A DNA stretch of 64,000 bases from the IMG/VR virus record IMGVR_UViG_3300028920_000001, positions 62,001-126,000 of that record; one strand, given 5' to 3'. Positions 1-64,000 of this stretch are shown piece by piece; the first letter of the stretch is position 1, and each line of letters begins with the position of its first letter. The notes under the pieces were generated by a model. It did not search any database. It saw nothing but the letters and a program-made list of their open reading frames with translations, and was not told the origin of the DNA. The position numbers and the translations under genes were made by a program.

Positions 1-765
1 GCGTGTTTTGTGGTCTGTTCGCCATTTATTGGTTTTGCGGAATTTCTTTTTATACGGCTCGGTACCATTGCTGATCCAACGAGTTTTCTTAATTGGTTTC
101 TTGATTTGAACGTTTCGACTATACAAAACCACACGTAACTTACTTAAATCTTCAGTGACTTCATAAGTTTCGGCATGTAAATAAACTGAAGCTGGATATG
201 GATTCTTAAAAACTAAATCAAGTTCAGGATAACTAACAGTTGCATCAAACCCTCGTTTGATATAAGTCGATGGTCTCGAATGAGAAGTTCGCTGCACAAT
301 TTCCATTCCTGACATTAATGCTGCAGCATGGATTGTAGAACTTACCTGACAAGTTCCACCACCGTATTCTTCTTTAAATTCACCGAGATAAATTATGATA
401 GAAGTCATATACCCGAATTCTTCTGTTCGGGGACCTACTGTTTTATTATAAGAAAATGAATCACCAGGATGAATTGGGATCCATTCTAAATTTGCTACAT
501 TAGTCTTAATATTATGAGCTCGATTTTCATATCGGGAGGTTTTATATTTACCTACATGCTGGTAAATAGTTTCATATTCTCCCACCACATGATACTTATC
601 ATATGATTCTGGTGATTTTATTTCAGGAAAAGTAATTTCCGGCCATTTCTGAAGAACTAATAGCTGTGGCTGTGGCTGTGGCTGTGGTTCAGTTTTACAA
701 GCTGGGATTAGATAAGAGATCGTAATTCCGATAAAGACTGAGGTGAGAATTCTGATCAAATTCAT
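1..765 (-). CDS. VanW-like protein (exported/membrane-anchored), 3' end runs off the window
   Basis: Not in ORF track. Hand translation from ATG at 765 is open to base 1: N-terminal hydrophobic segment, PQPQPQPQ linker, then GGGTCQVSSTIHAAAL..GMEIVQRTSHSRP...GFDATV..ELDLVFKNP, typical of VanW domains. Confidence 0.75.
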   Translation of the reverse strand, partial: MNLIRILTSVFIGITISYLIPACKTEPQPQPQPQLLVLQKWPEITFPEIKSPESYDKYHVVGEYETIYQHVGKYKTSRYENRAHNIKTNVANLEWIPIHPGDSFSYNKTVGPRTEEFGYMTSIIIYLGEFKEEYGGGTCQVSSTIHAAALMSGMEIVQRTSHSRPSTYIKRGFDATVSYPELDLVFKNPYPASVYLHAETYEVTEDLSKLRVVLYSRNVQIKKPIKKTRWISNGTEPYKKKFRKTNKWRTDHKTR

Positions 766-1169
766 TAGCTCTCCATCACTTCAGCTATTCCAGCTAAAAG
801 AACTAAATTGTCGATTTGGCTCTTATACTGAAAAATGTACACATAGGCGCTTCGGCTACCTTGTTGACCCGTCTCAACAGCAACAAACCAAAATCGGCTA
901 CAAGTAAGATGCTTATCCTTAATGTCTGCAATTACACCTTCAAAGTTACCTTTTTTAAGCATATTTTTAACTGAGACAACACCATTCTTTTCCCAATCTG
1001 TTGAACCGGCAAAGAAATAGTAAATACAATTAAGTTCAAGAGTTTCTGTGGATAGTTTCCAACGATCTGGCTCCCAATACCGACAAAAATTCCAGGGCAC
1101 TTGATTATAAAATCGCTGCTGAGGGACTTTCTTTTTCCGTTTAGGAGCAGGATTCCAGGGCCAGTTCAT
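765..1169 (-). CDS. hypothetical protein with C-terminal VMES tag
   Basis: ORF track; ends AGIAEVMES*. Confidence 0.7.
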   Translation of the reverse strand: MNWPWNPAPKRKKKVPQQRFYNQVPWNFCRYWEPDRWKLSTETLELNCIYYFFAGSTDWEKNGVVSVKNMLKKGNFEGVIADIKDKHLTCSRFWFVAVETGQQGSRSAYVYIFQYKSQIDNLVLLAGIAEVMES

Positions 1170-2137
1170 TACTGTTCCCCAAATAGATGGGCGTTTCCAG
1201 TCTTAGTAATGATTCGTCCTTTCGGGGTTTTTTCCACCAGACCAAGCCGCATCAGGTTAGGCTCAATGACTTCCTCAATAGTATCTTTGGACTCACCGAG
1301 GAGAGAAACTAAAGTGGTGAATGCCACTGGCTGATTTTTCTCAGCCAGCACCCGTAGGTATCGCTGGGAGTTTACATCAAGTCCGATGCAATCGATTCCA
1401 AGTCGGTCACAAGTGTATTCAACCAGACGATCATCCACGATGTTAGTAACCTGTACCTGCGCAAAGTCTCGAACTCGACGCAGGATTCGGTTAGCCACCC
1501 GGGGAGTACCTCGGGCTCGACGGGCGAGCTCCTTTGCACCTCGGTCAGTACAGACCATTCCCAGCTTTTCGGCAGATTTAGTGACGATTTGGGTCAGTTC
1601 GTCTTCAGTGTAGAGCTGCATTTCGACTAGGACGCCGAATCGGTCCCGCAGTGGACGCTGCAGCATGCCAGCTCGAGTGGTAGCTCCGATGAGAGTGAAC
1701 GGCTCAAGCTTGATAGTCAGAGGCTGATTCCCTGCCACGACCTCCAATTTGAAATCTTCCATGGCCGGGTATAGGACTTCTTCGACCCGGTTGTTCAGGC
1801 TGTGGATTTCATCCAGGAAGAGGATATCTCCCTTCCGGAGGGAGGCCAAGACCGAAGCCAATTCACCCTTAGTCTTAATAGATGGGGCATTGACTACGAC
1901 CAGTTTGGCACCCATTTCGTTGGCGAGAATACCCGCGAGAGTGGTTTTGCCGAGGCCCGGGGGTCCAGCCAGCAGGATGTGGTCAAGTGCTTCCCTGCGG
2001 CTCAAAGCGGCCTTCACATATACTTCGAGATTGGCCTTAGACTCTTCCTGTCCTAGGAAATCGTCGAAGGTGGTCGGCCGAAGAGCCCGATCCAGATTCT
2101 CTTCAGTGTTATTGGTCGTCTCGTGCGTATTCATCAT
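1169..2137 (-). CDS. ruvB: Holliday junction branch migration helicase RuvB
   Basis: LRP..FDDFLGQE, Walker A GPPGLGKTTLA, Walker B ILFLDEIH, FTLIGATTRAG, ARGTPRVANR, LVEKTPKGR. Confidence 0.97.
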   Translation of the reverse strand: MMNTHETTNNTEENLDRALRPTTFDDFLGQEESKANLEVYVKAALSRREALDHILLAGPPGLGKTTLAGILANEMGAKLVVVNAPSIKTKGELASVLASLRKGDILFLDEIHSLNNRVEEVLYPAMEDFKLEVVAGNQPLTIKLEPFTLIGATTRAGMLQRPLRDRFGVLVEMQLYTEDELTQIVTKSAEKLGMVCTDRGAKELARRARGTPRVANRILRRVRDFAQVQVTNIVDDRLVEYTCDRLGIDCIGLDVNSQRYLRVLAEKNQPVAFTTLVSLLGESKDTIEEVIEPNLMRLGLVEKTPKGRIITKTGNAHLFGEQ

Positions 2138-2166
2138 ATTAATGAATACGGAACGACCAGATTCAC

Positions 2167-2493
2167 TTACGCCTGTCCGATGGGCTTACCCCAAATAGCA
2201 TCCCACCCATCTCGATAGGCTTCAGTGGCGGCTGTCGAAGGTCCTTTAGATTCTTCAGGTTCGATCTTTTTACGATTTTGCCGATAAATATATTCCATGT
2301 CAAATCGGGAATCGTTTTTTCGAGCGGTGAGTTGAACAGCATCTCCTCCAAGTAGATTAAGAGGCTTACCTTGTGGTACTGGCCGAAATTCACCTATTTC
2401 AATTCTCTTTTCAGAATCATTACATACAATTGCTACTCTCCCATTTTCAGTAGGTGGTCCTAGAATAGCATAATCTTTAGATTTCTCGGTCAT
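2167..2493 (-). CDS. hypothetical protein
   Basis: 108-aa ORF collinear with neighbours. Confidence 0.6.
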   Translation of the reverse strand: MTEKSKDYAILGPPTENGRVAIVCNDSEKRIEIGEFRPVPQGKPLNLLGGDAVQLTARKNDSRFDMEYIYRQNRKKIEPEESKGPSTAATEAYRDGWDAIWGKPIGQA

Positions 2494-2532
2494 AATATCT
2501 ATTATGCAGAGTACTCTTTTATTTACATTTGA

Positions 2533-3009
2533 TTAGCAATACATCACTAATACAATTTGCCAATATTCTTCATCAAGTATATTCTTCAAAGCTCTATTTA
2601 GAGTAGTCAGACTAATTTTATGTCGATGATTTTCTTCACTAGGTATTTGCGACTTATCAGGTGCGCCTAGATAAAACCAGGTTTCTTCAGCACCCGGTAC
2701 TTTTTCTGCTTTATTTGGATAATTTTGATAAGCCATTTCAATCAGCTTTTGCATAGCTTTTTCTGGATCAATCATCCAATGAGATGGAATCCTGAAAAGA
2801 AAAGAACCATCAGATGGATAACTTTGATCTCTTAATTCAATATTGATATGCGATGTAGTTTGATGTTCTCCTGATTCTAAATTTGCTTCCCATTCTTCAA
2901 GCCAGGCTCGAATGTGCAATCTAGGTAAGTTTGTGATGGCAATCCCATTCATATTATAATAAAAAGATTCGCTAGTGTGAGTTGCTCCCAATTGAAGTTG
3001 AAAAGTCAT
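2533..3009 (-). CDS. hypothetical protein with variant C-terminal tag (VMYC)
   Basis: ends WQIVLVMYC*. Confidence 0.65.
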   Translation of the reverse strand: MTFQLQLGATHTSESFYYNMNGIAITNLPRLHIRAWLEEWEANLESGEHQTTSHINIELRDQSYPSDGSFLFRIPSHWMIDPEKAMQKLIEMAYQNYPNKAEKVPGAEETWFYLGAPDKSQIPSEENHRHKISLTTLNRALKNILDEEYWQIVLVMYC

Positions 3010-3281
3010 GATTGCATCACCAAAATTACGGTTAACTCTTCTTCTGTCATGGAAATGGAATCATTTGGAATAAATTCGCCTTCTATATCATGATGCTCAC
3101 CAACATAATCCCGTTCGTTATGAAGATCACATCGTCCAAATATAAAAGTTAAACGTAACCGCCTACTAGTTGAATAATACCAAAATTGAGCTTTGCGCGG
3201 ACAATTACAACTACAGATTGAAGCATCATGTCCATGAAAATAAATATGGTTGGGATCAATATTTTCTGATTTAAAATTCAC
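3006..3281 (-). CDS. hypothetical protein with C-terminal VMQS tag
   Basis: ends TVILVMQS*; ATGA overlap with next gene. Confidence 0.7.
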   Translation of the reverse strand: MNFKSENIDPNHIYFHGHDASICSCNCPRKAQFWYYSTSRRLRLTFIFGRCDLHNERDYVGEHHDIEGEFIPNDSISMTEEELTVILVMQS

Positions 3282-3289
3282 TAATGAAA

Positions 3290-3601
3290 TTACACTTCAG
3301 TTTGCATTAAAAGAGCTCCGAATCCGGTCATTATTATCCGTCTTTGTAATGGCTGTTTAACCGCGACTCGAGACCACTGAAGAATACACATGATTAGTTG
3401 ATCTTCAGTAAAACACCCTCTCAAGTCTGCCATAGCTTTTTCAGCTAATTTAATTTCGTCTATATTATCAGATTGGGTAGCAACAGACTTCAGATTTTGA
3501 ATCATTTGCGCTTTAGGTATTAATTTTAATTGAGCTCGACGCTCTTTAACCTGATTCACATTTTTCGCATTCTTCGGATTCATGCCTAGGTTTATACACA
3601 C
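3290..3601 (-). CDS. hypothetical protein
   Basis: 103-aa ORF; start uncertain. Confidence 0.5.
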   Translation of the reverse strand: MCINLGMNPKNAKNVNQVKERRAQLKLIPKAQMIQNLKSVATQSDNIDEIKLAEKAMADLRGCFTEDQLIMCILQWSRVAVKQPLQRRIIMTGFGALLMQTEV

Positions 3602-3881
3602 CGGTAACTGCTACGATTGCCTTTTCAAGTGTGTCACAAATTGTATTTAATTCTGAATTATACCGGGACGAAGCTACGAACAAATCACTTGAAATATCAT
3701 CAAATAAGGAATCTTTCAATAATCCTGCAAATACTAATTCCCAAGCTCTGTTTGCTAATTCGTTATATTTTGTAATGAGTTGTTCGGTTCCATATAGCTC
3801 AACAAATCCACTTCTATTAGGATTACTAATTTGGTGATTCGCTATTCTGATAGCTAGATTATGGAGGATTTGGTCGTCCAT
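3546..3881 (-). CDS. hypothetical protein, possible type-A N-terminal leader
   Basis: begins MDDQILHNLAIRIAN. Confidence 0.55.
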   Translation of the reverse strand: MDDQILHNLAIRIANHQISNPNRSGFVELYGTEQLITKYNELANRAWELVFAGLLKDSLFDDISSDLFVASSRYNSELNTICDTLEKAIVAVTGVYKPRHESEECEKCESG

Positions 3882-5049
3882 TACCTATAGCATCTGAATA
3901 AAATTTGAGCATTTTAGGATCATTTTTAATTCGCTTTCTCATTCGAGCTAAAGCCATATTTTCGAGCTGTCGGATTCTTTCACGAGAAAGACTGTATCTG
4001 TTTCCTAATTCCTGAAGGGTGTTTTCTTTTAGGCCAAACCGTGATTCAATTATGTCTTTTTCACGACGAGGCAATCCGGTCATCAATTGATCCACAATTT
4101 CTTTAGTTTCTTTCTCTTCGAGTTGAATATCCGGTTGTTTAACTTTAGAATCCTTAATCATATCCATCAAAGTTGTTATTCCATCATCGCCGATGAGATT
4201 ATCTAAAGAAGCAACTCCCATATCTCTAGCTTTTTGTAAAGTAATAACTTTGTCAGAAGTAATGTTGGCTTTTTGGGCCAAATTTTCTATGGAGATCTGA
4301 TTTCCAGTTCGTACGTAATATTCTTCTTCCAATTTTTCCAAATTATAAATTTTATCTGAAACATGGACTGGATTACGAATTATTTTCATTTTATCTGCTA
4401 AATATCTACGCATGCTTTGTTTGATCCACCAACAAGCATACGTAGAAAATCGAACTTCATTACGCCAATCAAATTTTTCGACGGCTCTCATGAGTCCCAT
4501 ATTACCTTCTTGAATTAAATCCGGTATTAGACCGGCAATATTAATTTTGTATACGAGTGAAACTACTAATCTTAGATTATGTCGAACAATTTGATTTTTA
4601 GTCTCAATACATGGTCTTCTTAATTCCAAAAGTTTATTTATCCAATCAATACCACCATTTTTAAATTCCGCTTTCAATATTTCAAAATATAAATCTGATT
4701 GGATATTTTTAATTAAAGGATGGTTCTTAGATTCTTTGACGTAGAATTTGGAAGCTTTTTCAATTTCTCTGGTTTTAAGTAATTTAATTAGACGTTTCAG
4801 AGGTTTAAGGGCAGCTTGTTTATCTTCTCTTTGACTTCGTGAAAATTTGTCTATATATGAAGTTAAAATCGGAATTGAAATCTTAGGCATACTAACTAGA
4901 TGTTTGAGATATGCATCTTCTTGTTTTTCTAATAACTGAAATATCTCTCTTTCTTCTTCTCGAGAAAATAAAGTATTTTTACTTATGCTCGAGTAATACT
5001 TAATGAAAGATGATTCGGTTGGTTTTTTGCTATGATTTAGGTTCTGCAT
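3859..5049 (-). CDS. RNA polymerase sigma70-family factor (RpoD/RpoS-like)
   Basis: region 2 NLRLVVS...DLIQEGNMGLMRAVEKFD...RFSTYACWWIKQ; region 4 HTH TLQELG..YSLSRERIRQLE. Confidence 0.93.
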   Translation of the reverse strand: MQNLNHSKKPTESSFIKYYSSISKNTLFSREEEREIFQLLEKQEDAYLKHLVSMPKISIPILTSYIDKFSRSQREDKQAALKPLKRLIKLLKTREIEKASKFYVKESKNHPLIKNIQSDLYFEILKAEFKNGGIDWINKLLELRRPCIETKNQIVRHNLRLVVSLVYKINIAGLIPDLIQEGNMGLMRAVEKFDWRNEVRFSTYACWWIKQSMRRYLADKMKIIRNPVHVSDKIYNLEKLEEEYYVRTGNQISIENLAQKANITSDKVITLQKARDMGVASLDNLIGDDGITTLMDMIKDSKVKQPDIQLEEKETKEIVDQLMTGLPRREKDIIESRFGLKENTLQELGNRYSLSRERIRQLENMALARMRKRIKNDPKMLKFYSDAIGNGRPNPP

Positions 5050-5080
5050 GGGAAGAAATGGATTTTACCTAAAACTACAA

Positions 5081-5407
5081 TTACAATTTTAGGTTATCCT
5101 TAATTTCTTCTAATTTCGATAATCTATTATCTAATATCCCATCTTTCTCTCTTAGTATATTTAAGAATTTCCAATCTTCGTCAGTAATTTGTTTAATTTC
5201 ATATTTGGACGGTTTAACCCCAGTCTTTGATAACACCAGGGCCCGTTCTACTCCGGTTGGATCAAATGTGATTTGATTAGTATCAATACCAGCCGATTTG
5301 ATCAAACCCAGAATCTTTTCATATCCGGCTTTAGATCCATCTTTCGATATTACCTCTACTAAATATATACCATATCCTAAAGATTTTAAAAATAGTTGGT
5401 GTACCAT
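5081..5407 (-). CDS. hypothetical protein
   Basis: 108-aa ORF. Confidence 0.55.
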   Translation of the reverse strand: MVHQLFLKSLGYGIYLVEVISKDGSKAGYEKILGLIKSAGIDTNQITFDPTGVERALVLSKTGVKPSKYEIKQITDEDWKFLNILREKDGILDNRLSKLEEIKDNLKL

Positions 5408-5833
5408 CTCATACCTGTAATGTTATATATGCCAAATTTCAATCAGGCTGCCACCACTGAATTAATTCAGACAACCATTAGGAATACTCTACGTAGTTTT
5501 GTACCTAAGGAGCTTATCAAAGAGTCAGAAATTGACGCTATAGTAGAGATTTGTATGATGTCAATTAATCCTACTGGAAAAGAAAAACCTAGAAAATTAA
5601 TGGCTTTAATTTCCAATGGTTTACTTGAAAATGTTATTATTCAATTCCCTAAGTTGCAGAATACAGCATTTGACAAAGTTAGTTCATTGTTCGTTATTGA
5701 ATGGTGCTATCGTCATGGACATCTAAAGAGCGATTGGTATTGGAAATGGACTGCACCGCGAAAGGGCCAATTATTTTATCAATCCGATGTGCCTATTAAT
5801 GAAATTGAATTGCCTTCAGATAATCAAAAATGA
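5396..5833 (+). CDS. hypothetical protein
   Basis: 145-aa ORF; true start probably downstream (MPNFNQ). Confidence 0.55.
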   Translation: MVYHLIPVMLYMPNFNQAATTELIQTTIRNTLRSFVPKELIKESEIDAIVEICMMSINPTGKEKPRKLMALISNGLLENVIIQFPKLQNTAFDKVSSLFVIEWCYRHGHLKSDWYWKWTAPRKGQLFYQSDVPINEIELPSDNQK

Positions 5834-5954
5834 ATCTGCCAATTTTTTATATGATTCAAAAAACTCGAGTAGAGATTTAGACATTTCTTGTTCAGATCTT
5901 TGTGCCGTCTGAATAGCATTGTTATAAATTAATATACAATCGACTTCAAGTGTA

Positions 5955-7142
5955 TCAAACACAATTGTCTATTATTTGCCAGGGAAGGCCATACTTATTC
6001 AAATCTTCCATGAAAGGATCTGGATTTAGTTGTTCCAGACAGAAGGTCCCTACACCTTCCCATTTTCCTTCCATGATCATTTTAGCACCAATCATCGCGG
6101 GAACACCTGTAGTATAAGATACAGCTTGAGATCCTACTTCTTCATAACATTGTTCATGATCACAGTTATTGTAAAGGAATAATGATTTCTTTTCTCCCAT
6201 ATGATTAGTACCTTTAACTAAACAACCAATGCAGGTTTTTCCTTTGGTTCTAACGCCTAATGAAGCCGGAGTTGGAAGAATGAAATCAAGAAATTGAAGA
6301 GGAACAATTTCCTGACCTTTGTAAACGACTGGCTCGATTGAAGTCATTCCGACATTTTCTAAAACATGAAGATGATTTAAATATTGATCTGAAAATGTCA
6401 TCCAAAATCTCATTCGTCTGATTTCAGGAAAATGTTTAGTAAGAGATTCCATTTCTTCATGAAACATCAAATAAGCACGCCGAGTTCCAACTCCGGGAAA
6501 ATCAAAATCTCTGAAATCACTTAATGGTGGAGTTTCTTTCCACTCACCTTCCCAGTACTTTCCTTTTTGGGTGATTTCACGAATATTAATCTCAGTATTG
6601 AAATTAGTAGCAAAGGGATGGCCATGATCACCACCATTGCAATCTAAAATGTCAACGGTTTCTATTTGTTCGAAATTGTGTTTCTTTAAATAAGCAATGA
6701 AGACATTAGTTACACCGGGGTCAAAGCCGCTACCAAGTAAGGCCATGATCCCGGCGTCCTTGAACCTGTCATGGTATTTCCATTGATGAGAATAACTGAA
6801 AGTTAACTGATTTGGAGCTTCATAATTAGCAGTATCAAGATAATGAGTCTTAGTCTGAAGACAAGCTTCCATTATTTTGAGATCCTGATATGGCAAAGCA
6901 GTATTAATAACTATTTCAGGTTCATATTCTTTAATTAAAGCAACGGTTTCTTCAACATTATTAGCATCAAGTTTTTCAGCAATTACGTTAGGTGGATTCT
7001 TTAATCGTTTCTTAACGTCTTGGCATTTAGATAATGTACGACTAGCTAAAACAATACGATCAAAAATCTCTGGAACCTGAAAACATTTTTGAGCAGTTAC
7101 ATTTCCAACTCCACCGAGTCCAATAATCAATATTGTTCCCAT
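5955..7142 (-). CDS. carboxy(nor)spermidine dehydrogenase (saccharopine dehydrogenase family)
   Basis: Rossmann IIGLGGVG, INTALPYQDLKIMEAC..HYLDTANYE, GSGFDPGVTNVF, DILDCNGGDHGHPFATNFN.EINIRE, SQAVSYTTGVPAMIGA. Confidence 0.92.
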   Translation of the reverse strand: MGTILIIGLGGVGNVTAQKCFQVPEIFDRIVLASRTLSKCQDVKKRLKNPPNVIAEKLDANNVEETVALIKEYEPEIVINTALPYQDLKIMEACLQTKTHYLDTANYEAPNQLTFSYSHQWKYHDRFKDAGIMALLGSGFDPGVTNVFIAYLKKHNFEQIETVDILDCNGGDHGHPFATNFNTEINIREITQKGKYWEGEWKETPPLSDFRDFDFPGVGTRRAYLMFHEEMESLTKHFPEIRRMRFWMTFSDQYLNHLHVLENVGMTSIEPVVYKGQEIVPLQFLDFILPTPASLGVRTKGKTCIGCLVKGTNHMGEKKSLFLYNNCDHEQCYEEVGSQAVSYTTGVPAMIGAKMIMEGKWEGVGTFCLEQLNPDPFMEDLNKYGLPWQIIDNCV

Positions 7143-7195
7143 AATCTTGTCTCCTATTAGAATATAATGTCTAATAGGACTTTACGCTTTATTAA

Positions 7196-7462
7196 TTATT
7201 TTGATTCTTCGACTTTATTTGAAATAATAGCTTGTTCTTCCTCTTCCAGATCCCAATTGGCAAAATCCCAATTAGTTACAGATCTAATTTCACCACCATT
7301 TTTAGTACGACGGATAGCATAAAATCTCCAACCTTGCTTATCAAGATATACTAAATTTTTGTAAGTAGATAGAGCTCGGCGGATAGTTTCCCACTCTCCA
7401 GGCTTCTTGGTTGCCTTCTTGATATAATCAACCAAATCTTTGATGTAAGGAGGAAACTTCAC
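7196..7462 (-). CDS. hypothetical protein
   Basis: 88-aa ORF, GTG start. Confidence 0.55.
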   Translation of the reverse strand: MKFPPYIKDLVDYIKKATKKPGEWETIRRALSTYKNLVYLDKQGWRFYAIRRTKNGGEIRSVTNWDFANWDLEEEEQAIISNKVEESK

Positions 7463-7611
7463 GATTCCATTATATTTCGGACGATTTCATACCTGGTGTC
7501 AAGATGATTTAAAATCAATTTACGAATGCTCGAGCTCAATAGGACTCCTAGGAAAAATGCTATATAATGGGAACTATTTATGGCTTGTAGATAATCAATT
7601 ATCCAATCCAT
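7459..7611 (-). CDS. 50-aa membrane protein with C-terminal IMES tag (below ORF-track cutoff)
   Basis: hand translation MDWIIDYLQAINSSHYIAFFLGVLLSSSIRKLILNHLDTRYEIVRNIMES*. Confidence 0.7.
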   Translation of the reverse strand: MDWIIDYLQAINSSHYIAFFLGVLLSSSIRKLILNHLDTRYEIVRNIMES

Positions 7612-7619
7612 ATGTTATT

Positions 7620-7883
7620 TTACAATTCAGGTTTTTCTTTACATCTTTGGAGTCGAGGATTACTTTCCATCATTAGAATTAATTTAATATTCCCAACGCC
7701 AGAATAAAGATGATCTAAGTAATCCCGATCATCTAAATGAAATACCTTGGCTGCTCCCCAAACTGAAACTGACCTTCCATCTTGGAGCAGTTTAGTGGCT
7801 GAAGAACCACAAATACAAAATGTCCATTTTGAAAAAATAGATTGAAAAATATGACATTTACTACAAGTTGTGATTTTCATCAA
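7620..7883 (-). CDS. hypothetical protein (CxxC motifs)
   Basis: CSKC...CICG. Confidence 0.55.
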   Translation of the reverse strand: MMKITTCSKCHIFQSIFSKWTFCICGSSATKLLQDGRSVSVWGAAKVFHLDDRDYLDHLYSGVGNIKLILMMESNPRLQRCKEKPEL

Positions 7884-7885
7884 TA

Positions 7886-8302
7886 CTAAGATTCCATAAT
7901 TTCTTCAACTAAACTTTGATCTAGCATTTCTATAATTTCCTCTCGAGTCCAATTATAATCTTTAGCTAAAATTCTGAAAGATTGGATTAACATCTCTCTT
8001 TGTTGTTGTTTGACATATTCTGGATCATAACCATGAGTTTGAAATTCCATTCCTGATTCCGAAGCTGAACCGGAATAAAGAACAAGATCTCCTCCATTTT
8101 CATACCCCATATTTCCTCTGAATATTAAATTAGCTCCATCTGCATTAAGTTCTTCATTTAGAAATTTGATGTTTCCAGTGTTCCCGATTTCTACTTTTTC
8201 CCCAATTTTAATATGGGTGTTGGAATTGTCACAGAATTTTACAGTTCCACCCGGGCTTACCAAATTGGGATCTAATTCAGAACTATATATATTCTGACTC
8301 AT
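7886..8302 (-). CDS. hypothetical protein with C-terminal IMES tag
   Basis: ends LVEEIMES*. Confidence 0.7.
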   Translation of the reverse strand: MSQNIYSSELDPNLVSPGGTVKFCDNSNTHIKIGEKVEIGNTGNIKFLNEELNADGANLIFRGNMGYENGGDLVLYSGSASESGMEFQTHGYDPEYVKQQQREMLIQSFRILAKDYNWTREEIIEMLDQSLVEEIMES

Positions 8303-8341
8303 GTTTTAACTATACATTAAGAATTTCTAAAACCCCACATC

Positions 8342-8911
8342 TTAAGTCTCCATTACTTTTGATACGACGCGTTCTTTTTGAACTTCTTTCCAAAGACGAT
8401 TAATGTCCTGAGTAGAAAGTACATTAGCCACCTGATGCATAGTTAATTTCATAGCACGTAAATGAAGTTTGCGATTCTTACGATAAATGGCTTTATTTAG
8501 TCTATTAAGGTAAGTTTTGGTTCGAGTAGCCTGCCTACACCGTTTAATTAAATAATTGTGCATAATAGCTAATTTAGAATCAAAATGAGTCGATAGTTGA
8601 CGAGTCCGACGTAAATAAGGACGTTGACCAGATGGAACATTAAGTAATTTCATTGTAGCTTCAAATAAATTATCACAATCAGATTGAGCCTTTCGAGTAG
8701 AAAATCTGACTATCTTACCATTATATTCGAGATGAAGAAATCCTTCTAAACATTGCGCAACTCTATCAGGAGTAGCCTTTTCCCAATCATGATTTAGTTT
8801 GGAATCAAATCTAAAAGTTACTTTCTTAATGGTAATTTTGTTGAATTCCGTGATCCATTTAGCTTCAATGGCACGCCGTTTAACAGGATCACACCACTTT
8901 TTTCTAGCCAT
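8342..8911 (-). CDS. basic hypothetical protein with C-terminal VMET tag
   Basis: ends VVSKVMET*. Confidence 0.7.
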   Translation of the reverse strand: MARKKWCDPVKRRAIEAKWITEFNKITIKKVTFRFDSKLNHDWEKATPDRVAQCLEGFLHLEYNGKIVRFSTRKAQSDCDNLFEATMKLLNVPSGQRPYLRRTRQLSTHFDSKLAIMHNYLIKRCRQATRTKTYLNRLNKAIYRKNRKLHLRAMKLTMHQVANVLSTQDINRLWKEVQKERVVSKVMET

Positions 8912-8941
8912 TAAGTATGAATACGATGCAAATTTGTGAAT

Positions 8942-9358
8942 TTACGATTCCATGATCGGCTCAATCAAATGAATTTTATAAATAGAAGCTACGGCTTCTT
9001 CGTAAGAAATTCCGTAATTCCACATTGCTTTTCTGAGATCCTTTTCAAATTTAAGTATGAGAAACCAATGATTGAAATCTGTCATTTTTTCTTTAGTAAA
9101 TTCTAAATATTGATTTTGACATTGATCATCCCATACACTACAGTATTTCATGATTTGAACTCCAATATTATAAAGTTCTTCATGAGTAGGCTGATCAAAA
9201 AATGGATAATGTAGATGCATTAATTTGTCAAATAAAGTAGCCCGGTCCCAGCCATTACAAAGATGAATATCCATTTGTTGTCCAAAAATTACTATTAATT
9301 CTGCTCCTCCTTCATAAAGACTACCCAGAGATATTTGTTGGGCATCTGAAAGAGCCAT
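8942..9358 (-). CDS. hypothetical protein with C-terminal IMES tag
   Basis: ends LIEPIMES*. Confidence 0.7.
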   Translation of the reverse strand: MALSDAQQISLGSLYEGGAELIVIFGQQMDIHLCNGWDRATLFDKLMHLHYPFFDQPTHEELYNIGVQIMKYCSVWDDQCQNQYLEFTKEKMTDFNHWFLILKFEKDLRKAMWNYGISYEEAVASIYKIHLIEPIMES

Positions 9359-9546
9359 ATTTGAAATTTACAAATACTAGTATGCACCGTTACAAAGCCA
9401 CGGTGCCACGGCTGTTTTAGTTATTGCCACTAGTATTGCAATTAACACAAATAAAATCGCAATGATATACCTATCCCATCTGCCAGGACACTTATGCTTA
9501 ATTGCAGGTTCTTTTATTTCACCGCAGTTGTCGCAGTAAGCGCCCA

Positions 9547-10128
9547 TTACGAAACACAATAGTCCTTCCATGTCGAAGGAGCTTCGGACTCCTCGATTTG
9601 GATAGGAGCTAATGGCAGGTATTTTGGTTTAACTGGCTTAGAAAGCAGCTTCATACCAGCCTGTTGTGGCGTACGATTGGCCTTCTTGCTATTGCAGTCG
9701 TAACAAGAAGTCACAATGTTTGTCCACTCGGTTTTTCCGCCCTGATCACGTGGGATTACGTGGTCATAGTTGAGTTTCGACGCAGGTAACCGTTGTCCGC
9801 AATACTGACAACGGAATTTGTCTCGTGTCAGAACGTTGATCCGAGAAAATTTAGCTCCACGCTTGATATGGCTGATATTTCGCACCAGCGTAACAACAGC
9901 AGGAACCTTAATTAACAAATAGTCTCCACCATCTTGGTTGTGTTGCGCGGGTAGCGCATCCACCAGCTCTTCGAATTCCTCGAGCTGATCGAGTTCGATA
10001 CAACCAATAATTTCATCATATTCCTCGATAACACGGACCTTTCCGAGGAACATTTTAATGACAGCTTCCTGCCAGTTAATGATTTCATGCGGAGTTCGCC
10101 ACGGGGTCAAAACCAACGTTCGCATCAT
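9547..10128 (-). CDS. HNH endonuclease (McrA-like)
   Basis: FSRINVLTRDKFRCQYCG...YDHVIPRDQGGKTEWTNIVTSCYDCNSKK. Confidence 0.9.
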   Translation of the reverse strand: MMRTLVLTPWRTPHEIINWQEAVIKMFLGKVRVIEEYDEIIGCIELDQLEEFEELVDALPAQHNQDGGDYLLIKVPAVVTLVRNISHIKRGAKFSRINVLTRDKFRCQYCGQRLPASKLNYDHVIPRDQGGKTEWTNIVTSCYDCNSKKANRTPQQAGMKLLSKPVKPKYLPLAPIQIEESEAPSTWKDYCVS

Positions 10129-10196
10129 GACACACCTACCTGCGTTTCTTTTTCCTCATTTCGTTTCTCCTTCTCACCTGTGACGTGAGGGAAATC

Positions 10197-19083: not shown

Positions 19084-19326
19084 TTAATCCTTAATTCCAT
19101 ACCTCTTTTTAGCTTCATGCCAAGCATCGCGATTCCCATATCCACACTGTTGGGACAATCTTGTCTGATATGCAAAAGCCTTTTGTAGATTTTCTTCATC
19201 ATTGTGTTCCATAACATCTTTAACTACTGTAATATCAATTTTTCGTAAAATACGATTCAGCCTTCGGATTTGATATGATAGCACAATTAATAAAACGACA
19301 TTAACAACTGCGATCGCCACGTTCAC
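19084..19326 (-). CDS. small membrane-anchored hypothetical protein
   Basis: N-terminal hydrophobic helix. Confidence 0.55.
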   Translation of the reverse strand: MNVAIAVVNVVLLIVLSYQIRRLNRILRKIDITVVKDVMEHNDEENLQKAFAYQTRLSQQCGYGNRDAWHEAKKRYGIKD

Positions 19327-20080
19327 AATAATTTCGCCTTGCTTTTACTTGAATGATTTCAAATCCATACCTATGATCATCTAGGATAAGTGCTGATAAT
19401 TTTCCGCCAAACACACATCCAGTATCCAATCCAACGCAAAAGATTGGACAATCATGTCCATCCAAAGCTTCAACTACTGGATAGTCATAAGAACGAGGAT
19501 CATGCCCGTATACGACATGGTTTGGTCCATACCATTTTTGAGTCCAGGAAACGGTATCCGGAGGTTGGTCCAATGAATCTTTCTCAAATGGAACCATTAG
19601 TCCATCTTTATCAACGTATCTGACACGAACCAACTTATCTTTGCGTTGTTCAGATAAAGAACGGCCGGGTTCAAATCCGGCATGCACTACATACCAACTA
19701 TGATATTCATCAATCCAAGCATCGATAGCAGTCCATAATTGCATTTCTCGAATCCACTGAATATCATCAGCAGAAAGGGCATCCCACTTCGCCTTTCGTT
19801 CTGGCGCAGGTGAACGCATTGGGTTTTTCTTTCCGGTAGTGGTTCGTTTCTCTTCATGATCTAACCATCGAAGATATTTTTCTTCATGATTTCCTAATAC
19901 TGAATTAGCCTTAATTTCTCGAGCTAATCCGATACACGCTGCCGGGTCGGGTCCCCGATCGATCAGATCTCCGGTAAAAATTACCCGTTCGTCTGCGGCT
20001 GGACCGGCCAGCTTCAGAAGTTCTTGTAGCTCCTGTATGCAGCCGTGAACATCTCCGATGACAATTGTACGATCAGCCAT
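19301..20080 (-). CDS. metallophosphoesterase (ApaH/PrpE/PnkP-phosphatase-like)
   Basis: GDVHG, GDLIDRG, GNHE, VHAG, VYGH, GLDTGCVFGG. Confidence 0.92.
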   Translation of the reverse strand: MADRTIVIGDVHGCIQELQELLKLAGPAADERVIFTGDLIDRGPDPAACIGLAREIKANSVLGNHEEKYLRWLDHEEKRTTTGKKNPMRSPAPERKAKWDALSADDIQWIREMQLWTAIDAWIDEYHSWYVVHAGFEPGRSLSEQRKDKLVRVRYVDKDGLMVPFEKDSLDQPPDTVSWTQKWYGPNHVVYGHDPRSYDYPVVEALDGHDCPIFCVGLDTGCVFGGKLSALILDDHRYGFEIIQVKARRNYCERGDRSC

Positions 20081-20116
20081 ACTAAGTTCTACTCCGATTT
20101 CAGTGTAATTTACACT

Positions 20117-21466
20117 ATGATTGAACGTTATTCAACCCCTGAATTTATTGAACTTTGGTCCGAAAAAACTAAATACAATATTTGGCTTGAAGTAGAAGCA
20201 GCAGCCACAGCGTCTTTATACGATGATGGATTAATTCCCGAAGGAATAGCTGATAAGATCAAAAATATTAAAATTACTGAAAAAGCAATTAAAGATATTA
20301 AGTCTATTGAAAAAGATGTACGTCATGATGTAATTGCCTTTGTTACGTATCTTGAACAAAAATTAGGTGAAAATGGACGATGGGTTCATCGAGGAATGAC
20401 TTCAAGCGATGTAGTTGATACTGCTTTCGCTCTTCAACTCGTTAAAGCATCAGATCTTCTAATCAAAGATTTGACCAATTTAATTGAAGTTCTCATTTTC
20501 ATGTCAATTCAACATCAGGATACTTTAATGATGGGAAGATCCCATGGAGTAAATGCTGAACCCATTACTTTCGGAGTTATGTTAGCCGGACATTTAGCTG
20601 AATTTAAACGAGCTCGAGCTCGTTTAAATTCAGCTAAAGCAGAAATTTCGGTTGGAAAATTATCAGGTGCTGTTGGGACCTATGTCCATCTGTCTCCCAT
20701 GGCTGAACGTTTAGCCATGGATAGATTGGGTCTACGCCAGGAACCAGTTTCAACTCAGATTGTTCCTCGTGATCGACATGCTTTTTTCTTCATGACTATC
20801 GCCCTGATCGCTACTTCGATTGAACGACTAGCAACTAACATCAGGCATCTCCAGAAAACTGAAACTAAAGAAATAGCAGAGGGTTTTAGTAAAAAACAAA
20901 AGGGTTCCAGTGCTATGCCGCATAAGCGGAATCCGATTTTATGTGAGAATTTATGTGGACTCGCTCGAGTCGTTCGAGGTTATTTAACTCCAGCATTCGA
21001 GGATGTTGTATTATGGCATGAACGTGATATTTCTCATTCATCAGTTGAAAGAATCATAGCGCCTGATGCTACTTCCACCTTGAGTTTCATGCTTCAGCGA
21101 ATGGCTAAGATTATTGGCAATCTTGAAGTTGATGTTCAGCGCATGTCACAAAACGTAAGTAAAAATCAACTCTATGAAAGTGAAAATTTGATGTTAGCTT
21201 TAGTTGATAAAGGAATGTCAAGGAAAGAAGCTTATGAAATTGTGCAGCCATTAGCGTTGAAAGCATATAATGAAGATATTCCTTTTGTACCAATGGTATT
21301 GGGCAATGCTGAAATGTTGAATTATTTAAATTCAGAAGAACTTGCTGCTTGTTTTAACTTAGCCAAGTATACCAGATGGACTGGGGCTATCATCCATAGG
21401 GTCGCCAATGTCAGAGAAACAGATCGAAGTCGGACAAAATTTAAAGAACCCGATCATTTCGGTTAA
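20117..21466 (+). CDS. purB: adenylosuccinate lyase
   Basis: MIERYS start at 20117; RHDVIAFV, HRGMTSSDVVDT, GRSHG..AEP.TFG, signature GSSAMPHKRNP, WHERDISHSSVER. Confidence 0.96.
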   Translation: MIERYSTPEFIELWSEKTKYNIWLEVEAAATASLYDDGLIPEGIADKIKNIKITEKAIKDIKSIEKDVRHDVIAFVTYLEQKLGENGRWVHRGMTSSDVVDTAFALQLVKASDLLIKDLTNLIEVLIFMSIQHQDTLMMGRSHGVNAEPITFGVMLAGHLAEFKRARARLNSAKAEISVGKLSGAVGTYVHLSPMAERLAMDRLGLRQEPVSTQIVPRDRHAFFFMTIALIATSIERLATNIRHLQKTETKEIAEGFSKKQKGSSAMPHKRNPILCENLCGLARVVRGYLTPAFEDVVLWHERDISHSSVERIIAPDATSTLSFMLQRMAKIIGNLEVDVQRMSQNVSKNQLYESENLMLALVDKGMSRKEAYEIVQPLALKAYNEDIPFVPMVLGNAEMLNYLNSEELAACFNLAKYTRWTGAIIHRVANVRETDRSRTKFKEPDHFG

Positions 21467-21689
21467 ACACGCTGATTTAGAGCGGATTGGTCCAAACGAA
21501 GTTTATAAATCATGGTGCCCAGTCTGTAATCAAGGCGTATTACTTGTATCACGTAAATTAGGCTCCATGCATATTTCTAGATATGAACATTGTACCATGT
21601 GCGGCCAGCAATTCTTTTATACTGATGATAATATTAGAGGAGAACCTTTTGAAGAACAGGGCAAAGCAATTTATACTAAGAATTCATAA
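21408..21689 (+). CDS. hypothetical zinc-ribbon protein
   Basis: CPVC...CTMC. Confidence 0.6.
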   Translation: MSEKQIEVGQNLKNPIISVKHADLERIGPNEVYKSWCPVCNQGVLLVSRKLGSMHISRYEHCTMCGQQFFYTDDNIRGEPFEEQGKAIYTKNS

Positions 21690-21960
21690 TATGACATACC
21701 ATGGCGTGTTTAAATTCGATTGGTTTCATCTTCAATGATCTTATATTCTCACTTAATATGGACCATCCTGTTTCACTATCATCTATTACTTTATCAATAG
21801 CCTCTTGGGCAGATTGTTTAGTTTGAAATTTTTTAGCATCTTCTGGATTATATACAAAATGAAAGTCCATGAATTTGCCATCAGCTAAAAATATGCCATT
21901 ATTGCTAGAAATTATCCATAAATCTTCATTTGACATTCGAATTAATTTACACCAACTCAA
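21676..21960 (-). CDS. hypothetical protein with C-terminal IMNS tag
   Basis: ends MVCHIMNS*. Confidence 0.7.
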   Translation of the reverse strand: MSWCKLIRMSNEDLWIISSNNGIFLADGKFMDFHFVYNPEDAKKFQTKQSAQEAIDKVIDDSETGWSILSENIRSLKMKPIEFKHAMVCHIMNS

Positions 21961-22276
21961 GCCTTGAACACAGTTTCCTACTCATCCTTCCAGGTTCTAA
22001 AGCAATCGCTGTTAAAGAATAATCAAGATCGGGTTCTCGAAATTCTGAATACCGAATTTTACAAATTTTAGCTTTATTCACTAACTGATTGAGTTCAATT
22101 TCGTTATTGACTCCTAAAACCACAACATAATTTGATTTTTCAAACCATTGTTTCTCAATTTCAGAATGTTCGTATTGAAATTGACGAGCAGCATGAATTG
22201 ATTGAGCAATAATTTTGCCCATTCACAAATCTGTTCTAACGATAATATATAATTTTTCTATCAGAGTATTAGTCAT
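21947..22276 (-). CDS. Pth2-family peptidyl-tRNA hydrolase-like gene with in-frame TGA at codon 18 (22225-22223)
   Basis: MTNTLIEKLYIIVRTDL*MGKIIAQSIHAA...VVLGV..E.EL...FREPDLDYSLTAIALEP; the ORF track captured only the part after the TGA. Confidence 0.8.
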
Positions 22277-22865
22277 CATCTTCATAATCATAAGCCTCGG
22301 CCAGTTCTTTACGCTCTTTAGCGCATTGCTTAAAATGCATAGATACTGCACCAATAATGTCTTCTGGAATGTTAGCTTTTCTCATTTCGTTTTTCCATCC
22401 CGGGTAAGGATCATCCCCACTTATATAACTTTTTTCACCCACCTGGAAACATGGCGGATCACTGTAGATATTACCATGTTCGGTTTCTAAGTATGGCCAA
22501 ACTTCAAGTGGAGAATCATTACAACATCCACAATTATGACTCATATCAAATCGCTTCACTTTATTATTAACAGAAGCAGAACAAAATCTAACCCGTTTCC
22601 AACGATTTACATGTCTGCGTAAATCAGTAAATTGCTGGTATAATGCCTCGAGATCAAGCAGTTCTTTTTGTTTCTCCGCAATTTCTTTTTGTAACGTATC
22701 GATGCAACCTGGAATGCTAGCTCGATATTCTTGTTCTGCTTTAATTCTCTTAAAAGCTTCGTCTTGCTTTTTCCTTTCCTCGTCTCTCTTTAATCGTTCT
22801 TTCTCGTCCATTGGTTCACTTTCATCCATGATGTTGAGGAAATCATCTAAAGCTTTAGCTTTCAT
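22269..22865 (-). CDS. hypothetical protein
   Basis: 198-aa ORF, coiled-coil-like N-terminus. Confidence 0.65.
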   Translation of the reverse strand: MKAKALDDFLNIMDESEPMDEKERLKRDEERKKQDEAFKRIKAEQEYRASIPGCIDTLQKEIAEKQKELLDLEALYQQFTDLRRHVNRWKRVRFCSASVNNKVKRFDMSHNCGCCNDSPLEVWPYLETEHGNIYSDPPCFQVGEKSYISGDDPYPGWKNEMRKANIPEDIIGAVSMHFKQCAKERKELAEAYDYEDDD

Positions 22866-23455
22866 AGCTTTCCTGCCTTTCTAAGTCCTTCACTCAGACA
22901 TAGATCAAAACTGAAGAATTTCTTGGCGTACCAAGCAATCATCGGTCGATCTTGATATTCATTTCCACTACGATCAAGGCCCCTTTTCTTCAAGGCTTTA
23001 TTGTATCGTTTCCACCAATTCTTTCGCCAAGGAAGTATTTTTTCTAATTTCCAAATCAGTTTATCTGAAAATTTACTGAGATTAGAAAATTTCCGATAAA
23101 TACGTTGGTTATTTTCACCATATTGTAGAAGAGGTCCGCCTCCATACTTAACGAATAATTTATGTCTTTCCCATTCTTGTCTGATCTCTTCATCAGTTAA
23201 TTTAATGAGTCCGAAAACGCGGCCTTGATAGTATTCATCCTCCCCGTCTTCGTCTTCATCTTCATCAATCCAATGAGTTTCGTAAGTGCATTCGAACCAA
23301 TGCTCTTTGTCATTGTACATGCACACGCCTGACAATGGCCCATCATAATATCCACAATGCCAGAGATATTGTGGGGCTTTGTCTAAACGGGGAAGAGTAT
23401 TCATCAATTGACGGATACTCTTTGGATTTTCACGCATAAAATTAACTGTGAACAT
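22862..23455 (-). CDS. hypothetical protein
   Basis: 197-aa ORF. Confidence 0.65.
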   Translation of the reverse strand: MFTVNFMRENPKSIRQLMNTLPRLDKAPQYLWHCGYYDGPLSGVCMYNDKEHWFECTYETHWIDEDEDEDGEDEYYQGRVFGLIKLTDEEIRQEWERHKLFVKYGGGPLLQYGENNQRIYRKFSNLSKFSDKLIWKLEKILPWRKNWWKRYNKALKKRGLDRSGNEYQDRPMIAWYAKKFFSFDLCLSEGLRKAGKL

Positions 23456-23463
23456 GATCCCTC

Positions 23464-23847
23464 TTAAACCGTGGCTTCGACCACTGAAGGTTGAAACTCA
23501 GCCAATTGAGGTGGACTCAGCCAATTCTCGAGCTCAGCTTCTGAGATTTCATACTCATGATTGGTCAGGGCATCTTTAAAACCCTGAATTAGATGATAGC
23601 GTAAGTATTTGCAATCATCTTCATAGCATTTTTTCTCGAGTATTCGATACGGAATCCCGCGAAGAAATGCATATGCCAAAAGCAAGTATCTGGCCTCTTG
23701 GCCGACAGCCCGTTTTTCGTCCCAAAGATTATAACGTTCCTGATCTTGGGCAGCGTGAATACGCGGACGAAATGCCTTACCCTCTTTAGCTAGTGCCTTA
23801 ATTTCTTTTTGGATATTCTCGAGCTCGCTTTTCTTATACTTTTTCAT
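23464..23847 (-). CDS. hypothetical protein
   Basis: 127-aa ORF; LLLAYAFLRGIPYRILE. Confidence 0.65.
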   Translation of the reverse strand: MKKYKKSELENIQKEIKALAKEGKAFRPRIHAAQDQERYNLWDEKRAVGQEARYLLLAYAFLRGIPYRILEKKCYEDDCKYLRYHLIQGFKDALTNHEYEISEAELENWLSPPQLAEFQPSVVEATV

Positions 23848-23987
23848 TCTCTTCTGCCTTTCTGTAGAAACTGTCTCAAACCGGTTGGTGAGGCTACAGA
23901 AAGGAGGACCGCGAGCTCCAAAAATTCACAAGAATGGGACCATGACCTACCTAAAATAACCCAGCCCTTTAATCTTGTCAATGGGGT

Positions 23988-24296
23988 GTGAATACTGAAA
24001 TTTTAAAGCAAATTGCCGCACGGGTCGCTGCGGATGAAGAAGGAGAATCGGTAACTCCAGCTGAAACTGAAGAATTGAATATTGACCCCAGATGGCCACC
24101 AATCAAGACTTTGGTTCAATCTGAGCTCTATCCTTTATTCAAACAGCTTAAAGTAGTAACTAAAAACGAAGACAAGACTGCCCTAGCCAATATTTATAAA
24201 GAAATATTGGCACAATTAGCCAAATTGGCTTTTCTAATGGGTATGACTTCAGTTAAGACTCAAATACAGACTTTAAAAAGTAAAATCTTTGATTAG
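23988..24296 (+). CDS. protein with type-A N-terminal leader
   Basis: begins MNTEILKQIAARVAA. Confidence 0.65.
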   Translation: MNTEILKQIAARVAADEEGESVTPAETEELNIDPRWPPIKTLVQSELYPLFKQLKVVTKNEDKTALANIYKEILAQLAKLAFLMGMTSVKTQIQTLKSKIFD

Positions 24297-24841
24297 CCTA
24301 ATATAGTTTTCTTAAATTTATTTAAGATTCGAGTCATTCTCTGTTTAGTGGCTATTTCTTCTTGTGCACCGTCAACTTTGTGAAGCATGTCTGCCCAAGA
24401 CATGTTTAATGAACTAACATATTTGTCTATTTCTTCATCTGGAACAAAATCAGGTATGTAATTTCTACCGTCCCAACAGATTTCTTCCGTGCTTGGTATT
24501 TTATCTAATTTTCCCCAATTAGCATGTAATCCAGCTTCTTCATAATCGTTAATTAAATCTTGTCGATCACGATAATCAATATTATGGCCACCATATAAAT
24601 TATTTGTATGTTCATACATATAAGCTAATTGTTCTTTTCTTTTTCGAGAATAACTTGGACTACGATATCCAGCTTCCCAACATTCTGTGCAGCATGTCCA
24701 CCCACCTTTTTTAAAATGTAATCCACTAAGAACTTCATATTGACCGCAATCACATTTAACTAACCACCTTGGTGGTGGCTTAATTTCCAATTTTCTAATT
24801 ATTATAACTCGACCGTATCTTTTCCCAATTTCGATTTTCAC
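24293..24841 (-). CDS. hypothetical protein with homing-endonuclease-like N-terminus
   Basis: IGKRYGRVIII...WLVKCDCG. Confidence 0.5.
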   Translation of the reverse strand: MKIEIGKRYGRVIIIRKLEIKPPPRWLVKCDCGQYEVLSGLHFKKGGWTCCTECWEAGYRSPSYSRKRKEQLAYMYEHTNNLYGGHNIDYRDRQDLINDYEEAGLHANWGKLDKIPSTEEICWDGRNYIPDFVPDEEIDKYVSSLNMSWADMLHKVDGAQEEIATKQRMTRILNKFKKTILG

Positions 24842-24865
24842 GATCTCATAACATCTTCCATAATA

Positions 24866-25978
24866 TTAAATGAGCCGCTTAGCATAAGCAAAAGCATCCT
24901 GAATACTTTGAACTGAGTGTTCCATCCAGAATTTATCTTCTAAATGTTTCCCATCTTTGTAGATGACTAATTTGATTGGGCCTGTTTTAGTGGCCCATTC
25001 GAAATCAACAGTGTATCCTTTCTTTCCACTAATGATTCGGCGACACCATCTACGCTCTTGAATTTTAAAATCAGGACACCAACCGTCATAAGTAACACCA
25101 TAACTATGATGGTCCTCAGGATTTAGTATTGGATCCTTTACCTGATGTGTATATGCAACATAAAGCGGATCATTAGTTTTAAATTTTTCTATTTCAGCTT
25201 CATGTCGTTTTCTTGCCTCTTCAGATTTTTTCCTTCTAATTTGTTCAGCTTCAGAAACCCATTCATGTTGAAAGACTAATTCATCTCCAACTCGTTTATA
25301 ATCCTGATACGCAACAACTGGTGGGATAAAATCATCAGGTTTATCATCATATTCATTGCTTTCATCCAATTGATAACAACGGATTATTCCATCAGATTCA
25401 AATGTAGGAAGCTTTTTAGTAGCTTCAATGTACATATGCTTATCTGCCAGTTTCAGTTCTTTGAAATTTAATGGATCCGAAAAATCATAAAATCTGAATT
25501 CATACGGGCAAGCCCAAATGCAACCATCCACTATTAGAATCTGTTGTTCTGAATAAAAATGGTGATCTACCCAGCAAAAACCATAACCTTTTTTAGCATC
25601 ATCAGGTAAAATATCTACTCGAGTGCTAGTATCTAATTGAATAATAGTTTGTCCTTGGTAATCCTCACCTGCAATTAAATAATCGTGCCCATTTGGATGT
25701 CCGATAATCCAAGAAAATGGAAAGCTACTATAATTACGATTAATTTTAGTTATGATTAAATTATTCCGATAAACTATGCCTTGAGTATAACCCCAGCATC
25801 CTTCTTTAGTTTCAAATTGAAAAATTTCGAGTTTATACTTACCTTCTTCAAAAGTGCGTTGGAGTTTTCCTTCTTTTCCCTCGAAAAGAGGATCAATTTC
25901 TTTTCGTATTTCTGTTCGCCAATTCATTGGAGAGCACCGGGTAGGAAAACTAAATAAACAATAATCCCAATCACACAA
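24866..25978 (-). CDS. hypothetical protein
   Basis: 370-aa ORF; true start probably MNWRT. Confidence 0.7.
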   Translation of the reverse strand: MCDWDYCLFSFPTRCSPMNWRTEIRKEIDPLFEGKEGKLQRTFEEGKYKLEIFQFETKEGCWGYTQGIVYRNNLIITKINRNYSSFPFSWIIGHPNGHDYLIAGEDYQGQTIIQLDTSTRVDILPDDAKKGYGFCWVDHHFYSEQQILIVDGCIWACPYEFRFYDFSDPLNFKELKLADKHMYIEATKKLPTFESDGIIRCYQLDESNEYDDKPDDFIPPVVAYQDYKRVGDELVFQHEWVSEAEQIRRKKSEEARKRHEAEIEKFKTNDPLYVAYTHQVKDPILNPEDHHSYGVTYDGWCPDFKIQERRWCRRIISGKKGYTVDFEWATKTGPIKLVIYKDGKHLEDKFWMEHSVQSIQDAFAYAKRLI

Positions 25979-26247
25979 AAAAGAAGTTGAAGTCCAGAAG
26001 TGAAACGCGTAGTAGGCCGATATACATCAGATTTTTCAAGATGTTGGAAACCTGCTATTGATCCTAGTGTAACATAGCTAACTAAAACGGAGCTGACTAA
26101 AAAGGTGACTGCGTAAAAGTGACCTCTTACGGGTGTTCTGTATATCATAGTAAATACAGTCAATAAGATAAACACCAAAGCCAAACTAATTATGACTTTT
26201 ACCTGCTGAATACAAGTACGGGCTGCGTCTCTTTTACCTGGACTCAT
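25924..26247 (-). CDS. 3-TM membrane protein
   Basis: three hydrophobic segments. Confidence 0.55.
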   Translation of the reverse strand: MSPGKRDAARTCIQQVKVIISLALVFILLTVFTMIYRTPVRGHFYAVTFLVSSVLVSYVTLGSIAGFQHLEKSDVYRPTTRFTSGLQLLFCVIGIIVYLVFLPGALQ

Positions 26248-26459
26248 GATTCCATTACTTCCTTAGCTACATGGAATTTGGATAGTCGCCATTTTCGAAA
26301 TGCAGAAGGAGCCCAATGAACAGAATCATCCAAGGCCCTCCAATGAGGTCGATATCCATCACGGCCATAGAATGCTTTAACCACAATAATCTCCCCATTT
26401 TCGTCTTCTACTTCAACTGGGACTTCATTCGGTGGTTTGCCAGTTTGCCATTCAGTCAT
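26244..26459 (-). CDS. hypothetical protein with C-terminal VMES tag
   Basis: ends VAKEVMES*. Confidence 0.7.
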   Translation of the reverse strand: MTEWQTGKPPNEVPVEVEDENGEIIVVKAFYGRDGYRPHWRALDDSVHWAPSAFRKWRLSKFHVAKEVMES

Positions 26460-27525
26460 TTCTTTTCCAAATGGTTAAAGAATCACGGATTCCGGGCCAT
26501 TGAGGGATAAGTAACTGATCAATACATTCAAATTCTTCTTCTAATTTAGTATAAAATTCATCATTAGCTGTACATCCGCCAATCTCTCCAATATGAATAA
26601 GATAACGACCTTTCCAATATTGTAAACATTCAGTAGCCATATTATCACCATGTGGCGGCCAACATAAGAAGAGTGTTCTATCAGGAAAATTTTTTAATTG
26701 TTTAGGAAAACCTTTGAGCACTTTTCGATATAATTGCCCATTTGGATGCCAAACATTAAATCCATTGGGAGGTGGGAATTTGTCAAAACAAATAACATCC
26801 CCACCACAGATTTCGATTGCTTTACCCCAGTATCCAGTTCCGGCTCCCATTTCTACTACTGGACCAAAATCAATGATCTTTTTAATGGCTTCTTCAGTAG
26901 GAACGGCCCAAGCATACTTATTAACAACATAATCTCTGATATATAAAGGTTGAACAACATTCGAGAGATTTGGAACTTCATTCATATAAGTAAATATTTC
27001 TTTATTTATTCCAAATAGAGAACAAATTCTATCTATATCGAAAGTTCCTAAAGAAGACATCGCATTTAGATGCAGAATATCAAATTCACTGATATTTTCA
27101 GGAGGCGGAGGACAAATCTCTAAATAAATTCGTAGCAATTCATTAAACTTAACAAGCTTGGGATTAGTTGAAGCCCAAGTAAGCATGGCTTCTTTTTGAG
27201 ACTTAGATAATTTCTTAATTCGAGCTTCTTCTTTTCGAGCAATGGTTTCAGTTTCGCAAGCTCGAGACCAAACTAGACTAAAAGGTCCACGTCCCCGCGT
27301 GTATTTTGCTCCCTTACTGTTGATGTGATTGTGAATACGGTCTCGAAGATGATTGGTTATTCCAGTATAAAGAGATCCATCGCCACAACGAAGGATGTAA
27401 ACAAACCAGGTGCCGTCATATATTCCGAATGGATGGAATACTATCGGATCTGTCATGTTTTCTTGGGTTACTGAGCCCACCAATGAATTTACATTAGCTA
27501 TCCATAATTTGATGAGTAATAGCAT
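26452..27525 (-). CDS. GIY-YIG nuclease (UPF0213-like) fused to a SAM-dependent methyltransferase-like domain
   Basis: WFVYILRCGDGSLYTGIT...GAKYTRGRGP...E..IKKL; C-terminal YAWAVPT...VVEMGAGTGYW...FLCWPP. Confidence 0.8.
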   Translation of the reverse strand: MLLLIKLWIANVNSLVGSVTQENMTDPIVFHPFGIYDGTWFVYILRCGDGSLYTGITNHLRDRIHNHINSKGAKYTRGRGPFSLVWSRACETETIARKEEARIKKLSKSQKEAMLTWASTNPKLVKFNELLRIYLEICPPPPENISEFDILHLNAMSSLGTFDIDRICSLFGINKEIFTYMNEVPNLSNVVQPLYIRDYVVNKYAWAVPTEEAIKKIIDFGPVVEMGAGTGYWGKAIEICGGDVICFDKFPPPNGFNVWHPNGQLYRKVLKGFPKQLKNFPDRTLFLCWPPHGDNMATECLQYWKGRYLIHIGEIGGCTANDEFYTKLEEEFECIDQLLIPQWPGIRDSLTIWKRND

Positions 27526-27733
27526 ATTCTTTAATAAAGACTTCGTATTTCATAACTGAATGTTTTCCAAATTCTTTAGCGAAATTTCGAGCTTCTTGGG
27601 CATTATGGAAAACTAAGGCTTTGTCAATATTTGCTAATAAACTAGTTGGTTGCTGACTATAGGATGGCTGCTGGACAATCCATTCAAAATGAAGTTTTTT
27701 ATCATATTTGGCCACTATAATATATTCAGTCAT
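27494..27733 (-). CDS. hypothetical protein with C-terminal IMDS tag
   Basis: ends ITHQIMDS*. Confidence 0.7.
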   Translation of the reverse strand: MTEYIIVAKYDKKLHFEWIVQQPSYSQQPTSLLANIDKALVFHNAQEARNFAKEFGKHSVMKYEVFIKEYAITHQIMDS

Positions 27734-27746
27734 TTCTTAGATTATA

Positions 27747-28871
27747 CTATGAAAGACGGTCTCTAAAATCTGTATACCCAAATTTTTTAATTAATTCAAA
27801 TTCATTAGTTTCTGGATCATAAGTCATAATCGAGGGTAATCTAATCCCATTGAAAGTATTGGTTTTTACCATCGTATATTGGGCCATATCACAAAAGATA
27901 ATACGATCACCTATTTTTAAAGGTTTAGAAAATGAATAATCTCCAACAATATCACCAGCTAAACAAGTCATACCTCCAAGGCGATACGTATACTGGTACT
28001 TTCCGGGTTTATCCGCTCCTACTATTTCTGGTCGATATGGCATTTCAATTACATCTGGCATATGAGCAGTAGCAGATGTATCTAAAATGGCAATTGGCAT
28101 TTCATTTTTAAAAATATCTAATACACTAGCTACTAACCAACCACAATTATATGCAATGGCTGCACCCGGTTCTAAATAAACTTCGACATCAAATTCCTGC
28201 TTGAAATTTTGAATAATTTTAATTAATTTATAAGTATCATACCATTGAGATGTAATAAGGTGTCCTCCACCAAAATTAACCCACTTTGATAATCGGAGCT
28301 CGGGTTCGAATTTTGACGATACTTTCATTAAAGTTCGTTCTAAAGCATCCGCGTCTTTTTCACATAGATTATGAAAATGCAGTCCGGAGAATCCAATAAA
28401 ATCTTTGGGATCCAATTCTGTTCGAGTAACTCCTAAACGTGAATAACGCTGACATGGATCATAAATTTGAGTTTCAACTTCTGAGTGCTCTGGATTAATT
28501 CGTAATCCACATTCTACCGACTGAATCAAGTTTTTAAATCTATCTCTTTGTGCCGGATTATTGAAAATAATATGATCACAAATTTGAGTAAGTTCTCTTA
28601 ATTCTATTTCTGAATATGCCGGAGCATAAGCGTGTACTTCTCCTTGAAATTGCTCATACCCTAATTGTGCCTCGTATAAAGAACTGGCGGATACTCCAGG
28701 TAAATATTTTCGAATTATCGGGAAAGTGCTCCACATAGAAAAAGCTTTAAGTGCTAATAAGATTTTGCATCCTGAACGAAATTGAACATTAGATAGTAAT
28801 TTAAGATTATGACGTAAAACGCCTAAATCACAAATAAAGGCAGGAGTTTTAATTTGACTGAAATCCACCAA
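27747..28871 (-). CDS. nspC: carboxy(nor)spermidine decarboxylase
   Basis: TPAFI, ILLALKAFS, ASSLYEA.LG, GLRINPE, YDPC..YSRLG, GLHFHNLCE, NFGGGH, YLEPG, MPDVIEMPYRP, TCLAGD, YTMVKTNTFNG. Confidence 0.94.
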   Translation of the reverse strand: MVDFSQIKTPAFICDLGVLRHNLKLLSNVQFRSGCKILLALKAFSMWSTFPIIRKYLPGVSASSLYEAQLGYEQFQGEVHAYAPAYSEIELRELTQICDHIIFNNPAQRDRFKNLIQSVECGLRINPEHSEVETQIYDPCQRYSRLGVTRTELDPKDFIGFSGLHFHNLCEKDADALERTLMKVSSKFEPELRLSKWVNFGGGHLITSQWYDTYKLIKIIQNFKQEFDVEVYLEPGAAIAYNCGWLVASVLDIFKNEMPIAILDTSATAHMPDVIEMPYRPEIVGADKPGKYQYTYRLGGMTCLAGDIVGDYSFSKPLKIGDRIIFCDMAQYTMVKTNTFNGIRLPSIMTYDPETNEFELIKKFGYTDFRDRLS

Positions 28872-28884
28872 CTAATGGATTTCA

Positions 28885-29211
28885 TTATGATTCCATGATT
28901 TTTCCAATCATTCTCATTTTAGCTTGATGTTCATTCATTCGATAAATTCGATACCAAAGTAAGAGTGTACCTAGCCACATGATAGAAGCCATTATACACG
29001 GATATTTATCATATACCTTCCATTTATGACTGTAATAAGAACACAGTATATAAGTGAAAAACCCAATGATAGCTGAATAAAACGGAGCAACATACCAAAT
29101 AAAAAAAGTGCTTAGTCCCAACAACATCCACAGTCCAGTATCATAGTGGACTCCATCAGATAACTCTTCTGACATAAGCCAGATTTTGATCCTACGAACT
29201 ATGGACTTCAA
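28885..29211 (-). CDS. membrane protein with C-terminal IMES tag
   Basis: 3 hydrophobic segments; ends MIGKIMES*. Confidence 0.7.
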   Translation of the reverse strand: MKSIVRRIKIWLMSEELSDGVHYDTGLWMLLGLSTFFIWYVAPFYSAIIGFFTYILCSYYSHKWKVYDKYPCIMASIMWLGTLLLWYRIYRMNEHQAKMRMIGKIMES

Positions 29212-29554
29212 TTACGTTTCTCCATTGTCGAGCTTTATCTATATTATCTCCTATCAATGATAGAGCTTGACATATCCATATTTCTGCCTCTTGAATTGCC
29301 TGGTTTAAATTAGAGACTTCATGATTAGCTAATATTGTATTCTTATTTCTGGGTTCAATATTTAAGCATACAGTCCAATCGTAAAAAGAAAAAGAAGATT
29401 TTCCAGGGAGAGCATTAAAACCCATTACAGGTTGAGATGTAAATGGTTTCGCTTTAGAAATATGAATTTCAAATGGATAAATGATTATGATACAACAATC
29501 GTCTTGTGAATAAGCAGGTTTCACTCCTAATATAGTGATATCTGAAAATTTCAT
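29192..29554 (-). CDS. hypothetical protein with variant tag (VHSS)
   Basis: ends NVIEVHSS*. Confidence 0.65.
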   Translation of the reverse strand: MKFSDITILGVKPAYSQDDCCIIIIYPFEIHISKAKPFTSQPVMGFNALPGKSSFSFYDWTVCLNIEPRNKNTILANHEVSNLNQAIQEAEIWICQALSLIGDNIDKARQWRNVIEVHSS

Positions 29555-30387
29555 CGTTTTCCAGCAAAAATAATGGCCTCTCGAGCTTCAAATCGATATT
29601 TAGCTGGGCCACCGATGTTTCGACGCCCATCAAAGTAATCAACGTCGAATCCTTCGTATAACTCAGCAGTTTTATCTGAAGCTGAATTGGTTAACACAAC
29701 CCTAGTCTTTTTAGCGATTTTTTTGAAAAACTTGGCTAATCGTTCGTGATCTTTGAGTGTAAAGCCACCTTCAGTATACTGAGAAAATTTTGCAGTATTA
29801 GAAATTGGAAGATACGGAGGATCTATATATATCCCATCAATTTCTCTAGGATCGATTGAATCGACTGATTCTTCGAAATCTGCATGGTAAATAGTAATAT
29901 TTTTTAATAATTCAGAAACTGCTCTAATATTAGCCTTGTCTAAAATAATTGGGTCAGTATATTTACCAAATGGAACGTTGAATTCGCCTTTTTGATTGAC
30001 TCGCCAAAGTCCATTAAAACAAGTTTTGTTCAAATAAATTAACCGAGCAGCTCGAGCTACTAACGTAAGCTTGGTTGAATCATAAGCCCGAATCCGTAAA
30101 TAGGCAGCTTTATCATATCGGTATTTCTTTTTCTTGAGCTCTTTAATGAGTTCTTCAGGTTCACGTTTAATCACATTCCAAGTGGTGATCAAATCATAAT
30201 TAGTATCAGCGATGACGGCCTTATTAAATCGACCATATTTAGCTAAATGAATTAAAACTGCTCCTCCCCCGACCATTGGCTCATAGTAACAATCCATATG
30301 ATCAGGTAAGCGAGATGTGATGTGCTTGACTAACCGAGATTTCCCACCAGCCCATTTGACAAAAGGATACGGAGGACGTTTGCTCAT
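29551..30387 (-). CDS. dam: Dam-family N6-adenine DNA methyltransferase
   Basis: PFVKWAGGKS, YYEPMVGGGAV, YLNKTCFNGLWRVN.KG.FNVPFG, YIDPPY. Confidence 0.93.
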   Translation of the reverse strand: MSKRPPYPFVKWAGGKSRLVKHITSRLPDHMDCYYEPMVGGGAVLIHLAKYGRFNKAVIADTNYDLITTWNVIKREPEELIKELKKKKYRYDKAAYLRIRAYDSTKLTLVARAARLIYLNKTCFNGLWRVNQKGEFNVPFGKYTDPIILDKANIRAVSELLKNITIYHADFEESVDSIDPREIDGIYIDPPYLPISNTAKFSQYTEGGFTLKDHERLAKFFKKIAKKTRVVLTNSASDKTAELYEGFDVDYFDGRRNIGGPAKYRFEAREAIIFAGKR

Positions 30388-30411
30388 GCCTAAAAATACA
30401 AGATCAAAAGG

Positions 30412-30792
30412 CTAACTTTCCATTACCTGATGAACTATATATTCTTTATCAGTTAAAAATAGAATTGAACCTGCTGCATTTTCCCCAAAACATTGCCCAT
30501 CAGGCATTTCCACATATCGTCGGACTAAACCTTTGGACTTTTGAACGTTGACAATCCCGACTTTGCCATGATAAATATGAGATTTCGGCGCTAAAAAGAA
30601 AAGGCGTACCTTAGTTCCTTTGGCAAATCGAGCCAATCTGGAGAAATCGCGTTTCCCTGGTTTATGAATTGATTCATTTTTGTATGGAATATTCAGAAAT
30701 TTATACAATTCTCGTTGAAGGGAATTGCCTTTCAAGAGCTGCTGTTTAGGAGCTCTACGGGAATAATGCGTACCGTATTTGCTCATAGTCAA
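30412..30792 (-). CDS. hypothetical protein with C-terminal VMES tag
   Basis: ends IVHQVMES*. Confidence 0.7.
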   Translation of the reverse strand: MTMSKYGTHYSRRAPKQQLLKGNSLQRELYKFLNIPYKNESIHKPGKRDFSRLARFAKGTKVRLFFLAPKSHIYHGKVGIVNVQKSKGLVRRYVEMPDGQCFGENAAGSILFLTDKEYIVHQVMES

Positions 30793-30801
30793 ATCTACAA
30801 A

Positions 30802-31005
30802 TTAGTCGTGTTTATCTTCAGTCTGTTCGGAATTTACAAACACAACCCCGCATTCAATACAAATATACGCCTTAATTCGCTTAACCGTGCCTAGACACTG
30901 ATTATTCCCGAGTTTAATTGTTGCTCCTTTAGCATCAGGGTCATCTTCCAATGGATGAAGCACGAGTTCAACTTCTTGACCAGGAATATGATCATGTACG
31001 AGCAT
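30802..31005 (-). CDS. small hypothetical protein
   Basis: CIECG. Confidence 0.55.
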   Translation of the reverse strand: MLVHDHIPGQEVELVLHPLEDDPDAKGATIKLGNNQCLGTVKRIKAYICIECGVVFVNSEQTEDKHD

Positions 31006-31007
31006 AA

Positions 31008-31268
31008 TTGTACTCTACTATAGTGAAACATATTTGGATAAAAGCTGTAGATCCTAAACTTGAAGAGACATTGGATATGTGTTCATTTATCCAATCTATT
31101 CAAAATAATTTTGGCCCCGCTAAAATATCCGGTAAAAAAAGCGATGTTTACATATGTAAGAATTGTCAACAAATCGGATTGGCTATAGTAGGGGAGCCTA
31201 TCGGTCAGCATCCACCATTAGTAAGTGATTGTGCTGAAACTATAGTTAAAAACATCATGGAATTATGA
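31008..31268 (+). CDS. hypothetical protein with variant tag (IMEL)
   Basis: ends IVKNIMEL*. Confidence 0.6.
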   Translation: MYSTIVKHIWIKAVDPKLEETLDMCSFIQSIQNNFGPAKISGKKSDVYICKNCQQIGLAIVGEPIGQHPPLVSDCAETIVKNIMEL

Positions 31269-31543
31269 ATATCAACCTAACGCAAAAATGCGTTGAGATT
31301 TATGTCCCAACAGCTAAAGATTATATTCAAATTCCGCTTAATATACTTAGTGACAAACATCGAGTTATTCGATGTATTGCAACTCATTTAATGGATTTTT
31401 GTAGATTCGACAGAGAATTTATTGAACTTACTGCAAAAGATTGCGCCACAGCTACGGCTATTTGTTGGGTGGGAGCTGAAAAAATATACGAAAACTTAGA
31501 AAAGGATCCGGATTTAACAATTTTTCGGGTTATGAATTCATAA
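31265..31543 (+). CDS. hypothetical protein with C-terminal VMNS tag
   Basis: ends TIFRVMNS*. Confidence 0.7.
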   Translation: MNINLTQKCVEIYVPTAKDYIQIPLNILSDKHRVIRCIATHLMDFCRFDREFIELTAKDCATATAICWVGAEKIYENLEKDPDLTIFRVMNS

Positions 31544-32372
31544 TTGAATCACAAACATTTAGATTACAATGCCGTTTTTTGTGAAATCTTCTAGCTTTAC
31601 CACGTTTGCGTTTATATACAATTTGACCACCACAACGTGGGCAAAACTCCTTTTTCATTAATTCTTCTCGATCCAGTTCTTCTTTCGGTTCTTCTCGATC
31701 AAATAACCCGTGCTTTTTTCCGTATGATTGATAAATTTCATTCTTATCTAAAACTTCATATGCTATTCCATCCCAGTTAACTTTATGAAATTTAATACCT
31801 GAATGTTGCCTTTTCTTTTCAGTATGAAATTTACCATCTACATTAGACCAAACCTTATTTAATTTAAAATTATTGGTTCGTTTTTCTTTGTGTCTCTGCT
31901 TTCGTTTAATTCGAGCAGCTCTTTTCATTAAGGCACTGTGTCCTAAACCAGTGCGATAACGTAGAACTCGAGTCGAAACTCCCCATAATTCATATCCCCA
32001 GTCCCCATCTTTAATTTTGCAAACCCAACCTAAAGTTGGATGCCATTCAATTGTATCACCCAATAATTTCAAAGTATTAGGTTTATCATTTTCATCATAA
32101 CGAGGATATTGGATTTTTTTCAAAAATCCAGCTTTAGTTAGTCGATTTAAAGCAGGACCAACCAAATTTATAGGCAACCCTAAAGTCTTAGCTATATTGT
32201 CTTTAATTATAATATATGGAGGATCATACTTTCGGCGACCGTACCTTTCCATTACGGTTCTCGGATAAAGATATTTTTTAATTACTTCTTCAGCTGCTCC
32301 GATTGGAGGACATTTATCCGACTTCCGCTTTAGCTGGCGGACAGGAGGTTCTTCTCCGAACAATGCGTCCAC
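31530..32372 (-). CDS. basic hypothetical protein with C-terminal IMNS tag
   Basis: ends VCDSIMNS*. Confidence 0.7.
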   Translation of the reverse strand: MDALFGEEPPVRQLKRKSDKCPPIGAAEEVIKKYLYPRTVMERYGRRKYDPPYIIIKDNIAKTLGLPINLVGPALNRLTKAGFLKKIQYPRYDENDKPNTLKLLGDTIEWHPTLGWVCKIKDGDWGYELWGVSTRVLRYRTGLGHSALMKRAARIKRKQRHKEKRTNNFKLNKVWSNVDGKFHTEKKRQHSGIKFHKVNWDGIAYEVLDKNEIYQSYGKKHGLFDREEPKEELDREELMKKEFCPRCGGQIVYKRKRGKARRFHKKRHCNLNVCDSIMNS

Positions 32373-32506
32373 GAAAACCCTCGATAAACTTATCGGCTAG
32401 CTTATAACACTCTACACATAAAAGAATTTTCCTTACGGGAGTTTTTCCATCCGGAGAAATTAATACTATTGAACCGTATTTGTTAGATTGTTTTCCACAA
32501 ATGCAC

Positions 32507-33592
32507 TCAATAGTCGGCATAATCCATACTAAAACTAACTAATTGTGACTGAATTTCATTTTGCTGTTGCTGTTGCTGTTGATTCTGTTTTAATAAAGTG
32601 TCAAGATACTCTTGTACTCGAGGATTTTGAGGAGGACGGCGACTGATTAATGCATTATAAGTACCAGTACGTTTTCCAGGCCAAGCTTTATTGATTTTAC
32701 ATGAACCTCCCGTTCCATATCCTGTAAAAGTAGCAGTAATCCAATCATTAGTTTGAGAAGAACGAGAACAACGCAAACGATGGACTGCTAAATGCCTACC
32801 TGATACAATAAAACATCGCCGGGTAGAATCATAATCTATCCCAACTAAATCATCAGCAGTCCACCCATTCGGAGTTTTACCTTGACCTAAATTTATTTGA
32901 CCAAGACAAACTGATCGACAAGTCCCGGGGATTCGATGAGCATTCTTAGCCCAAGCAGGAGCACGTTGACCAAACTTGGGATGACCCTTATTATATTCCC
33001 ACTGACAATCACCTCTAGAAGCAAATCCCTCTCCAGAGTGCACATCTCTTCTTAATCCAGACTCGTAGATAGCCACCGTAATCATCATGTACATGAGTTG
33101 ATTTGGTGCCCAACGCCACGGTCTACTGGATTTAAGAGCTCTGCATTTATCAGGAGTTCGTCCCTGTTTAGCTTCTGATTTACAGAACTTAACTAATTTT
33201 GGATCCTTAGCTGCTCTAATTGATAATTCGCGCGAAACGTCATATGCAGCTTTGGCGATGATGACATATCGTTCTAATGCTTCTTCATACGTTTCAGGAC
33301 GAGTGAAAGACTGAGCCTTGGCTTCTGCCTCTAGTTCTTTGTAATTAGCCCATCGGTGTGGATTGCTTCGACGTTCATCCATAAAATCTGACAAATTACG
33401 ATTATATAAATACTTTTCAAATTTTGGCTTCTTGCAACGCCAATCATGTTCATTTTCACAAAGCAATGTGTCTTGACACGATGCATCACAATAAGGAATT
33501 TCAACGCGACTGTACATGCTTTTCCCTGGTGAAATTGCGTTCACTAGAGACAGCACTAAAGCCATTACCTTAGGCGGTAAAACAAATGACAT
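32507..33592 (-). CDS. exported lysozyme-like/lytic transglycosylase-like protein
   Basis: signal-like N-terminus; AIYESGLRRDVHSG...RGD...SVCLGQI (catalytic-Glu ES motif plus GQI); polyQ near C-terminus. Confidence 0.45.
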   Translation of the reverse strand: MSFVLPPKVMALVLSLVNAISPGKSMYSRVEIPYCDASCQDTLLCENEHDWRCKKPKFEKYLYNRNLSDFMDERRSNPHRWANYKELEAEAKAQSFTRPETYEEALERYVIIAKAAYDVSRELSIRAAKDPKLVKFCKSEAKQGRTPDKCRALKSSRPWRWAPNQLMYMMITVAIYESGLRRDVHSGEGFASRGDCQWEYNKGHPKFGQRAPAWAKNAHRIPGTCRSVCLGQINLGQGKTPNGWTADDLVGIDYDSTRRCFIVSGRHLAVHRLRCSRSSQTNDWITATFTGYGTGGSCKINKAWPGKRTGTYNALISRRPPQNPRVQEYLDTLLKQNQQQQQQQNEIQSQLVSFSMDYADY

Positions 33593-33783
33593 AGGATACC
33601 CTCGTTACCGTTATAGATGGCGCACAAGCGTTTGGGTATGATATTTAGCTTGTGGACTACATCCATCGATAAATCGGAGATTGAAATTCTACCCGGTTTG
33701 TCGATAGACTTTTAAACGGCCATAACAAACTTGTCTTTGCTATCACGAAAGCACTATACACTAAAAGAAATTATCAATAGCAT

Positions 33784-33849
33784 TCAGGGCGGCCCATGAA
33801 CTGGGTCGCCCTGATTTGAAATGGGTTAAGTCCTATTGGAACTTAACCC
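33784..33849. other. two tandem stem-loops
   Basis: TCAGGGCGGCCCA/TGGGTCGCCCTGA (33784-33814) and GGGTTAAG/CTTAACCC (33823-33849). Confidence 0.6.
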
Positions 33850-33863
33850 GCCTTTCTCATTGT

Positions 33864-33917
33864 ACGGTAACCTTTAATCGCCGGCCCAAATTGGGCAAAA
33901 ATTTGACCAAAGGTCGT
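33864..33917 (-). ncRNA. circularly permuted Y-RNA-like module
   Basis: ACCUUUGGUC-AAAUUUUU-GCCC-AAUUU-GGGC-CGGC-GAUUAAAGGU-UACCG. Confidence 0.65.
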
Positions 33918-33975
33918 TATATGGTTATTATCCCATATAAAATTACATCTATAAATAGGTGAAGATCTCATCTAT

Positions 33976-34105
33976 TAGTGAAAGGGGCAGGATTCGAACC
34001 CGCGACACTATGCTTTGCAACGATAACCCTAATCCTACGACCCGGGACGGGTAAAAAGGCGGAAAAGGTCTCTAACACATGCTCTACCAACTGAGCTACC
34101 CTTTC
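33976..34105 (-). ncRNA. tRNA-scaffold / Y-module chimera 1 (130 nt)
   Basis: acceptor GAAAGGG/CCCUUUC, canonical D and T arms, anticodon loop replaced by about 61 nt containing UUUUUACCC-GUCCC-GGGUCGUAGGAUUAGGGUUAUCG. Confidence 0.8.
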
Positions 34106-34108
34106 AAA

Positions 34109-34178
34109 ACGGGTAAAGAATTGATACCGGACTGTTGTCTTCAGAAAAGAGGGCGATAACCCGATATCTCCGACCCGT
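34109..34178 (-). ncRNA. Y-RNA-like RNA (70 nt)
   Basis: 5' ACGGGUCGGAGAUAUCGGGUUAUCG ... AAUUCUUUACCCGU 3'; promoter motif TGTAAAGT 5 nt upstream. Confidence 0.75.
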
Positions 34179-34199
34179 ATCAAACTTTACACCTGAAAA

Positions 34200-34610
34200 T
34201 TAACTTTCAAGTATATCTTCAATTATTATCATATTAACCATCTCGATCATAGTTTCATATGATAATAATTTAACCGCTGATTTTAGCATCCCACGAAATT
34301 GAAGTAAACAAATATTAGCCCTATAAGTATTTTGAGCAAATTCGTTCAATTCAATAAATTTTTGAAATCCATCTAGTTTCAAAAGTGAGTCAGAATCAAC
34401 TGGTTCAAATATATCTTCTCCTAATTCTTGAGCAAAATCGCATATAATATGAAATGCTAGTTCTCTCTTATTCATAAATCGAAAGAAACTGATTTGAGTT
34501 CGAGAACAAACTGGTGGTAATTTATAAATTACTTCATATGATTTAAGATCAGTAGAAATGTTTTCTATTTGAGCAAGCCCTAAACAATTAGCAAGTTGCT
34601 CAAGATTCAT
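34200..34610 (-). CDS. hypothetical protein with variant tag (ILES)
   Basis: ends IIEDILES*. Confidence 0.65.
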   Translation of the reverse strand: MNLEQLANCLGLAQIENISTDLKSYEVIYKLPPVCSRTQISFFRFMNKRELAFHIICDFAQELGEDIFEPVDSDSLLKLDGFQKFIELNEFAQNTYRANICLLQFRGMLKSAVKLLSYETMIEMVNMIIIEDILES

Positions 34611-34927
34611 GAATTCATTACCTGAAAAACTGGATTACGTTGTTGACAGATATGACAAATAGCTTTATCATTATCACTCAAATCTTTAGACCATTTAATA
34701 CGTGAAGAATACCACCAATTAGTAGGCATCCAGCGAAGCCGAAGCTTTTTACATTGAGGGCAACGACGATAACGCTTTGAATTATATTTTCTTTTACCCT
34801 TAAATTTGAAATGACTCTCTCGAGCTCGATTTAACATGACGAAGTAGGAGGGAGAGCCCTGCCCAGACTCTCCCTCCTCTCCTAGTTTAGAATTCACCCT
34901 TCGAGAAGGATATCGAAACGTTGGCAT
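34607..34927 (-). CDS. basic zinc-binding hypothetical protein with VMNS tag
   Basis: CPQC..CHIC; ends PVFQVMNS*. Confidence 0.65.
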   Translation of the reverse strand: MPTFRYPSRRVNSKLGEEGESGQGSPSYFVMLNRARESHFKFKGKRKYNSKRYRRCPQCKKLRLRWMPTNWWYSSRIKWSKDLSDNDKAICHICQQRNPVFQVMNS

Positions 34928-35050
34928 CGCTCACGAATAACCTTCTCAATCAGTGTTGCAGATGACTCAGCGATTTCCTGCTCTAGTTTGCTTCGCTTCT
35001 GCAATGCGGCCTCCCCTGTTCGTTCGTGTTTGACATATATATCTCCGGGC

Positions 35051-35869
35051 CTACTGGTAGATATTAACTACTGCATTATTACCGTACACTTCTTTAGCTC
35101 GTTGATCATAAGCCATGGCAGCTAATTCTTCTGTTTCAAAACTACCTATAACACGGGTCTTTCCATCGTAAAACAAACGAGCCCTCCAACTTTTACCTCC
35201 TTTTGGTTTATATACTCCCTTATACTTAGAAGTCTTCTTTTTATTCAGGGCTACTCGATCAAAGATGTCTTTCTTTCGTTCCATCCAAACTGAAGCATCT
35301 TTGTACATCCATTCTTTAATACGTAGTATTTCATATTTGCTGCTCCATTGAATCTTGTGGCATTTCTGAAATATAATTTTAGTATTCCTAATACTAAGCC
35401 TGTTTACCAAGATTGATTTAATGAATTGAACGAATTCGTATGTTCCAACAAAATAAACACAAAATAATCCATTCTTCTTTTGACTTATTCCTCCATCTCC
35501 GTCAAAATATCCTCGTATGAAATGATGGACTAATTCTAAAGGAATATAGTCGAATACTTTAGAATTTAATACTTTAGTCTTCTGCTTTGGTACGTCTTTG
35601 TCTAAAATAGAATTACATAAATATTTAGAAGATAACAAACATCGAACATGCTCATAGTTTTTACGAGTTCTTTTATCGTAAGAAGTTTTAATTCGCACAG
35701 AAACATTAAATATGGAAGCCAATTTATCTAAATGCAATTTATCTTTAGATGATAAATAAAAACAAACCTGTTTTCCATTTGGATAAATGCATCCATCGGC
35801 ACAGAAGAATCCAAACCAGTAGGCTTGCTCTTCTGTGCCGATGGTGTCGAAGAATTCTTGTCTCTTCAT
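35051..35869 (-). mobile_element. LAGLIDADG homing endonuclease with C-terminal AP2 domain
   Basis: YWFGFFCADGCI, HFIRGYFDGDGGI; AP2 KYKGVY...WRARL...IGSFETEELAAMAYD. Confidence 0.88.
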
Positions 35870-35891
35870 GCCCTTTACAGGGCATTAAAGA

Positions 35892-37637
35892 TTAAAATTC
35901 TCCTTTGGAGAAAGAAGAAATAAGATCGGGGACTGAAGTATCCATGCCACAAATGTCCAACATTCCAGGATCACGCGGGTCAGCGATGGTAAATTTATCG
36001 CTGGTTAGACCGCAAACAATCAGCCGAGCTTGACGGCCCATTTCCTGCCGATACTTACGCAGGGCCTGAAAGGGCTGCATGCGGCCGGCCCACGTTTCAT
36101 TGTCCGTGTAGACCATGAACGTATCAACTTCGATCTTGTGCTTTAGAGCATACAGCATTGGCTGTGAGCAATCAGTTCCACCGAAGTCTTGACGGGCAGT
36201 GACTTCACAAACCTGATCCAGCCGCATTTTCGGGCTGATATTCAGAACAGTTACGCCACTATCAGGATCGCTGGAAGAATTATTACGACTACCCCAACCC
36301 CAACCGCCACCGGATTCACAAGTGAATCCGATTACCTGCCAATTCTGCTCGAGCTTAGCAGTAACCATGGCCATAGCAGCTGCGGCTTCACGACAAGTCA
36401 AAGTACCACATCCTTGGATGGCAGAGCCCATAGACCCAGAAACATCCAAAGCAAGCAAGTAGTTTTTACCTGTCGGCTGAACTGACTTGAATGCCGTATA
36501 AAATGCAGAATCCATGGCATCAATTACTTGAGTTACTGGGCTCCAGCTGAGTTTACCCTTATCACCATGACCAGATTGATACTGCTTCATAGCAATCAGG
36601 ATCTTCATCGGGTGAAGACGACTCTTACGGATGGCTTCCTCGTTGGCGAACTGTTCAGCTACTTTCTTGGAAGCGGCACTCATCGGCTTGATTAGTCCAC
36701 AAGCCGTCATAACTCCCAAATTACGCGTTAGCGCTGTCATCGGAAGACCACGGTCGAGCAGAGCCTCCCAAATCTCAGGCTCTTTCTTCCACTGAGTCGG
36801 AAGCATCTCATGGCTGAGCCAATATTCATGAATCAACTTGATTACTTCCGCCTTTGATTCGGCCAGCTGGACGGCTTCGAAACCATGGACCAGCTTCGGC
36901 AGAGCTTCCCGATTGAGCTCCTCATAGGAGTCCATACGAGAGTCCTTCTTCTGGCCCTTTCTGAGCACTTCTCGGGCCTCGAGGCTACCATCTTGGGTAA
37001 CCCACCGAAATAGCGCTTGATAAGCTCCGGAATCCATTTCCGGGTCACGACGGACCAATTCAAATGGGTTGGCGTGGCTCAGCTTCAGAAGATCCTTGTG
37101 GGACCATCCATTTCGTTGCTGATACTTGACCAATTGAAGAGCCAACTTATCGGCCGGCTTATCGAGATACCAATTAGCTACAGCATTCCGAAGAGCCCGT
37201 CCCCAACGCCGGAAATTCTCAACATCAGCCGCAAAGTTGAATAGATCAGTACCAATACGGCAAACCTTCGGTAAAGCTTGAAGGGCCGCCTTTCGCACTT
37301 CATTATCCGAATGACCGGCTGCCATGGCGAGACAGAATACTGCCGGATCATTTTTGACCGCACGACCTGCCTGGCTGATTTCAGCGATACGCTTGACTGT
37401 CCGGATACCGTCTTGTTTCAGACACTCCCCAATTGCCTTAGCATTTTCCTTGACGAGCTTTTTCTCGCCAACGTAATAAGTCGAACCCTCAGCACCAAGA
37501 ATCAAAAACCGGTCTAAGCTAGTCCAGCAATCGACCTGCCAAACATAACCGCCTGCACGGTTCTTGACCTGATCCTCACGAGCTTGCTCACTCTGAGAAG
37601 TTACTCGTGGATTGACAATTTCTCCATACCTGGTCAT
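35892..37637 (-). CDS. rsr: Ro60 / TROVE-domain RNA-binding protein with vWA domain (Rsr-like)
   Basis: start MTRYG at 37637 after AGGAG; NRAGGY, LDRFLILGAEG.TYY, KYQQRNGWSHKDLLKLSH, ALTRNLG.MT, RLHP, vWA LALDVSGSM, TDNETW, D..MLD.CG.D. Confidence 0.93.
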   Translation of the reverse strand: MTRYGEIVNPRVTSQSEQAREDQVKNRAGGYVWQVDCWTSLDRFLILGAEGSTYYVGEKKLVKENAKAIGECLKQDGIRTVKRIAEISQAGRAVKNDPAVFCLAMAAGHSDNEVRKAALQALPKVCRIGTDLFNFAADVENFRRWGRALRNAVANWYLDKPADKLALQLVKYQQRNGWSHKDLLKLSHANPFELVRRDPEMDSGAYQALFRWVTQDGSLEAREVLRKGQKKDSRMDSYEELNREALPKLVHGFEAVQLAESKAEVIKLIHEYWLSHEMLPTQWKKEPEIWEALLDRGLPMTALTRNLGVMTACGLIKPMSAASKKVAEQFANEEAIRKSRLHPMKILIAMKQYQSGHGDKGKLSWSPVTQVIDAMDSAFYTAFKSVQPTGKNYLLALDVSGSMGSAIQGCGTLTCREAAAAMAMVTAKLEQNWQVIGFTCESGGGWGWGSRNNSSSDPDSGVTVLNISPKMRLDQVCEVTARQDFGGTDCSQPMLYALKHKIEVDTFMVYTDNETWAGRMQPFQALRKYRQEMGRQARLIVCGLTSDKFTIADPRDPGMLDICGMDTSVPDLISSFSKGEF

Positions 37638-37695
37638 GGTTTTTTCTCCTTGAACGGCCCGAAATTCAGGCAAAAACCCAGATAGCGAAATCTGG
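37638..37695 (-). promoter_or_regulatory. Y-RNA-like module in the Ro60 5' UTR overlapping its Shine-Dalgarno
   Basis: GGUUUUU-GCCUG-AAUUU-CGGGC-CGUUC-AAGGAG-AAAAAACC-AUG. Confidence 0.6.
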
Positions 37696-37753
37696 AAAAA
37701 TCTACATTTGAGAAATCCGGCTTTACGATTATTATTGTCAGTTTCTTGAAGAA

Positions 37754-38260
37754 ATGAGCAAAAATGATGGAAAGAATGGAGATACAGCTAAAAAGGGTCT
37801 ACTTTATCTTTTAGTTGGTCTGACTCCTGTAACCATTTTGTCGATTGTTGCTTTCGGCACTAGTGATCCTAAAGAAGGAGGTAAATCTGCTCTAAAAGGA
37901 TTAGTCCAGGCTTTTATTAATGCTGGTCCATTAGGCTTAGCTGCTTTCATATTTATTTTATCTACTTTTATTCTCGGATACTTGGCCTGGAAATCTAAAC
38001 AAGAACAAATCCAATTCATGGAAAGCGTAATTGACGCTGGAAAAGAAGAAATTAAAGAAAACCAAAACTTCACCAATACCCAAACTAAAGCATATCTAGA
38101 ATTAGCTGATACCATTAAAGAAAGCAATACCAAAATTCATGAGCTTGTCAAGGCATTATCTGCAGCAGAAAAAAAGTTAACCAAACGGGTTGATGCTATT
38201 GCATTATCCGATCCTCATGTCGATACGTCAAGATATTTAGCTCAAAGAGGCGAGGATTAA
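37754..38260 (+). CDS. 2-TM membrane protein (holin-like/lysis-module candidate)
   Basis: two TM helices plus coiled-coil C-terminus. Confidence 0.5.
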   Translation: MSKNDGKNGDTAKKGLLYLLVGLTPVTILSIVAFGTSDPKEGGKSALKGLVQAFINAGPLGLAAFIFILSTFILGYLAWKSKQEQIQFMESVIDAGKEEIKENQNFTNTQTKAYLELADTIKESNTKIHELVKALSAAEKKLTKRVDAIALSDPHVDTSRYLAQRGED

Positions 38261-38484
38261 TGTCAATTATGAAATCCGTTTCTGTTTTTTTCACTACCCT
38301 CTTTGGGACAAGCCAAGCTGAAAAAGAGCTACGTAAGCAGTTCGAATCAACGCTTCAACATAAGAGGGAACGAGCCTCTAATTTAGCATTAGCTAAAGAA
38401 GCGTTGGAAGAAGCCCAACGGAAAATACATATTAGAACTGATGAACTCGAGGGGAATGTGAAAAGAGAGAGCATAAATGGCTAG
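38260..38484 (+). CDS. small coiled-coil protein
   Basis: coupled between two membrane genes. Confidence 0.55.
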   Translation: MSIMKSVSVFFTTLFGTSQAEKELRKQFESTLQHKRERASNLALAKEALEEAQRKIHIRTDELEGNVKRESING

Positions 38485-39235
38485 GAAAACATCAAGTATG
38501 AGTGGGGAACATAAATTGGAACTAGACAAAGCTATACAAAAAAACAAAAACTTAATTCAAAATGGACAAAAGATGGTTGAAAAAGCCAGCGAGTCTGTTC
38601 CTCCAGATGATCAAGCAGATGTGTCTATTGGTGATAGGCAGAGTCAAACGGGGGTAGAAGTAGCAGCCGTAGAAGTTAAAGAAGCATCTCAAACTCTGAA
38701 AGAATCAGTAGAAGAACTCAAGCTGCCGATGTTATTAGCGGTAGGCATGCTTGAAAAAGTATTAGTTTGGTTAAAATTAACTACTATTATCGGCATCTTA
38801 ACTTTAGTTGTAATGGTTTATGCGGCTATTAAAATTACTATGGCTGCAAGCGTATCGGCTAGGACTAATCAGACTCAAATTGAATTAACTCAAAAACTAG
38901 AAGAAAAACTCAAAGTATCGCCTAAGCAAATACTAGATCAAATTAATAAAAAAGATGTAGAAGAAAAGGCAGAAGAAGAAATTGCAGCTGCAGAACAACC
39001 AACAATTGAAGCTGACGAACACGGGAAAGTAGCTATTGTTGTGCCGCAAAAGTTATCACCTGAAAAGAAACAAGAAATCAGAGAAAGAGTAGTTAGATTT
39101 AAACAAGAGGATAGTCATCCTCCAGTTAAAACTAAAGCTGTGAGAATCGAAGTTGATCTTGAACGGAAAAAGGTAACCGATATAAACCAACAAGAAATTG
39201 TACCACAAACTCAGTCAGCACAATCTAAAAAATAA
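38477..39235 (+). CDS. single-TM coiled-coil protein
   Basis: central TM VLVWLKLTTIIGILTLVVMVYAAI. Confidence 0.6.
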   Translation: MARKTSSMSGEHKLELDKAIQKNKNLIQNGQKMVEKASESVPPDDQADVSIGDRQSQTGVEVAAVEVKEASQTLKESVEELKLPMLLAVGMLEKVLVWLKLTTIIGILTLVVMVYAAIKITMAASVSARTNQTQIELTQKLEEKLKVSPKQILDQINKKDVEEKAEEEIAAAEQPTIEADEHGKVAIVVPQKLSPEKKQEIRERVVRFKQEDSHPPVKTKAVRIEVDLERKKVTDINQQEIVPQTQSAQSKK

Positions 39236-39236
39236 A

Positions 39237-39524
39237 CTAAGAATGCATGATAGAACGAATTTTATCTAAATTTATTCTATCTCTACAAGAACATCCGTGA
39301 GAATCTTTTAAATTATTGGCTGGCATTCCGTCTTGAATTATACATAATTTACAATATTTACATGTCCAAACAATTTCTGCTATGTCATATCTAGTTGTGG
39401 CCAAAGCCCAAGTCCAAATATGAAAATCGATAAAGATATTTTTATGGCTGGCCCGGCAAGGCTCGAACTTGCGACTTTCGGATTCAAAGTCCGACGTTCT
39501 ACCAACTGAACTACGGGCCATCAT
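39237..39524 (-). CDS. hypothetical protein with IMHS tag; frame runs through tRNA-Gln
   Basis: ends KIRSIMHS*; the only ATGs are at the tRNA 5' edge. Confidence 0.5.
   Translation of the reverse strand: MMARSSVGRTSDFESESRKFEPCRASHKNIFIDFHIWTWALATTRYDIAEIVWTCKYCKLCIIQDGMPANNLKDSHGCSCRDRINLDKIRSIMHS
39445..39520 (-). tRNA. tRNA-Gln(UUG)
   Basis: UGGCCCG/CGGGCCA, UCGGA-CUUUGAA-UCCGA, CCA encoded. Confidence 0.93.
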
Positions 39525-39525
39525 C

Positions 39526-39804
39526 TTATATTTCCATTATTGCTCGAACTTGTTTTAAGCTACGAGCTTGTTGAACTAATGGATCTATGACTTCTCGGCT
39601 AGTATTCCACCAAGAGCGCCATCCTAAGTCTTCAGGAGGCTCAACCTCAGCTAATTCAAACAATCGTTTTAAATGGTCTTTATGTACTAAACCTAGTGGA
39701 GTTCGACAATGACACCAAAGATAGCTTAATAAATCATCGTCATCTTTAAATGATTCCATATTATTCTTCTTCATCTTCATCTTCAACAGGTTCAGTAGAC
39801 TCAA
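39526..39804 (-). CDS. hypothetical protein with variant tag (IMEI)
   Basis: ends QVRAIMEI*; start probably MESFK. Confidence 0.6.
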   Translation of the reverse strand: MSLLNLLKMKMKKNNMESFKDDDDLLSYLWCHCRTPLGLVHKDHLKRLFELAEVEPPEDLGWRSWWNTSREVIDPLVQQARSLKQVRAIMEI

Positions 39805-40230
39805 CTGTTACCAACCAATCATCTTCCTCCAAAGAAGCTACTATTTCAGTCACTTCCTCCTCAGGATCTGCTTCTGGGTCCCTGAGTTCAATCGTTTTTT
39901 GAATTGTGAAAGTGACACAAAGTTTCGCCATCCGTTCGTCTCCTTAATCTGTTTTTACACCCACAGAGGCCATTATTAGAATTAAAATAGCTAACAATAC
40001 TAATGGCCAAAGGAAAATCATCCCTGTAATAACTATAAAGGTAGATTTATGATCTCTAAATACAGTTAAGTCTGGGTTATTTTGTAATTTAACAAAATAA
40101 CCCATTACCGGAATGCAAAGTAGCATTATACCCCATAACCAGATTTGAAATAAAAGCATCTTTTTACCTTATCAAGTCTTATGTCAAATTTACAATTTGA
40201 ATTATAAAATTCCCATTTAAACATCTTAAT

Positions 40231-40584
40231 ATGGAAACTGGTCCAGACACCCTAAAAAGTTGTTTAGCCTGCGGAGGGAATAATGTAGAAGATTGTCCAT
40301 GGTGCACTGATGGGTATATGGACAAAGAACAAGAACGAAAATGGAAAGTCTTTCGTCAAAAAATGAAGTCTTTATCCAAAACTTACACCTTCCTCCAAGA
40401 CATAACTAAAGAAATCATTGCGCGATTAAGAAATGTAAATAAAGTCAAACCACAACAACTAGCCGACCATGGAGAGGACTTACTTGAAAAATGGTCAGAA
40501 GCTGAAGACAGGGCTAGTTTGACTTCCGGATTATCCAAATTTAATAAAGAAGCCCTGGATTATTTAATGGATGAAAATAATTGA
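40231..40584 (+). CDS. hypothetical protein with N-terminal zinc finger
   Basis: CLACGG..CPWCTDG. Confidence 0.6.
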   Translation: METGPDTLKSCLACGGNNVEDCPWCTDGYMDKEQERKWKVFRQKMKSLSKTYTFLQDITKEIIARLRNVNKVKPQQLADHGEDLLEKWSEAEDRASLTSGLSKFNKEALDYLMDENN

Positions 40585-41090
40585 TCTTTGAGTCCAATCA
40601 TAATATTTTTAATTTCAGGCCATGAAGCAGGCTTGAAACCAAGAGCATCTACCCCAACGTCAATGGCCCCATACTGAGGAGCTCGCCTACCATGGACATG
40701 TCCATAAAGTAGCCAAGTTCTAGGGTGATGCTCTTCGTGGTTCCAAACGAAATAGTGGTTTAACCAAAGTGGCTGTCCATCAATAGCTATTTCAAGCGAT
40801 TCATGAACAGCATCCCAACCAGCACGAAATGTAGCTCGCCGGTCGTGGTTTCCCTTGATTAAAATTTTCCTTCCTTGAAGTTTGTTTAAATACCAAGCTG
40901 GAAGACTCTCATCTCGTCTAGTAAAACAAAAATCTCCAAGCATATAGATGGTATCCGAGTCTTTGACTCGCTGATTCCAATTTCGGATAATTGTTTCATC
41001 CATTTCTCTTGAATTGCGAAATGGACGATTACAATACTTAATGATGTTTGCATGATTTAAATGCAAATCAGATGTAAACCAAATGGTCAT
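40560..41090 (-). CDS. calcineurin-like metallophosphoesterase (phage type)
   Basis: WFTSDLHLNH, LGDF, GNHD, LYGHVH, DVGVD. Confidence 0.9.
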   Translation of the reverse strand: MTIWFTSDLHLNHANIIKYCNRPFRNSREMDETIIRNWNQRVKDSDTIYMLGDFCFTRRDESLPAWYLNKLQGRKILIKGNHDRRATFRAGWDAVHESLEIAIDGQPLWLNHYFVWNHEEHHPRTWLLYGHVHGRRAPQYGAIDVGVDALGFKPASWPEIKNIMIGLKDQLFSSIK

Positions 41091-41120
41091 ATTTTGTTTC
41101 TATTTCCTTTATTGTTATGA

Positions 41121-41402
41121 TTAACTCAACATTATTTCTGTAATGTTAAGATGATCTAAAAATTCTTGTTCGTTTAGTCCGGTTTCGAAGAAAACATTGT
41201 GCAACAGGATTTTGGCTTTGTTTGGATTCCTGTTTTTTAGTTCTTCTAGCCCTAAACGTAAGGCTTTTACAACATTGGCTGGATTGCTTGCGAGTTCTTT
41301 GGAAACGTCTTTGAATAAATGTGCGCTGTACTTGATAAGGATTTGGAATTGAATTACTAAATTGGTAACGCTTATGCGGTTTTGGTTGGATCTGGAGGAC
41401 AT
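41121..41402 (-). CDS. hypothetical protein with C-terminal IMLS tag
   Basis: ends NITEIMLS*; start uncertain. Confidence 0.55.
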   Translation of the reverse strand: MSSRSNQNRISVTNLVIQFQILIKYSAHLFKDVSKELASNPANVVKALRLGLEELKNRNPNKAKILLHNVFFETGLNEQEFLDHLNITEIMLS

Positions 41403-41706
41403 GATCAGGAATCCCGTACTGTTTAAGATTTAAACGATAGAAAAATAAATATATTTCTGCTTGTCTAAATCTCTCTTCAATTTTAGCTGGTAATTTAGGT
41501 CTTCGTCCTCGAGGAATCTCAATTGTAATTATTGATTTAGGTTCAGAATAATCACTGTAATTATCTGGGTAACGAATAGAATAAATTTCAGGCCATAATT
41601 CTGTAGGATTAGCGGTGGTGGTGCATTTACTTCGATAAGTCCAAAAGAAATATTGACCACAAGGAGTGGTGGTATCATTTTCCGAATAATGATCGAAAGC
41701 TGCCAT
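41146..41706 (-). CDS. hypothetical protein (3' part overlaps the IMLS ORF)
   Basis: coupled to upstream stop at 41706; true 3' end uncertain. Confidence 0.45.
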   Translation of the reverse strand: MAAFDHYSENDTTTPCGQYFFWTYRSKCTTTANPTELWPEIYSIRYPDNYSDYSEPKSIITIEIPRGRRPKLPAKIEERFRQAEIYLFFYRLNLKQYGIPDHVLQIQPKPHKRYQFSNSIPNPYQVQRTFIQRRFQRTRKQSSQCCKSLTFRARRTKKQESKQSQNPVAQCFLRNRTKRTRIFRSS

Positions 41707-42032
41707 TATGATTGCATAATTTTGGCTATATCGAATTCACGTTTGGAAATAAACCTAAGATCTGATTCATTTAATAACACATAATGTGCTTGATAAGAAA
41801 CAGTTGGAACTAATACATGAATACGATAGCGATGTTCCACAGGAGTGACTTGAGTACCATTTATATTAAACATGGGAAAAGATGCTATATGTACGGGTTC
41901 GCCACTGGGCGAACTATGAGTAACTCGCCCGTAGCAACCTTTTGCTTTTGATTTAATAATTTCTACGTATCGACATTTATTTTCAGCATTAGACATTAAG
42001 TAATTTTCCGCAAGTTCCTCTTCCCAATTCAA
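41706..42032 (-). CDS. hypothetical protein with C-terminal IMQS tag
   Basis: ends DIAKIMQS*. Confidence 0.7.
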   Translation of the reverse strand: MNWEEELAENYLMSNAENKCRYVEIIKSKAKGCYGRVTHSSPSGEPVHIASFPMFNINGTQVTPVEHRYRIHVLVPTVSYQAHYVLLNESDLRFISKREFDIAKIMQS

Positions 42033-42618
42033 GGGCGGCTTTCATTTTCATTCCAACAGTAACTACTCGATAGTGAAGTGTGCTCTTTGGAATATTATAC
42101 AATCTGGCCCAATCCACCAAACACTTCTTTTCTCCATCTACTTCATAAAAAGTGTTATTGACTCGATTCCGATTGCACTGATCTAATGTTGCCCAATAAG
42201 TGTTGCTTGGAGTAAAGTCTCTGTTCTTATTTAACCGACTTAAACGATGCTTTGGGCTTGGCCGTTCACCCATGTCTTTTAAGAAATTCTGAAATCCGTC
42301 ATTCCCTCTCCAACGCTTACATACTTTAATCCCATAGTATCCAACGTAAATCCAGGAAGAGGTATCTGGATTATAGCAATTACCAATCATGCTTCTCCAA
42401 GCCAAATAGGTTGGAGTTCCAGTAGACCCATGCTTAAAATTAGATTGTGCGATTCGCTCGAGTCTTAAACAACCACAAGATTGGGTCTGTCCAGATAGCA
42501 AATTCGAAGCCGAAACAGTTTTCAGCACCCCACATTGACACTTGACGCGACACGTGGTTCTCCCGTTGATTTGGACTTCCAATACGGTCAAACGGCCGAA
42601 TACCTGTCCTTCTTTCAT
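41989..42618 (-). mobile_element. phage HNH-type homing endonuclease homolog (nuclease motif looks degenerate)
   Basis: FGRLTVL..CRVKCQCG..GQTQSCGCL..HG..TYLAWRSM..GIKVCKRW..F.NFLKDMGERP; expected IDRIDN..N..CRWAT appears as LSRLNK..F..TYWAT. Confidence 0.75.
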
Positions 42619-42654
42619 GCAGACCTCCTAAAATTTTATTTTGGTTAGATCAAT

Positions 42655-43209
42655 ATGGAACCTACTGAACTGTCTTCTCAGCTTCGTCAGATTGCAGACT
42701 TTATTGATTCTGAAGAGAAACCAGATAAAACAACTGTTGCTAGTAAAATTAAGACCACTATTGCTGCTTTAGGTCCTGAGTCAATTTCACCTTTGTCATC
42801 AGTAGTAGCTGGCCTTAGAGCAGCTCGATTTCTTACCCATACCTATCATTGGGTAACTACCGGACCTCAATTTTATGGTGATCATCTTTTACTTCAAAGA
42901 ATTTATGAAGGTACAGAATTTGATAACGTAGCTGAAAAAACTGTGGCTTATGAAGGATCCGTAGATCCAATCCAACAAGTACAAGCTGTATCTAACTTAA
43001 TTGCTAAATATGGATCCCAATCTGATGATCCTGAATCATTATTGGCATCTGCCTTAGACATTGAAAAAGCTGTAATTGAAATCATTGCTCAAGCTAAGAA
43101 CCAACTCGAGCAAAGTGGTCAGTTAACTGATGGAATTGATAATATGCTCCAAGGTATTGCTGACGGCCATGAAACCTTCGTTTATTTGCTACAACAAAGA
43201 TTGAAGTAA
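42655..43209 (+). CDS. ferritin/Dps-like protein with type-B N-terminal leader
   Basis: THTYHWVTTGPQFYGDHLLLQRIYE...IDNMLQGIADGHETFVYLL. Confidence 0.75.
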   Translation: MEPTELSSQLRQIADFIDSEEKPDKTTVASKIKTTIAALGPESISPLSSVVAGLRAARFLTHTYHWVTTGPQFYGDHLLLQRIYEGTEFDNVAEKTVAYEGSVDPIQQVQAVSNLIAKYGSQSDDPESLLASALDIEKAVIEIIAQAKNQLEQSGQLTDGIDNMLQGIADGHETFVYLLQQRLK

Positions 43210-43472
43210 ATTGTAAGTTAGTGAGTGGACTACAGTAAATTAATAGAACTTCGTTCTGTCAAATATCAAATTTCCCGTACTTGTGGCTTATGTCAGCACG
43301 GGGAATTTATTGATGGGGAATGGGGAACTTGTTTAGTTAGTGGTTATTCTCCACTAAAACACCGACAACAAGGTAAGAAATGTAAAATCAATAAATTCGG
43401 TAGCTGCAATAAATTCAGATTTGATACTAAATCATATCTTCAGCTTGGGGAATTTGTAGAATTCTTAAATAG

Positions 43473-43545
43473 AGCTGCTGATAGGACTTGAACCTACAAC
43501 CGGAGCTTTACAAAAGCCCTGTTCTACCAATTGAACTACAGCAGC
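43473..43545 (-). tRNA. tRNA-Thr(UGU)
   Basis: GCUGCUG/CAGCAGC, loop UU-UGU-AA. Confidence 0.9.
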
Positions 43546-43550
43546 ATGAA

Positions 43551-43811
43551 CTACAGTGGCTTAAATTCGCCATTTTCGTATTTGTATGTTCTGCCTTCTT
43601 CGAAAGATTTACTTCGAATAGCGGTATAATAGTCTTCTATGGTCCCTGGACAACCCAATCTTTGCCATTCTTTCTTAGAAATATAAATAATAGTACAAGG
43701 CAGCCTAGGACCAGTAGTGTTATGATTAGCCCAGGGACAACAGGTATGACATTCGCATCCCCGATTATGTAGTGCAATATTTTGCCACTCAGCTTGATTA
43801 TTGATAATCAT
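43551..43811 (-). CDS. hypothetical protein
   Basis: 86-aa ORF. Confidence 0.5.
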   Translation of the reverse strand: MIINNQAEWQNIALHNRGCECHTCCPWANHNTTGPRLPCTIIYISKKEWQRLGCPGTIEDYYTAIRSKSFEEGRTYKYENGEFKPL

Positions 43812-43815
43812 ATCA

Positions 43816-44235
43816 TTACCACGCTACCATAATTTCAGCAACGTCAGCCAATGAATTGAGTAAATATTGATTTGCTCCCTGAATATTATTAGCAAAGATT
43901 CTCATAATATCCGGGTCGCCACTATAAATTACAAGTCGCTGAAGGCGATTAATATTTGCTTCTTTCACGTCTCGAGCAAAAGCATAAGCAACATATGGAT
44001 TATTAGATCTAATTATAATCCGCTGGAGTTTCTTTATATCAACATCTTGGCGACTCTGCCACTCTTTGGCAAAAGCCCAAGCTCCCCAAGCTGGATCATA
44101 GTTGTGTCCTCTACGAAAATATCGGGGATTGGTACTCCACCCTGGGCAGGGCCACATCCAGTGCTCTGCATCTAATTTCAAGACAGCCTGATACTGACGC
44201 TTCAGACGCCTAGTAAGCCGCGCTTTTTTGGCCAT
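43816..44235 (-). CDS. hypothetical protein with short internal repeats, variant tag (IMVAW)
   Basis: YAFARDV..A.I..LQ repeats; ends VAEIMVAW*. Confidence 0.65.
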   Translation of the reverse strand: MAKKARLTRRLKRQYQAVLKLDAEHWMWPCPGWSTNPRYFRRGHNYDPAWGAWAFAKEWQSRQDVDIKKLQRIIIRSNNPYVAYAFARDVKEANINRLQRLVIYSGDPDIMRIFANNIQGANQYLLNSLADVAEIMVAW

Positions 44236-44368
44236 GACATACTCTCCACCTATGAAACCGGAACTGGGTTAGCTTCATATGTGGAAATGCTTGAGCATGA
44301 CCAATAATTAATTTTACACCAACACGGTATTGGTTTACAATGGTACATTTTTGATATAGGATCTAGAT

Positions 44369-44914
44369 ATGGATCTAGATAAGATTGCAACTCGAATTGC
44401 TACAAATTCAGATGACCCAATATTGGACTTAAAAGGCCCATTTAAAGCAGATACACATGATTGGACTAACAGCGGAGGTATAGAAATACTAGATGCTGAA
44501 TTAATTATAAATAATCCCGATTTTTTTAAGGTAGATACTAAAAAACTGAAAGCCATGGAAAAAGCTTCAGCTTGGTATGCCAAACAATATGAAAATGATC
44601 CAAATTGGACTATCGACAAATTGATTGGGGTACGAGAGCCTTATGACATAGTAGTTGAATTTGACGTAACCAGTTCTAAAATAAATAGTTTGGATGATTT
44701 TAATTGGAGTGTTATAAATATTGCTGGTGTAGATTTAACCGAAGAAGATGCTAAACGTACGCATGACCTTCTCCAAAAAGAAATACCGGAAACTTTATTA
44801 GACAAAGCTAAAGAATATATAAGTGAACCCGAAGAAGACTTTAATGAACCAGATCCTGATTGGGGGTACACCACTGATCGGGATTACCCACCTTATGGAT
44901 ATTCACCGGATTAA
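44369..44914 (+). CDS. acidic protein with type-A N-terminal leader
   Basis: begins MDLDKIATRIAT..DP.LDLKGPF. Confidence 0.75.
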   Translation: MDLDKIATRIATNSDDPILDLKGPFKADTHDWTNSGGIEILDAELIINNPDFFKVDTKKLKAMEKASAWYAKQYENDPNWTIDKLIGVREPYDIVVEFDVTSSKINSLDDFNWSVINIAGVDLTEEDAKRTHDLLQKEIPETLLDKAKEYISEPEEDFNEPDPDWGYTTDRDYPPYGYSPD

Positions 44915-44919
44915 AGAAA

Positions 44920-45423
44920 ATGAACCTCAACAAAATAGCAGCCCGCATGACTGAACCGCTTGATTTGAGCGGACCATTTGAGATTATAGATAATACTGAC
45001 AATTATGTTAAAGTAGAAGTTACTAATGTTGAAGTTCCGGCCAATTTAGCGGCTAAATTACAAGAATACTATTCCTCTAGAGGAATCAAAGGAGAAGATT
45101 CCCCGCTACAAACTCAAGGGGGGAAGTCCATCCTGAAGCAAGGAAAGATTTTATTAGATAAAGATTGGATTGTCCCGGGATATGAACCGGAGGATCTTGC
45201 GGCAGGGATTAGAGGTGGAATGGTCATAGAAGAACATGAAGTTAATGGTATTGAAAATATCCTTTTTACCAATCCGAAAGACGTTGAAAAAGCTACTCAA
45301 TTCTTCCTCGAAGACGTCTTAGCTAAAGACGAAGAAATTCTAAAAACTATCGGTGCAGATCAACCAGAAAAAGAACCAGACTACGACTATGAACCACCTT
45401 CTGAAGAATATCCGGAATGGTGA
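44920..45423 (+). CDS. acidic protein with type-A N-terminal leader (paralog-like)
   Basis: begins MNLNKIAARMTEPLDLSGPF; acidic EPDYDY tail. Confidence 0.75.
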   Translation: MNLNKIAARMTEPLDLSGPFEIIDNTDNYVKVEVTNVEVPANLAAKLQEYYSSRGIKGEDSPLQTQGGKSILKQGKILLDKDWIVPGYEPEDLAAGIRGGMVIEEHEVNGIENILFTNPKDVEKATQFFLEDVLAKDEEILKTIGADQPEKEPDYDYEPPSEEYPEW

Positions 45424-45770
45424 ATTTATCTAGAATCGCTGCCAAAATAGCAGCATTACATTTAGAAGGTCCTTTTCGTCAAGCCAATGAAAATGAATTG
45501 GCAAATGCCGTTAGTTTTGAAGTTCCCGATCTCGAATTAGATAATGAAGAATTTGCTAAACCATTAAATATTAGTATTAAGATCCAGCAGTATCATGAAG
45601 ATGCCGATTCTGAAGTCGGATTTGAAGGCAGGGATGATATTCAAGAGTTTACTCCAGTAGCTGTAAATGGAATGATGCTTGAAAATCAACAAGACAAAAA
45701 TGCTTTACATCGAGCCATTTACAAATATGTGATGGACCATGAAAAAAGATTGGTCAAAGCTGTAAATTAA
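45417..45770 (+). CDS. acidic protein with type-A N-terminal leader (paralog-like)
   Basis: begins MVNLSRIAAKIAALHLEGPF. Confidence 0.7.
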   Translation: MVNLSRIAAKIAALHLEGPFRQANENELANAVSFEVPDLELDNEEFAKPLNISIKIQQYHEDADSEVGFEGRDDIQEFTPVAVNGMMLENQQDKNALHRAIYKYVMDHEKRLVKAVN

Positions 45771-45774
45771 TATA

Positions 45775-45999
45775 ATGCCTAAGAAGAGTGGAAATTATTT
45801 AAATGCTGTAGATTGTTGTAAAGAAAAGGGATACGATAAAGGTACTATTTTAGTTTCTACTTCCTGGAATAAGCCTCGAGCTATTGTAGAAATTGATTTT
45901 GCTGGAGTCTGGATGCAGCATATTATAGGCAACCGACGTAGCAGTCAAACTTATGTTAAACGATTTCCACTGGATGTGACTACTATCAATGGCGATTAG
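45775..45999 (+). CDS. hypothetical protein
   Basis: 74-aa ORF. Confidence 0.55.
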   Translation: MPKKSGNYLNAVDCCKEKGYDKGTILVSTSWNKPRAIVEIDFAGVWMQHIIGNRRSSQTYVKRFPLDVTTINGD

Positions 46000-46267
46000 A
46001 CCGTTCTATGAATCAATCATGATTGCAGAAGATAGACGCATCATGCGTATAATTGATGCAACCTGGGAACATCATGCCATTATTAGAGATGGGACGGTAT
46101 ACTTAATAATCGGTTATGATGGTAGTGGATCGGATTTAAAAATAGCAATTGATGAGGTTGCGTTTAGTGATAGTGAACTAATTTCGCTCATAAATGGCCC
46201 AATTTCCACAGAAGCTCAAGCAATCGTTGATAACTTGAACAAAATTTCTAAAATCATGAATTCATAA
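45989..46267 (+). CDS. hypothetical protein with C-terminal IMNS tag
   Basis: ends KISKIMNS*. Confidence 0.7.
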   Translation: MAIRPFYESIMIAEDRRIMRIIDATWEHHAIIRDGTVYLIIGYDGSGSDLKIAIDEVAFSDSELISLINGPISTEAQAIVDNLNKISKIMNS

Positions 46268-46496
46268 CTTCCTTCACAATTTCCATCGGGTATGCGTCCA
46301 TCACTCGTTTAAAACAATAACCAAAACATGAATCCCAAGGTCCGGGATCAGCACGCACTTTTTCAACAATCCGGCCCATTTCACAAATTGCAACAAATTC
46401 CAGGGCTTCGAGTAGAGTTGGCTTCTTACAAGCTTTTCTTATAGAATCTTCAATATTGTGATATAATTTTAAAAATTCGGTGGCATTAGTTGTCAT
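46254..46496 (-). CDS. hypothetical protein with C-terminal VMNS tag
   Basis: ends IVKEVMNS*. Confidence 0.7.
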   Translation of the reverse strand: MTTNATEFLKLYHNIEDSIRKACKKPTLLEALEFVAICEMGRIVEKVRADPGPWDSCFGYCFKRVMDAYPMEIVKEVMNS

Positions 46497-46978
46497 TCTA
46501 AATCATACACTGTGACAGGAACTTGGATTTCTTTAGATATAATTTCTTCAATACGGCTCCAATCACCTCCAGCAAGTCCAGCTCCCATTCGGGGCATATG
46601 TATACTGGCATCATATAATCTGGCCTGAAGATTCACCTTTAGTAAACCATTTTGGATAGCCTCATATCGGATAGGGGCTTTATTATTTGCTCTTCGAACT
46701 CCATGTTGACCAATCAGATTTGCCACCCATAATTCGGGTTCAACTTCTATAAATTGGACACTTCCTAAGGTAAATTTACCAATAGCTTGAACTTTGCCAT
46801 TCAGCATTCGTCCGGTTCTAAACCAAAGACGATAGGCGTTTTCCGTATCCGGCCAACGCCGAGTTAAAGCTTTAACAAATCCTCGGCCCCATCTCCCTTC
46901 ATCATTACAACAATGGGTAATGATTTTAGGGCCTTCTCCTTGAGGCCGAGTGGCATCGCCTTTAATATAATTAATCAT
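46493..46978 (-). CDS. macro domain protein (Poa1p/DarG-like ADP-ribose hydrolase family)
   Basis: YIKGDAT, HCCNDEGRWGRGF, VANLIGQ, IHMPRMGAGLAGGDW. Confidence 0.88.
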   Translation of the reverse strand: MINYIKGDATRPQGEGPKIITHCCNDEGRWGRGFVKALTRRWPDTENAYRLWFRTGRMLNGKVQAIGKFTLGSVQFIEVEPELWVANLIGQHGVRRANNKAPIRYEAIQNGLLKVNLQARLYDASIHMPRMGAGLAGGDWSRIEEIISKEIQVPVTVYDLE

Positions 46979-47001
46979 AAGATCCTCGGTTAAACATTAC
47001 A

Positions 47002-47088
47002 TGGCGGAGGGCAGTGGTCTCGATCCACACGGTGTGACCCGCAGACTGCTTAGCAGGCAGCTCCAGTCCCTGACATGGTTTACCCTCC
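47002..47088 (-). tRNA. tRNA-Ser(GCU)
   Basis: loop CU-GCU-AA, long variable arm, CCA encoded. Confidence 0.88.
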
Positions 47089-47107
47089 AAACTAGTTTAC
47101 TTCTTGC

Positions 47108-47195
47108 TAGCGGAAGGCGGAGGTCACGATCCTCACGGTGTTACCCGCACACTGGTTTCGAATCAGGTCCCGGTCCAATCCTGGGTTCACCTTCC
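47108..47195 (-). tRNA. tRNA-Ser(CGA)
   Basis: loop UU-CGA-AA, long variable arm. Confidence 0.85.
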
Positions 47196-47599
47196 AACTG
47201 TTCTTTTTCAGACAGACGAGCCTTCTGCTCCTGCCGAGTTTGATGTACAAAGGAATTTTTATTACCGTTTGCCTTCCAGTATTTACACATCAAGCAACCG
47301 GCTCTACGATTCTTAGGACGACCGCGCTTGTGATTCATGAAATCCTCCTGCCGGCGCTACCGGCTTGGATGTGATTTCATGTCCGCGCGTAATCATATTT
47401 ACCTTTAGGGAGATGGCCAGCGTCTCCAGGCGAATCAACCTATACAGAATGGGTAATAAAAGGGGAGGCCAAACCCTTTCATCATTCCAAACTAAAGATT
47501 GAAAGCCGGTTGCCCCATTCGCAAGCGAATGCATGATCCAGGCGGAGACGTGAGTTCCTGAATGGACAACCCTGCTCGAGCATCGTTCCAATTTTACAA

Positions 47600-47687
47600 T
47601 AGCGGAGGGTAGAGGTCACGATCCCCAATGCTTTCGCATCGCACTGTGTTCAAAGCAGGCTCCGGCCCATGCCAGGATTTACCCTCC
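47600..47687 (-). tRNA. tRNA-Ser(UGA)
   Basis: loop UU-UGA-AC, long variable arm GAUGC-GAAA-GCAUU. Confidence 0.85.
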
Positions 47688-47690
47688 AAG

Positions 47691-47778
47691 TGGCGGAAGG
47701 CGGAGGTCACGATCCCCAATGCTTTCGCATCACATCGCTTTCCAAGCGAGTCCGGGCCCTGCCAACGGTTCACCTTCC
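47691..47778 (-). tRNA. tRNA-Ser(GGA)
   Basis: loop UU-GGA-AA, long variable arm, CCA encoded. Confidence 0.88.
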
Positions 47779-47780
47779 AG

Positions 47781-47858
47781 TAGTACGGAGGGCGGGATTC
47801 GAACCCGCACTGTCTAGCATCTCGGGCTAGTGCCTCTGCCTAGTTGGGCTACCTCCGC
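47781..47858 (-). tRNA. tRNA-Leu(GAG), short variable loop
   Basis: CUAGC-CCGAGAU-GCUAG, variable ACAGU. Confidence 0.85.
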
Positions 47859-47872
47859 ATGTAAAGTATGAT

Positions 47873-48397
47873 ATGGACGCCAAAAAATTATTGGTTATGG
47901 AAGAATTGCCTTTTGATGTAATTCCTCGATATGATATTGATCCTGAAATTCCTGCATTCTATCTATCTGAAGACGGAACTCAGATTAAGCAGGCGCTTTA
48001 TAGTGGAGACCAGGGATTTAGAGTCCCGCTGCTTTCAGCCGAAAATCGAAATATTGATAATTTAATATGTGATGTCATTATTACTGCTGCAATGGAAAAT
48101 GAAGAATGGACAGCTTCTTCAGTTGAAGAAGCCATTACATTAATTAAAGAGAAATTAATACTTTTCGATGTTGAATTAGATGCTCTTTTAACTAATTCCA
48201 AACTGAATCTACCAATAACTGAGTCATTCACTCAAGTTGCTTACTACGACGAAATTCCAACTAATGTTATTTATGGATTAGGAGAAAACACATACCTTGG
48301 TGTGTTACCATATCGTCCTGAAGGACTTAATGAATATGGTAAATTTGGTATTGCGGTATTCAATTCAAATGCTATCGTGAAAGTAGTTATCAATTGA
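47873..48397 (+). CDS. hypothetical protein (weak resemblance to capsid-protein C-terminal motifs)
   Basis: EIPTNVIYG...YLGVLPYR...FGIAVFN. Confidence 0.55.
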   Translation: MDAKKLLVMEELPFDVIPRYDIDPEIPAFYLSEDGTQIKQALYSGDQGFRVPLLSAENRNIDNLICDVIITAAMENEEWTASSVEEAITLIKEKLILFDVELDALLTNSKLNLPITESFTQVAYYDEIPTNVIYGLGENTYLGVLPYRPEGLNEYGKFGIAVFNSNAIVKVVIN

Positions 48398-48618
48398 GTT
48401 ATGTCGAAGAAGTCTGGGACTTAGCTTCACAAGTCGCTAATTTCCAAGATGACGAACTGCTTTGGAACACTAGTGACTATGTTTATATTTCAGTTCCTGC
48501 TCGCTTAATACAAAGACTTTGGTGGGCTACACGTTGTGATCTCGATGTTACTAAAACAGGCATTAAACGATCATGGACTTTCCAAGAAGCGATTGTCTAT
48601 GAAGTGATGGGATCGTAG
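48394..48618 (+). CDS. hypothetical protein with C-terminal VMGS tag
   Basis: ends IVYEVMGS*. Confidence 0.65.
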   Translation: MSYVEEVWDLASQVANFQDDELLWNTSDYVYISVPARLIQRLWWATRCDLDVTKTGIKRSWTFQEAIVYEVMGS

Positions 48619-48692
48619 TACCCGTGATAGGATTCGAACCTACACTGTACGGCACCTAAAGCCGTCGCCTCTGCCAGTTGGGCTACACGGGC
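48616..48692 (-). tRNA. tRNA-Leu(UAG), short variable loop
   Basis: ACGGC-UUUAGGU-GCCGU, variable ACAGU. Confidence 0.88.
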
Positions 48693-49013
48693 ATGAAACC
48701 TTCAAAAATCAGAAGAAATTATGGACACATGAAGATTGAAGGCATTCCAATTATAGATCCTGAAATTTTGTCATATATGAATTGCTGTTTTGTTCATCTA
48801 TGTAAAAACAAAACCGTTACGTATTACCAACTGCATGAAAATGGGAAGATTTCATACCAAGCATACTGTGTTGATCATCAATATTATCTTCGAGATGAAC
48901 ACAATAAAATCAGTTATGGTTATTGGATACGAGGCATAACAAGTTCGCGTCAGTATCGAGTTCATAAAGAAAACTGGAATCAAATAATAGTATGTAACAT
49001 AATGAACGTATAG
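48693..49013 (+). CDS. hypothetical protein with variant tag (IMNV)
   Basis: start reassigned to MKPSK outside the tRNA; ends IVCNIMNV*. Confidence 0.6.
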   Translation: MKPSKIRRNYGHMKIEGIPIIDPEILSYMNCCFVHLCKNKTVTYYQLHENGKISYQAYCVDHQYYLRDEHNKISYGYWIRGITSSRQYRVHKENWNQIIVCNIMNV

Positions 49014-49087
49014 TGCTCAGGGAGGGATTCGAACCCACACTGTGTAGTGTTTGAAACTACCGCCTCTGCCAGTTGGGCTACCTGAGC
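49011..49087 (-). tRNA. tRNA-Leu(CAA), short variable loop
   Basis: GUAGU-UUCAAAC-ACUAC, variable ACAGU. Confidence 0.88.
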
Positions 49088-49171
49088 ATAGAGTTTGGTT
49101 ATGACTTGGAAAGCACACTGGAATTATTTAAAATATATTTGAAGTTATAACTTTAATATAGTAAAATTAAT

Positions 49172-49462
49172 ATGAATATGAATCCTCATCAGTTATCCAC
49201 TTCTCTGCGTCACATTGCTAGTAAAATTGAAAATTCGAAGAATCCTCAACGAGATTTGGTAATAGCCGACTTAAAGAAAATTATTGCAGGTATTGATGAT
49301 ACCGTATCTACCCCTATTCGTGTAACAATTAATACTGTAGTTGACATTCCACAAGAACAGCTTGATCATATTACTGATTTTGATTTAGTAAATCTCATAT
49401 TGCAAAAAATTGGAGATAATAAGTATATAGATGATGGAGAAATTGAATTAGAATTTGTTTAG
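49172..49462 (+). CDS. protein with type-B N-terminal leader
   Basis: MNPHQLSTSLRHIASKIENSKNPQRDLVIADL. Confidence 0.7.
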   Translation: MNMNPHQLSTSLRHIASKIENSKNPQRDLVIADLKKIIAGIDDTVSTPIRVTINTVVDIPQEQLDHITDFDLVNLILQKIGDNKYIDDGEIELEFV

Positions 49463-49529
49463 TGCGGATAGCAGGATTCCACTGATTAATTTTTGAAATT
49501 AGTGCCTCTGCCAGTTGGGCTATATCCGC
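49460..49529 (-). pseudogene. tRNA-Leu(CAA) pseudogene with T-arm deletion
   Basis: Leu-type D-arm and CAA loop intact, but + strand reads GCAGGATTCCACTG where siblings read GNNGGATTCGAACCNNCACTG (about 7 nt lost). Confidence 0.75.
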
Positions 49530-49558
49530 TTATAGGTATTATTATTGTAAAATAAAAC

Positions 49559-49771
49559 ATGCCTGAGAATCAACCAGATTTCATATTAAAATTAAATTCA
49601 AAAGATCCTAATGGGGATTTCAATGAAAGAGTCGGGGCTGGATGGTATACTAAATTTGGGGGCATTTCAATCACTCTAAACCCTGGCATTGTATTATCAT
49701 ATGAGACTATTCAGGATTTTTTTCTTATTCTTGCTAAAACTAATCATAAGAAAAGTGATAAAAAGACATGA
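49559..49771 (+). CDS. hypothetical protein
   Basis: ERVGAGW..KFGGISITLNPG. Confidence 0.6.
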   Translation: MPENQPDFILKLNSKDPNGDFNERVGAGWYTKFGGISITLNPGIVLSYETIQDFFLILAKTNHKKSDKKT

Positions 49772-50019
49772 TTTGTGTTAGGATAATCCAAGGTAAGTAT
49801 AAAGGTCATTATGGATATATAGATTTGAAATATATATCCAATAGTGAACATGTAATCGACCTGTGTGATTCCGATGACGAAGAATTTAATGATAGAACAC
49901 CTATTCTTTTAGTTACAAAACAAATTGGTATAAAACCAACTCGAATTATGGAGAGTCCCGATCACTTCAATCTGATTTCTAAAGAAGAATACACTGTTGG
50001 AGTAATAATGACGCTGTAA
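49768..50019 (+). CDS. KOW-like small protein with variant tag (IMTL)
   Basis: VRIIQGKYKGHYG; ends TVGVIMTL*. Confidence 0.6.
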   Translation: MICVRIIQGKYKGHYGYIDLKYISNSEHVIDLCDSDDEEFNDRTPILLVTKQIGIKPTRIMESPDHFNLISKEEYTVGVIMTL

Positions 50020-50027
50020 GGTAGACT

Positions 50028-50240
50028 ATGACCTACGTTAAATTCATTCAAGGTCCGAATCAAGGACATCATGGGGTTGTAGTTAAAAGTCTTGGGACTA
50101 CTTCCCAAGTTCAAATTATGACCAAGTGGGACGGACCGCCACAACGACAATATCATCCAACCGTTACTGAACCAACAACAAATTTCGAATTGGTAGGTGA
50201 AGATGAGTATAAAACAGCAATGTTAAACTGCTTAAGATGA
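50028..50240 (+). CDS. KOW-like small protein
   Basis: VKFIQGPNQGHHGVV. Confidence 0.55.
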   Translation: MTYVKFIQGPNQGHHGVVVKSLGTTSQVQIMTKWDGPPQRQYHPTVTEPTTNFELVGEDEYKTAMLNCLR

Positions 50241-50388
50241 AATTTCACTTTTAATCTTACATTTGAATATGAATGAAGCTCAAAAAAGACGTGTTAATCA
50301 CATCATCATCTTAGGAATCGGGATTGTCCTTGGAATGATGATATCCACACTGCTCCATCATTATGGATTAGCTCCTCTTCAATAGTAT

Positions 50389-50466
50389 TTGTGCGGAGAG
50401 CGGGATTCGAACCCGCACTGGATAGTGTCTGAAACTATTGCCTCTGCCTAGTTGGGCTACCTCCGC
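50389..50466 (-). tRNA. tRNA-Leu(CAG), short variable loop
   Basis: AUAGU-UUCAGAC-ACUAU, variable CCAGU. Confidence 0.88.
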
Positions 50467-50503
50467 ATTATGGACGGCACAAATCTGAACATACGATAAC
50501 CAT

Positions 50504-50633
50504 TAGTGCCCCGAACAGGATTTGAACCTGTAACATCCGGCTTGAATGGCGATAACCCTTATCCTCCGGCCCGAATCGGGCAAAAAATCGGCAAGGATAT
50601 TTTACGGCGCTCTATCCGTTGAGCTATCGGGGC
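50504..50633 (-). ncRNA. tRNA-scaffold / Y-module chimera 2 (130 nt)
   Basis: acceptor GCCCCGA/UCGGGGC, D and T arms canonical; insert AUCCUUGCCGAUUUUUUGCCCG-AUU-CGGGCCGGAGGAUAAGGGUUAUCGCC. Confidence 0.8.
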
Positions 50634-50673
50634 GATAGAACTTTTTGCCTCGAGAAGGCCTCGAGAAAAGTTC

Positions 50674-50748
50674 TGGTGCGGAGAACAAGAATCGAACTTG
50701 TCTACAACGCTATGTCAAAGCGTGCTCATCCCAGATGAGTATCTCCGC
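50674..50748 (-). tRNA. tRNA-Val(GAC)
   Basis: ACGCU-UUGACAU-AGCGU, CCA encoded. Confidence 0.9.
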
Positions 50749-50750
50749 AA

Positions 50751-50880
50751 ACGGGCAAAAAATCGTGAATGGATGTTGAAGGTTGGATTCGAACCAACGA
50801 CCTCCGGATGTTAGTCCGGCGCTCTAACCACTGAGCTACTCGCTCGATTGATGGGCGATAACCCACACACTCCGGCCCGT
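50751..50880 (-). ncRNA. Y-RNA-like RNA carrying an internal degenerate tRNA cloverleaf (130 nt)
   Basis: 5' ACGGGCCGGAGUGUGUGGGUUAUCGCC ... D-arm, CCGGA-CUAACA-UCCGG (6-nt loop), T-arm ... AUCCAUUCACGAUUUUUUGCCCGU 3'; 2-nt spacers to flanking tRNAs. Confidence 0.75.
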
Positions 50881-50882
50881 AT

Positions 50883-50959
50883 TGGTGGAGCGCCTGGGAA
50901 TTGAACCCAGCACAGGTCGCTTATCAGGCGTCCTAGGTCAGACCAGACGCTTACGCTCC
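50883..50959 (-). tRNA. tRNA-Ile(GAU)
   Basis: loop CU-GAU-AA, CCA encoded. Confidence 0.85.
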
Positions 50960-50971
50960 GTTAAAGTTTCT

Positions 50972-51049
50972 TAGTAGGGGAGATAGGATTCGAACCTACA
51001 CTGTAGGGTTTTTAAAACCCTCGCCTCTGCCTAGTTGGGCTACTCCCCC
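50972..51049 (-). tRNA. tRNA-Leu(UAA), short variable loop
   Basis: AGGGU-UUUAAAA-ACCCU, variable ACAGU. Confidence 0.88.
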
Positions 51050-51070
51050 GATCTGTTGTATTATTTAATA

Positions 51071-51433
51071 GTGGATCAAAGATTAGATAAAATCACAATT
51101 CCTACTACCATAGTTGATATGTATGGAGGTGAAACTTGCTTCTTTTCTTTGAATGATATCTATGCCTCTTTTAATGCTCTTCATATACCGAATGCTGCTT
51201 CCTCTAAAAAATTTGGCTTAGTTTGCATTCATAAATTGGATCAAAGTCAATTACAAACAGACATTTTCCATGCTGTGATTCTTCAAATTAAGAAAATTAA
51301 GCGAATTCATTGGATATCGAACGACTACACCCTAATTCAAACTTTTGACTTAGTTAAGAGCCCTATTGAATATTACCGAAAAATCAAAGAATTGAAAGCG
51401 CTCCATTTAGTTCGAAATATAATGGAATCTTAA
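51071..51433 (+). CDS. hypothetical protein with C-terminal IMES tag
   Basis: start reassigned to GTG 51071 (promoter motif 6 nt upstream); ends LVRNIMES*. Confidence 0.6.
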   Translation: MDQRLDKITIPTTIVDMYGGETCFFSLNDIYASFNALHIPNAASSKKFGLVCIHKLDQSQLQTDIFHAVILQIKKIKRIHWISNDYTLIQTFDLVKSPIEYYRKIKELKALHLVRNIMES

Positions 51434-51443
51434 ATCTTAAATC

Positions 51444-51734
51444 CTAAATATCATGAACTTCGTACACGAAAATTTTAGTCAAAAATTCTTCTTCTGATTC
51501 AGCAAAGAAGAACCAATCATAATCAGAATCAGAATCTATATCATCATTATATAATTGTCTATCACGTTTATACTGAAAGATTTTCATTCCATCCCCATAT
51601 TTCTCGAGTTTAGCTTGAGCTAAAGAATTGGAAACTGTAGTCCCTTGATAGACATCAGAAATAGATCTAAGATCATCTAAATTCATCTTATCGAGAACCA
51701 ATACAGCTTCCCATGGACAGGCATCGATCCTCAT
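51444..51734 (-). CDS. hypothetical protein with variant tag (VHDI)
   Basis: ends FVYEVHDI*. Confidence 0.6.
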   Translation of the reverse strand: MRIDACPWEAVLVLDKMNLDDLRSISDVYQGTTVSNSLAQAKLEKYGDGMKIFQYKRDRQLYNDDIDSDSDYDWFFFAESEEEFLTKIFVYEVHDI

Positions 51735-51961
51735 GGATTATCTTTCTTAGTCACGACTTCTACAATTCTTCTTAGTAAATTCTGTTCTTTTAAGTATACT
51801 AATAAATGTTGAAGCTCCCATGGTTCAAGTTTAGTCAAACCAACTTCTTTAATTCGACGTTTGAAATAATCTCGAGTACTTTCCATGGTTATTTGAGTAA
51901 ATCTAGAATCTTGGTCAGTATATCTTTTTATACCTCCTATAACGGATATTATAGATCTCAC
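51731..51961 (-). CDS. hypothetical protein
   Basis: 76-aa ORF. Confidence 0.5.
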   Translation of the reverse strand: MRSIISVIGGIKRYTDQDSRFTQITMESTRDYFKRRIKEVGLTKLEPWELQHLLVYLKEQNLLRRIVEVVTKKDNP

Positions 51962-52136
51962 TCTTAAGATTTTGTTTCGCTATTATCTGATTCATATAAT
52001 CATTACTAGTATTAAGTGAAGGCTCTACTCTTCCTACTCGACGCATGCAACGAACGGCATTCATAAGTTCCTCAGCGTCATCTTCACGCATCGGTTCTTC
52101 TAAAATAACCGTAAACCCTTTGATTCGGTCTGTCAT
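51915..52136 (-). CDS. hypothetical protein
   Basis: MTDRIKGFTVILEEPMREDDAE. Confidence 0.6.
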   Translation of the reverse strand: MTDRIKGFTVILEEPMREDDAEELMNAVRCMRRVGRVEPSLNTSNDYMNQIIAKQNLKSEIYNIRYRRYKKIY

Positions 52137-52369
52137 GATTCCATCACCTGATATACATAAATTACATCCAAAATTTCTTGTTCATTTCTACGTTTCACCA
52201 TTTCTTTGGAAAAATGGAGTGTATGAGTTTCTCCCATCTTATTCCCAAAAGTAATAAGATAAAATGAGTTACCGGTCCCATCATGCTCAAATCCCATTGA
52301 TAAATATTTAATTCCATTCCTGTCTGCGACATCTTTAATCCATCGCCAATTTTTAGGTCCGTTATACAT
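52133..52369 (-). CDS. hypothetical protein with C-terminal VMES tag
   Basis: ends YVYQVMES*. Confidence 0.7.
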   Translation of the reverse strand: MYNGPKNWRWIKDVADRNGIKYLSMGFEHDGTGNSFYLITFGNKMGETHTLHFSKEMVKRRNEQEILDVIYVYQVMES

Positions 52370-52387
52370 TAATAACTCTAGAGCAAT

Positions 52388-52463
52388 TGGTACGGGGCGT
52401 GAGGATCGAACTCACCTTGTTCTCCTTGTAAAAGAGATGCCATCACCAGACGACTCGCCCCGC
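52388..52463 (-). tRNA. tRNA-Val(UAC)
   Basis: loop UU-UAC-AA, CCA encoded. Confidence 0.88.
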
Positions 52464-52693
52464 TCTCTACTTGGTTGAATTACGCCCCCTAAGATTCCTG
52501 GTTAGTTTCTCTTAAATCTTTAAGTTTTGCTTTAATCTCGGTAATCCAACCACAACATTTTATACATACATGATCTTTATGTACAATTCCTTCCCTGTTC
52601 GGTGGTCCGAAAAATAATCCACCTGGTTCCATCAACTCCTTTCCACAGAAATCACAGACCACTTGAATCATAATCAATTGTACAATTATCTTA

Positions 52694-53041
52694 ATGTTGG
52701 AAGAAATCAAAGCTCAGATGGCAACTGTTTCTTCTCGAGAGAAAAGATTAGATATTATTTATGATGTGATCGATGACGCATTGATAGCAGGTAAGTTTAA
52801 TGAAATTAACCAAATGTTTACAGAAATCAAATGTGAGGAATTTGAAGCAACTGAATTGTTAGGATTTCTAACCATCACTTTAATGGCTCATGGCCAATTA
52901 TCCAATCGTGGATGGTTCTATGATCAATGCAAAATTGAATTATTAAAAAGTCGTCCATTAACAGAAGTTAATAAAATGACAAGTGGCTTGGCATTTCCTT
53001 ATCAAGCCCAAACTCAAGCCAAGAAAATTGTTACTAAATAG
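52694..53041 (+). CDS. hypothetical protein with KKIVTK C-terminal tag
   Basis: ends TQAKKIVTK*. Confidence 0.7.
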   Translation: MLEEIKAQMATVSSREKRLDIIYDVIDDALIAGKFNEINQMFTEIKCEEFEATELLGFLTITLMAHGQLSNRGWFYDQCKIELLKSRPLTEVNKMTSGLAFPYQAQTQAKKIVTK

Positions 53042-53113
53042 TCGGAGTGAGAGGAATTGAACCTCCATGATCTCGGTCCCGAACCGAGTGGCTTACCAGT
53101 TGCCTACACTCCG
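53039..53113 (-). tRNA. tRNA-Pro(CGG)
   Basis: CUCGG-UUCGGGA-CCGAG. Confidence 0.9.
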
Positions 53114-53114
53114 G

Positions 53115-53184
53115 CTGGGGTACTAGGACTCGAACCTAGATACTGAGATCCAAAGTCTCAGGTCCTACCGTTGGACGATACCCC
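53115..53184 (-). tRNA. tRNA-Gln(UUG), second copy
   Basis: UGGGGUA/UACCCCA, UGAGA-CUUUGGA-UCUCA. Confidence 0.88.
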
Positions 53185-53187
53185 AAT

Positions 53188-53259
53188 TGGTCGCTACGGA
53201 GGGATCTCGAACCCTCGCCCAAGGCCGTATGAAAGCCCGGTCCTTCCTAGGTCGTAGCG
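53188..53259 (-). tRNA. tRNA-Met/Ile2(CAU) with reduced D-arm
   Basis: CGCUACG/CGUAGCG, loop UU-CAU-AC, CCA encoded; D-arm barely pairs. Confidence 0.7.
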
Positions 53260-53292
53260 GAAGATTCTAGTTCATTTAACGTAATCTTTAAC

Positions 53293-53712
53293 ATGCTTAT
53301 CGAATGGGATAAAATCATTGGTATAAGCTTTAGAAAAAGAGAAGATGGTTATGATTTTATAGTCACTACTGATGAAGCATATGATGCTGCGGACGGTTGG
53401 CATGCAGGTGATGAAGAGCATACAATATTTTTTAAATCCGATTGTACTTGGCAAGATATAAGAATAAGTCTAGATGCCATTAATTATCATTTTCAGAAAG
53501 AAGTTGAAAAACAAATTCGAGCAATTACACGTAAAGTCTTTGATATCATCGGTCCTAATTTCTCTAATGAAGGACATAGACAATTTCATTGTTGGTGGAA
53601 TTGCCTTCATTTTGAAGAATTCGTATTATATTTAACTAATTATGTTAATTATGAAGATGCTTTGGAAATTTTAAATCGAATTTATTTAGTTAAATCAATA
53701 ATGGATAGTTAA
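53293..53712 (+). CDS. hypothetical protein with C-terminal IMDS tag
   Basis: ends LVKSIMDS*. Confidence 0.7.
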   Translation: MLIEWDKIIGISFRKREDGYDFIVTTDEAYDAADGWHAGDEEHTIFFKSDCTWQDIRISLDAINYHFQKEVEKQIRAITRKVFDIIGPNFSNEGHRQFHCWWNCLHFEEFVLYLTNYVNYEDALEILNRIYLVKSIMDS

Positions 53713-54065
53713 GAATTCATAACCTGATAGATAGTCCAACTCGGTGAATTTTCAAAATGTGCTTCATTGATTTCATGAATCTCGAGTCCATCATTAATTG
53801 CACATCCTAATTTATCTTGTCCCTTAGGAGTAGTAATTAATTGAGTTAAGTATTTTTCATTTGATAAATTTAAAATATTACCAAAACGACGACGTTGGAC
53901 TTGAGTAAGTCGTACAAACCAGAAATCGGATTCATTAATAGTAGCCATTCCTAAAAGAAGCGAGTTGCTATCTCGATACCATCGTACATCTTTACCTGTC
54001 ATTAAATGATAATCTCTAGCTTTATTAAGAACTTCACCTAGATCACTACACTGATGTTTGTTCAT
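53709..54065 (-). CDS. hypothetical protein with C-terminal VMNS tag
   Basis: ends TIYQVMNS*. Confidence 0.7.
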   Translation of the reverse strand: MNKHQCSDLGEVLNKARDYHLMTGKDVRWYRDSNSLLLGMATINESDFWFVRLTQVQRRRFGNILNLSNEKYLTQLITTPKGQDKLGCAINDGLEIHEINEAHFENSPSWTIYQVMNS

Positions 54066-54080
54066 ATTTCATTTTACAAT

Positions 54081-54159
54081 TGGTTGCGGGCACGGGGAGT
54101 CGAACCCCGCTGTTACTAGCTCATGAGGCTAGTGTGTAATGCCGTTTCACTCGCCCGCA
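54081..54159 (-). tRNA. tRNA-Met/Ile2(CAU)
   Basis: CUAGC-CUCAUGA-GCUAG, CCA encoded. Confidence 0.88.
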
Positions 54160-54234
54160 TAGTCTCCCCAGCAGGACTCGAACCTGCATAACAAGCTCCG
54201 GAGGCTTGTGCCTTATCCATTAGACGATGAGGAG
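54160..54234 (-). tRNA. tRNA-Arg(CCG)
   Basis: loop CU-CCG-GA. Confidence 0.88.
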
Positions 54235-54251
54235 AATTTACTACCCTAAAA

Positions 54252-54857
54252 CTAGCATTTATTTCTAATAAAACATAAAGGAAAAACAATATCACTCATA
54301 CAACATGGGATCAGTACTGCTAAAAACAAAAACACACTAATTAAAACTAATTCTACAGCATCAAATCTAGTCTGAGTAGCCATGGAAATATGAAATAATG
54401 ATGCCCAAGTACTAAGCAATACATGAATTGTATGAGGAAATTTGGTACTAGGTATAAGAATCCCTAATAGGATTCCAACTAAAGCTAATGGATTAATTAA
54501 CCACCATTTTTCGATGAATCCAATATGATGATGAGCATGAGGCATATTAAGCAATAGCTCTCCTACATACGGAATGATACAATCACTTAATGTGCCAATT
54601 CCAATAGAACCCATATATCCAATTAATATGATATATCCAAATCTAAATTTACTACCAGAATTTAGACAAAAAATTCCAGTAGTAACCCATGCACTAACTA
54701 AAACATGAAGAGGATGTAAAGTCCAAAACGCATTTTCGGAAAATGATCTTGGTAAGTCTAAAACTAAAATCAATGCCATAATGGCAATTCCAGTAAAGAC
54801 TCCAAAACTAGTAAATGGGGAATGAATTTTAAGTTCTTTTATGATAGTAACTAACAT
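54252..54857 (-). CDS. multi-pass membrane protein with conserved-looking His motifs (possible metal-binding/transport)
   Basis: HSPFT, LHPLHVLVSA, TLSDCIIPY, HAHHHIGFIE, HTIHVLLSTWASLFH, PCCMSDIVFP. Confidence 0.65.
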   Translation of the reverse strand: MLVTIIKELKIHSPFTSFGVFTGIAIMALILVLDLPRSFSENAFWTLHPLHVLVSAWVTTGIFCLNSGSKFRFGYIILIGYMGSIGIGTLSDCIIPYVGELLLNMPHAHHHIGFIEKWWLINPLALVGILLGILIPSTKFPHTIHVLLSTWASLFHISMATQTRFDAVELVLISVFLFLAVLIPCCMSDIVFPLCFIRNKC

Positions 54858-54890
54858 ACTAATAAATACAAAAGTAGACTTTAAACTTAC

Positions 54891-54966
54891 GGAGCCCCTA
54901 GCAGGAGTCGAACCCGCATTAACCTGGTTCCGTAGACCAGTGCATTCTCCGTTATGCTATAGGGGC
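54891..54966 (-). tRNA. tRNA-Arg(ACG)
   Basis: CUGGU-CUACGGA-ACCAG. Confidence 0.88.
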
Positions 54967-54993
54967 AAAAATACTGATGTGCTGTTCTAATCC

Positions 54994-55065
54994 GGAGCCC
55001 CCACTAGGAGTCGAACCTAGAACGCGAAGCTTAGAACACTCTGCTGGGTATCCGTCCCTGAGGGC
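54994..55065 (-). tRNA. tRNA-Arg(UCU)
   Basis: loop GU-UCU-AA; weak anticodon stem. Confidence 0.75.
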
Positions 55066-55117
55066 CTATCGTGTGATTATTCGTCTTTTCCACTCTCTGC
55101 ATGCTTTACAATTAGGA

Positions 55118-55963
55118 TCATAACCTTGATGTCTTGAACAAATTCCTGCCATCTCGTTTCTTTCTGCCTGTTAGTTCATATAATGAAGTGCCATTTCTCA
55201 TTAGCCAACAATCAATTGAAATCCAAGTTCTTCCGTCAGTTGACTGACAACTTTTCTTATCCCGATTAACAATAGGGAGTCTTCCAGTTTGAACAAAGAA
55301 ATCTTTGATCCATGATTTAATTAACGGGATTGTAAATGATGGATATGAACGAGTCTTTAGACCAAGCTTCTCTTTCATATAGATTCCTGTACTCATTTTA
55401 TGATTTTTACGAATCCATTCACCAATAGTTCTCCAGTCCCATCCATTAGTAAATTCGTTGCCTTTATGCGGAACTTTTTGGTATTTTGCATAATAGAGTT
55501 TAATCCAACTATCAACAGATGCTTTGGTTAGTGGAACATGTGGTCCTTTAAAACCAATAAACTCTGGTGTTACCCTCTTAGTTTCTATCCTCTGTTTAAT
55601 TGGCTTTCTTCTATCAAATTTTTTATCTAGAGCTCGAGCTTTCTTTAAAGTTATGAGTCTCAAGTTATCTCTGCAGAAATTTAACTTATTCCCATCTAGA
55701 TGATAAATAACGTATCCTCTTTTCCCTTTCTTTCCTTTAATGAAATACTTCAGATTATGACATGGTTCTCCAATACTATGTAGAGAATGGACCTGTTTGC
55801 CTTTTTTCCATACCCACTTATATTCATTAACTCGATCCCAGTCCTTTTCATCAATTAATGCAAAATTTCCATTTCCCACTTCTATCCATTGTTTACCAGG
55901 CTTTTTTCGTGGTTTCGGATGTCCGTAGGTAGATGACGGTTTTGGCACATTATTATTGTACAT
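55118..55963 (-). mobile_element. HNH-related homing endonuclease homolog with repeated C-terminal DNA-binding-like units
   Basis: FALIDEKDWDRVNEYKW...YHLDGNKLNFCRDNL; repeated 'I.SWIK.(Y/F)...G..P...W..I..W.R'. Confidence 0.65.
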
Positions 55964-55970
55964 TAAAATA

Positions 55971-56192
55971 ATGGCTTATCCTATAGGAACTCATGTTAAA
56001 ATTAAAGAACATCATCATAGTATTGATAATGATGCCTGGTATGGAACTATTGAAAATTATGATCATGATACCACACTTTATGAAGTGAAAATTGATCAAG
56101 ATGAAATTAAATGGAATAGACTTGTATTTGAAAATGAATTCGTTATTGTTTCTCCAGATGAGCTTTTATTATTAGAAGTTATGAAATCTTAG
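55971..56192 (+). CDS. small SH3/KOW-like protein with C-terminal VMKS tag
   Basis: MAYPIGTHVKI...GTI...YEV; ends LLLEVMKS*. Confidence 0.65.
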   Translation: MAYPIGTHVKIKEHHHSIDNDAWYGTIENYDHDTTLYEVKIDQDEIKWNRLVFENEFVIVSPDELLLLEVMKS

Positions 56193-56262
56193 AGTCCTAG
56201 GTGAGATTCGAACTCACTTCCTGTGGGTTGCAATCACAGTCCCGCATCCCGCGAACTAGGAC
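56190..56262 (-). tRNA. tRNA-Cys(GCA)
   Basis: loop UU-GCA-AC, U73. Confidence 0.85.
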
Positions 56263-56340
56263 AATAAGGATAGGTCTGCAGCCTCATCCTTAATCAGTTA
56301 TTCGGAGGAGTGGCGTCCCACTCATATTAAAGTGAATAAC

Positions 56341-56416
56341 TGGAGCGGCCGACGAGGATCGAACTCGTACTTCTAGCTTGGCAAGCTAGCTTGCTACCAT
56401 TAAACAACACGGCCGC
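56341..56416 (-). tRNA. tRNA-Gly(GCC)
   Basis: CUAGC-UUGCCAA-GCUAG, UCCA end. Confidence 0.9.
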
Positions 56417-56418
56417 AA

Positions 56419-56668
56419 ACGACTCGTTCCAATTGGTTTAGCCAACCGGGCCCTGGAACAAGTCGAATCGAAGAATTTTAAACAATCCGATAAGCACAAG
56501 CTCGGATCACAAGGACTGTTATAGACTGTGCCTTTCCATAACACCTCATCAAAATTCTTCAGAGCGACAGGAGGGTAACGCTCCCTCACATCTTAATAGA
56601 CTCGTCACTTTCCGAATCAGTCGCTAGACAACTACCGGTTTCCCGATTCAGAGTCGGGTCCGGCTCGT
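56419..56668 (-). ncRNA. unassigned approximately 250-nt structured RNA between two tRNA-Gly genes
   Basis: stems CCCGA/UCGGG, GCGAC/GUCGC, GAGGG/CCCUC, GAAGAAUUUU/AAAAUUCUUC, AUCCGA/UCGGAU, GUUCCA/UGGAAC. Confidence 0.55.
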
Positions 56669-56744
56669 TAGAGCAGGATACGAGATTCGAACTCGTGATT
56701 TTCTGGTTGGAAGCCAGACGCCTTACCAACTTGGCTAATCCTGC
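56669..56744 (-). tRNA. tRNA-Gly(UCC)
   Basis: UCUGG-CUUCCAA-CCAGA. Confidence 0.9.
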
Positions 56745-56801
56745 AAATGACCCGAAGGTCAAGTCAACTCAGATTTCCCATCCTAAGGGCGGGCCTGATG
56801 T

Positions 56802-56875
56802 TGGAGCCAGCCTAGAGAATCGAACTCTAATCGCACCCGTACCAGGGGTGTGCTCTACCATTGAGCTAGGCTGGC
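56802..56875 (-). tRNA. tRNA-Thr(GGU)
   Basis: CACCC-CUGGUAC-GGGUG, CCA encoded. Confidence 0.9.
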
Positions 56876-56877
56876 AA

Positions 56878-56942
56878 ACGGGCAAAAAATTGACGGAAGG
56901 CAGTTTCGTTTACAAGGCGATAACCTTCAATCTCCGGCCCGT
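56878..56942 (-). ncRNA. Y-RNA-like RNA (65 nt)
   Basis: ACGGGCCGGAGAUUGAAGGUUAUCGCC...CCUUCCGUCAAUUUUUUGCCCGU; 2 nt upstream of tRNA-Thr. Confidence 0.75.
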
Positions 56943-56965
56943 AAATCTTTTTGTAGAGTCAAAAC

Positions 56966-57373
56966 ATGGTTGACGATGAACTTGATCAATTATGGGAACA
57001 AATTCCTTGGTCTCCAGGATCATCGCATATTTGTGATGATTCTAAAGAATGCAATGATTTAATAGAGGAACAACTTAAATTCTTAGAGGAGGATCCATTT
57101 AAAGATCCATCAAATCCTCATAATGACATTGTTACGTCGGAAGCAAGAGTCTACAAGTCATTAGGGAGGCATAAAATTGAAAATGAACAAAATCATGAAG
57201 GTTCGTTTCGTGTATTATACCCAAAAAAACGAACTATATTAGTAGATCTATATGGCTTAGCTTATGAACAAGGTCGTTTTAGTACTCACTTAATAACATT
57301 GAGAAAGCAAGATGCAGAGCAACAGGTAGAAACTCGCAAGAAAGCTATTATACTTAGTGTGATGGAGTCATAA
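56966..57373 (+). CDS. hypothetical protein with C-terminal VMES tag
   Basis: ends IILSVMES*. Confidence 0.7.
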   Translation: MVDDELDQLWEQIPWSPGSSHICDDSKECNDLIEEQLKFLEEDPFKDPSNPHNDIVTSEARVYKSLGRHKIENEQNHEGSFRVLYPKKRTILVDLYGLAYEQGRFSTHLITLRKQDAEQQVETRKKAIILSVMES

Positions 57374-57580
57374 ATGGCCGTTTATCCTTATCATTGCACT
57401 AATAAAAAATGCGGCCATGAATGGGAAGCTGAACACGGGATGAACGAAGACCCACTTAAGAAATGCCCTAAGTGTAAAAAGAAAACAGCTAAAAGAGACA
57501 TTGCTGGATCAAATTTTGTTCTTAAAGGTCCTGGTTGGGCTGATGATGGTTACAGCCAAAAATTTAACCCTGAGACTTAG
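57374..57580 (+). CDS. FmdB-family zinc-ribbon protein
   Basis: MAVYPYHC..KCGHEWE...M.EDPL..CPKC...FVLKG.GW. Confidence 0.85.
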   Translation: MAVYPYHCTNKKCGHEWEAEHGMNEDPLKKCPKCKKKTAKRDIAGSNFVLKGPGWADDGYSQKFNPET

Positions 57581-57809
57581 TAGCTTCTAATTCTTTTTCC
57601 ATTTCTTCTAAAGCATCATAATATCGAGGATCTTCAACTAAATGGTCTCTTACAATCTCTAAGGCAATATTGGCATCATCAGTATGCTCTAATTCAACTA
57701 AAATCCCTTTACCTAAAGCACAGGGATCAAATTGATTAATATCGCATTCATCAGCTTTCCCACCCGGAAGTTGATCAGTGATCCTTAAAGCTAACTTAGA
57801 TAAATCCAT
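57564..57809 (-). CDS. DUF5661-like phage protein with type-A N-terminal leader
   Basis: LPGGKAD...FDP.AL.KGI.VELEHT.D..IA.EI..DHL.EDP.YY..L. Confidence 0.7.
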   Translation of the reverse strand: MDLSKLALRITDQLPGGKADECDINQFDPCALGKGILVELEHTDDANIALEIVRDHLVEDPRYYDALEEMEKELEATKSQG

Positions 57810-57832
57810 ATTTTAAATTCAAATTAAAACTA

Positions 57833-57906
57833 TAGTGGACCAGCAGGGAATCGAACCCTGATGCGACTGCTTGCAGAGCAGTGCCCTGAACCCATCAGAC
57901 CAGCCC
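57833..57906 (-). tRNA. tRNA-Ala(UGC)
   Basis: G3:U70, loop UC-UGC-AA. Confidence 0.85.
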
Positions 57907-57991
57907 TTGGGTGAGATGCTCGCGCGCAGCTTTTTGTAGGCCCCGACAAGATCTGTCGTTTCTCACCTTGCCTTCGGAGTCTCGAGCCTCC

Positions 57992-58064
57992 TAGTGGACC
58001 TGCAGAGAGTTGAACTCTGATGCAACTGTGTGCGACACAGTACCCCGACCCGCCGGACAAGCCC
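57992..58064 (-). tRNA. tRNA-Ala(CGC)
   Basis: G3:U70, ACUGU-GUCGCAC-ACAGU. Confidence 0.8.
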
Positions 58065-58065
58065 T

Positions 58066-58142
58066 TAGTGGAACCGGAGGGATTCAAACCCTCGACCTCT
58101 TGTCTGCCAGACAAGCGCTCTCTCGGACTGAGCTACGATCCC
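58066..58142 (-). tRNA. tRNA-Ala(GGC)
   Basis: G3:U70, CUUGU-CUGGCAG-ACAAG. Confidence 0.88.
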
Positions 58143-58143
58143 G

Positions 58144-58217
58144 TAGCGGGCTGTCATGGGATCGAACCATGAGCAGTGGACTTGGAAACCACTATGTTGC
58201 CATTACACCAACAGCCC
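58144..58217 (-). tRNA. tRNA-Trp(CCA)
   Basis: GUGGU-UUCCAAG-UCCAC, G73. Confidence 0.88.
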
Positions 58218-58936
58218 TAAGCCGCTTTCTTAAAGAATTTTCTGGAATTCTTTAATTTCTCTTTGTCTGTTTCATCCCAAATCTTTTTCTTACGCTTCAT
58301 GAAAATGGTTGCGTCTTTGTACATCCATTCACAGAGAAGCATTGAATCGTACTGATTAAATATCAACTTCTGAGCTTTTCCATTAGCAATCTTTTTGTTT
58401 CCCACAGGAATAAACTCACGGAGCTTCTGTTTAAAATCTTCTAAGAAATTTCCGGTGTCATTCCCGGCAGTGAAAGAAGTTCCTAAAGCAGAAATACGTC
58501 TCCCGTGTCGATTATTGTAATGCTTGTAATATATAGACCCATCCCCATCGAAATAGCCACGTACAAAATGATGAAAATACTTGTTAGGAATTTTGGGATA
58601 AGAGTATTTAAATGACTTCTTTCTAGTACCTCCAAAACTTATTAATTTATTGACCATATGATTACTTCCAAATCTAACAAATCCATACGACGATCCCCTA
58701 CCATAGGATTTTGGGTTAGAACTAATGATTTGAATCTTTTTCTTTAGTTTCATTAAATCAATTATCATTTCAAGATGATCAACATCTTTCCCAGAAAAAC
58801 TTATTCTAGCATGAGACCTCTTCCCATTCTTACGATGTCTGATGTATATACTTCCATCAGCCCACCAGAATCCAAACACGTAGGCTGAAGCTTCATTCCA
58901 TTGATCAAAGAATTTTTCGTTAACTCTCCAATTCAC
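58217..58936 (-). mobile_element. LAGLIDADG homing endonuclease, free-standing, abutting tRNA-Trp
   Basis: AYVFGFWWADGSI, HFVRGYFDGDGSI. Confidence 0.88.
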
Positions 58937-59172
58937 AATTTACTTTATCATCGTTATTCTAATAGTAATTTTCAAAGAAATCGCCCTCAGCCTCAGACCC
59001 ATGCAAGTCAATAATTGACTTGTGTATTCTTATTTATGAACTCTCGGTTATTCCGATATTTACTAAAGTATCGTTGGTTCCGGTTTTTGGTAGATTACGG
59101 ATTTAATGTAAAAATTGGCTGCCCTAATTGTGGAAAAGGGAGTCTTGAATCAAATCCTGGTCGTACTCACCA

Positions 59173-59448
59173 TTGTGGAGCTTGTGGATATCTAAGGTAA
59201 TTTATTTTATGTGGGTGATCCAATGTGTTAGATCCAAAATGTTTGCTTCTAAACTCAGTGGAGTTTTACCTACCTTAAGTCAAATTGATGATGCTTTATT
59301 TTTTGAAACTCGAATTGCAGCTGATGTTAAATTAACTGGTTATTTCAATGATTGGCTAACTCGCTATCCAAGTCATAATTTGAAGGATTTTACCTATACA
59401 GTAGTGCGTGCAGAAGATTTTATAGTGAGCAATGTTATGGAGTCATGA
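59173..59448 (+). CDS. hypothetical protein with C-terminal VMES tag
   Basis: ends IVSNVMES*; start probably MWVIQ. Confidence 0.65.
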   Translation: MWSLWISKVIYFMWVIQCVRSKMFASKLSGVLPTLSQIDDALFFETRIAADVKLTGYFNDWLTRYPSHNLKDFTYTVVRAEDFIVSNVMES

Positions 59449-59459
59449 CTCCATAACAT
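59432..59459. repeat. perfect 28-bp palindrome at the junction of two convergent VMES-tagged genes
   Basis: ATGTTATGGAGTCA|TGACTCCATAACAT. Confidence 0.95.
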
Positions 59460-59718
59460 CTGAAATAATTTCATTTTCCAATTGATCTATTTGCTCAATT
59501 AGCGCTTTACCTTTACGTTCTATTCTTTTATCAATCGGGCTAAAAAGCATTGCTAAAAAGGCCAGATGTACCCAAACGTCTGCAGGTTTATCCATAAATA
59601 AATAGTCATACATTCCAAGAGTTGCCATGGTGAGAAAAGTAGCACAACACCCGAAATTTAAGAAACGAATAGCAACTAAAATCCAAAATAATATATTAGC
59701 TCGGCGCAAAGACTTCAT
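59443..59718 (-). CDS. 2-TM protein with C-terminal VMES tag
   Basis: ends IISDVMES*. Confidence 0.7.
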   Translation of the reverse strand: MKSLRRANILFWILVAIRFLNFGCCATFLTMATLGMYDYLFMDKPADVWVHLAFLAMLFSPIDKRIERKGKALIEQIDQLENEIISDVMES

Positions 59719-59930
59719 GATCTCATGACTTTGCCGGTAATAATTTCAAACGCTTTCTCACCAACTTCCTCCAAACACTGGGGACAAAATCTTACTTCAA
59801 TAGTGCTTAAACCGTGTCGCATTCGTTCAGCACTTTTAACAACAAATATGTAGGTGGACGATTCATCCAGACAAAAATTACAAAATCCAGCGTCCCTCTG
59901 ACTTACTTTTACAATAGATATATTTTTCAT
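59715..59930 (-). CDS. zinc-binding small protein with VMRS tag
   Basis: CNFC..CPQC; ends ITGKVMRS*. Confidence 0.7.
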   Translation of the reverse strand: MKNISIVKVSQRDAGFCNFCLDESSTYIFVVKSAERMRHGLSTIEVRFCPQCLEEVGEKAFEIITGKVMRS

Positions 59931-60310
59931 GATTCCATGATTTCCTTAACTGTCAAGAAATACCGCGATTCCCTACGGATTTTCATTATCAATCTCAGAA
60001 ATTCCCACAATTCAACTTCTTTCACAAAATTAACTTGTGAATGAGTCGTATAAATGTTCATAGTAGTAATATCAACTGGAAGAAGTGGTCTCTTCACAAT
60101 CACTACAGCTAAAGTTCCATCAGCTAGTTTATGAACCAAAATTGGCCCGACTCTTTTTCTAAAAGCGTAATTATGTAAATAAACTAAGCCACTACTATCA
60201 ATTAATATATCTGCATAATGACAAAAACAACATTCTCCATTTTGGAGAGTGCTAACTTGCTTATCATATTCAAATAAGATACTAGTAGTGTAACCCTCAG
60301 GTTGGCCCAT
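59927..60310 (-). CDS. hypothetical protein with C-terminal IMES tag
   Basis: ends TVKEIMES*. Confidence 0.7.
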   Translation of the reverse strand: MGQPEGYTTSILFEYDKQVSTLQNGECCFCHYADILIDSSGLVYLHNYAFRKRVGPILVHKLADGTLAVVIVKRPLLPVDITTMNIYTTHSQVNFVKEVELWEFLRLIMKIRRESRYFLTVKEIMES

Positions 60311-60353
60311 AAATGTATTTTACAATGTGCCTAGTTGATAAAATTATGTTTAT

Positions 60354-60929
60354 TTAGGATTCATCACTATGTTCTCCAGTTAGTTTATCAACCCCAAGTT
60401 CCACACCAGTTCTTTGTTCCCAATTTGAGTACCATTCACATCTTCGAGATGAAGTAGGAACTGCAGACATCAGTCTACTAATTTCTCCGTCCCGATCTTC
60501 AAAAAATCCCCATCCCAACCAACTCAGCCAATGACAGAATGGATGAGCTGCATCCCAGTGCACTTTATTAACAATAAGTGCGTATCCTTCTTTGTCTTTC
60601 CAAATTCCAAACCATGGATTCCAATCCTTACCTCCATAATAAAGAACAAGATCCCGAAGAATCATGAGTTCAAATTTTGCATTTTTGAGTTTAGGAACAA
60701 TAGCAAGTTTCAAGACTCCAGAACCACGTTTAAATTCTGGTAGAACTGGCTTTACAGGTTCCGGTACCTGAACAATTCTAGTCGGAATAGGAATTAATTC
60801 AAAAGGAACTGGTTGAATATCAGCTGTAGGAGCAGGTGTTGTAATAGGCTCGAGTAATTTCATAGGCTCCTGTGGAAGTGCATCATTACACCCTAAACTA
60901 ATTAATACTAAACTGATGAAATATCTCAA
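60354..60929 (-). CDS. exported/lipoprotein-like hypothetical protein
   Basis: MRYFISLVLISLGC signal, Pro-rich linker. Confidence 0.6.
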   Translation of the reverse strand: MRYFISLVLISLGCNDALPQEPMKLLEPITTPAPTADIQPVPFELIPIPTRIVQVPEPVKPVLPEFKRGSGVLKLAIVPKLKNAKFELMILRDLVLYYGGKDWNPWFGIWKDKEGYALIVNKVHWDAAHPFCHWLSWLGWGFFEDRDGEISRLMSAVPTSSRRCEWYSNWEQRTGVELGVDKLTGEHSDES

Positions 60930-61135
60930 CGAATTACCTTTAGGTTACCATGCTTAACTTGAATTTCTGGGTCACAGATGCTTAAGGCACAAGCAGGCAT
61001 GGCAACCATGAATTCTAAATCACCATGCTTAACCCTTACCCCATTCACCGCTCTAGTGAGTTTTATTCCATATTTATCATCTTTGTTCCAAATAAAGAAA
61101 GTCTGTCCTTGTCTGTCAAGTTGTTTGATCTTCAT
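60926..61135 (-). CDS. hypothetical protein
   Basis: TGTAAATT 5 nt upstream of ATG. Confidence 0.55.
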   Translation of the reverse strand: MKIKQLDRQGQTFFIWNKDDKYGIKLTRAVNGVRVKHGDLEFMVAMPACALSICDPEIQVKHGNLKVIR

Positions 61136-61166
61136 AAGTCAATTTACATTTGCGCCCTAATTTGCA

Positions 61167-61238
61167 GTAGGAGAGCGGGTATCGAACCCGCAATGTTTGA
61201 TTCGAGGTCAGATGTTTATCCATTAAACGATAACCTAC
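61167..61238 (-). tRNA. tRNA-Arg(UCG)-like, imperfect acceptor; 5' strand overlaps the Y motif GGUUAUCG
   Basis: D-arm GUUU/AAAC, loop CC-UCG-AA, T-arm GCGGG/CCCGC; preceded by GGGCCGGACGCGUG (61251-61238). Confidence 0.65.
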
Positions 61239-61254
61239 ACGCGTCCGGCCCATA

Positions 61255-61354
61255 TAGTCCGGGAGATAAGATTTGAACTTACGATAACCATCCTTCAACG
61301 GCCCGTACACGGGCAAAGAACGATGGACGGATGGCCGCCATGGCCAACTCCCGG
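61255..61354 (-). ncRNA. tRNA-scaffold / Y-module chimera 3 (100 nt, no anticodon stem)
   Basis: acceptor CCGGGAG/CUCCCGG, D-arm GGCC/GGCC, T-arm GUAAG-UUCAAAU-CUUAU; insert UUCUUUGCCCGU-GU-ACGGGCCGUUGAAGGAUGGUUAUC. Confidence 0.75.
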
Positions 61355-61365
61355 GTAGCCGATCA

Positions 61366-61791
61366 TTGATCGGTGTAATCTTTTTCGTGAGTAATAAAGT
61401 AGTTAAAATAAATAAAAGTGGAGTAACAGGAACTATTACTCATTTAGATGCAGTCATGAAAGAGCTTGCTAATTTTTTACAAAATAGCGAATTTGCTTTT
61501 GTTAATTATATAGATTTGGCATTCATCAATGATTTGATAGTAAAAGCTCCTAACATTAATGCCACTATTTCTGAGTCCCTTTATACCCCAAGAAATATTA
61601 CCATTTTTGGGGTTAGGCTCGAGCGTTATAGTTTTATTCCACAAGGTTGGGTTTTCGCAGCTGATACCAAACCTAATTGTTTATCTGATTTACTGTCAAT
61701 GGACTGCAAAAAGATTCCATATGAAGATGACGATCCTTGGATTTTGGAAACTGAAGACCTGGTTCGTGTTTTCATTATTATGAATATGTAG
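61366..61791 (+). CDS. hypothetical protein with variant tag (IMNM)
   Basis: ends VFIIMNM*. Confidence 0.6.
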   Translation: MIGVIFFVSNKVVKINKSGVTGTITHLDAVMKELANFLQNSEFAFVNYIDLAFINDLIVKAPNINATISESLYTPRNITIFGVRLERYSFIPQGWVFAADTKPNCLSDLLSMDCKKIPYEDDDPWILETEDLVRVFIIMNM

Positions 61792-61863
61792 TACCCCCGG
61801 AAGGAATCGAACCTTCATCTCATGATTAGGAATCATGTGCTTGATCCATTAAGCTACGAGGGC
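61789..61863 (-). tRNA. tRNA-Arg(CCU)
   Basis: CAUGA-UUCCUAA-UCAUG. Confidence 0.9.
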
Positions 61864-62304
61864 TTAAATGTGCATCACTTCTTCACATTGAAGCATCTGT
61901 TTAAGATAAGTCTTATTCTTTATTCCCTTGAATAGCCAAAATGGTAAAAATCCCGGCCAAGATCCGGTTTTACGAAGAATATCAGGTAAAGGACCGGATT
62001 CCACAAATAGGTGAGCATATTTTGTCCAACACAATCCAATTGAAATTGTATATGGATCTAATCGACAGTATGAAATAAATAAACAACCATTTTTCTTATT
62101 TAACTTCAAAAGAGCTCTGGCTACGTTCAAAATTAAGCTTGATTCTTCCCATGGCGTCATAAGTGATCGAAATCGTTTTCCATTTGGAGCAATGGTTACG
62201 TCAATCCATTTATTTTCATCCCAACTAAAACCAATAATTGATTTTCCCTCTTCCCAATCATAAATGGCAGACCCAGGCCCAATACAATCAGTCCACAGCT
62301 TCAT
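61864..62304 (-). CDS. hypothetical protein with variant tag (VMHI)
   Basis: ends QCEEVMHI*. Confidence 0.65.
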   Translation of the reverse strand: MKLWTDCIGPGSAIYDWEEGKSIIGFSWDENKWIDVTIAPNGKRFRSLMTPWEESSLILNVARALLKLNKKNGCLFISYCRLDPYTISIGLCWTKYAHLFVESGPLPDILRKTGSWPGFLPFWLFKGIKNKTYLKQMLQCEEVMHI

Positions 62305-62815
62305 CTAAAATTCTCCGAGCCCAACGCTGCATCCATTCAGGATAGAGATTCTCATCACCTTTCTCAAGGGGCATTATACCATCTTTACAATACGGACAAT
62401 CAATGTACTTAGGCGTTCCTTTAGGGGGAGCTAAATGTTTGCATTGATCAACAGCTTTTTGCAGAGCTTTATCAAGTTTAGCTCTGTCTTCTAAGTCAAC
62501 TATTGGCTCTTCCCAAAATTTAGTAGCATCAGGATTGACAATTTTGGCTGAGACTCTAACACAACCATCAATCTTGTCTTTCACACCTAGTTCTACTTGA
62601 AATTGTTCTTCTAATCTAAAAACTTCATCCAACCATGGCTTCCATGCAGGATTGAGAGGCTGAGCCGGAATTTTGTACATATCACCTTCAGGCTTAACAC
62701 TAAATCTGTGATCAACAGGAGCCTCACCTGGTTCCACTTGCGGGCTAAAATTACAATGAGGACATGGTTTTTCAAAAACAAATCGGGCTTCTCTAATAAC
62801 TTGATCCATAATCAA
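62288..62815 (-). CDS. hypothetical zinc-binding protein
   Basis: CPHC...CPYC. Confidence 0.65.
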   Translation of the reverse strand: MIMDQVIREARFVFEKPCPHCNFSPQVEPGEAPVDHRFSVKPEGDMYKIPAQPLNPAWKPWLDEVFRLEEQFQVELGVKDKIDGCVRVSAKIVNPDATKFWEEPIVDLEDRAKLDKALQKAVDQCKHLAPPKGTPKYIDCPYCKDGIMPLEKGDENLYPEWMQRWARRILDEAVD

Positions 62816-62841
62816 ATCTACACTTAAATTTGTTAAAAATC

Positions 62842-62917
62842 TGGGGTGACCGACGAGAATCGAACTCGCTTACCCTGAGTCACAGTCAGGTACATTTACC
62901 AATATGATACGGTCACC
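62842..62917 (-). tRNA. tRNA-His(GUG)
   Basis: encoded G-1, C73, CCUGA-CUGUGAC-UCAGG, CCA. Confidence 0.92.
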
Positions 62918-62949
62918 ATAAATTTGCCTGAATTTGACTAAATTGTTGG

Positions 62950-64000: not shown

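What the first reader, a model, noticed from the sequence alone, without database searches (positions are those of the whole stretch)
37638..37695. Y-module mimic over the Ro60 ribosome-binding site: candidate translational autoregulation
Seen: immediately upstream of the Ro60 ATG (37637) the mRNA reads GGUUUUU-GCCUG-AAUUU-CGGGC-CGUUC-AAGGAG-AAAAAACC-AUG. This is the permuted module (U-tract, GCCYG/CGGGC stem, CG) found at 33864 and 61255, with the Shine-Dalgarno AAGGAG in the position of the N9 segment. GGUUUUU can also pair with AAAAACC next to the AUG. The GGUUAUCG box is missing. Inference: free Ro60 binds its own leader and blocks initiation when Y RNAs are limiting.
Basis: partly seen in the sequence, partly recalled or inferred. 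Interest (0 to 1): 0.74.

Follow-up and report, generated by a model that had tools for sequence, protein, structure and literature searches.

The report
Y-RNA-like hairpin guarding Ro60 start
Just upstream of a giant phage's Ro60 gene sits a small RNA hairpin that copies the Ro60-binding stem of the phage's own Y RNAs and touches the ribosome-binding site; the same layout recurs in many other phages and several bacterial phyla, so Ro60 probably limits its own synthesis by binding its own messenger.

Summary
Upstream of the Ro60 start (ATG 37637, - strand) there is a U-tract, a 6-bp hairpin (37671-37657), then CG, and 3 nt later the Shine-Dalgarno AAGGAG. UUUG-stem...stem-C-CG is also the signature of the Ro-binding stem of this phage's Y RNAs, of bacterial Y RNAs and of nematode stem-bulge RNAs. 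The GGUUAUCG box of the Y RNAs is absent.

- A hairpin with this signature ends 10-30 nt before the Ro60 start in 31 of 54 unique viral relatives (chance about 0.003 per locus).
- It does so in 9 of 79 bacterial rsr loci from four phyla, and in cultured Streptomyces and Rhodococcus phages.
- The stems differ and covary.
- RNAalifold recovers the hairpin from leaders chosen by position only.
- In several bacteria the CGAAAGGAG after the stem is itself the Shine-Dalgarno.

The GGUUUUU/AAAAACC closing helix is not conserved.

Best reading: a hairpin-closed minimal Ro60 site acting as a translational operator. Ro60 binding and repression are inferred, not shown. I found no report of it in the library searched. 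It is a new member of the class of ligand-mimic autoregulatory operators.

The parts
35892..37637 (-). Ro60 (TROVE + vWA) gene, 581 aa, the presumed regulated gene and presumed trans-acting binder
   Evidence: Pfam TROVE 1e-42 and vWA_Ro60 2e-62. PDB: human RO60 2e-123, Xenopus Ro60 8e-122. The start at ATG 37637 agrees with alignments to relatives from residue 1.
37646..37651 (-). Shine-Dalgarno AAGGAG, 8 nt before the ATG and 3 nt after the CG that follows the hairpin
   Evidence: Read directly from the sequence.
37655..37676 (-). Core element: U-tract UUUUU (37676-37672), hairpin GCCUGA-AUU-UCGGGC (37671-37657; 6 bp, one U-G pair), then CG (37656-37655). This is a hairpin-closed copy of the Ro-binding stem of Y RNAs.
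   Evidence: hairpin present in all predicted folds. Descriptor hit. CM R1 21.9 bits. Homologous position and signature in relatives.
37638..37645 (-). A-rich spacer AAAAAACC between SD and ATG. It can pair with GGUUUUU (37678-37672) in the isolated leader.
   Evidence: MFE of the 50-nt leader. Not kept in longer folds or in relatives.
37677..37696 (-). Upstream hairpin CCAGAU-UUCGCU-AUCUGG followed by the U-run. It is terminator-like by pattern. Its 3' arm can alternatively pair with CCAGGU of codons 2-4 (37633-37628).
   Evidence: Pattern scan. The 83-nt and 61-nt folds use the alternative pairing. Not seen in relatives; function unknown.
61282..61322 (-). Reference copy: hairpin-closed Y module UUCUUU-GCCCG-UGUA-CGGGC-CG-UUGAAGGAU-GGUUAUCG, the closest match to the leader
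   Evidence: 19.6 bits, E 0.0065.
50550..50589 (-). Reference copy: hairpin-closed Y module inside the anticodon arm of a 127-nt tRNA-like RNA (50507-50633)
33865..33904 (-). Reference copy: hairpin-closed Y module UUUUU-GCCCA-AUU-UGGGC-CG-N9-GGUUACCG
34106..34182 (-). Canonical (open-ended) Y RNA: 5' strand ACGGGU-CGGAG...GGGUUAUCG, 3' strand UUCUUUACCCGU. It shows what the stem is a copy of.
   Evidence: Rfam ceN72-3_ceN74-2 (nematode stem-bulge RNA) 24.9 bits, E 0.0037 in the local search, below that family's gathering score of 38; the alignment covers both strands of the stem. YrlA 18.1 bits, also far below gathering.

Best explanation
The 5' untranslated leader of the phage Ro60 mRNA carries a minimal, hairpin-closed copy of the Ro60-binding stem of Y RNAs: U-tract, G-C closed helix, extra C, then G. 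It lacks the effector half, the GGUUAUCG box and the tRNA-like domain. It ends 3 nt before the Shine-Dalgarno.

Proposed mechanism: Ro60 that is not occupied by Y RNA binds this stem, and its roughly 60-kDa ring keeps the 30S subunit off the adjacent RBS. Ro60 synthesis is thereby tied to the amount of free Y RNA, which is autogenous translational repression by molecular mimicry.

Shown here:
- The element exists.
- It shares the Y-stem signature.
- It is conserved in position, with covarying stems, across distant phages and bacteria.

Inferred:
- Ro60 binding (my estimate about 0.65).
- A repressive outcome and competition by Y RNAs (about 0.5 overall).
For: 1. Signature identity. The phage's Y RNAs read CGGGY-CGGAG...GGUUAUCG on the 5' strand and UUUUUU-GCCCG on the 3' strand. 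The Rfam stem-bulge RNA consensus is UCGGUC-CGGAG...GGGUUAUC...CUUGACCGU. The leader has UUUUUG-CCUGA...UCGGG-C-CG.

2. Published recognition. The Rsr motif is GNCGAAN0-1G, likened to the GGUCCGA contacted by Xenopus Ro60, mainly on the 5' strand (PMC4201824).

3. Position-specific conservation.
- The descriptor hits within -50..+12 of the Ro60 start in 31 of 54 unique viral loci. Background is 29 hits in 608 kb, giving a per-locus chance of 0.003 and a binomial P of 6e-64.
- It hits in 9 of 79 bacterial loci (window -50..+45), P 6e-6: Myxococcota, Chloroflexota, Armatimonadota and a Brocadia.

4. Covariation. There are at least 15 different stems, among them GCUGC, GCUGUC, GUUGGC, GAUUAAG, GUUCACU, GCCCC and GCCUGA.
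- On 36 leaders chosen only by position, RNAalifold predicts exactly this helix and nothing else. All 5 pairs carry compensatory changes.
- The flanks are nearly invariant: U 35/36, G 35/36, C 34/36, G 32/36.

5. Coupling to the RBS.
- The CG lies 10-30 nt before the start everywhere.
- Chloroflexia and Capsulimonadaceae have UUGCCCC-loop-GGGGC-CGAAAGGAG-N6-AUG. The closest Ro60 (L131, 53% identity) has UUUGCCCGG-GUUU-CCGGGC-CGGAGGG-N6-AUG, so there the motif is the SD.

6. The element stands alone in the mRNA.
- The upstream gene in the window is divergent.
- L003 and L006 have a sigma-70-like promoter ending about 25 nt upstream of the hairpin.

7. The same genomes hold hairpin-closed stems in full Y modules with the same stem sequence as the leader: the window, L177, L188 and L201.

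8. Precedent. Thermus phage phiLo Ro60 shifts RNAs with CGAA hairpins taken from the noncoding region upstream of its own gene (PMC12135203).

9. Cultured phages carry it: Streptomyces phages BoomerJR and Karp, with variant flanks Tribute, and Rhodococcus phage Trina.
Against: - No binding or expression data exist.
- The window's leader has CG followed by UU. The Y RNAs have CGGA or CGAA, so it matches the published motif only in part. In leaders generally the base after CG is U, C or A, never G in the 36 rows.
- In the large L017 clade the leader stem (mostly GCUGC) does not track the stems of the neighbouring Y RNAs.
- The element is absent from many Ro60 genes. About 40% of viral loci lack it, as do most of the 72 metagenome loci, mycobacteriophage cluster C and Atu_ph07. 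It is not a universal feature of Ro60 control.
- No promoter was found for the window's gene. That the hairpin is transcribed with the mRNA is inferred here from relatives.
- Fold energies are not distinguishable from shuffles.
- The descriptor was written after seeing the first examples.
Confidence: 0.5

Rival explanations
1. Ro60 does bind the hairpin, but the outcome is not repression. Binding might protect the 5' end of the mRNA, couple synthesis of Ro60 to its loading, or open U-tract/SD pairing and so activate translation.
For: - The evidence for a Ro-like site is the same as for the main explanation.
- In some leaders the U-tract is predicted to pair with the SD purines (L031, L032, L064, L177, L188, L131).
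- Xenopus Ro60 is reported to pry the Y stem apart (PMC12135203), which could in principle free an SD.
Against: - A bulky protein bound 3-20 nt from the SD is expected to hinder 30S binding. Known operators at this position are repressive (established knowledge of r-protein, thrS and T4 regA systems).
- U-tract/SD pairing is not consistent across leaders.
Confidence: 0.15
2. It is a conserved 5'-UTR hairpin with a Ro60-independent role, such as a stabilising stem-loop, an RNase processing signal that separates the mRNA from upstream Y RNA or tRNA transcripts, or a site for another factor.
For: - In many relatives Y RNAs or tRNA-like genes lie directly upstream in the same orientation, so processing must occur.
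- Hairpins near 5' ends commonly stabilise bacterial mRNAs (established knowledge).
Against: - A generic hairpin does not need the invariant unpaired flanks UUG and C-CG, which are the Y-stem signature.
- The element also occurs where no Y RNA is upstream: the window, and L003/L006 with their own promoter.
- Genome-wide it is found at no other gene start.
Confidence: 0.15
3. It is a very small stand-alone Y-like RNA, or the last unit of a Y RNA array, that happens to lie next to the gene. It binds Ro60 as a free RNA and has no cis effect on translation.
For: - Tandem junctions of the form UUG-stem-loop-stem-C-CGAAG...GGUUAUC are common near bacterial rsr genes.
- The phiLo RNAs upstream of Ro60 were interpreted as Y-like RNAs.
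Against: - The leaders lack the GGUUAUC half in all cases.
- The distance to the SD is constrained, and in several lineages the motif overlaps the SD itself.
- There is no terminator between hairpin and start.
Confidence: 0.1
4. It is a non-functional relic of recombination with a Y RNA gene, and the similarity is a chance or historical by-product.
For: - The window's leader is nearly identical over 15 nt to the module at 61305-61291, as expected after a recent duplication.
- The 93%-identical relative L220 has an identical leader, so within this lineage there is no variation to test.
Against: A relic would not persist at the same distance from the start, with compensatory stem changes, across Ro60 proteins only 40-50% identical and across phyla.
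Confidence: 0.05

Closest known systems
Ro60-binding stem of Y RNAs (metazoan Y RNAs, nematode stem-bulge RNAs, bacterial YrlA/Yrn1)
   Same: A helix closed by a G-C pair. The 3' strand starts ...UUG. The 5' strand ends ...C followed by an extra C and then G. A U-rich stretch lies opposite. The stem has the same sequence as in the phage's own Y RNAs (GCCYG/CGGGC).
   Different: It is closed by a 3-nt loop at the end that is open in Y RNAs. It lies inside an mRNA leader rather than a discrete small RNA. It has no GGUUAUC box, large loop or tRNA-like domain. After CG it has UU, where Y RNAs have GA or AA.
Autogenous translational operators that mimic the protein's main RNA ligand (E. coli thrS operator mimicking the tRNA-Thr anticodon arm; ribosomal protein operators for S8, S15, L1, L20; phage T4 regA and gene 32; MS2 coat protein hairpin)
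   Same: A small structured element in the gene's own leader, at or next to the RBS, that resembles the primary binding site of the encoded RNA-binding protein. The expected logic of titration by the primary ligand is also shared.
   Different: The protein is Ro60 (TROVE family), for which no such control appears in the library I searched. Binding and repression are not demonstrated.
Yrl1/Yrl2 of Thermus phage phiLo (PMC12135203)
   Same: Hairpins with a CGAA-type motif encoded in the noncoding region just upstream of a phage Ro60 gene, shown by EMSA to bind that Ro60.
   Different: They were described as free Y-like RNAs that tether PNPase. No relation to the RBS or to autoregulation was proposed. 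I could not compare sequence or distance to the start codon.

Membership tests
Y RNA (Ro60-binding small RNA) | 5'-strand recognition motif GNCGAAN0-1G (bacteria) or GGUCCGA (metazoa) | tested here: not met
   The leader reads GGGCCGUUC: GNCG is present, but AA is replaced by UU (motif from PMC4201824). The phage's own Y RNAs read GCCGGAG. Some relatives' leaders do carry the full motif, for example L042, L044-L046, L177 and BoomerJR.
Y RNA (Ro60-binding small RNA) | Conserved helix with 3' strand ...UUG-stem and 5' strand stem-C-(C)-G, that is a bulged-C helix | tested here: met
   UUUUUG-CCUGA / UCGGG-C-C-G. The flanks are nearly invariant in 36 leaders.
Y RNA (Ro60-binding small RNA) | Stem formed by the 5' and 3' ends of a discrete 70-130-nt RNA | tested here: not met
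   The stem is closed by a 3-nt loop and is followed directly by SD and ATG.
Y RNA (Ro60-binding small RNA) | Second module: large loop, UUAUC/GGUUAUC box or tRNA-like domain | tested here: not met
   There is no GGTTAYC in 37638-37753. Leaders of relatives lack it too.
Y RNA (Ro60-binding small RNA) | Bound by Ro60 | not testable with these tools
   Complex prediction did not fold a protein-RNA pair.
Ligand-mimic autogenous translational operator | Cis element in the regulated gene's own leader, overlapping or adjacent to the RBS | tested here: met
   The CG is 3 nt from the SD and 17 nt from the ATG. The position is conserved in relatives, and the element overlaps the SD in L131, L177, L188, L197, L201, L203 and L205.
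Ligand-mimic autogenous translational operator | Resembles the protein's primary RNA binding site | tested here: met
   Same stem and flanks as the hairpin-closed and canonical Y modules of the same genome. The same holds in L177, L188 and L201.
Ligand-mimic autogenous translational operator | Evolutionary conservation of the structure (covariation) | tested here: met
   RNAalifold on position-selected leaders gives 5 of 5 pairs with compensatory changes. Counts on the descriptor-selected alignment agree but are circular.
Ligand-mimic autogenous translational operator | The encoded protein binds the operator and lowers translation, relieved by the primary ligand | not testable with these tools
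   No binding, toeprint, reporter or RNA-seq data are available.
Intrinsic terminator / attenuator | G+C-rich stem followed by a U-run | tested here: not met
   For the core hairpin the U-run precedes the stem. Only the upstream hairpin 37696-37677 fits the pattern, and it is not seen in relatives.

The most novel reading that the evidence does not exclude
Ro60/Rsr proteins of many phages and of several bacterial phyla control their own translation through a minimal hairpin-closed Y-stem operator at the RBS. Ro60 output would then be set by the pool of free Y RNA. The operator would define the smallest natural Ro60 recognition unit (UUG-helix-C-CG), separated from the effector half of Y RNAs.
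Probability: 0.4. Interest if true: 0.75.

Novelty: new member of a known kind. Interest (0 to 1): 0.64.

Why it matters
How Ro60 levels are matched to Y RNA levels is not known in any organism, and the minimal RNA determinants for bacterial and phage Ro60 binding are only loosely defined.

- A natural 25-nt element that keeps only the Ro-binding half of a Y RNA, sits on the RBS and recurs from jumbo phages to Chloroflexota would give a simple, testable feedback circuit.
- It would also give a compact probe for Ro60 recognition.
- It occurs in cultured Streptomyces and Rhodococcus phages, so the idea can be tested at the bench.
- It would add an autoantigen-family protein to the classic list of RNA-binding proteins that regulate themselves by mimicry.

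Tried and rejected
- Complex prediction (Ro60 plus the 47-nt leader): the job was counted but not folded. It is no evidence either way.
- Rfam: nothing at the leader at gathering or E-value thresholds. A 14-bit 'poplar-1' match on the opposite strand is noise.
- Megablast of the locus against cultured phages: no match.
- Sequencing runs: only DNA runs were found, the best holder a marine-sediment metagenome. No RNA.
- Covariance model R1 from 30 leaders: too small (32 positions) to find the bacterial leaders with default filters. Only L170 appeared, at E 0.3. I used an explicit descriptor instead.
- Pair counts on alignment A1 are circular, because the rows were picked with a pairing descriptor. 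I replaced them with RNAalifold on position-selected leaders.
- Closing helix GGUUUUU/AAAAACC as a conserved feature: rejected.
- Match of the leader stem to the phage's own Y stems as a general rule: it holds in the window, L024, L177, L188 and L201, but not in the L017 clade.
- Other genes with the same operator in this genome: the remaining descriptor hits lie in coding sequence or a tRNA. The hit at genome position 193814 encodes a hydrophobic C-terminus.
- The 93%-identical relative L220 has an identical leader and is uninformative.
- Pfam gave nothing for the upstream + strand ORF, and PHROGs gave only marginal matches for it and nothing for the other two + ORFs. Its strand was settled by a codon-usage score.
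- A literature check for the Y RNA-binding residues of Xenopus Ro60 found nothing usable.

Full report
CONTEXT. The window is bases 62001-126000 of a 426,960-bp viral record with direct terminal repeats, a jumbo phage. G+C is about 38%. The best DNA holder is a marine-sediment metagenome. The window carries a tmRNA, about 25 tRNAs and a Ro60 gene on the - strand (35892-37637). The gene matches Pfam TROVE 1e-42 and vWA_Ro60 2e-62. It is very close to solved Ro60 structures: human 9nen 2e-123, Xenopus 1yvp 8e-122, D. radiodurans Rsr 3e-99. A LAGLIDADG/AP2 homing endonuclease follows it.

THE OBSERVATION.
- GGG, UUUUU (37676-37672)
- GCCUGA (37671-37666), AUU, UCGGGC (37662-37657)
- CG (37656-37655), UUC
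- AAGGAG (37651-37646), AAAAAACC, AUG (37637)

The gene upstream is divergent. Three + strand ORFs with overlapping stops and starts begin at 37754, and that frame has the best codon-usage score of all six. The element therefore stands alone in a 116-nt intergenic region and is not the tail of an upstream Y RNA. A further hairpin (37696-37677) precedes the U-run.

WHAT THE 'MODULES' ARE.
- GGTTAYCG occurs nine times in the window, always on the - strand, against 1.7 expected.
- Nearly every copy is preceded by YGGGYCGG(AG)-N6-8.
- The stretch 34182-34106 aligns to the Rfam model of nematode stem-bulge RNAs. Its consensus is UCGGUCCGGAG...GGGUUAUC...CUUGACCGU, and the match covers both strands of the stem at 24.9 bits (E 0.0037 in the local search, below that family's gathering score of 38). 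It aligns weakly to YrlA at 18.1 bits.
- That these stem-bulge RNAs are regarded as the nematode counterparts of Y RNAs is my own knowledge, not checked here.
- The bacterial Rsr motif in the literature is GNCGAAN0-1G. It is likened to the GGUCCGA that Xenopus Ro60 contacts, mostly on the 5' strand (PMC4201824).

So these are Y RNAs. Their Ro-binding stem has the 5' strand CGGGC-C-GGAG and the 3' strand UUUUUU-GCCCG. Some are canonical, with open ends: 34173-34106, 56950-56884, and one with a tRNA-like insert around 50880-50750. Others are closed by a short loop at the end that is normally open: 61322-61282, 50589-50550 and 34060-34021 (both inside 127-nt tRNA-like RNAs) and 33904-33865. The leader is a copy of the hairpin-closed form up to the CG. 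After that the SD and start codon replace the GGUUAUCG half.

MORE THAN CHANCE WITHIN THE GENOME.
- The 15-mer CGGGCCGTTSAAGGA occurs exactly twice in the window, at the leader and at 61305-61291.
- A descriptor (TTTG, stem of 5 bp or more closed by G-C, loop 3-12, then C, CG) finds 12 sites in the whole genome against 5.9 in Markov simulations. Four are the leader and three Y modules. The other eight lie in coding sequence or a tRNA.

RELATIVES, THE DECISIVE EVIDENCE. I fetched three sets of Ro60 loci:
- IMG/VR viral contigs
- 80 bacterial genome loci
- 80 metagenome loci

In the viral set, the descriptor (TTG flank, loop 3-14) hits with its end between -50 and +12 of the Ro60 start in 31 of 54 unique loci. 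Only 29 hits occur in the remaining 608 kb of both strands, and several of those are Y modules. The per-locus chance is 0.003 and the binomial P is 6e-64.

The stems differ widely: GAUUAAG, GCUAC, GCUGC, GCUGUC, GUUGAC, GUUGGC, GCUGCC, GCUGUUU, GUUCACU, GCUCGC and GCCUGA.

The descriptor demands pairing, so I also took 36 leaders purely by position (-58 to +3 of the start, all unique members of the largest clade plus the window and one other clade). RNAalifold returned this helix as the only consensus structure, and all five pairs show compensatory changes. The flanking U, U, G and C, C, G are 89-97% conserved, while the stem interior varies.

In L003 and L006 a sigma-70-like promoter (TTTACA-17-TATAAT or TACAAT) ends about 25 nt upstream of the hairpin. 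This places the hairpin in the 5' UTR.

BACTERIA AND CULTURED PHAGES.
- Nine of 79 bacterial loci carry the element at the start (window -50..+45; chance 0.016 per locus, P 6e-6).
- Chloroflexia and Capsulimonadaceae read UUGCCCC-loop-GGGGC-CGAAAGGAG-N6-AUG.
- The closest Ro60 of all (L131, a Byssovorax MAG, 53% identity) reads UUUGCCCGG-GUUU-CCGGGC-CGGAGGG-N6-AUG. Here the purines that follow C-CG in true Y RNAs are the Shine-Dalgarno. GAAAGGAG is in any case a strong SD, so that overlap carries less weight than the hairpin and its flanks.
- In L177, L188 and L201 the leader stem equals the stem of hairpin-closed Y modules in the same locus, as in the window.
- 356 cultured phage records encode a Ro60. 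Streptomyces phages BoomerJR (UUGCCCU-AAA-AGGGC-CGGAAAGGA) and Karp carry the element. Streptomyces phage Tribute and Rhodococcus phage Trina carry it with variant flanks. Mycobacteriophage Rabinovish has a canonical Y RNA upstream but no clear hairpin at the SD. Atu_ph07 has no leader.
- In the more diverse metagenome set only about 8 of 72 loci pass the strict descriptor. Looser forms (stem, C-CG, SD) are visible in others, for example L221, L225 and L227.
- Verrucomicrobial rsr leaders have a different conserved hairpin that carries GNCGARAG.

WHAT IS NOT CONSERVED OR NOT SHOWN.
- The GGUUUUU/AAAAACC helix is the MFE only for the isolated 50-nt leader. It is replaced in longer contexts and has no counterpart in relatives.
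- Fold energies are ordinary (z -0.8 and -1.3).
- In the largest clade the leader stem does not follow the neighbouring Y stems.
- The base after CG in leaders is U, C or A. Y RNAs have G or A followed by A.
- The window's leader matches the published motif only as GNCG.
- No sigma-70-like promoter was found for the window's gene.
- Binding could not be modelled, and no RNA data exist.

MECHANISM. The best-supported reading is a cis-acting Ro60 site at the RBS, a ligand-mimic translational operator. The site keeps the Ro-binding half of a Y RNA and drops the effector half. That is what one expects of an element that must bind Ro60 but recruit nothing. It ends 3-20 nt from the SD, within the region a 30S subunit must occupy.

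Free Ro60 would bind and block initiation. Y RNAs, with the fuller motif, would compete. The weaker match after CG fits an operator of lower affinity than the primary ligand, but that point is inference.

Experimental precedent exists. Thermus phage phiLo Ro60 shifts RNAs with CGAA hairpins taken from the noncoding region upstream of its own gene, although the authors treat them as free Y-like RNAs (PMC12135203).

My estimates:
- conserved functional RNA element: 0.9
- bound by Ro60: 0.65
- negative autoregulation: 0.5

Rivals are Ro60 binding with another outcome, a Ro-independent stabilising or processing hairpin, a tiny free Y-like RNA, and a relic. The last is disfavoured by conservation with covariation.

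COMPARISON AND NOVELTY. It works like the thrS, ribosomal-protein, T4 regA/gene 32 and MS2 coat operators. It is not a Y RNA: three defining features fail, namely open-ended stem, second module and full motif. Three full-text searches, plus reading of the two most relevant papers, found no proposal of Ro60/Rsr autoregulation or of a Y-like site in the rsr leader. The Annual Review on bacterial Ro60 was not held, so this is absence in the searched library and not proof of novelty. I class it as a new member of a known kind, of clear interest to the Ro60 and Y RNA field and directly testable in cultured actinophages.

Noticed in passing
window 33979-34105 and 50507-50633 (- strand): Two 127-nt RNAs match the whole Rfam tRNA model (48-49 bits). 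Each has an insert of about 60 nt in the anticodon arm that is a hairpin-closed Ro-binding stem plus the GGUUAUCG box. They look like tRNA-shaped Y RNAs with normal tRNA termini, that is permuted relative to YrlA.
   Followed up: partly
window 50750-50882 (- strand): A YrlA-like unit lies between tRNA-Ile and tRNA-Val. The 5' strand ACGGGCCGGAG...GGGUUAUCG and the 3' strand UUUUUUGCCCGU enclose a tRNA-like element (50777-50845).
   Followed up: partly
window 56884-56950 (- strand): A compact canonical Y RNA (ACGGGCCGGAG...GGUUAUCG...UUUUUUGCCCGU) abuts tRNA-Thr directly, which suggests co-transcription and release by tRNA-processing enzymes.
   Followed up: no
window 37677-37696 and 37628-37633 (- strand): The upstream hairpin CCAGAU-UUCGCU-AUCUGG is followed by the U-run and is terminator-like by pattern. 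Its 3' arm can instead pair with CCAGGU of codons 2-4, enclosing the RBS. This could be an alternative-structure switch. It is not seen in relatives.
   Followed up: partly
window 35051-35869 (- strand): A LAGLIDADG plus AP2-domain homing endonuclease gene lies immediately downstream of Ro60. Streptomyces phage Tribute has an HNH endonuclease at the same place (L215).
   Followed up: no
L133-L198 (Verrucomicrobia rsr loci), about 35-55 nt before the start: A different conserved leader hairpin, GYGYCG-RRRGUUGG-CGRCRC, carries the Rsr-like motif GNCGARAG across the stem-loop junction. It lies between the last Y RNA (…CCAACUUGUCCGCAG) and the SD, and two of its pairs show compensatory changes.
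   Followed up: partly
L131-L210, many sites 300-1000 nt upstream of rsr: Hairpin-closed junctions UUG-stem-loop-stem-C-CGAAG-N8-GGUUAUC are very common near bacterial rsr genes. They may be tandem Y RNAs whose neighbouring 3' and 5' strands can pair with each other.
   Followed up: no
L031-L067 leaders, about 40-70 nt before the Ro60 start: A second conserved block (CUGAARUYUCCGA...UUUUUG) lies upstream of the leader hairpin in the largest viral clade. It is probably the 3' part of the preceding Y RNA.
   Followed up: no
window 13832-14185 and 18541-18615 (- strand): The phage encodes a tmRNA (tag ANDNASLAIAA) and a tRNA-SeC-like gene (anticodon UCA), beside about 23 other tRNAs.
   Followed up: no

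What the first reader, a model, noticed from the sequence alone, without database searches (positions are those of the whole stretch)
47781..51049. A complete tRNA-Leu set (GAG, UAG, CAA, CAG, UAA) without the class II variable arm
Seen: all five have a 5-nt variable loop (ACAGU x4, CCAGU), are about 77-78 nt, and keep Leu-type D-loops and A73. The four neighbouring tRNA-Ser genes retain long arms. Established: bacterial tRNA-Leu is class II, although bacterial LeuRS relies mainly on A73 and tertiary structure. Inference: a lineage-wide switch to class I, perhaps to escape a host nuclease or defence that recognises class II tRNA-Leu, or to suit a phage-encoded synthetase.
Basis: partly seen in the sequence, partly recalled or inferred. 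Interest (0 to 1): 0.6.

Follow-up and report, generated by a model that had tools for sequence, protein, structure and literature searches.

The report
Short-arm leucine tRNAs in huge phage
A 427-kb phage from marine sediment carries five real leucine tRNA genes that lack the usual long extra arm, but this short form is a widespread, already documented tRNA-Leu type in phages, tRNA arrays and actinobacteria, not a peculiarity of this lineage.

Summary
The core observation holds. Five tRNA genes on the minus strand (47783-51049) carry anticodons GAG, UAG, CAA, CAG and UAA. Each has a 5-nt variable loop (ACAGU x4, CCAGU), a Leu-type D arm and A73.

The "four neighbouring long-arm tRNA-Ser genes" do not exist. 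The complete 426,960-bp genome has no tRNA-Ser, Tyr or Cys. The long tRNA-like neighbours are tRNA/Y-RNA chimeras that accompany a phage Ro60 gene.

The set is not purely class I. A decayed sixth copy lies at 49460-49530, and a class II tRNA-Leu(UAA) with a group I intron lies outside the window.

It is not a lineage-wide switch. The nearest relative (LR745208.1) has the same five anticodons, all class II. The phage encodes no LeuRS.

The five genes belong to a conserved short-arm tRNA-Leu family:
- over 100 IMG/VR contigs and over 100 bacterial genomes carry it;
- cultured phages of Escherichia, Vibrio, Pseudomonas, Bacillus, Synechococcus and actinobacteria carry it;
- about a quarter of phage tRNA-Leu genes in a Leu-neutral sample are short, while Ser and Tyr keep the arm.

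The prototype, Streptomyces coelicolor tRNALeu(CAA), is leucylated by its LeuRS (Fan 2019).

Verdict: a new member of a known kind, most likely charged by host LeuRS. Escape from defences that read the long arm remains untested.

The parts
47783..47858 (-). class I tRNA-Leu(GAG), variable loop ACAGU, A73, 3' trailer CUA
   Evidence: ARAGORN; Rfam 53.6 bits; sequence
48618..48692 (-). class I tRNA-Leu(UAG), variable loop ACAGU, A73
   Evidence: ARAGORN; Rfam 55.6 bits
49013..49087 (-). class I tRNA-Leu(CAA), variable loop ACAGU, A73
   Evidence: ARAGORN; Rfam 54.6 bits
49460..49530 (-). decayed class I tRNA-Leu(CAA) copy. It has the same D arm and variable loop UCAGU, but the 5' strand of the T stem and part of the T loop are deleted.
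   Evidence: read from the sequence; 59-72% identity to the five intact genes; not called by ARAGORN or Rfam
50391..50466 (-). class I tRNA-Leu(CAG), variable loop CCAGU, A73, 3' trailer CAA
   Evidence: ARAGORN; Rfam 53.0 bits; 85.5% identical to the GAG gene
50974..51049 (-). class I tRNA-Leu(UAA), variable loop ACAGU, A73
   Evidence: ARAGORN; Rfam 55.9 bits

Best explanation
What they are: the five genes are functional type I (short-variable-loop) tRNA-Leu isoacceptors that together read all six leucine codons.

Family: they belong to a sequence-conserved short-arm tRNA-Leu family. Its features are U8, A9, D arm GCCCAAYUGGCAGAGGC, A15 paired with U48, a 5-nt loop NCAGU, and A73. The family circulates among phages, horizontally transferred bacterial tRNA arrays and Actinomycetota chromosomes.

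Origin (inferred): this phage's set arose by taking up such a gene, followed by duplication and anticodon shifts. It did not arise by deleting the arm from the class II set seen in its nearest relative.

How it works (inferred):
- The phage has no LeuRS and no CCA-adding enzyme, so the transcripts are trimmed, given CCA and leucylated by host enzymes.
- LeuRS reads A73, U8-A14, A15-U48 and the G18G19/T-loop elbow, and does not need the arm. SerRS and bacterial TyrRS do need it, which would explain why only Leu tRNAs appear in the short form.
- The tRNAs boost decoding of a genome in which Leu is 7.8% of codons and UUA is the commonest Leu codon.

Why the short form is favoured in mobile elements is not settled.

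Shown here: gene structure, family membership, covariation, distribution, and absence of a phage LeuRS.
Inferred: charging by host LeuRS, use in translation, and origin by duplication.
For: Structure: two independent callers agree.

Selection on the fold:
- 61 family members align with invariant U8, A14, A15, G19, A21, A35, G53, U54, C56, A58 and A73, and U48 in at least 90%.
- The class I cloverleaf is 98.4% paired. 19 of 20 pairs show compensatory changes, and 0 of 500 shuffles reach this.

Distribution:
- A scan with the D-arm motif gave 113 of 113 matched viral tRNAs and 109 of 109 matched bacterial tRNAs as short tRNA-Leu.
- In a sample of IMG/VR tRNA loci chosen without reference to Leu, the counts were Leu 13 short to 39 long, Ser 1 to 47 and Tyr 3 to 22.
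- In cultured phages wV8 (Felix O1-like, E. coli), VH1_2019 (KVP40 species), P59, vB_PseuGesM_254 and S-CREM1, the tRNA-Leu genes in the fetched 5-6 kb tRNA regions are 73-79 nt and sit beside 84-93-nt Ser and Tyr genes.
- A Corynebacterium chromosomal tRNA-Leu(CAA) shares the D arm, the ACAGU loop and the T arm.

Charging:
- S. coelicolor type I tRNALeu(CAA) with a 5-nt loop is leucylated by its single LeuRS (PMC6614811).
- E. coli tRNALeu without the arm stays active (PMC9976931).
- No class Ia synthetase domains and no PolyA_pol domain were found in the complete genome.

Origin:
- Within the set, GAG and CAG are 85.5% identical, CAA and CAG 82.9%, and UAG and UAA 78.9%.
- The relative's class II genes have G9 and G13 D arms, unlike the A9 and C13 family signature seen here.

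Demand: codon use was computed.
Against: - No expression, processing or charging data exist for this phage. Only DNA runs hold it.
- The host is unknown (marine sediment metagenome), so the competence of its LeuRS is unknown.
- E. coli LeuRS could not charge the S. coelicolor type I tRNALeu(CAA) (PMC6614811), so tolerance of the short form is not universal.
- The genes lie antisense between small plus-strand ORFs, with no clear promoters of their own.
- One copy has already decayed, so selection on every copy is not absolute.
Confidence: 0.72

Rival explanations
1. Defence evasion. The short form is selected in phages and mobile tRNA arrays because toxins that use the long variable arm as a handle (DUF1814 nucleotidyltransferases such as MenT3, MenT1 and AbiEii) cannot grip it. 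The phage's own Leu decoders would then survive abortive-infection attacks. Ser and Tyr cannot follow, because their synthetases need the arm.
For: - MenT3 loses its long poly-C extension activity when the long variable loop is deleted, and gains it when the loop is grafted on (PMC11541572).
- AbiEii, an abortive-infection toxin, appears to prefer class II tRNAs (preprint 10.64898/2026.01.19.700257).
- About 25% of phage tRNA-Leu genes are short. No short tRNA-Leu was found in 5,426 E. coli genomes, although E. coli phage wV8 has three.
- This phage's 37-tRNA set has no Ser or Tyr tRNA at all.
Against: - No toxin known to target tRNA-Leu through its arm has been shown to restrict phage.
- MenT3 prefers Ser and discriminates against Leu arms.
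- Actinobacterial chromosomes use the short form as a housekeeping tRNA.
- This phage keeps a class II Leu(UAA), and its relative keeps five class II Leu genes.
Confidence: 0.15
2. Neutral streamlining. The arm is dispensable for LeuRS, so deletion-biased and size-constrained phage tRNA genes lose it, and the short form persists with no specific advantage.
For: - The arm is dispensable for E. coli and S. coelicolor LeuRS.
- Only the isotype whose synthetase tolerates loss is found in the short form.
Against: - Members from hosts of at least five phyla share one specific D-arm, variable-loop and T-arm signature. That points to one spreading lineage under purifying selection, not repeated random deletions.
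- Saving about 10 nt is trivial for a 427-kb genome.
Confidence: 0.1
3. They are not leucine tRNAs in function. They are either charged with another amino acid (recoding of Leu codons) or act as uncharged decoys or sponges.
For: - Charging was not measured.
- LeuRS acceptance of type I tRNA-Leu is species-dependent.
- The same tRNA region holds non-translational tRNA mimics, the Y-RNA chimeras.
Against: - All known bacterial Leu identity elements are kept and invariant across the family: A73, U8-A14, A15-U48 and G18G19.
- There is no G3:U70 and no long arm to invite AlaRS or SerRS.
- The anticodon set is exactly the five needed for six Leu codons.
- The prototype of the family is leucylated.
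- Normal-looking long ORFs use all six Leu codons.
Confidence: 0.03

Closest known systems
Streptomyces coelicolor type I tRNALeu(CAA) (Fan et al. 2019, NAR, PMC6614811)
   Same: It is a bacterial-world tRNA-Leu with a 5-nt variable loop, a Leu-type D arm, the U8-A14 pair and A73. [quoted passage not shown] Actinobacterial chromosomal members share the exact D-arm, ACAGU-loop and T-arm core with the phage genes.
   Different: There it is a single essential chromosomal isoacceptor. Here a phage carries five isoacceptors covering all Leu codons, with no encoded CCA and with an unknown host LeuRS. In S. coelicolor A73 was not an identity element and C74 mattered; whether that applies here is unknown.
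Short-variable-loop tRNALeu(UAG) in horizontally acquired mycobacterial tRNA gene clusters (Behra et al. 2019, PMC6582537); short tRNA-Leu genes annotated in cultured phages (Felix O1-like wV8, KVP40-like VH1_2019, Bacillus P59, cluster C mycobacteriophages)
   Same: The gene type and context are the same: short tRNA-Leu inside mobile tRNA arrays, next to long-arm Ser and Tyr genes and HNH endonuclease genes.
   Different: Those reports mention it in passing, or only as an annotation of one to three isoacceptors. Here the full five-anticodon set is present, plus a pseudogene and a class II intron-bearing copy.
Animal mitochondrial type I tRNA-Leu
   Same: It lacks the long arm and uses A73 and A14 for leucylation.
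   Different: Mitochondrial tRNAs are structurally degenerate and have a dedicated LeuRS. The phage tRNAs keep canonical D and T loops (G18G19, UUCGAAU) and the Levitt pair A15-U48.
Canonical bacterial and phage class II tRNA-Leu (for example the five genes of relative LR745208.1)
   Same: The five-anticodon set, the A73 discriminator, the D-loop pattern AAYUGGYAGA and the 3-bp D stem are shared.
   Different: The variable arm is 13-19 nt instead of 5 nt, and the D arm has G9 and G13 instead of A9 and C13.

Membership tests
Type I (short-arm) tRNA-Leu family | Variable region of 4-5 nt between anticodon stem and T stem | tested here: met
   ACAGU x4 and CCAGU x1
Type I (short-arm) tRNA-Leu family | Leucine anticodon in a 7-nt loop with U33 and A35 | tested here: met
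   GAG, UAG, CAA, CAG and UAA; A35 is invariant in alignment A1
Type I (short-arm) tRNA-Leu family | Shared core signature: U8, A9, D arm GCCCAAYUGGCAGAGGC, U48, T loop UUCGAAU, A73 | tested here: met
   The exact D-arm motif is present in all five genes. Every matched tRNA was a short tRNA-Leu: 113 of 113 viral and 109 of 109 bacterial.
Type I (short-arm) tRNA-Leu family | Cloverleaf maintained by compensatory change | tested here: met
   98.4% of cells paired; 19 of 20 pairs covary; 0 of 500 shuffles reach this
Type I (short-arm) tRNA-Leu family | Aminoacylation with leucine by LeuRS | not testable with these tools
   Shown only for the S. coelicolor member (PMC6614811). The host of this phage is unknown.
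Canonical class II tRNA-Leu | Long variable arm (more than 10 nt, stem-loop) | tested here: not met
   The five window genes have 5-nt loops. Only the gene outside the window at G000:194717-195065 has a long arm.
Phage tRNA with cognate phage synthetase pair | LeuRS gene in the phage genome | tested here: not met
   PF00133, PF13603 and PF08264 gave 0 matches in the complete 426,960-bp record, while the controls matched in 14 of 14 genomes
   ARAGORN (with and without introns) and Rfam find no tRNA-Ser in the genome, apart from one intron-mode call on a Y-RNA chimera

The most novel reading that the evidence does not exclude
Short-arm tRNA-Leu is an architecture adapted to mobile elements. Phages and transferable tRNA arrays keep it because it cannot be gripped by host toxins that use the class II arm as a handle (MenT/AbiEii-type nucleotidyltransferases or unknown nucleases). 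Leu would be the only class II isotype able to make this escape, because only LeuRS ignores the arm. On this reading, this phage's lack of any Ser or Tyr tRNA and its five short Leu genes are one strategy.
Probability: 0.15. Interest if true: 0.75.

Novelty: new member of a known kind. Interest (0 to 1): 0.4.

Why it matters
A 2023 review still states that tRNA-Leu carries the long arm everywhere except animal mitochondria (PMC9976931). The data here show that the short form is common in phages and has one conserved signature across hosts of several phyla. About a quarter of phage tRNA-Leu genes are short in a sample chosen without reference to Leu. The short form also occurs in phages of hosts, such as E. 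coli, whose own genomes have none.

This points to two cheap experiments on cultured systems (Felix O1-like, KVP40-like, P59 or cluster C mycobacteriophages). Can host LeuRS charge these tRNAs? Are they spared by toxins that depend on the arm? For this particular window the finding is an ordinary member of that family.

Tried and rejected
- Phage LeuRS: three Pfam domains found nothing in the complete genome. Rejected.
- Phage CCA-adding enzyme: PF01743 found nothing.
- Close relatives in the cultured-phage collection: megablast of 8 kb found no match.
- Relatives through the orphan ORF between two Leu genes: none found.
- ORFs from 235 fetched viral loci against the genome: only distant matches, 25-56% identity with one short stretch at 71%.
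- D-arm motif in the nearest relative LR745208.1: two mismatched hits that are not tRNAs. Its Leu genes are class II.
- My own idea that E. coli phages lack short tRNA-Leu because E. coli LeuRS failed on the Streptomyces tRNA. A second blastn rejected it: it found 29 Escherichia and 26 Salmonella phage records, and one checked record, wV8, has three genes of 77-79 nt. E. coli genomes themselves gave no match.
- Inter-tRNA ORFs: no Pfam or PHROG family.
- Promoter and terminator scan: uninformative in this AT-rich stretch.
- Rfam at a permissive threshold for Y RNA: only one weak hit, to the nematode Y-RNA homologue family (24.9 bits, E 0.08), and none in 50400-61500.
- Ten literature searches: no paper treats phage short-arm tRNA-Leu as a topic. 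They found only the Streptomyces study, a passing remark on a mycobacterial cluster and a descriptive cyanobacterial survey.
- Not used: read laying (only DNA contigs hold the stretch), protein folds and the large protein searches. No alternative genetic code was invoked.
Full report
OBSERVATION. ARAGORN finds 24 tRNA genes and a tmRNA in the window, all on the minus strand. Five of them carry leucine anticodons: 47783-47858 (GAG), 48618-48692 (UAG), 49013-49087 (CAA), 50391-50466 (CAG) and 50974-51049 (UAA). Rfam's tRNA model finds the same five at 53-56 bits. The drawn cloverleaves and the sequence show the following for each gene:
- a 7-bp acceptor stem, with G1-U72 in three of them;
- U8 and A9;
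- a 3-bp D stem with the Leu-type D arm GCCCAACU(A)GGCAGAGGC;
- a 5-bp anticodon stem and a 7-nt loop;
- a 5-nt variable loop (ACAGU four times, CCAGU in the CAG gene);
- T loop UUCGAAU and A73.
CCA is not encoded; the 3' ends read ACUA or ACAA.

The window is bases 62001-126000 of a 426,960-bp IMG/VR virus record with direct terminal repeats, rated 100% complete. That whole genome has 37 tRNA genes and no Ser, Tyr or Cys tRNA at all.

TWO QUALIFICATIONS TO 'COMPLETE CLASS I SET'.
- A sixth copy lies at 49460-49530. It has the same D arm, a CAA anticodon loop and variable loop UCAGU, but has lost half of its T arm and is a pseudogene.
- Outside the window, G000:194717-195065 is a canonical class II tRNA-Leu(UAA). 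It has D arm GUGGCGGAAUGGCAUACGC and a variable region of about 15 nt. A group I intron interrupts it at the anticodon (Rfam RF00028, 65 bits).

THE GENES BELONG TO A LARGE FAMILY.
All 113 tRNAs carrying the motif are tRNA-Leu shorter than 80 nt.
- The same scan over one genome per bacterial species also hit the limit, at 120 loci. All 109 motif-bearing tRNAs are short tRNA-Leu.
- Eighty of those bacterial loci hold a solitary gene, mostly with UAA or CAA anticodons and, among the listed record titles, mostly in Actinomycetota. The rest are tRNA arrays in Microcoleus, Planctomycetota, Myxococcota, Acidobacteriota and others.
- To avoid selecting on Leu, I drew a second IMG/VR sample with a generic D-arm motif. 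Among 667 tRNAs, Leu was 13 short to 39 long, Ser 1 to 47 and Tyr 3 to 22.
- Cultured phages carry the short form as well. Escherichia phage wV8 (Felix O1-like) has three tRNA-Leu genes of 77-79 nt. Vibrio phage VH1_2019 (KVP40 species) has two of 77 nt. Bacillus phage P59, Pseudomonas phage vB_PseuGesM_254 and Synechococcus phage S-CREM1 have genes of 73-78 nt. In all of them the Ser and Tyr genes alongside are 84-93 nt.
- Many Streptomyces, Mycobacterium and Gordonia phages also match.
- None of 5,426 complete E. coli genomes matches.

THE FOLD IS UNDER SELECTION. An alignment of 61 members (5 from this phage, 32 viral, 24 bacterial) has invariant U8, A14, A15, G19, A21, A35, G53, U54, C56, A58 and A73, and U48 in at least 90% of rows. 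On the class I cloverleaf, 98.4% of cells pair and 19 of 20 pairs show changes on both sides. No shuffle out of 500, and no slid register, comes close. The conserved positions include the elements known to matter for bacterial leucylation: A73, U8-A14, A15-U48, G18G19 and the T loop (PMC9976931; PMC6614811).

NOT A LINEAGE-WIDE SWITCH AND NOT A PRIVATE SYNTHETASE.
- The large terminase (G000:290850-292799) is closest, at 44% identity, to LR745208.1, an uncultured 485-kb phage. The next hit is an Acidobacteriota phage at 28.5%.
- LR745208.1 has 36 tRNA matches. They include the same five Leu anticodons as 83-89-nt class II genes in one cluster, and four class II tRNA-Ser genes.
- Its Leu D arms carry G9 and G13. 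The window's genes carry the family signature A9 and C13. The window's set is therefore better explained by uptake of a family member followed by duplication and anticodon shifts. Within the set, GAG and CAG are 85.5% identical, CAA and CAG 82.9%, and UAG and UAA 78.9%. Local deletion of the arm fits less well.
- The complete genome has no match to the class Ia synthetase core, the LeuRS-specific domain or the anticodon-binding domain, while all 14 control genomes match. It also has no PolyA_pol-type CCA-adding enzyme. Host enzymes must do the processing and charging.

WHAT IS KNOWN.
- Fan et al. 2019 (PMC6614811) described a type I tRNALeu(CAA) with a 5-nt loop in Streptomyces coelicolor. Its single LeuRS charges it. 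The length of the loop matters but its sequence does not. The leucine-specific domain of the enzyme decides whether a LeuRS accepts it. E. coli LeuRS did not accept that tRNA.
- Behra et al. 2019 remarked that the tRNALeu(UAG) of a transferred mycobacterial tRNA cluster has a short variable loop (PMC6582537).
- A cyanobacterial survey listed 5-nt loops among tRNA-Leu genes without comment (PMC6933170).
- Work on MenT3 implies that only three of the five M. tuberculosis tRNA-Leu have the long loop (PMC11541572).
- A 2023 review still says the long arm is universal outside animal mitochondria.
- I found no paper that treats the phage distribution as a subject. The library does not hold most subscription-journal papers, so this is not proof that none exists.

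MECHANISM. The most likely reading (confidence about 0.7) is that these are working leucine tRNAs. They would be transcribed from the phage, trimmed and given CCA by host enzymes, and leucylated by host LeuRS through the acceptor end and the D/T elbow. They would then be used to translate a 40% G+C genome in which Leu is 7.8% of codons and UUA is 36% of Leu codons. The fact that only Leu is found in the short form fits established knowledge: SerRS and bacterial TyrRS need the arm, and LeuRS does not.

Why mobile elements favour the short form is open.
- Evasion of toxins that depend on the arm is attractive. MenT3 needs the arm and AbiEii seems to prefer long-arm tRNAs. This is untested, however, and MenT3 actually discriminates against Leu arms.
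- Neutral streamlining is weakened by the single conserved signature shared across phyla.

SIDE FINDINGS. Its 5' strand matches the Y RNA Ro60-binding consensus; that match is my recollection. It is supported by one weak Rfam hit to the nematode Y-RNA homologue family at 34106-34182 and by a Ro60 gene (TROVE plus vWA domains) at 35892-37673. Y RNAs with tRNA-like domains next to Ro60 are known in bacteria and mycobacteriophages (PMC4201824). The other items are listed under Noticed in passing.

LIMITS. There are no RNA data and the host is unknown (marine sediment metagenome). The closest relative is distant. Notebook entry 4 contains a slip: where it says the relative's D arms have A9/G13, read G9/G13.

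Noticed in passing
window 35892-37673 (-), 34106-34182 (-), about 56880-56945 (-), 50752-50882 (-), 33978-34105 (-), 50506-50633 (-), 61257-61354 (-), 61167-61250 (-); also G000:137496-137682: The phage encodes a Ro60 orthologue (TROVE plus vWA domains) and at least six Y-RNA-like Ro60-binding stems (CGGGCCGGAG..GGGUUAUCG paired with UUUUGCCCG) scattered through the tRNA region. They come in three layouts: stand-alone Y RNAs, a stem enclosing a tRNA-like domain (YrlA-like), and a stem closed by a loop and embedded in the anticodon arm of an otherwise normal-ended tRNA-like RNA. The embedded layout may be a new topology of tRNA/Y-RNA chimera.
   Followed up: partly
G000:194717-195065 (+), outside the window: Class II tRNA-Leu(UAA) interrupted at the anticodon by a group I intron (Rfam RF00028, 65 bits). 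From memory, this is the arrangement typical of cyanobacteria and plastids. It is redundant with the class I UAA gene in the window.
   Followed up: partly
G000:196791-196887 (+), outside the window: A 97-nt tRNA with anticodon UAU (Ile). Its acceptor stem is identical to that of the class I tRNA-Leu(UAA). Its long variable arm has the loop CUGAUAA, which copies the anticodon loop of the phage tRNA-Ile(GAU). This may be an anticodon-arm mimic placed in the variable arm.
   Followed up: no
whole genome G000: The 37-tRNA repertoire lacks Ser, Tyr and Cys tRNAs entirely. The relative LR745208.1 has four class II tRNA-Ser genes.
   Followed up: partly
window 18541-18615 (-): A class I tRNA with anticodon UCA, which ARAGORN labels SeC. 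It is a possible opal suppressor. Long ORFs read normally under table 11, so there is no sign of genome-wide recoding.
   Followed up: no
window 13832-14185 (-): Phage-encoded tmRNA (Rfam 106.5 bits) with tag peptide ANDNASLAIAA.
   Followed up: no
window 47873-50240 (+): Seven small orphan ORFs with no Pfam or PHROG match tile the spaces between the minus-strand Leu genes. At least two of their stop codons coincide with the first base of a tRNA gene (48618 and 49013), TAG being the complement of the tRNA trailer CUA. GC skew turns positive over 48-50 kb. The region looks like tRNA genes interleaved antisense with a gene cassette.
   Followed up: partly
window 63069-63995 (-), 1169-2137 (-), 3859-5049 (-), 20045-21466 (+), 5955-7142 (-), 27747-28871 (-): Cell-like genes in the window: EF-Tu (the listed ORF lacks about the first 85 positions of the GTP-binding domain), RuvB, a sigma-70 family factor, adenylosuccinate lyase, and a saccharopine-dehydrogenase-like gene plus an Orn/DAP/Arg decarboxylase-like gene (a possible polyamine pair).
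   Followed up: no
L152, L178, L182 (Streptomyces genomes): The D-arm motif there sits in 5' fragments of a short tRNA-Leu that are followed by unrelated sequence. This is as expected for the duplicated tRNA ends left at integration sites of mobile elements.
   Followed up: no

What the first reader, a model, noticed from the sequence alone, without database searches (positions are those of the whole stretch)
50751..50880. The inverse chimera: a Y RNA carrying a whole degenerate tRNA in its loop, punctuated by flanking tRNAs
Seen: canonical Y ends (ACGGGC/GCCCGU, upper stem GUGUGUGGGU/AUCCAUUCAC with a GUG/CAC pair) enclose a cloverleaf with good D and T arms, a 6-nt anticodon loop (CUAACA) and a mismatched acceptor. 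It sits exactly 2 nt from tRNA-Ile upstream and tRNA-Val downstream. The 56878 Y RNA likewise ends 2 nt before tRNA-Thr, and the 34109 Y RNA ends 3 nt before chimera 1. Inference: Y RNAs are excised by tRNA-processing nucleases (tRNA punctuation), and tRNA and Y modules have recombined in both topologies.
Basis: partly seen in the sequence, partly recalled or inferred. Interest (0 to 1): 0.68.

Follow-up and report, generated by a model that had tools for sequence, protein, structure and literature searches.

The report
Phage Y RNA with tRNA-shaped core
This 130-base gene in a giant phage is a Y RNA (partner of the phage's own Ro60 protein) whose middle folds like a tRNA in the natural arm order; it is wedged 2 bases from a tRNA on each side, a rarer layout of a known RNA class rather than a new kind of molecule.

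Summary
On the minus strand, 50880..50751 has a 6-bp closing stem, a CCGGAG bulge region, a 10-position upper stem and a GGUUAUCG motif. These enclose a tRNA-like core (Rfam tRNA 49.9 bits) with intact D, anticodon and T arms, a 6-nt loop CUAACA and only 3 inner acceptor pairs. tRNA-Ile ends 2 nt upstream and tRNA-Val starts 2 nt downstream.

The same strand encodes a Ro60/Rsr protein (37673..35892). The 5' motif CGGGCCGGA..GGUUAUC marks Y RNA arrays just upstream of rsr in about 40 other viral contigs, so the element is best read as a Y RNA.

Two syntenic contigs hold homologues that keep the structure through compensatory changes. They also keep the junctions, although the flanking tRNA cassettes were swapped. 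More distant relatives with the same D-anticodon-T order lie next to rsr in at least five other contigs.

It is not an unprecedented chimera. tRNA-like domains are a known feature of bacterial and phage Y RNAs. YrlA has the permuted T-acceptor-D order; this element has the order described only for Deinococcus Yrn1, which also has a 6-nt loop.

Maturation by tRNA-processing nucleases is plausible (no room for a promoter, U at -1) but untested, and tight tRNA abutment is lineage-specific. Verdict: a new variant of a known kind, of moderate interest.

The parts
50751..50880 (-). Whole element: Y RNA with an internal tRNA-like domain in D-anticodon-T order (130 nt)
   Evidence: Homologues at L192:4231-4361, L190:588-715 and L197:2714-2846. 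The element-type model R2 scores it 140.5 bits (it is a training member).
50875..50880 (-). 5' strand of the closing stem (ACGGGC)
   Evidence: Pairs with 50751-50756. These pairs are invariant or covarying in A1 and A2.
50751..50756 (-). 3' strand of the closing stem (GCCCGU)
50871..50878 (-). GGGCCGGA: conserved 5'-strand motif, the presumed Ro60/Rsr contact region
   Evidence: Invariant in 18 of 18 rsr-adjacent Y RNAs. Aligns to CGGUCCGGAG of the nematode sbRNA model. Chen 2014 reports Rsr protection of the analogous 5'-strand bases in Yrn1.
50861..50870 (-). Upper stem, 5' strand (GUGUGUGGGU)
   Evidence: Pairs with 50765-50774. Covariation in the family.
50765..50774 (-). Upper stem, 3' strand (AUCCAUUCAC)
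50856..50863 (-). GGUUAUCG motif directly after the upper stem, a family hallmark
   Evidence: Exact matches in 4 Y modules of the window. Invariant GGUUA.C in A2. Also present in the sbRNA consensus.
50842..50860 (-). 19-nt 5' linker containing an AUCAAUC stretch (CCAAUC in relatives)
   Evidence: Alignment A1 and L176.
50777..50845 (-). tRNA-like core
   Evidence: Rfam RF00005 at 49.9 bits against a gathering score of 29. Not called by ARAGORN.
50821..50836 (-). D arm (GCUC-AGUGGUUA-GAGC, with GG for the elbow contact)
   Evidence: (100% of cells paired).
50804..50819 (-). Anticodon-like arm: 5-bp stem with a 6-nt loop CUAACA (50809-50814)
   Evidence: The loop is UUAACA in L190 and 7-nt CUAACAA in L192.
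50782..50798 (-). T arm (GUUGG-UUCGAAU-CCAAC)
   Evidence: Compensatory change to GUGGG/CCCAC in L192 and L197, and to GCAGG/CCUGC in L183.
50757..50764 (-). GAUUUUUU: U-rich 3' side of the internal loop opposite CCGGAG
   Evidence: RNAalifold pairs GGA with the U run.
50883..50959 (-). Upstream tRNA-Ile(GAU) ending in an encoded CCA; AU spacer at 50881-50882
   Evidence: The junction CCA-AU-ACGGGCC is kept in L190 and L192 although their tRNA-Ile is only 59-63% identical.
50674..50748 (-). Downstream tRNA-Val(GAC); UU spacer at 50749-50750
   Evidence: The spacer is UU in L190 and UUU in L192.
35892..37673 (-). Ro60/Rsr orthologue (593 aa), the presumed protein partner
   Evidence: Pfam TROVE 1.5e-42 and vWA_Ro60 2e-62. 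PDB Ro60 matches at 2.5e-123. PHROG 850.
34109..34178 (-). Simple Y RNA 1.7 kb downstream of rsr on the same strand
   Evidence: External-family model R1 scores it 37.4 bits, E 7e-6. sbRNA model E 0.0044.
56878..56942 (-). Simple Y RNA ending 2 nt before tRNA-Thr
   Evidence: R1 scores it 45.2 bits, E 1.6e-7. Sequence.

Best explanation
The element is a Y RNA gene of a 427-kb phage. Its paired 5' and 3' ends form the Ro60 (Rsr)-binding module: a closing stem, the conserved GGGCCGGA strand with a bulge or internal loop, an upper stem, and the GGUUAUCG motif. Its 'loop' is a tRNA-shaped effector domain in natural D-anticodon-T order.

That domain keeps the parts that give a tRNA its L shape: U8, the D arm with GG, a 5-nt variable loop and a T arm with UUCGAAU. 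It is disabled as a tRNA in three ways: the acceptor is only 2-3 bp, there are no free ends, and the anticodon loop is off-size.

The gene has no room for its own promoter or terminator, so it is transcribed within a tRNA operon (Leu-Ile-element-Val...). RNase P cleavage at the 5' end of tRNA-Val would leave the Y RNA 3' end as GCCCGU plus UU. An endonucleolytic cut in the AU after the CCA of tRNA-Ile would free the 5' end. The vestigial acceptor probably protects the RNA from internal RNase P cleavage.

The mature RNA would bind phage Rsr. As shown for other Ro60-Y RNA particles, it would then tether or gate Rsr towards another factor, either PNPase or a tRNA-recognising protein.

Shown: the sequence anatomy, conservation and covariation, the Rsr gene, the family association with rsr, and junction conservation. 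Inferred: transcription unit, cleavage sites, Rsr binding and downstream function.
For: 1. Partner protein. A Ro60/Rsr orthologue lies on the same strand.
2. Motif association with rsr. The 5' motif finds 111 viral stretches. In 42 loci the motif-bearing candidates sit next to an Rsr tblastn hit, mostly within 1 kb upstream on the same strand.
3. Family structure. Eighteen such RNAs give a consensus closing stem plus upper stem, with 7 covarying pairs.
4. Independent detection. Model R1, built from those RNAs only, finds the two simple Y RNAs of the window at E 1.6e-7 and 7e-6. A 5'-half HMM from the same set ranks this element first in the window.
5. Conserved structure. On 5 sequences of this type, 90.7% of cells are paired against 33-46% in slid controls. 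Ten pairs changed on both sides against 1-3. RNAalifold independently recovers the Y stems plus D, anticodon and T arms, and no acceptor.
6. Other members. Same-order relatives lie beside rsr in L079/L197, L176, L127, L093 and L183. Their cores pass the Rfam tRNA threshold, in three of them (L192, L190, L079) over model positions 6-65 only.
7. Junctions. CCA-AU-Y and Y-UU(U)-tRNA are kept in L190 and L192 while tRNA-Ile (59-63% identity) and tRNA-Val (68% in L190) were replaced.
8. RNase P context. Position -1 of every abutting tRNA is U, which matches the established RNase P preference.
9. Transcription unit. No minus-strand promoter-like site lies between 51516 and 50391, and the next terminator-like site is at 50304-50288.
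10. Cultured phage. Gordonia phage Forza has unannotated Y RNAs between the tmRNA and tRNA-Arg and between tRNA-Ile and tRNA-Met.
11. Literature. Y RNAs with tRNA-like domains occur in bacteria and phages, and Yrn1 has the D/anticodon/T order with a 6-nt loop (PMC4201824). A phage Ro60 binds phage Y-like RNAs and host PNPase (PMC12135203).
Against: - No expression, end-mapping or binding data exist for this uncultured phage.
- The element is 13 kb from rsr, outside the 4-kb rule used by Chen et al.
- It reaches no Rfam Y-family gathering score: the sbRNA model gives 18.9 bits at E 0.5, and no YrlA or Y_RNA match covers the element.
- Its thermodynamic fold alone is unremarkable (z -1.85).
- Between relatives the element is no more conserved (86-87%) than the region average, whereas the neighbouring insert-bearing tRNA is 97-100% conserved.
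- Tight tRNA abutment is rare in the family, in 3 of 65 candidates.
- How the 5' end would be cut from a CCA-ending tRNA 2 nt away is unknown.
Confidence: 0.65

Rival explanations
1. Recent recombination chimera. A complete tRNA gene was inserted into the loop of a simple Y RNA not long ago and is now decaying. The tRNA part has no function of its own.
For: The core scores much higher on the tRNA model (49.9 bits here, 57.5 in L192) than the cores of distant relatives with the same layout (about 32 bits). The element keeps both the family's GGUUAUCG motif, which forms the D-like hairpin in the compact relative at 61251, and a separate full D arm, as if a tRNA had been added. The tRNA cassettes in this region are clearly mobile.
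Against: No tRNA in the window is more than 71% identical to the core, which is background level. The degenerate 2-3 bp acceptor and the linkers are shared by L190 and L192, and in form by L197 and L176. Stems are kept by compensatory changes, as in the T stem. The same layout recurs beside rsr in unrelated contigs.
Confidence: 0.13
2. Two-piece or processed Y RNA. The internal tRNA-like domain is itself cut by RNase P and/or 3' processing enzymes, as happens to M. smegmatis YrlA. The functional species would then be fragments held together by the Y stems, or a released tRNA-like RNA.
For: [quoted passage not shown] Some relatives have 6-7 bp acceptors (L093, L183). L181/L203 and L200 show the Y 5' motif in front of intact tRNAs.
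Against: In this element and its close relatives only 2-3 acceptor pairs remain. Chen 2014 found cleavage only where the acceptor had 7 bp. RNAalifold predicts no acceptor helix. L181/L203 and L200 have no Rsr hit in the fetched DNA, so they may be chance matches.
Confidence: 0.1
3. Rsr-independent element. It is a tRNA mimic or processing and insulator structure within the tRNA operon, for example a decoy for a tRNA-binding enzyme or a folding or cleavage guide. Its terminal stem only resembles Y RNA.
For: It lies 13 kb from rsr, inside a tRNA operon. Rfam Y-family scores are below threshold.
Against: The 5' half is the best match in the window to a profile built from rsr-adjacent RNAs of other contigs. 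The conserved motifs are identical to those of the simple Y RNA 1.7 kb downstream of rsr. Five relatives with the same layout lie directly upstream of rsr.
Confidence: 0.08
4. Decayed tRNA pseudogene whose flanks are complementary by chance.
For: ARAGORN rejects it. The acceptor is mismatched and the loop has 6 nt.
Against: The flanks carry a 25-nt family motif (E 1e-4) plus 16 complementary positions. The whole unit is conserved with covariation in other contigs.
Confidence: 0.03

Closest known systems
Deinococcus radiodurans Yrn1 (Y RNA; Chen et al. 2000 and 2014, PMC4201824)
   Same: The Ro-binding helix keeps both metazoan-like strands. The tRNA-like module lies between the stem strands in the order D-like, anticodon arm, T arm. 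The anticodon arm has a 5-bp stem and a 6-nt loop.
   Different: Yrn1 lacks a full D arm and a variable region, and the authors found no orthologues. This element has a complete D arm, a variable loop and a 3-bp acceptor remnant, and it scores 49.9 bits on the tRNA model. It is phage-encoded and sits in a tRNA operon.
YrlA (Rfam RF02553; Salmonella, M. smegmatis, mycobacteriophages)
   Same: A Y RNA whose effector module mimics tRNA. It is encoded with Rsr, and phage examples are known.
   Different: YrlA runs T arm, then a closed acceptor stem-loop, then D arm. Its Y stem stands in the anticodon-stem position and it has no anticodon arm. This element runs D, anticodon, T with the Y stem on the acceptor side. 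RF02553 gives no match over the element. Its motif is GNCGAA, whereas this family has GCCGGA. In this window the YrlA-like layout is taken by the insert-bearing tRNAs at 33979-34105 and 50507-50633, which have open acceptor ends.
Metazoan Y RNAs and nematode stem-bulge RNAs (RF00019, RF01656)
   Same: The closing helix with CGG(U/G)CCGGAG, an upper stem followed by GGGUUAUC, and a U-rich 3' side and tail. The window's Rsr scores higher against human and Xenopus Ro60 (416 and 411 bits) than against D. radiodurans Rsr (337 bits).
   Different: Matches are below the gathering score: 18.9-24.9 bits against 38. Metazoan Y RNAs have no tRNA domain and are Pol III transcripts with their own terminator.
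Thermus phage phiLo Ro60 with Yrl1 and Yrl2 (PMC12135203)
   Same: A phage-encoded Ro60 with phage-encoded Y-like RNAs. It forms a complex with host PNPase.
   Different: The Yrl RNAs lie just upstream of the Ro60 gene and carry a CGAA motif. No tRNA-like domain or tRNA-operon context is reported.
tRNA-punctuated RNA maturation (mitochondrial punctuation model; RNase P-generated 3' ends of RNAs upstream of tRNAs or tRNA-like structures)
   Same: An RNA with no terminator of its own is delimited by flanking tRNAs. RNase P cleavage at the tRNA 5' end would create its 3' end.
   Different: Here the delimited RNA is a Y RNA in a phage tRNA array. The arrangement is lineage-specific and its processing is untested.

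Membership tests
Y RNA (Ro60/Rsr-binding ncRNA) | The genome encodes a Ro60/Rsr orthologue | tested here: met
   ORF 37673..35892: TROVE 1.5e-42, vWA_Ro60 2e-62. PDB Ro60 2.5e-123.
Y RNA (Ro60/Rsr-binding ncRNA) | The 5' and 3' ends pair into a bulged helix with a conserved 5'-strand motif | tested here: met
   Closing and upper stems. The GGGCCGGA motif is invariant in rsr-adjacent RNAs. The 5'-half HMM gives E 1e-4, the best hit in the window.
Y RNA (Ro60/Rsr-binding ncRNA) | Encoded within about 4 kb of rsr on the same strand (criterion of Chen et al. 2014) | tested here: not met
   Same strand, but about 13 kb away. The criterion is met by the window's Y RNA at 34109-34178 and by same-layout relatives in L079, L176, L127, L093 and L183.
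Y RNA (Ro60/Rsr-binding ncRNA) | Physical binding to Ro60/Rsr | not testable with these tools
   Needs a gel-shift assay or co-immunoprecipitation.
Y RNA (Ro60/Rsr-binding ncRNA) | Reaches the gathering score of an Rfam Y family (RF00019, RF01656, RF02553) | tested here: not met
   Best is RF01656 at 18.9 bits against 38, E 0.5. RNAs with the YrlA arm order in related contigs also fail RF02553, so this test has low power for this phage family.
YrlA (RF02553) | tRNA-like domain in the order T arm, closed acceptor stem-loop, D arm, with the Y stem replacing the anticodon stem | tested here: not met
   The order here is D, anticodon, T, with the Y stem on the acceptor side.
YrlA (RF02553) | GNCGAAN0-1G motif in the Rsr-binding strand | tested here: not met
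   The element has GCCGGAG.
Yrn1-type Y RNA (D. radiodurans) | Both strands of the metazoan-like Ro-binding helix retained | tested here: met
   Both strands align to the sbRNA consensus in the window's simple Y RNAs. This element has the same strands.
Yrn1-type Y RNA (D. radiodurans) | D-like region, then anticodon arm (5-bp stem, 6-nt loop), then T arm between the stem strands | tested here: met
   Described for Yrn1 in PMC4201824.
Yrn1-type Y RNA (D. radiodurans) | Sequence homology to Yrn1 | not tested
Chen et al. found no orthologues by BLAST.
tRNA | Cloverleaf that scores above the Rfam tRNA gathering score | tested here: met
   49.9 bits against 29.
tRNA | 7-bp acceptor stem with free 5' and 3' (CCA) ends | tested here: not met
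   Three of 7 positions are mismatched and both ends continue into the Y stem. Relatives match only model positions 6-65.
tRNA | 7-nt anticodon loop | tested here: not met
   6 nt (CUAACA) here, 6 nt in L190, 7 nt in L192. ARAGORN makes no call.

The most novel reading that the evidence does not exclude
Y RNAs with the D-anticodon-T layout form a distinct, undescribed class. They would present an uncleavable anticodon arm (3- or 6-nt loop) on a true tRNA elbow. Bound to phage Rsr, they could act as decoys or sensors for host anticodon nucleases or other tRNA-targeting defences, or deliver Rsr and PNPase to the tRNA-processing machinery. Their placement inside tRNA operons would tie their amount to phage tRNA output. 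Hughes et al. 2020 raised nuclease inhibition as a possibility for YrlA, which has no anticodon arm. This class has one.
Probability: 0.1. Interest if true: 0.8.

Novelty: new variant of a known kind. Interest (0 to 1): 0.5.

Why it matters
What the tRNA-like domain of bacterial Y RNAs does is still an open question. This element and its relatives show three things:

- A second architecture, known so far only from one Deinococcus RNA, recurs in phages. Here it occurs in a much more tRNA-like form that includes an anticodon arm.
- One phage can carry simple Y RNAs, Y RNAs with the Y stem on the acceptor side, and tRNA-shaped RNAs with a Y hairpin on the anticodon side. That is a natural series for working out which tRNA features matter.
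- Y RNA genes can be built into tRNA operons, so that tRNA-processing enzymes would make their ends.

The arrangement also exists in a cultured phage (Gordonia phage Forza), so the processing idea can be tested directly.

Tried and rejected
- **Model R1 on the element.** The simple Y RNA model could not span the 130-nt element and returned only a truncated 11-bit match. I scored the halves with HMMs instead. The 3' half is uninformative because it is defined only by complementarity.
- **Pattern CGGAG..GGGTTATCGCC.** It returned 69 viral stretches, nearly all chance matches in coding DNA without a closing stem, and was not used further.
- **GenBank phages.** A blastn of the region found only generic tRNA similarity and no relative.
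- **Donor tRNA in the window.** None found; best identity 71%.
- **L181/L185/L187/L191/L194/L203 (Chloroflexi MAG) and L200 (Dormibacterota MAG).** They show the 5' motif in front of intact tRNA-Arg or tRNA-Gly, but no Rsr gene is in the fetched DNA and the closure is weak. I left these as uncertain.
- **Full-length R2 hits at 40-50 bits.** Most are ordinary tRNAs with forced flanks, for example window 39427-39547, L073, L167, L090 and L114.
- **tRNA abutment as a family rule.** Rejected.
- **Two Wolin-lab reviews (PMC10870794, PMC6047535).** Not held in the library.
- **Single-sequence folding.** Not decisive (z -1.85).

Full report
**What is there**

The window is part of a 426,960-bp viral contig (IMGVR_UViG_3300028920_000001 = Ga0272441_10000011). 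It carries 24 tRNA calls and a tmRNA, all on the minus strand.

The element runs from 50880 to 50751 on that strand and is 130 nt long. Its parts, from the outside in, are:

- ACGGGC at the 5' end pairs with GCCCGU at the 3' end.
- CCGGAG follows, lying opposite a U-rich stretch.
- A 10-position upper stem comes next (GUGUGUGGGU with AUCCAUUCAC, one U.U mismatch).
- The motif GGUUAUCG follows the upper stem.
- A 19-nt linker leads into a tRNA-like core.
- A 5-nt linker leads back to the upper stem.

Rfam's tRNA model matches the core (50845..50777) at 49.9 bits, E 1.5e-9. The core has:

- U8;
- a D arm with the GG needed for the elbow;
- a 5-bp anticodon stem with a 6-nt loop, CUAACA;
- a 5-nt variable loop;
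- a canonical T arm.

Three of the seven acceptor pairs are mismatched, and ARAGORN does not call it a tRNA.

tRNA-Ile(GAU) ends with an encoded CCA at 50883, followed by AU. tRNA-Val(GAC) begins at 50748 after UU.

**Why it is a Y RNA**

The same strand encodes a 593-aa Ro60/Rsr orthologue at 37673..35892. Pfam gives TROVE and vWA_Ro60 domains. Solved Ro60 structures match at E 2.5e-123.

I scanned IMG/VR for the 5' motif CGGGCCGGA-N5-8-GGTTATC and found 111 stretches. In 42 loci the motif-bearing candidates lie next to a tblastn match to Rsr, usually within 1 kb upstream on the same strand and often in tandem arrays.

Eighteen short RNAs from such loci align to a consensus of closing stem plus upper stem, with seven covarying pairs. 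A covariance model built from them contains no window sequence. It finds the window's two simple Y RNAs at 45.2 bits (E 1.6e-7) and 37.4 bits (E 7e-6). The model cannot span a 130-nt RNA, so I used a 5'-half HMM from the same alignment. That HMM ranks this element first in the window (19.1 bits, E 1e-4).

The simple Y RNAs also align, below threshold, to the nematode stem-bulge (Y RNA homologue) model. They share CGG.CCGGAG, GGGUUAUC and the 3' strand with its consensus. No Rfam Y family reaches its gathering score on the element. RNAs in related contigs that clearly have the YrlA arm order also fail the YrlA model, so this negative carries little weight.

**Conservation of the whole unit**

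A metagenome scan found two close homologues: L192:4231-4361, and L190:588-715 (identical to L196). It also found a distant one, L197:2714-2846, which is the same as L079:698-830.

The close homologues are 86-87% identical to the element. Changes fall in the linkers and loops or are compensatory:

- The T stem changes from GUUGG/CCAAC to GUGGG/CCCAC.
- In the upper stem a G-U pair becomes A-U.
- The loop is UUAACA in L190 and the 7-nt CUAACAA in L192.

On a five-sequence alignment, 90.7% of cells form pairs, against 33-46% when the 3' partners are slid. Ten pairs changed on both sides, against 1-3 in the slid controls. RNAalifold independently predicts the two Y stems and the D, anticodon and T arms. 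It predicts no acceptor helix. With five sequences this is supportive, not conclusive.

A model of this layout then found further members:

- L176:690-822 (68.8 bits);
- L127:7840-7960 (57.9 bits);
- L093:779-905 (46.6 bits);
- L183:226-343, which was a training member.

L079, L176, L127, L093 and L183 all lie within about 1.5 kb upstream of an rsr gene on the same strand. Their anticodon-like arms end in a GUA triloop (L197, L176, L127) or a 6-nt loop (L183, L093). None has a canonical 7-nt loop.

Their cores pass the Rfam tRNA threshold. For L192, L190 and L079 the match covers model positions 6-65 only, that is, without the acceptor.

**Relation to what is known**

Chen et al. 2014 (PMC4201824) reported Y RNAs with tRNA-like domains near rsr in more than 250 bacteria and in 22 phages. 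In their YrlA class the order is T arm, closed acceptor stem-loop, D arm, and the Y stem takes the place of the anticodon stem.

About 20 of my 156 motif-bearing candidates show that order.

The same paper describes D. radiodurans Yrn1 as having the opposite orientation. Yrn1 has a 5-bp anticodon-like stem and a 6-nt loop, and a Ro-binding helix that keeps both metazoan-like strands. The authors found no Yrn1 orthologues. The present element fits that description and is far more tRNA-like.

It is now seen to recur in phages. In this window the YrlA-like layout is represented by the insert-bearing tRNAs at 33979-34105 and 50507-50633. These have a Y hairpin in the anticodon position and open acceptor ends.

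No tRNA in the window is close to the core (71% identity at most). The degenerate acceptor is shared by relatives. Both points argue against a recent capture.

**tRNA punctuation**

The junctions are conserved in L190 and L192 even though the flanking genes were swapped. tRNA-Ile is only 59-63% identical, and tRNA-Val is 68% identical in L190. Yet CCA-AU-ACGGGCC and GCCCGU-UU(U)-G persist.

Position -1 of every abutting tRNA is U, the nucleotide that bacterial RNase P prefers (established knowledge). Two nucleotides leave no room for a promoter. The consensus scan finds no minus-strand promoter-like site between 51516 and 50391, and the next terminator-like site is at 50304-50288. That is weak evidence.

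In L176 the element of this type begins 5 nt after a tRNA-Gly. In L079 a tRNA-Arg follows after 11 nt.

In the cultured Gordonia phage Forza, rsr is followed by a tRNA and tmRNA array. The external Y model finds unannotated Y RNAs exactly between the tmRNA and tRNA-Arg (36.2 bits, E 3.8e-6) and between tRNA-Ile and tRNA-Met (17.7 bits).

However, only 3 of 65 closed Y candidates in viral contigs abut a tRNA. The arrangement is therefore lineage-specific. Cleavage itself is an inference.

**Mechanism proposed**

Shown:
- the anatomy of the element;
- its conservation;
- the partner gene;
- the family association with rsr;
- the conserved junctions.

Inferred:
- The element is co-transcribed with the tRNAs.
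- RNase P cutting at tRNA-Val sets its 3' end, leaving a UU tail.
- An endonuclease cutting after the CCA of tRNA-Ile sets its 5' end.
- The vestigial acceptor spares the RNA from internal RNase P cleavage. Chen et al. saw such cleavage only with a 7-bp acceptor.
- The RNA binds phage Rsr through the terminal helix. It presents a tRNA-shaped, non-chargeable and non-decodable module to a partner.

Two candidate partners are named in the literature. One is PNPase (D. radiodurans, Salmonella and phage phiLo; PMC12135203). The other is a tRNA-recognising enzyme; Hughes et al. 2020 suggested anticodon-nuclease inhibition for YrlA (PMC7790460).

One caution: between relatives the element is no better conserved than its surroundings, whereas the neighbouring insert-bearing tRNA is 97-100% conserved.

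**Verdict**

It is best explained as a Y RNA with a Yrn1-type tRNA-like domain embedded in a phage tRNA operon. It is a new variant of a known kind, of moderate interest, and it can be tested in a cultured phage system.

Noticed in passing
window 50507-50633 (-) and 33979-34105 (-): Two 127-nt 'tRNAs' (Rfam tRNA 49.0 and 48.1 bits) have a 61-65-nt closed Y hairpin in place of the anticodon loop, a 3'-half/triloop/5'-half of the Y stem. This is topologically YrlA with open acceptor ends. The one at 50507-50633 is 100% identical in L192 and 97% in L190, far more conserved than its surroundings.
   Followed up: partly
window 61258-61354 (-): A third RNA of this kind. A 7-bp stem CCGGGAG/CUCCCGG closes a four-way junction with a small hairpin, a closed Y hairpin (GCCCGU-GU-ACGGGC) and a T-arm-like hairpin. 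It folds at z -3.26, with 0 of 200 shuffles folding as well. Neither Rfam's tRNA model nor ARAGORN calls it.
   Followed up: partly
window 61150-61253 (-): A compact Y-like RNA in D-anticodon-T order. The 5' motif GGGCCGGA..GGUUAUCG is present, and UUAUC pairs with GAUAA to form the D-like hairpin. It has a 7-nt-loop anticodon arm and a T arm. Rfam's tRNA model gives 35.9 bits at 61167-61237. The closing stem is poor and the fold is unremarkable (z -0.41).
   Followed up: partly
window ~33780-33895 (-): A Y 5'-half-like sequence (GGGCCGGCGAUUAAAGGUUACC) lies just downstream of the insert-bearing tRNA at 33979, followed by two strong hairpins. No 3' closure was identified.
   Followed up: no
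window 50634-50673 and 50467-50506 (-): A 40-nt near-perfect hairpin (GAACUUUU-CUCGAG..CUCGAG-AAAAGUUC) lies between tRNA-Val and the insert-bearing tRNA, and is 95% conserved in L190 and L192. After that RNA comes a short AUGG-UUAUCG...CCAU element that resembles the top of a Y RNA without the lower stem.
   Followed up: no
L167:536-887 (IMGVR_UViG_3300046517_002960, 190 kb): A bacterial class A RNase P RNA (261 bits) is encoded inside a large tRNA array. The array is followed by several Y RNAs and an rsr gene on a contig classed as viral. RNase P RNA, tRNAs and Y RNAs are thus linked on one contig.
   Followed up: no
L211 (Gordonia phage Forza MK814760) 6371-6435 and 6934-7003: Unannotated Y RNAs lie in a cultured phage, between the tmRNA and tRNA-Arg and between tRNA-Ile and tRNA-Met, directly downstream of the Ro-like gene.
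   Followed up: partly
window 50883-50959 and 50674-50748 compared with L190 and L192: tRNA genes around the element are exchanged as cassettes between otherwise syntenic relatives. tRNA-Ile is 59-63% identical and tRNA-Val is 99% identical in one relative but 68% in the other. tRNA-Leu(CAG) stays at 99%.
   Followed up: partly
window 35892-37673 (-): By phmmer, the phage Rsr scores higher against human and Xenopus Ro60 (416 and 411 bits, near full length) than against D. radiodurans Rsr (337 bits). This parallels the metazoan-like Y RNA stem motifs.
   Followed up: no
window 35051-35869, 26452-27525, 55118-55963, 58217-58936 (-): Homing-endonuclease-type genes (LAGLIDADG with an AP2 domain, GIY-YIG, HNH and another endonuclease) are scattered among the RNA genes. 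One lies directly downstream of rsr.
   Followed up: no
window 13832-14185 (-), 18541-18615 (-): A phage tmRNA (106.5 bits, tag ANDNASLAIAA). ARAGORN also calls a tRNA-SeC(UCA); Rfam's tRNA model scores it 55.4 bits. Its identity as a selenocysteine tRNA or a suppressor is unchecked.
   Followed up: no
window 5955-7142, 27747-28871, 3859-5049, 19301-20080 (-): Auxiliary genes: a saccharopine-dehydrogenase-family enzyme and an Orn/DAP/Arg decarboxylase-like protein (possibly polyamine synthesis), a full sigma-70 factor, and a phosphoesterase with weak similarity to an RNA-ligase PHROG.
   Followed up: no
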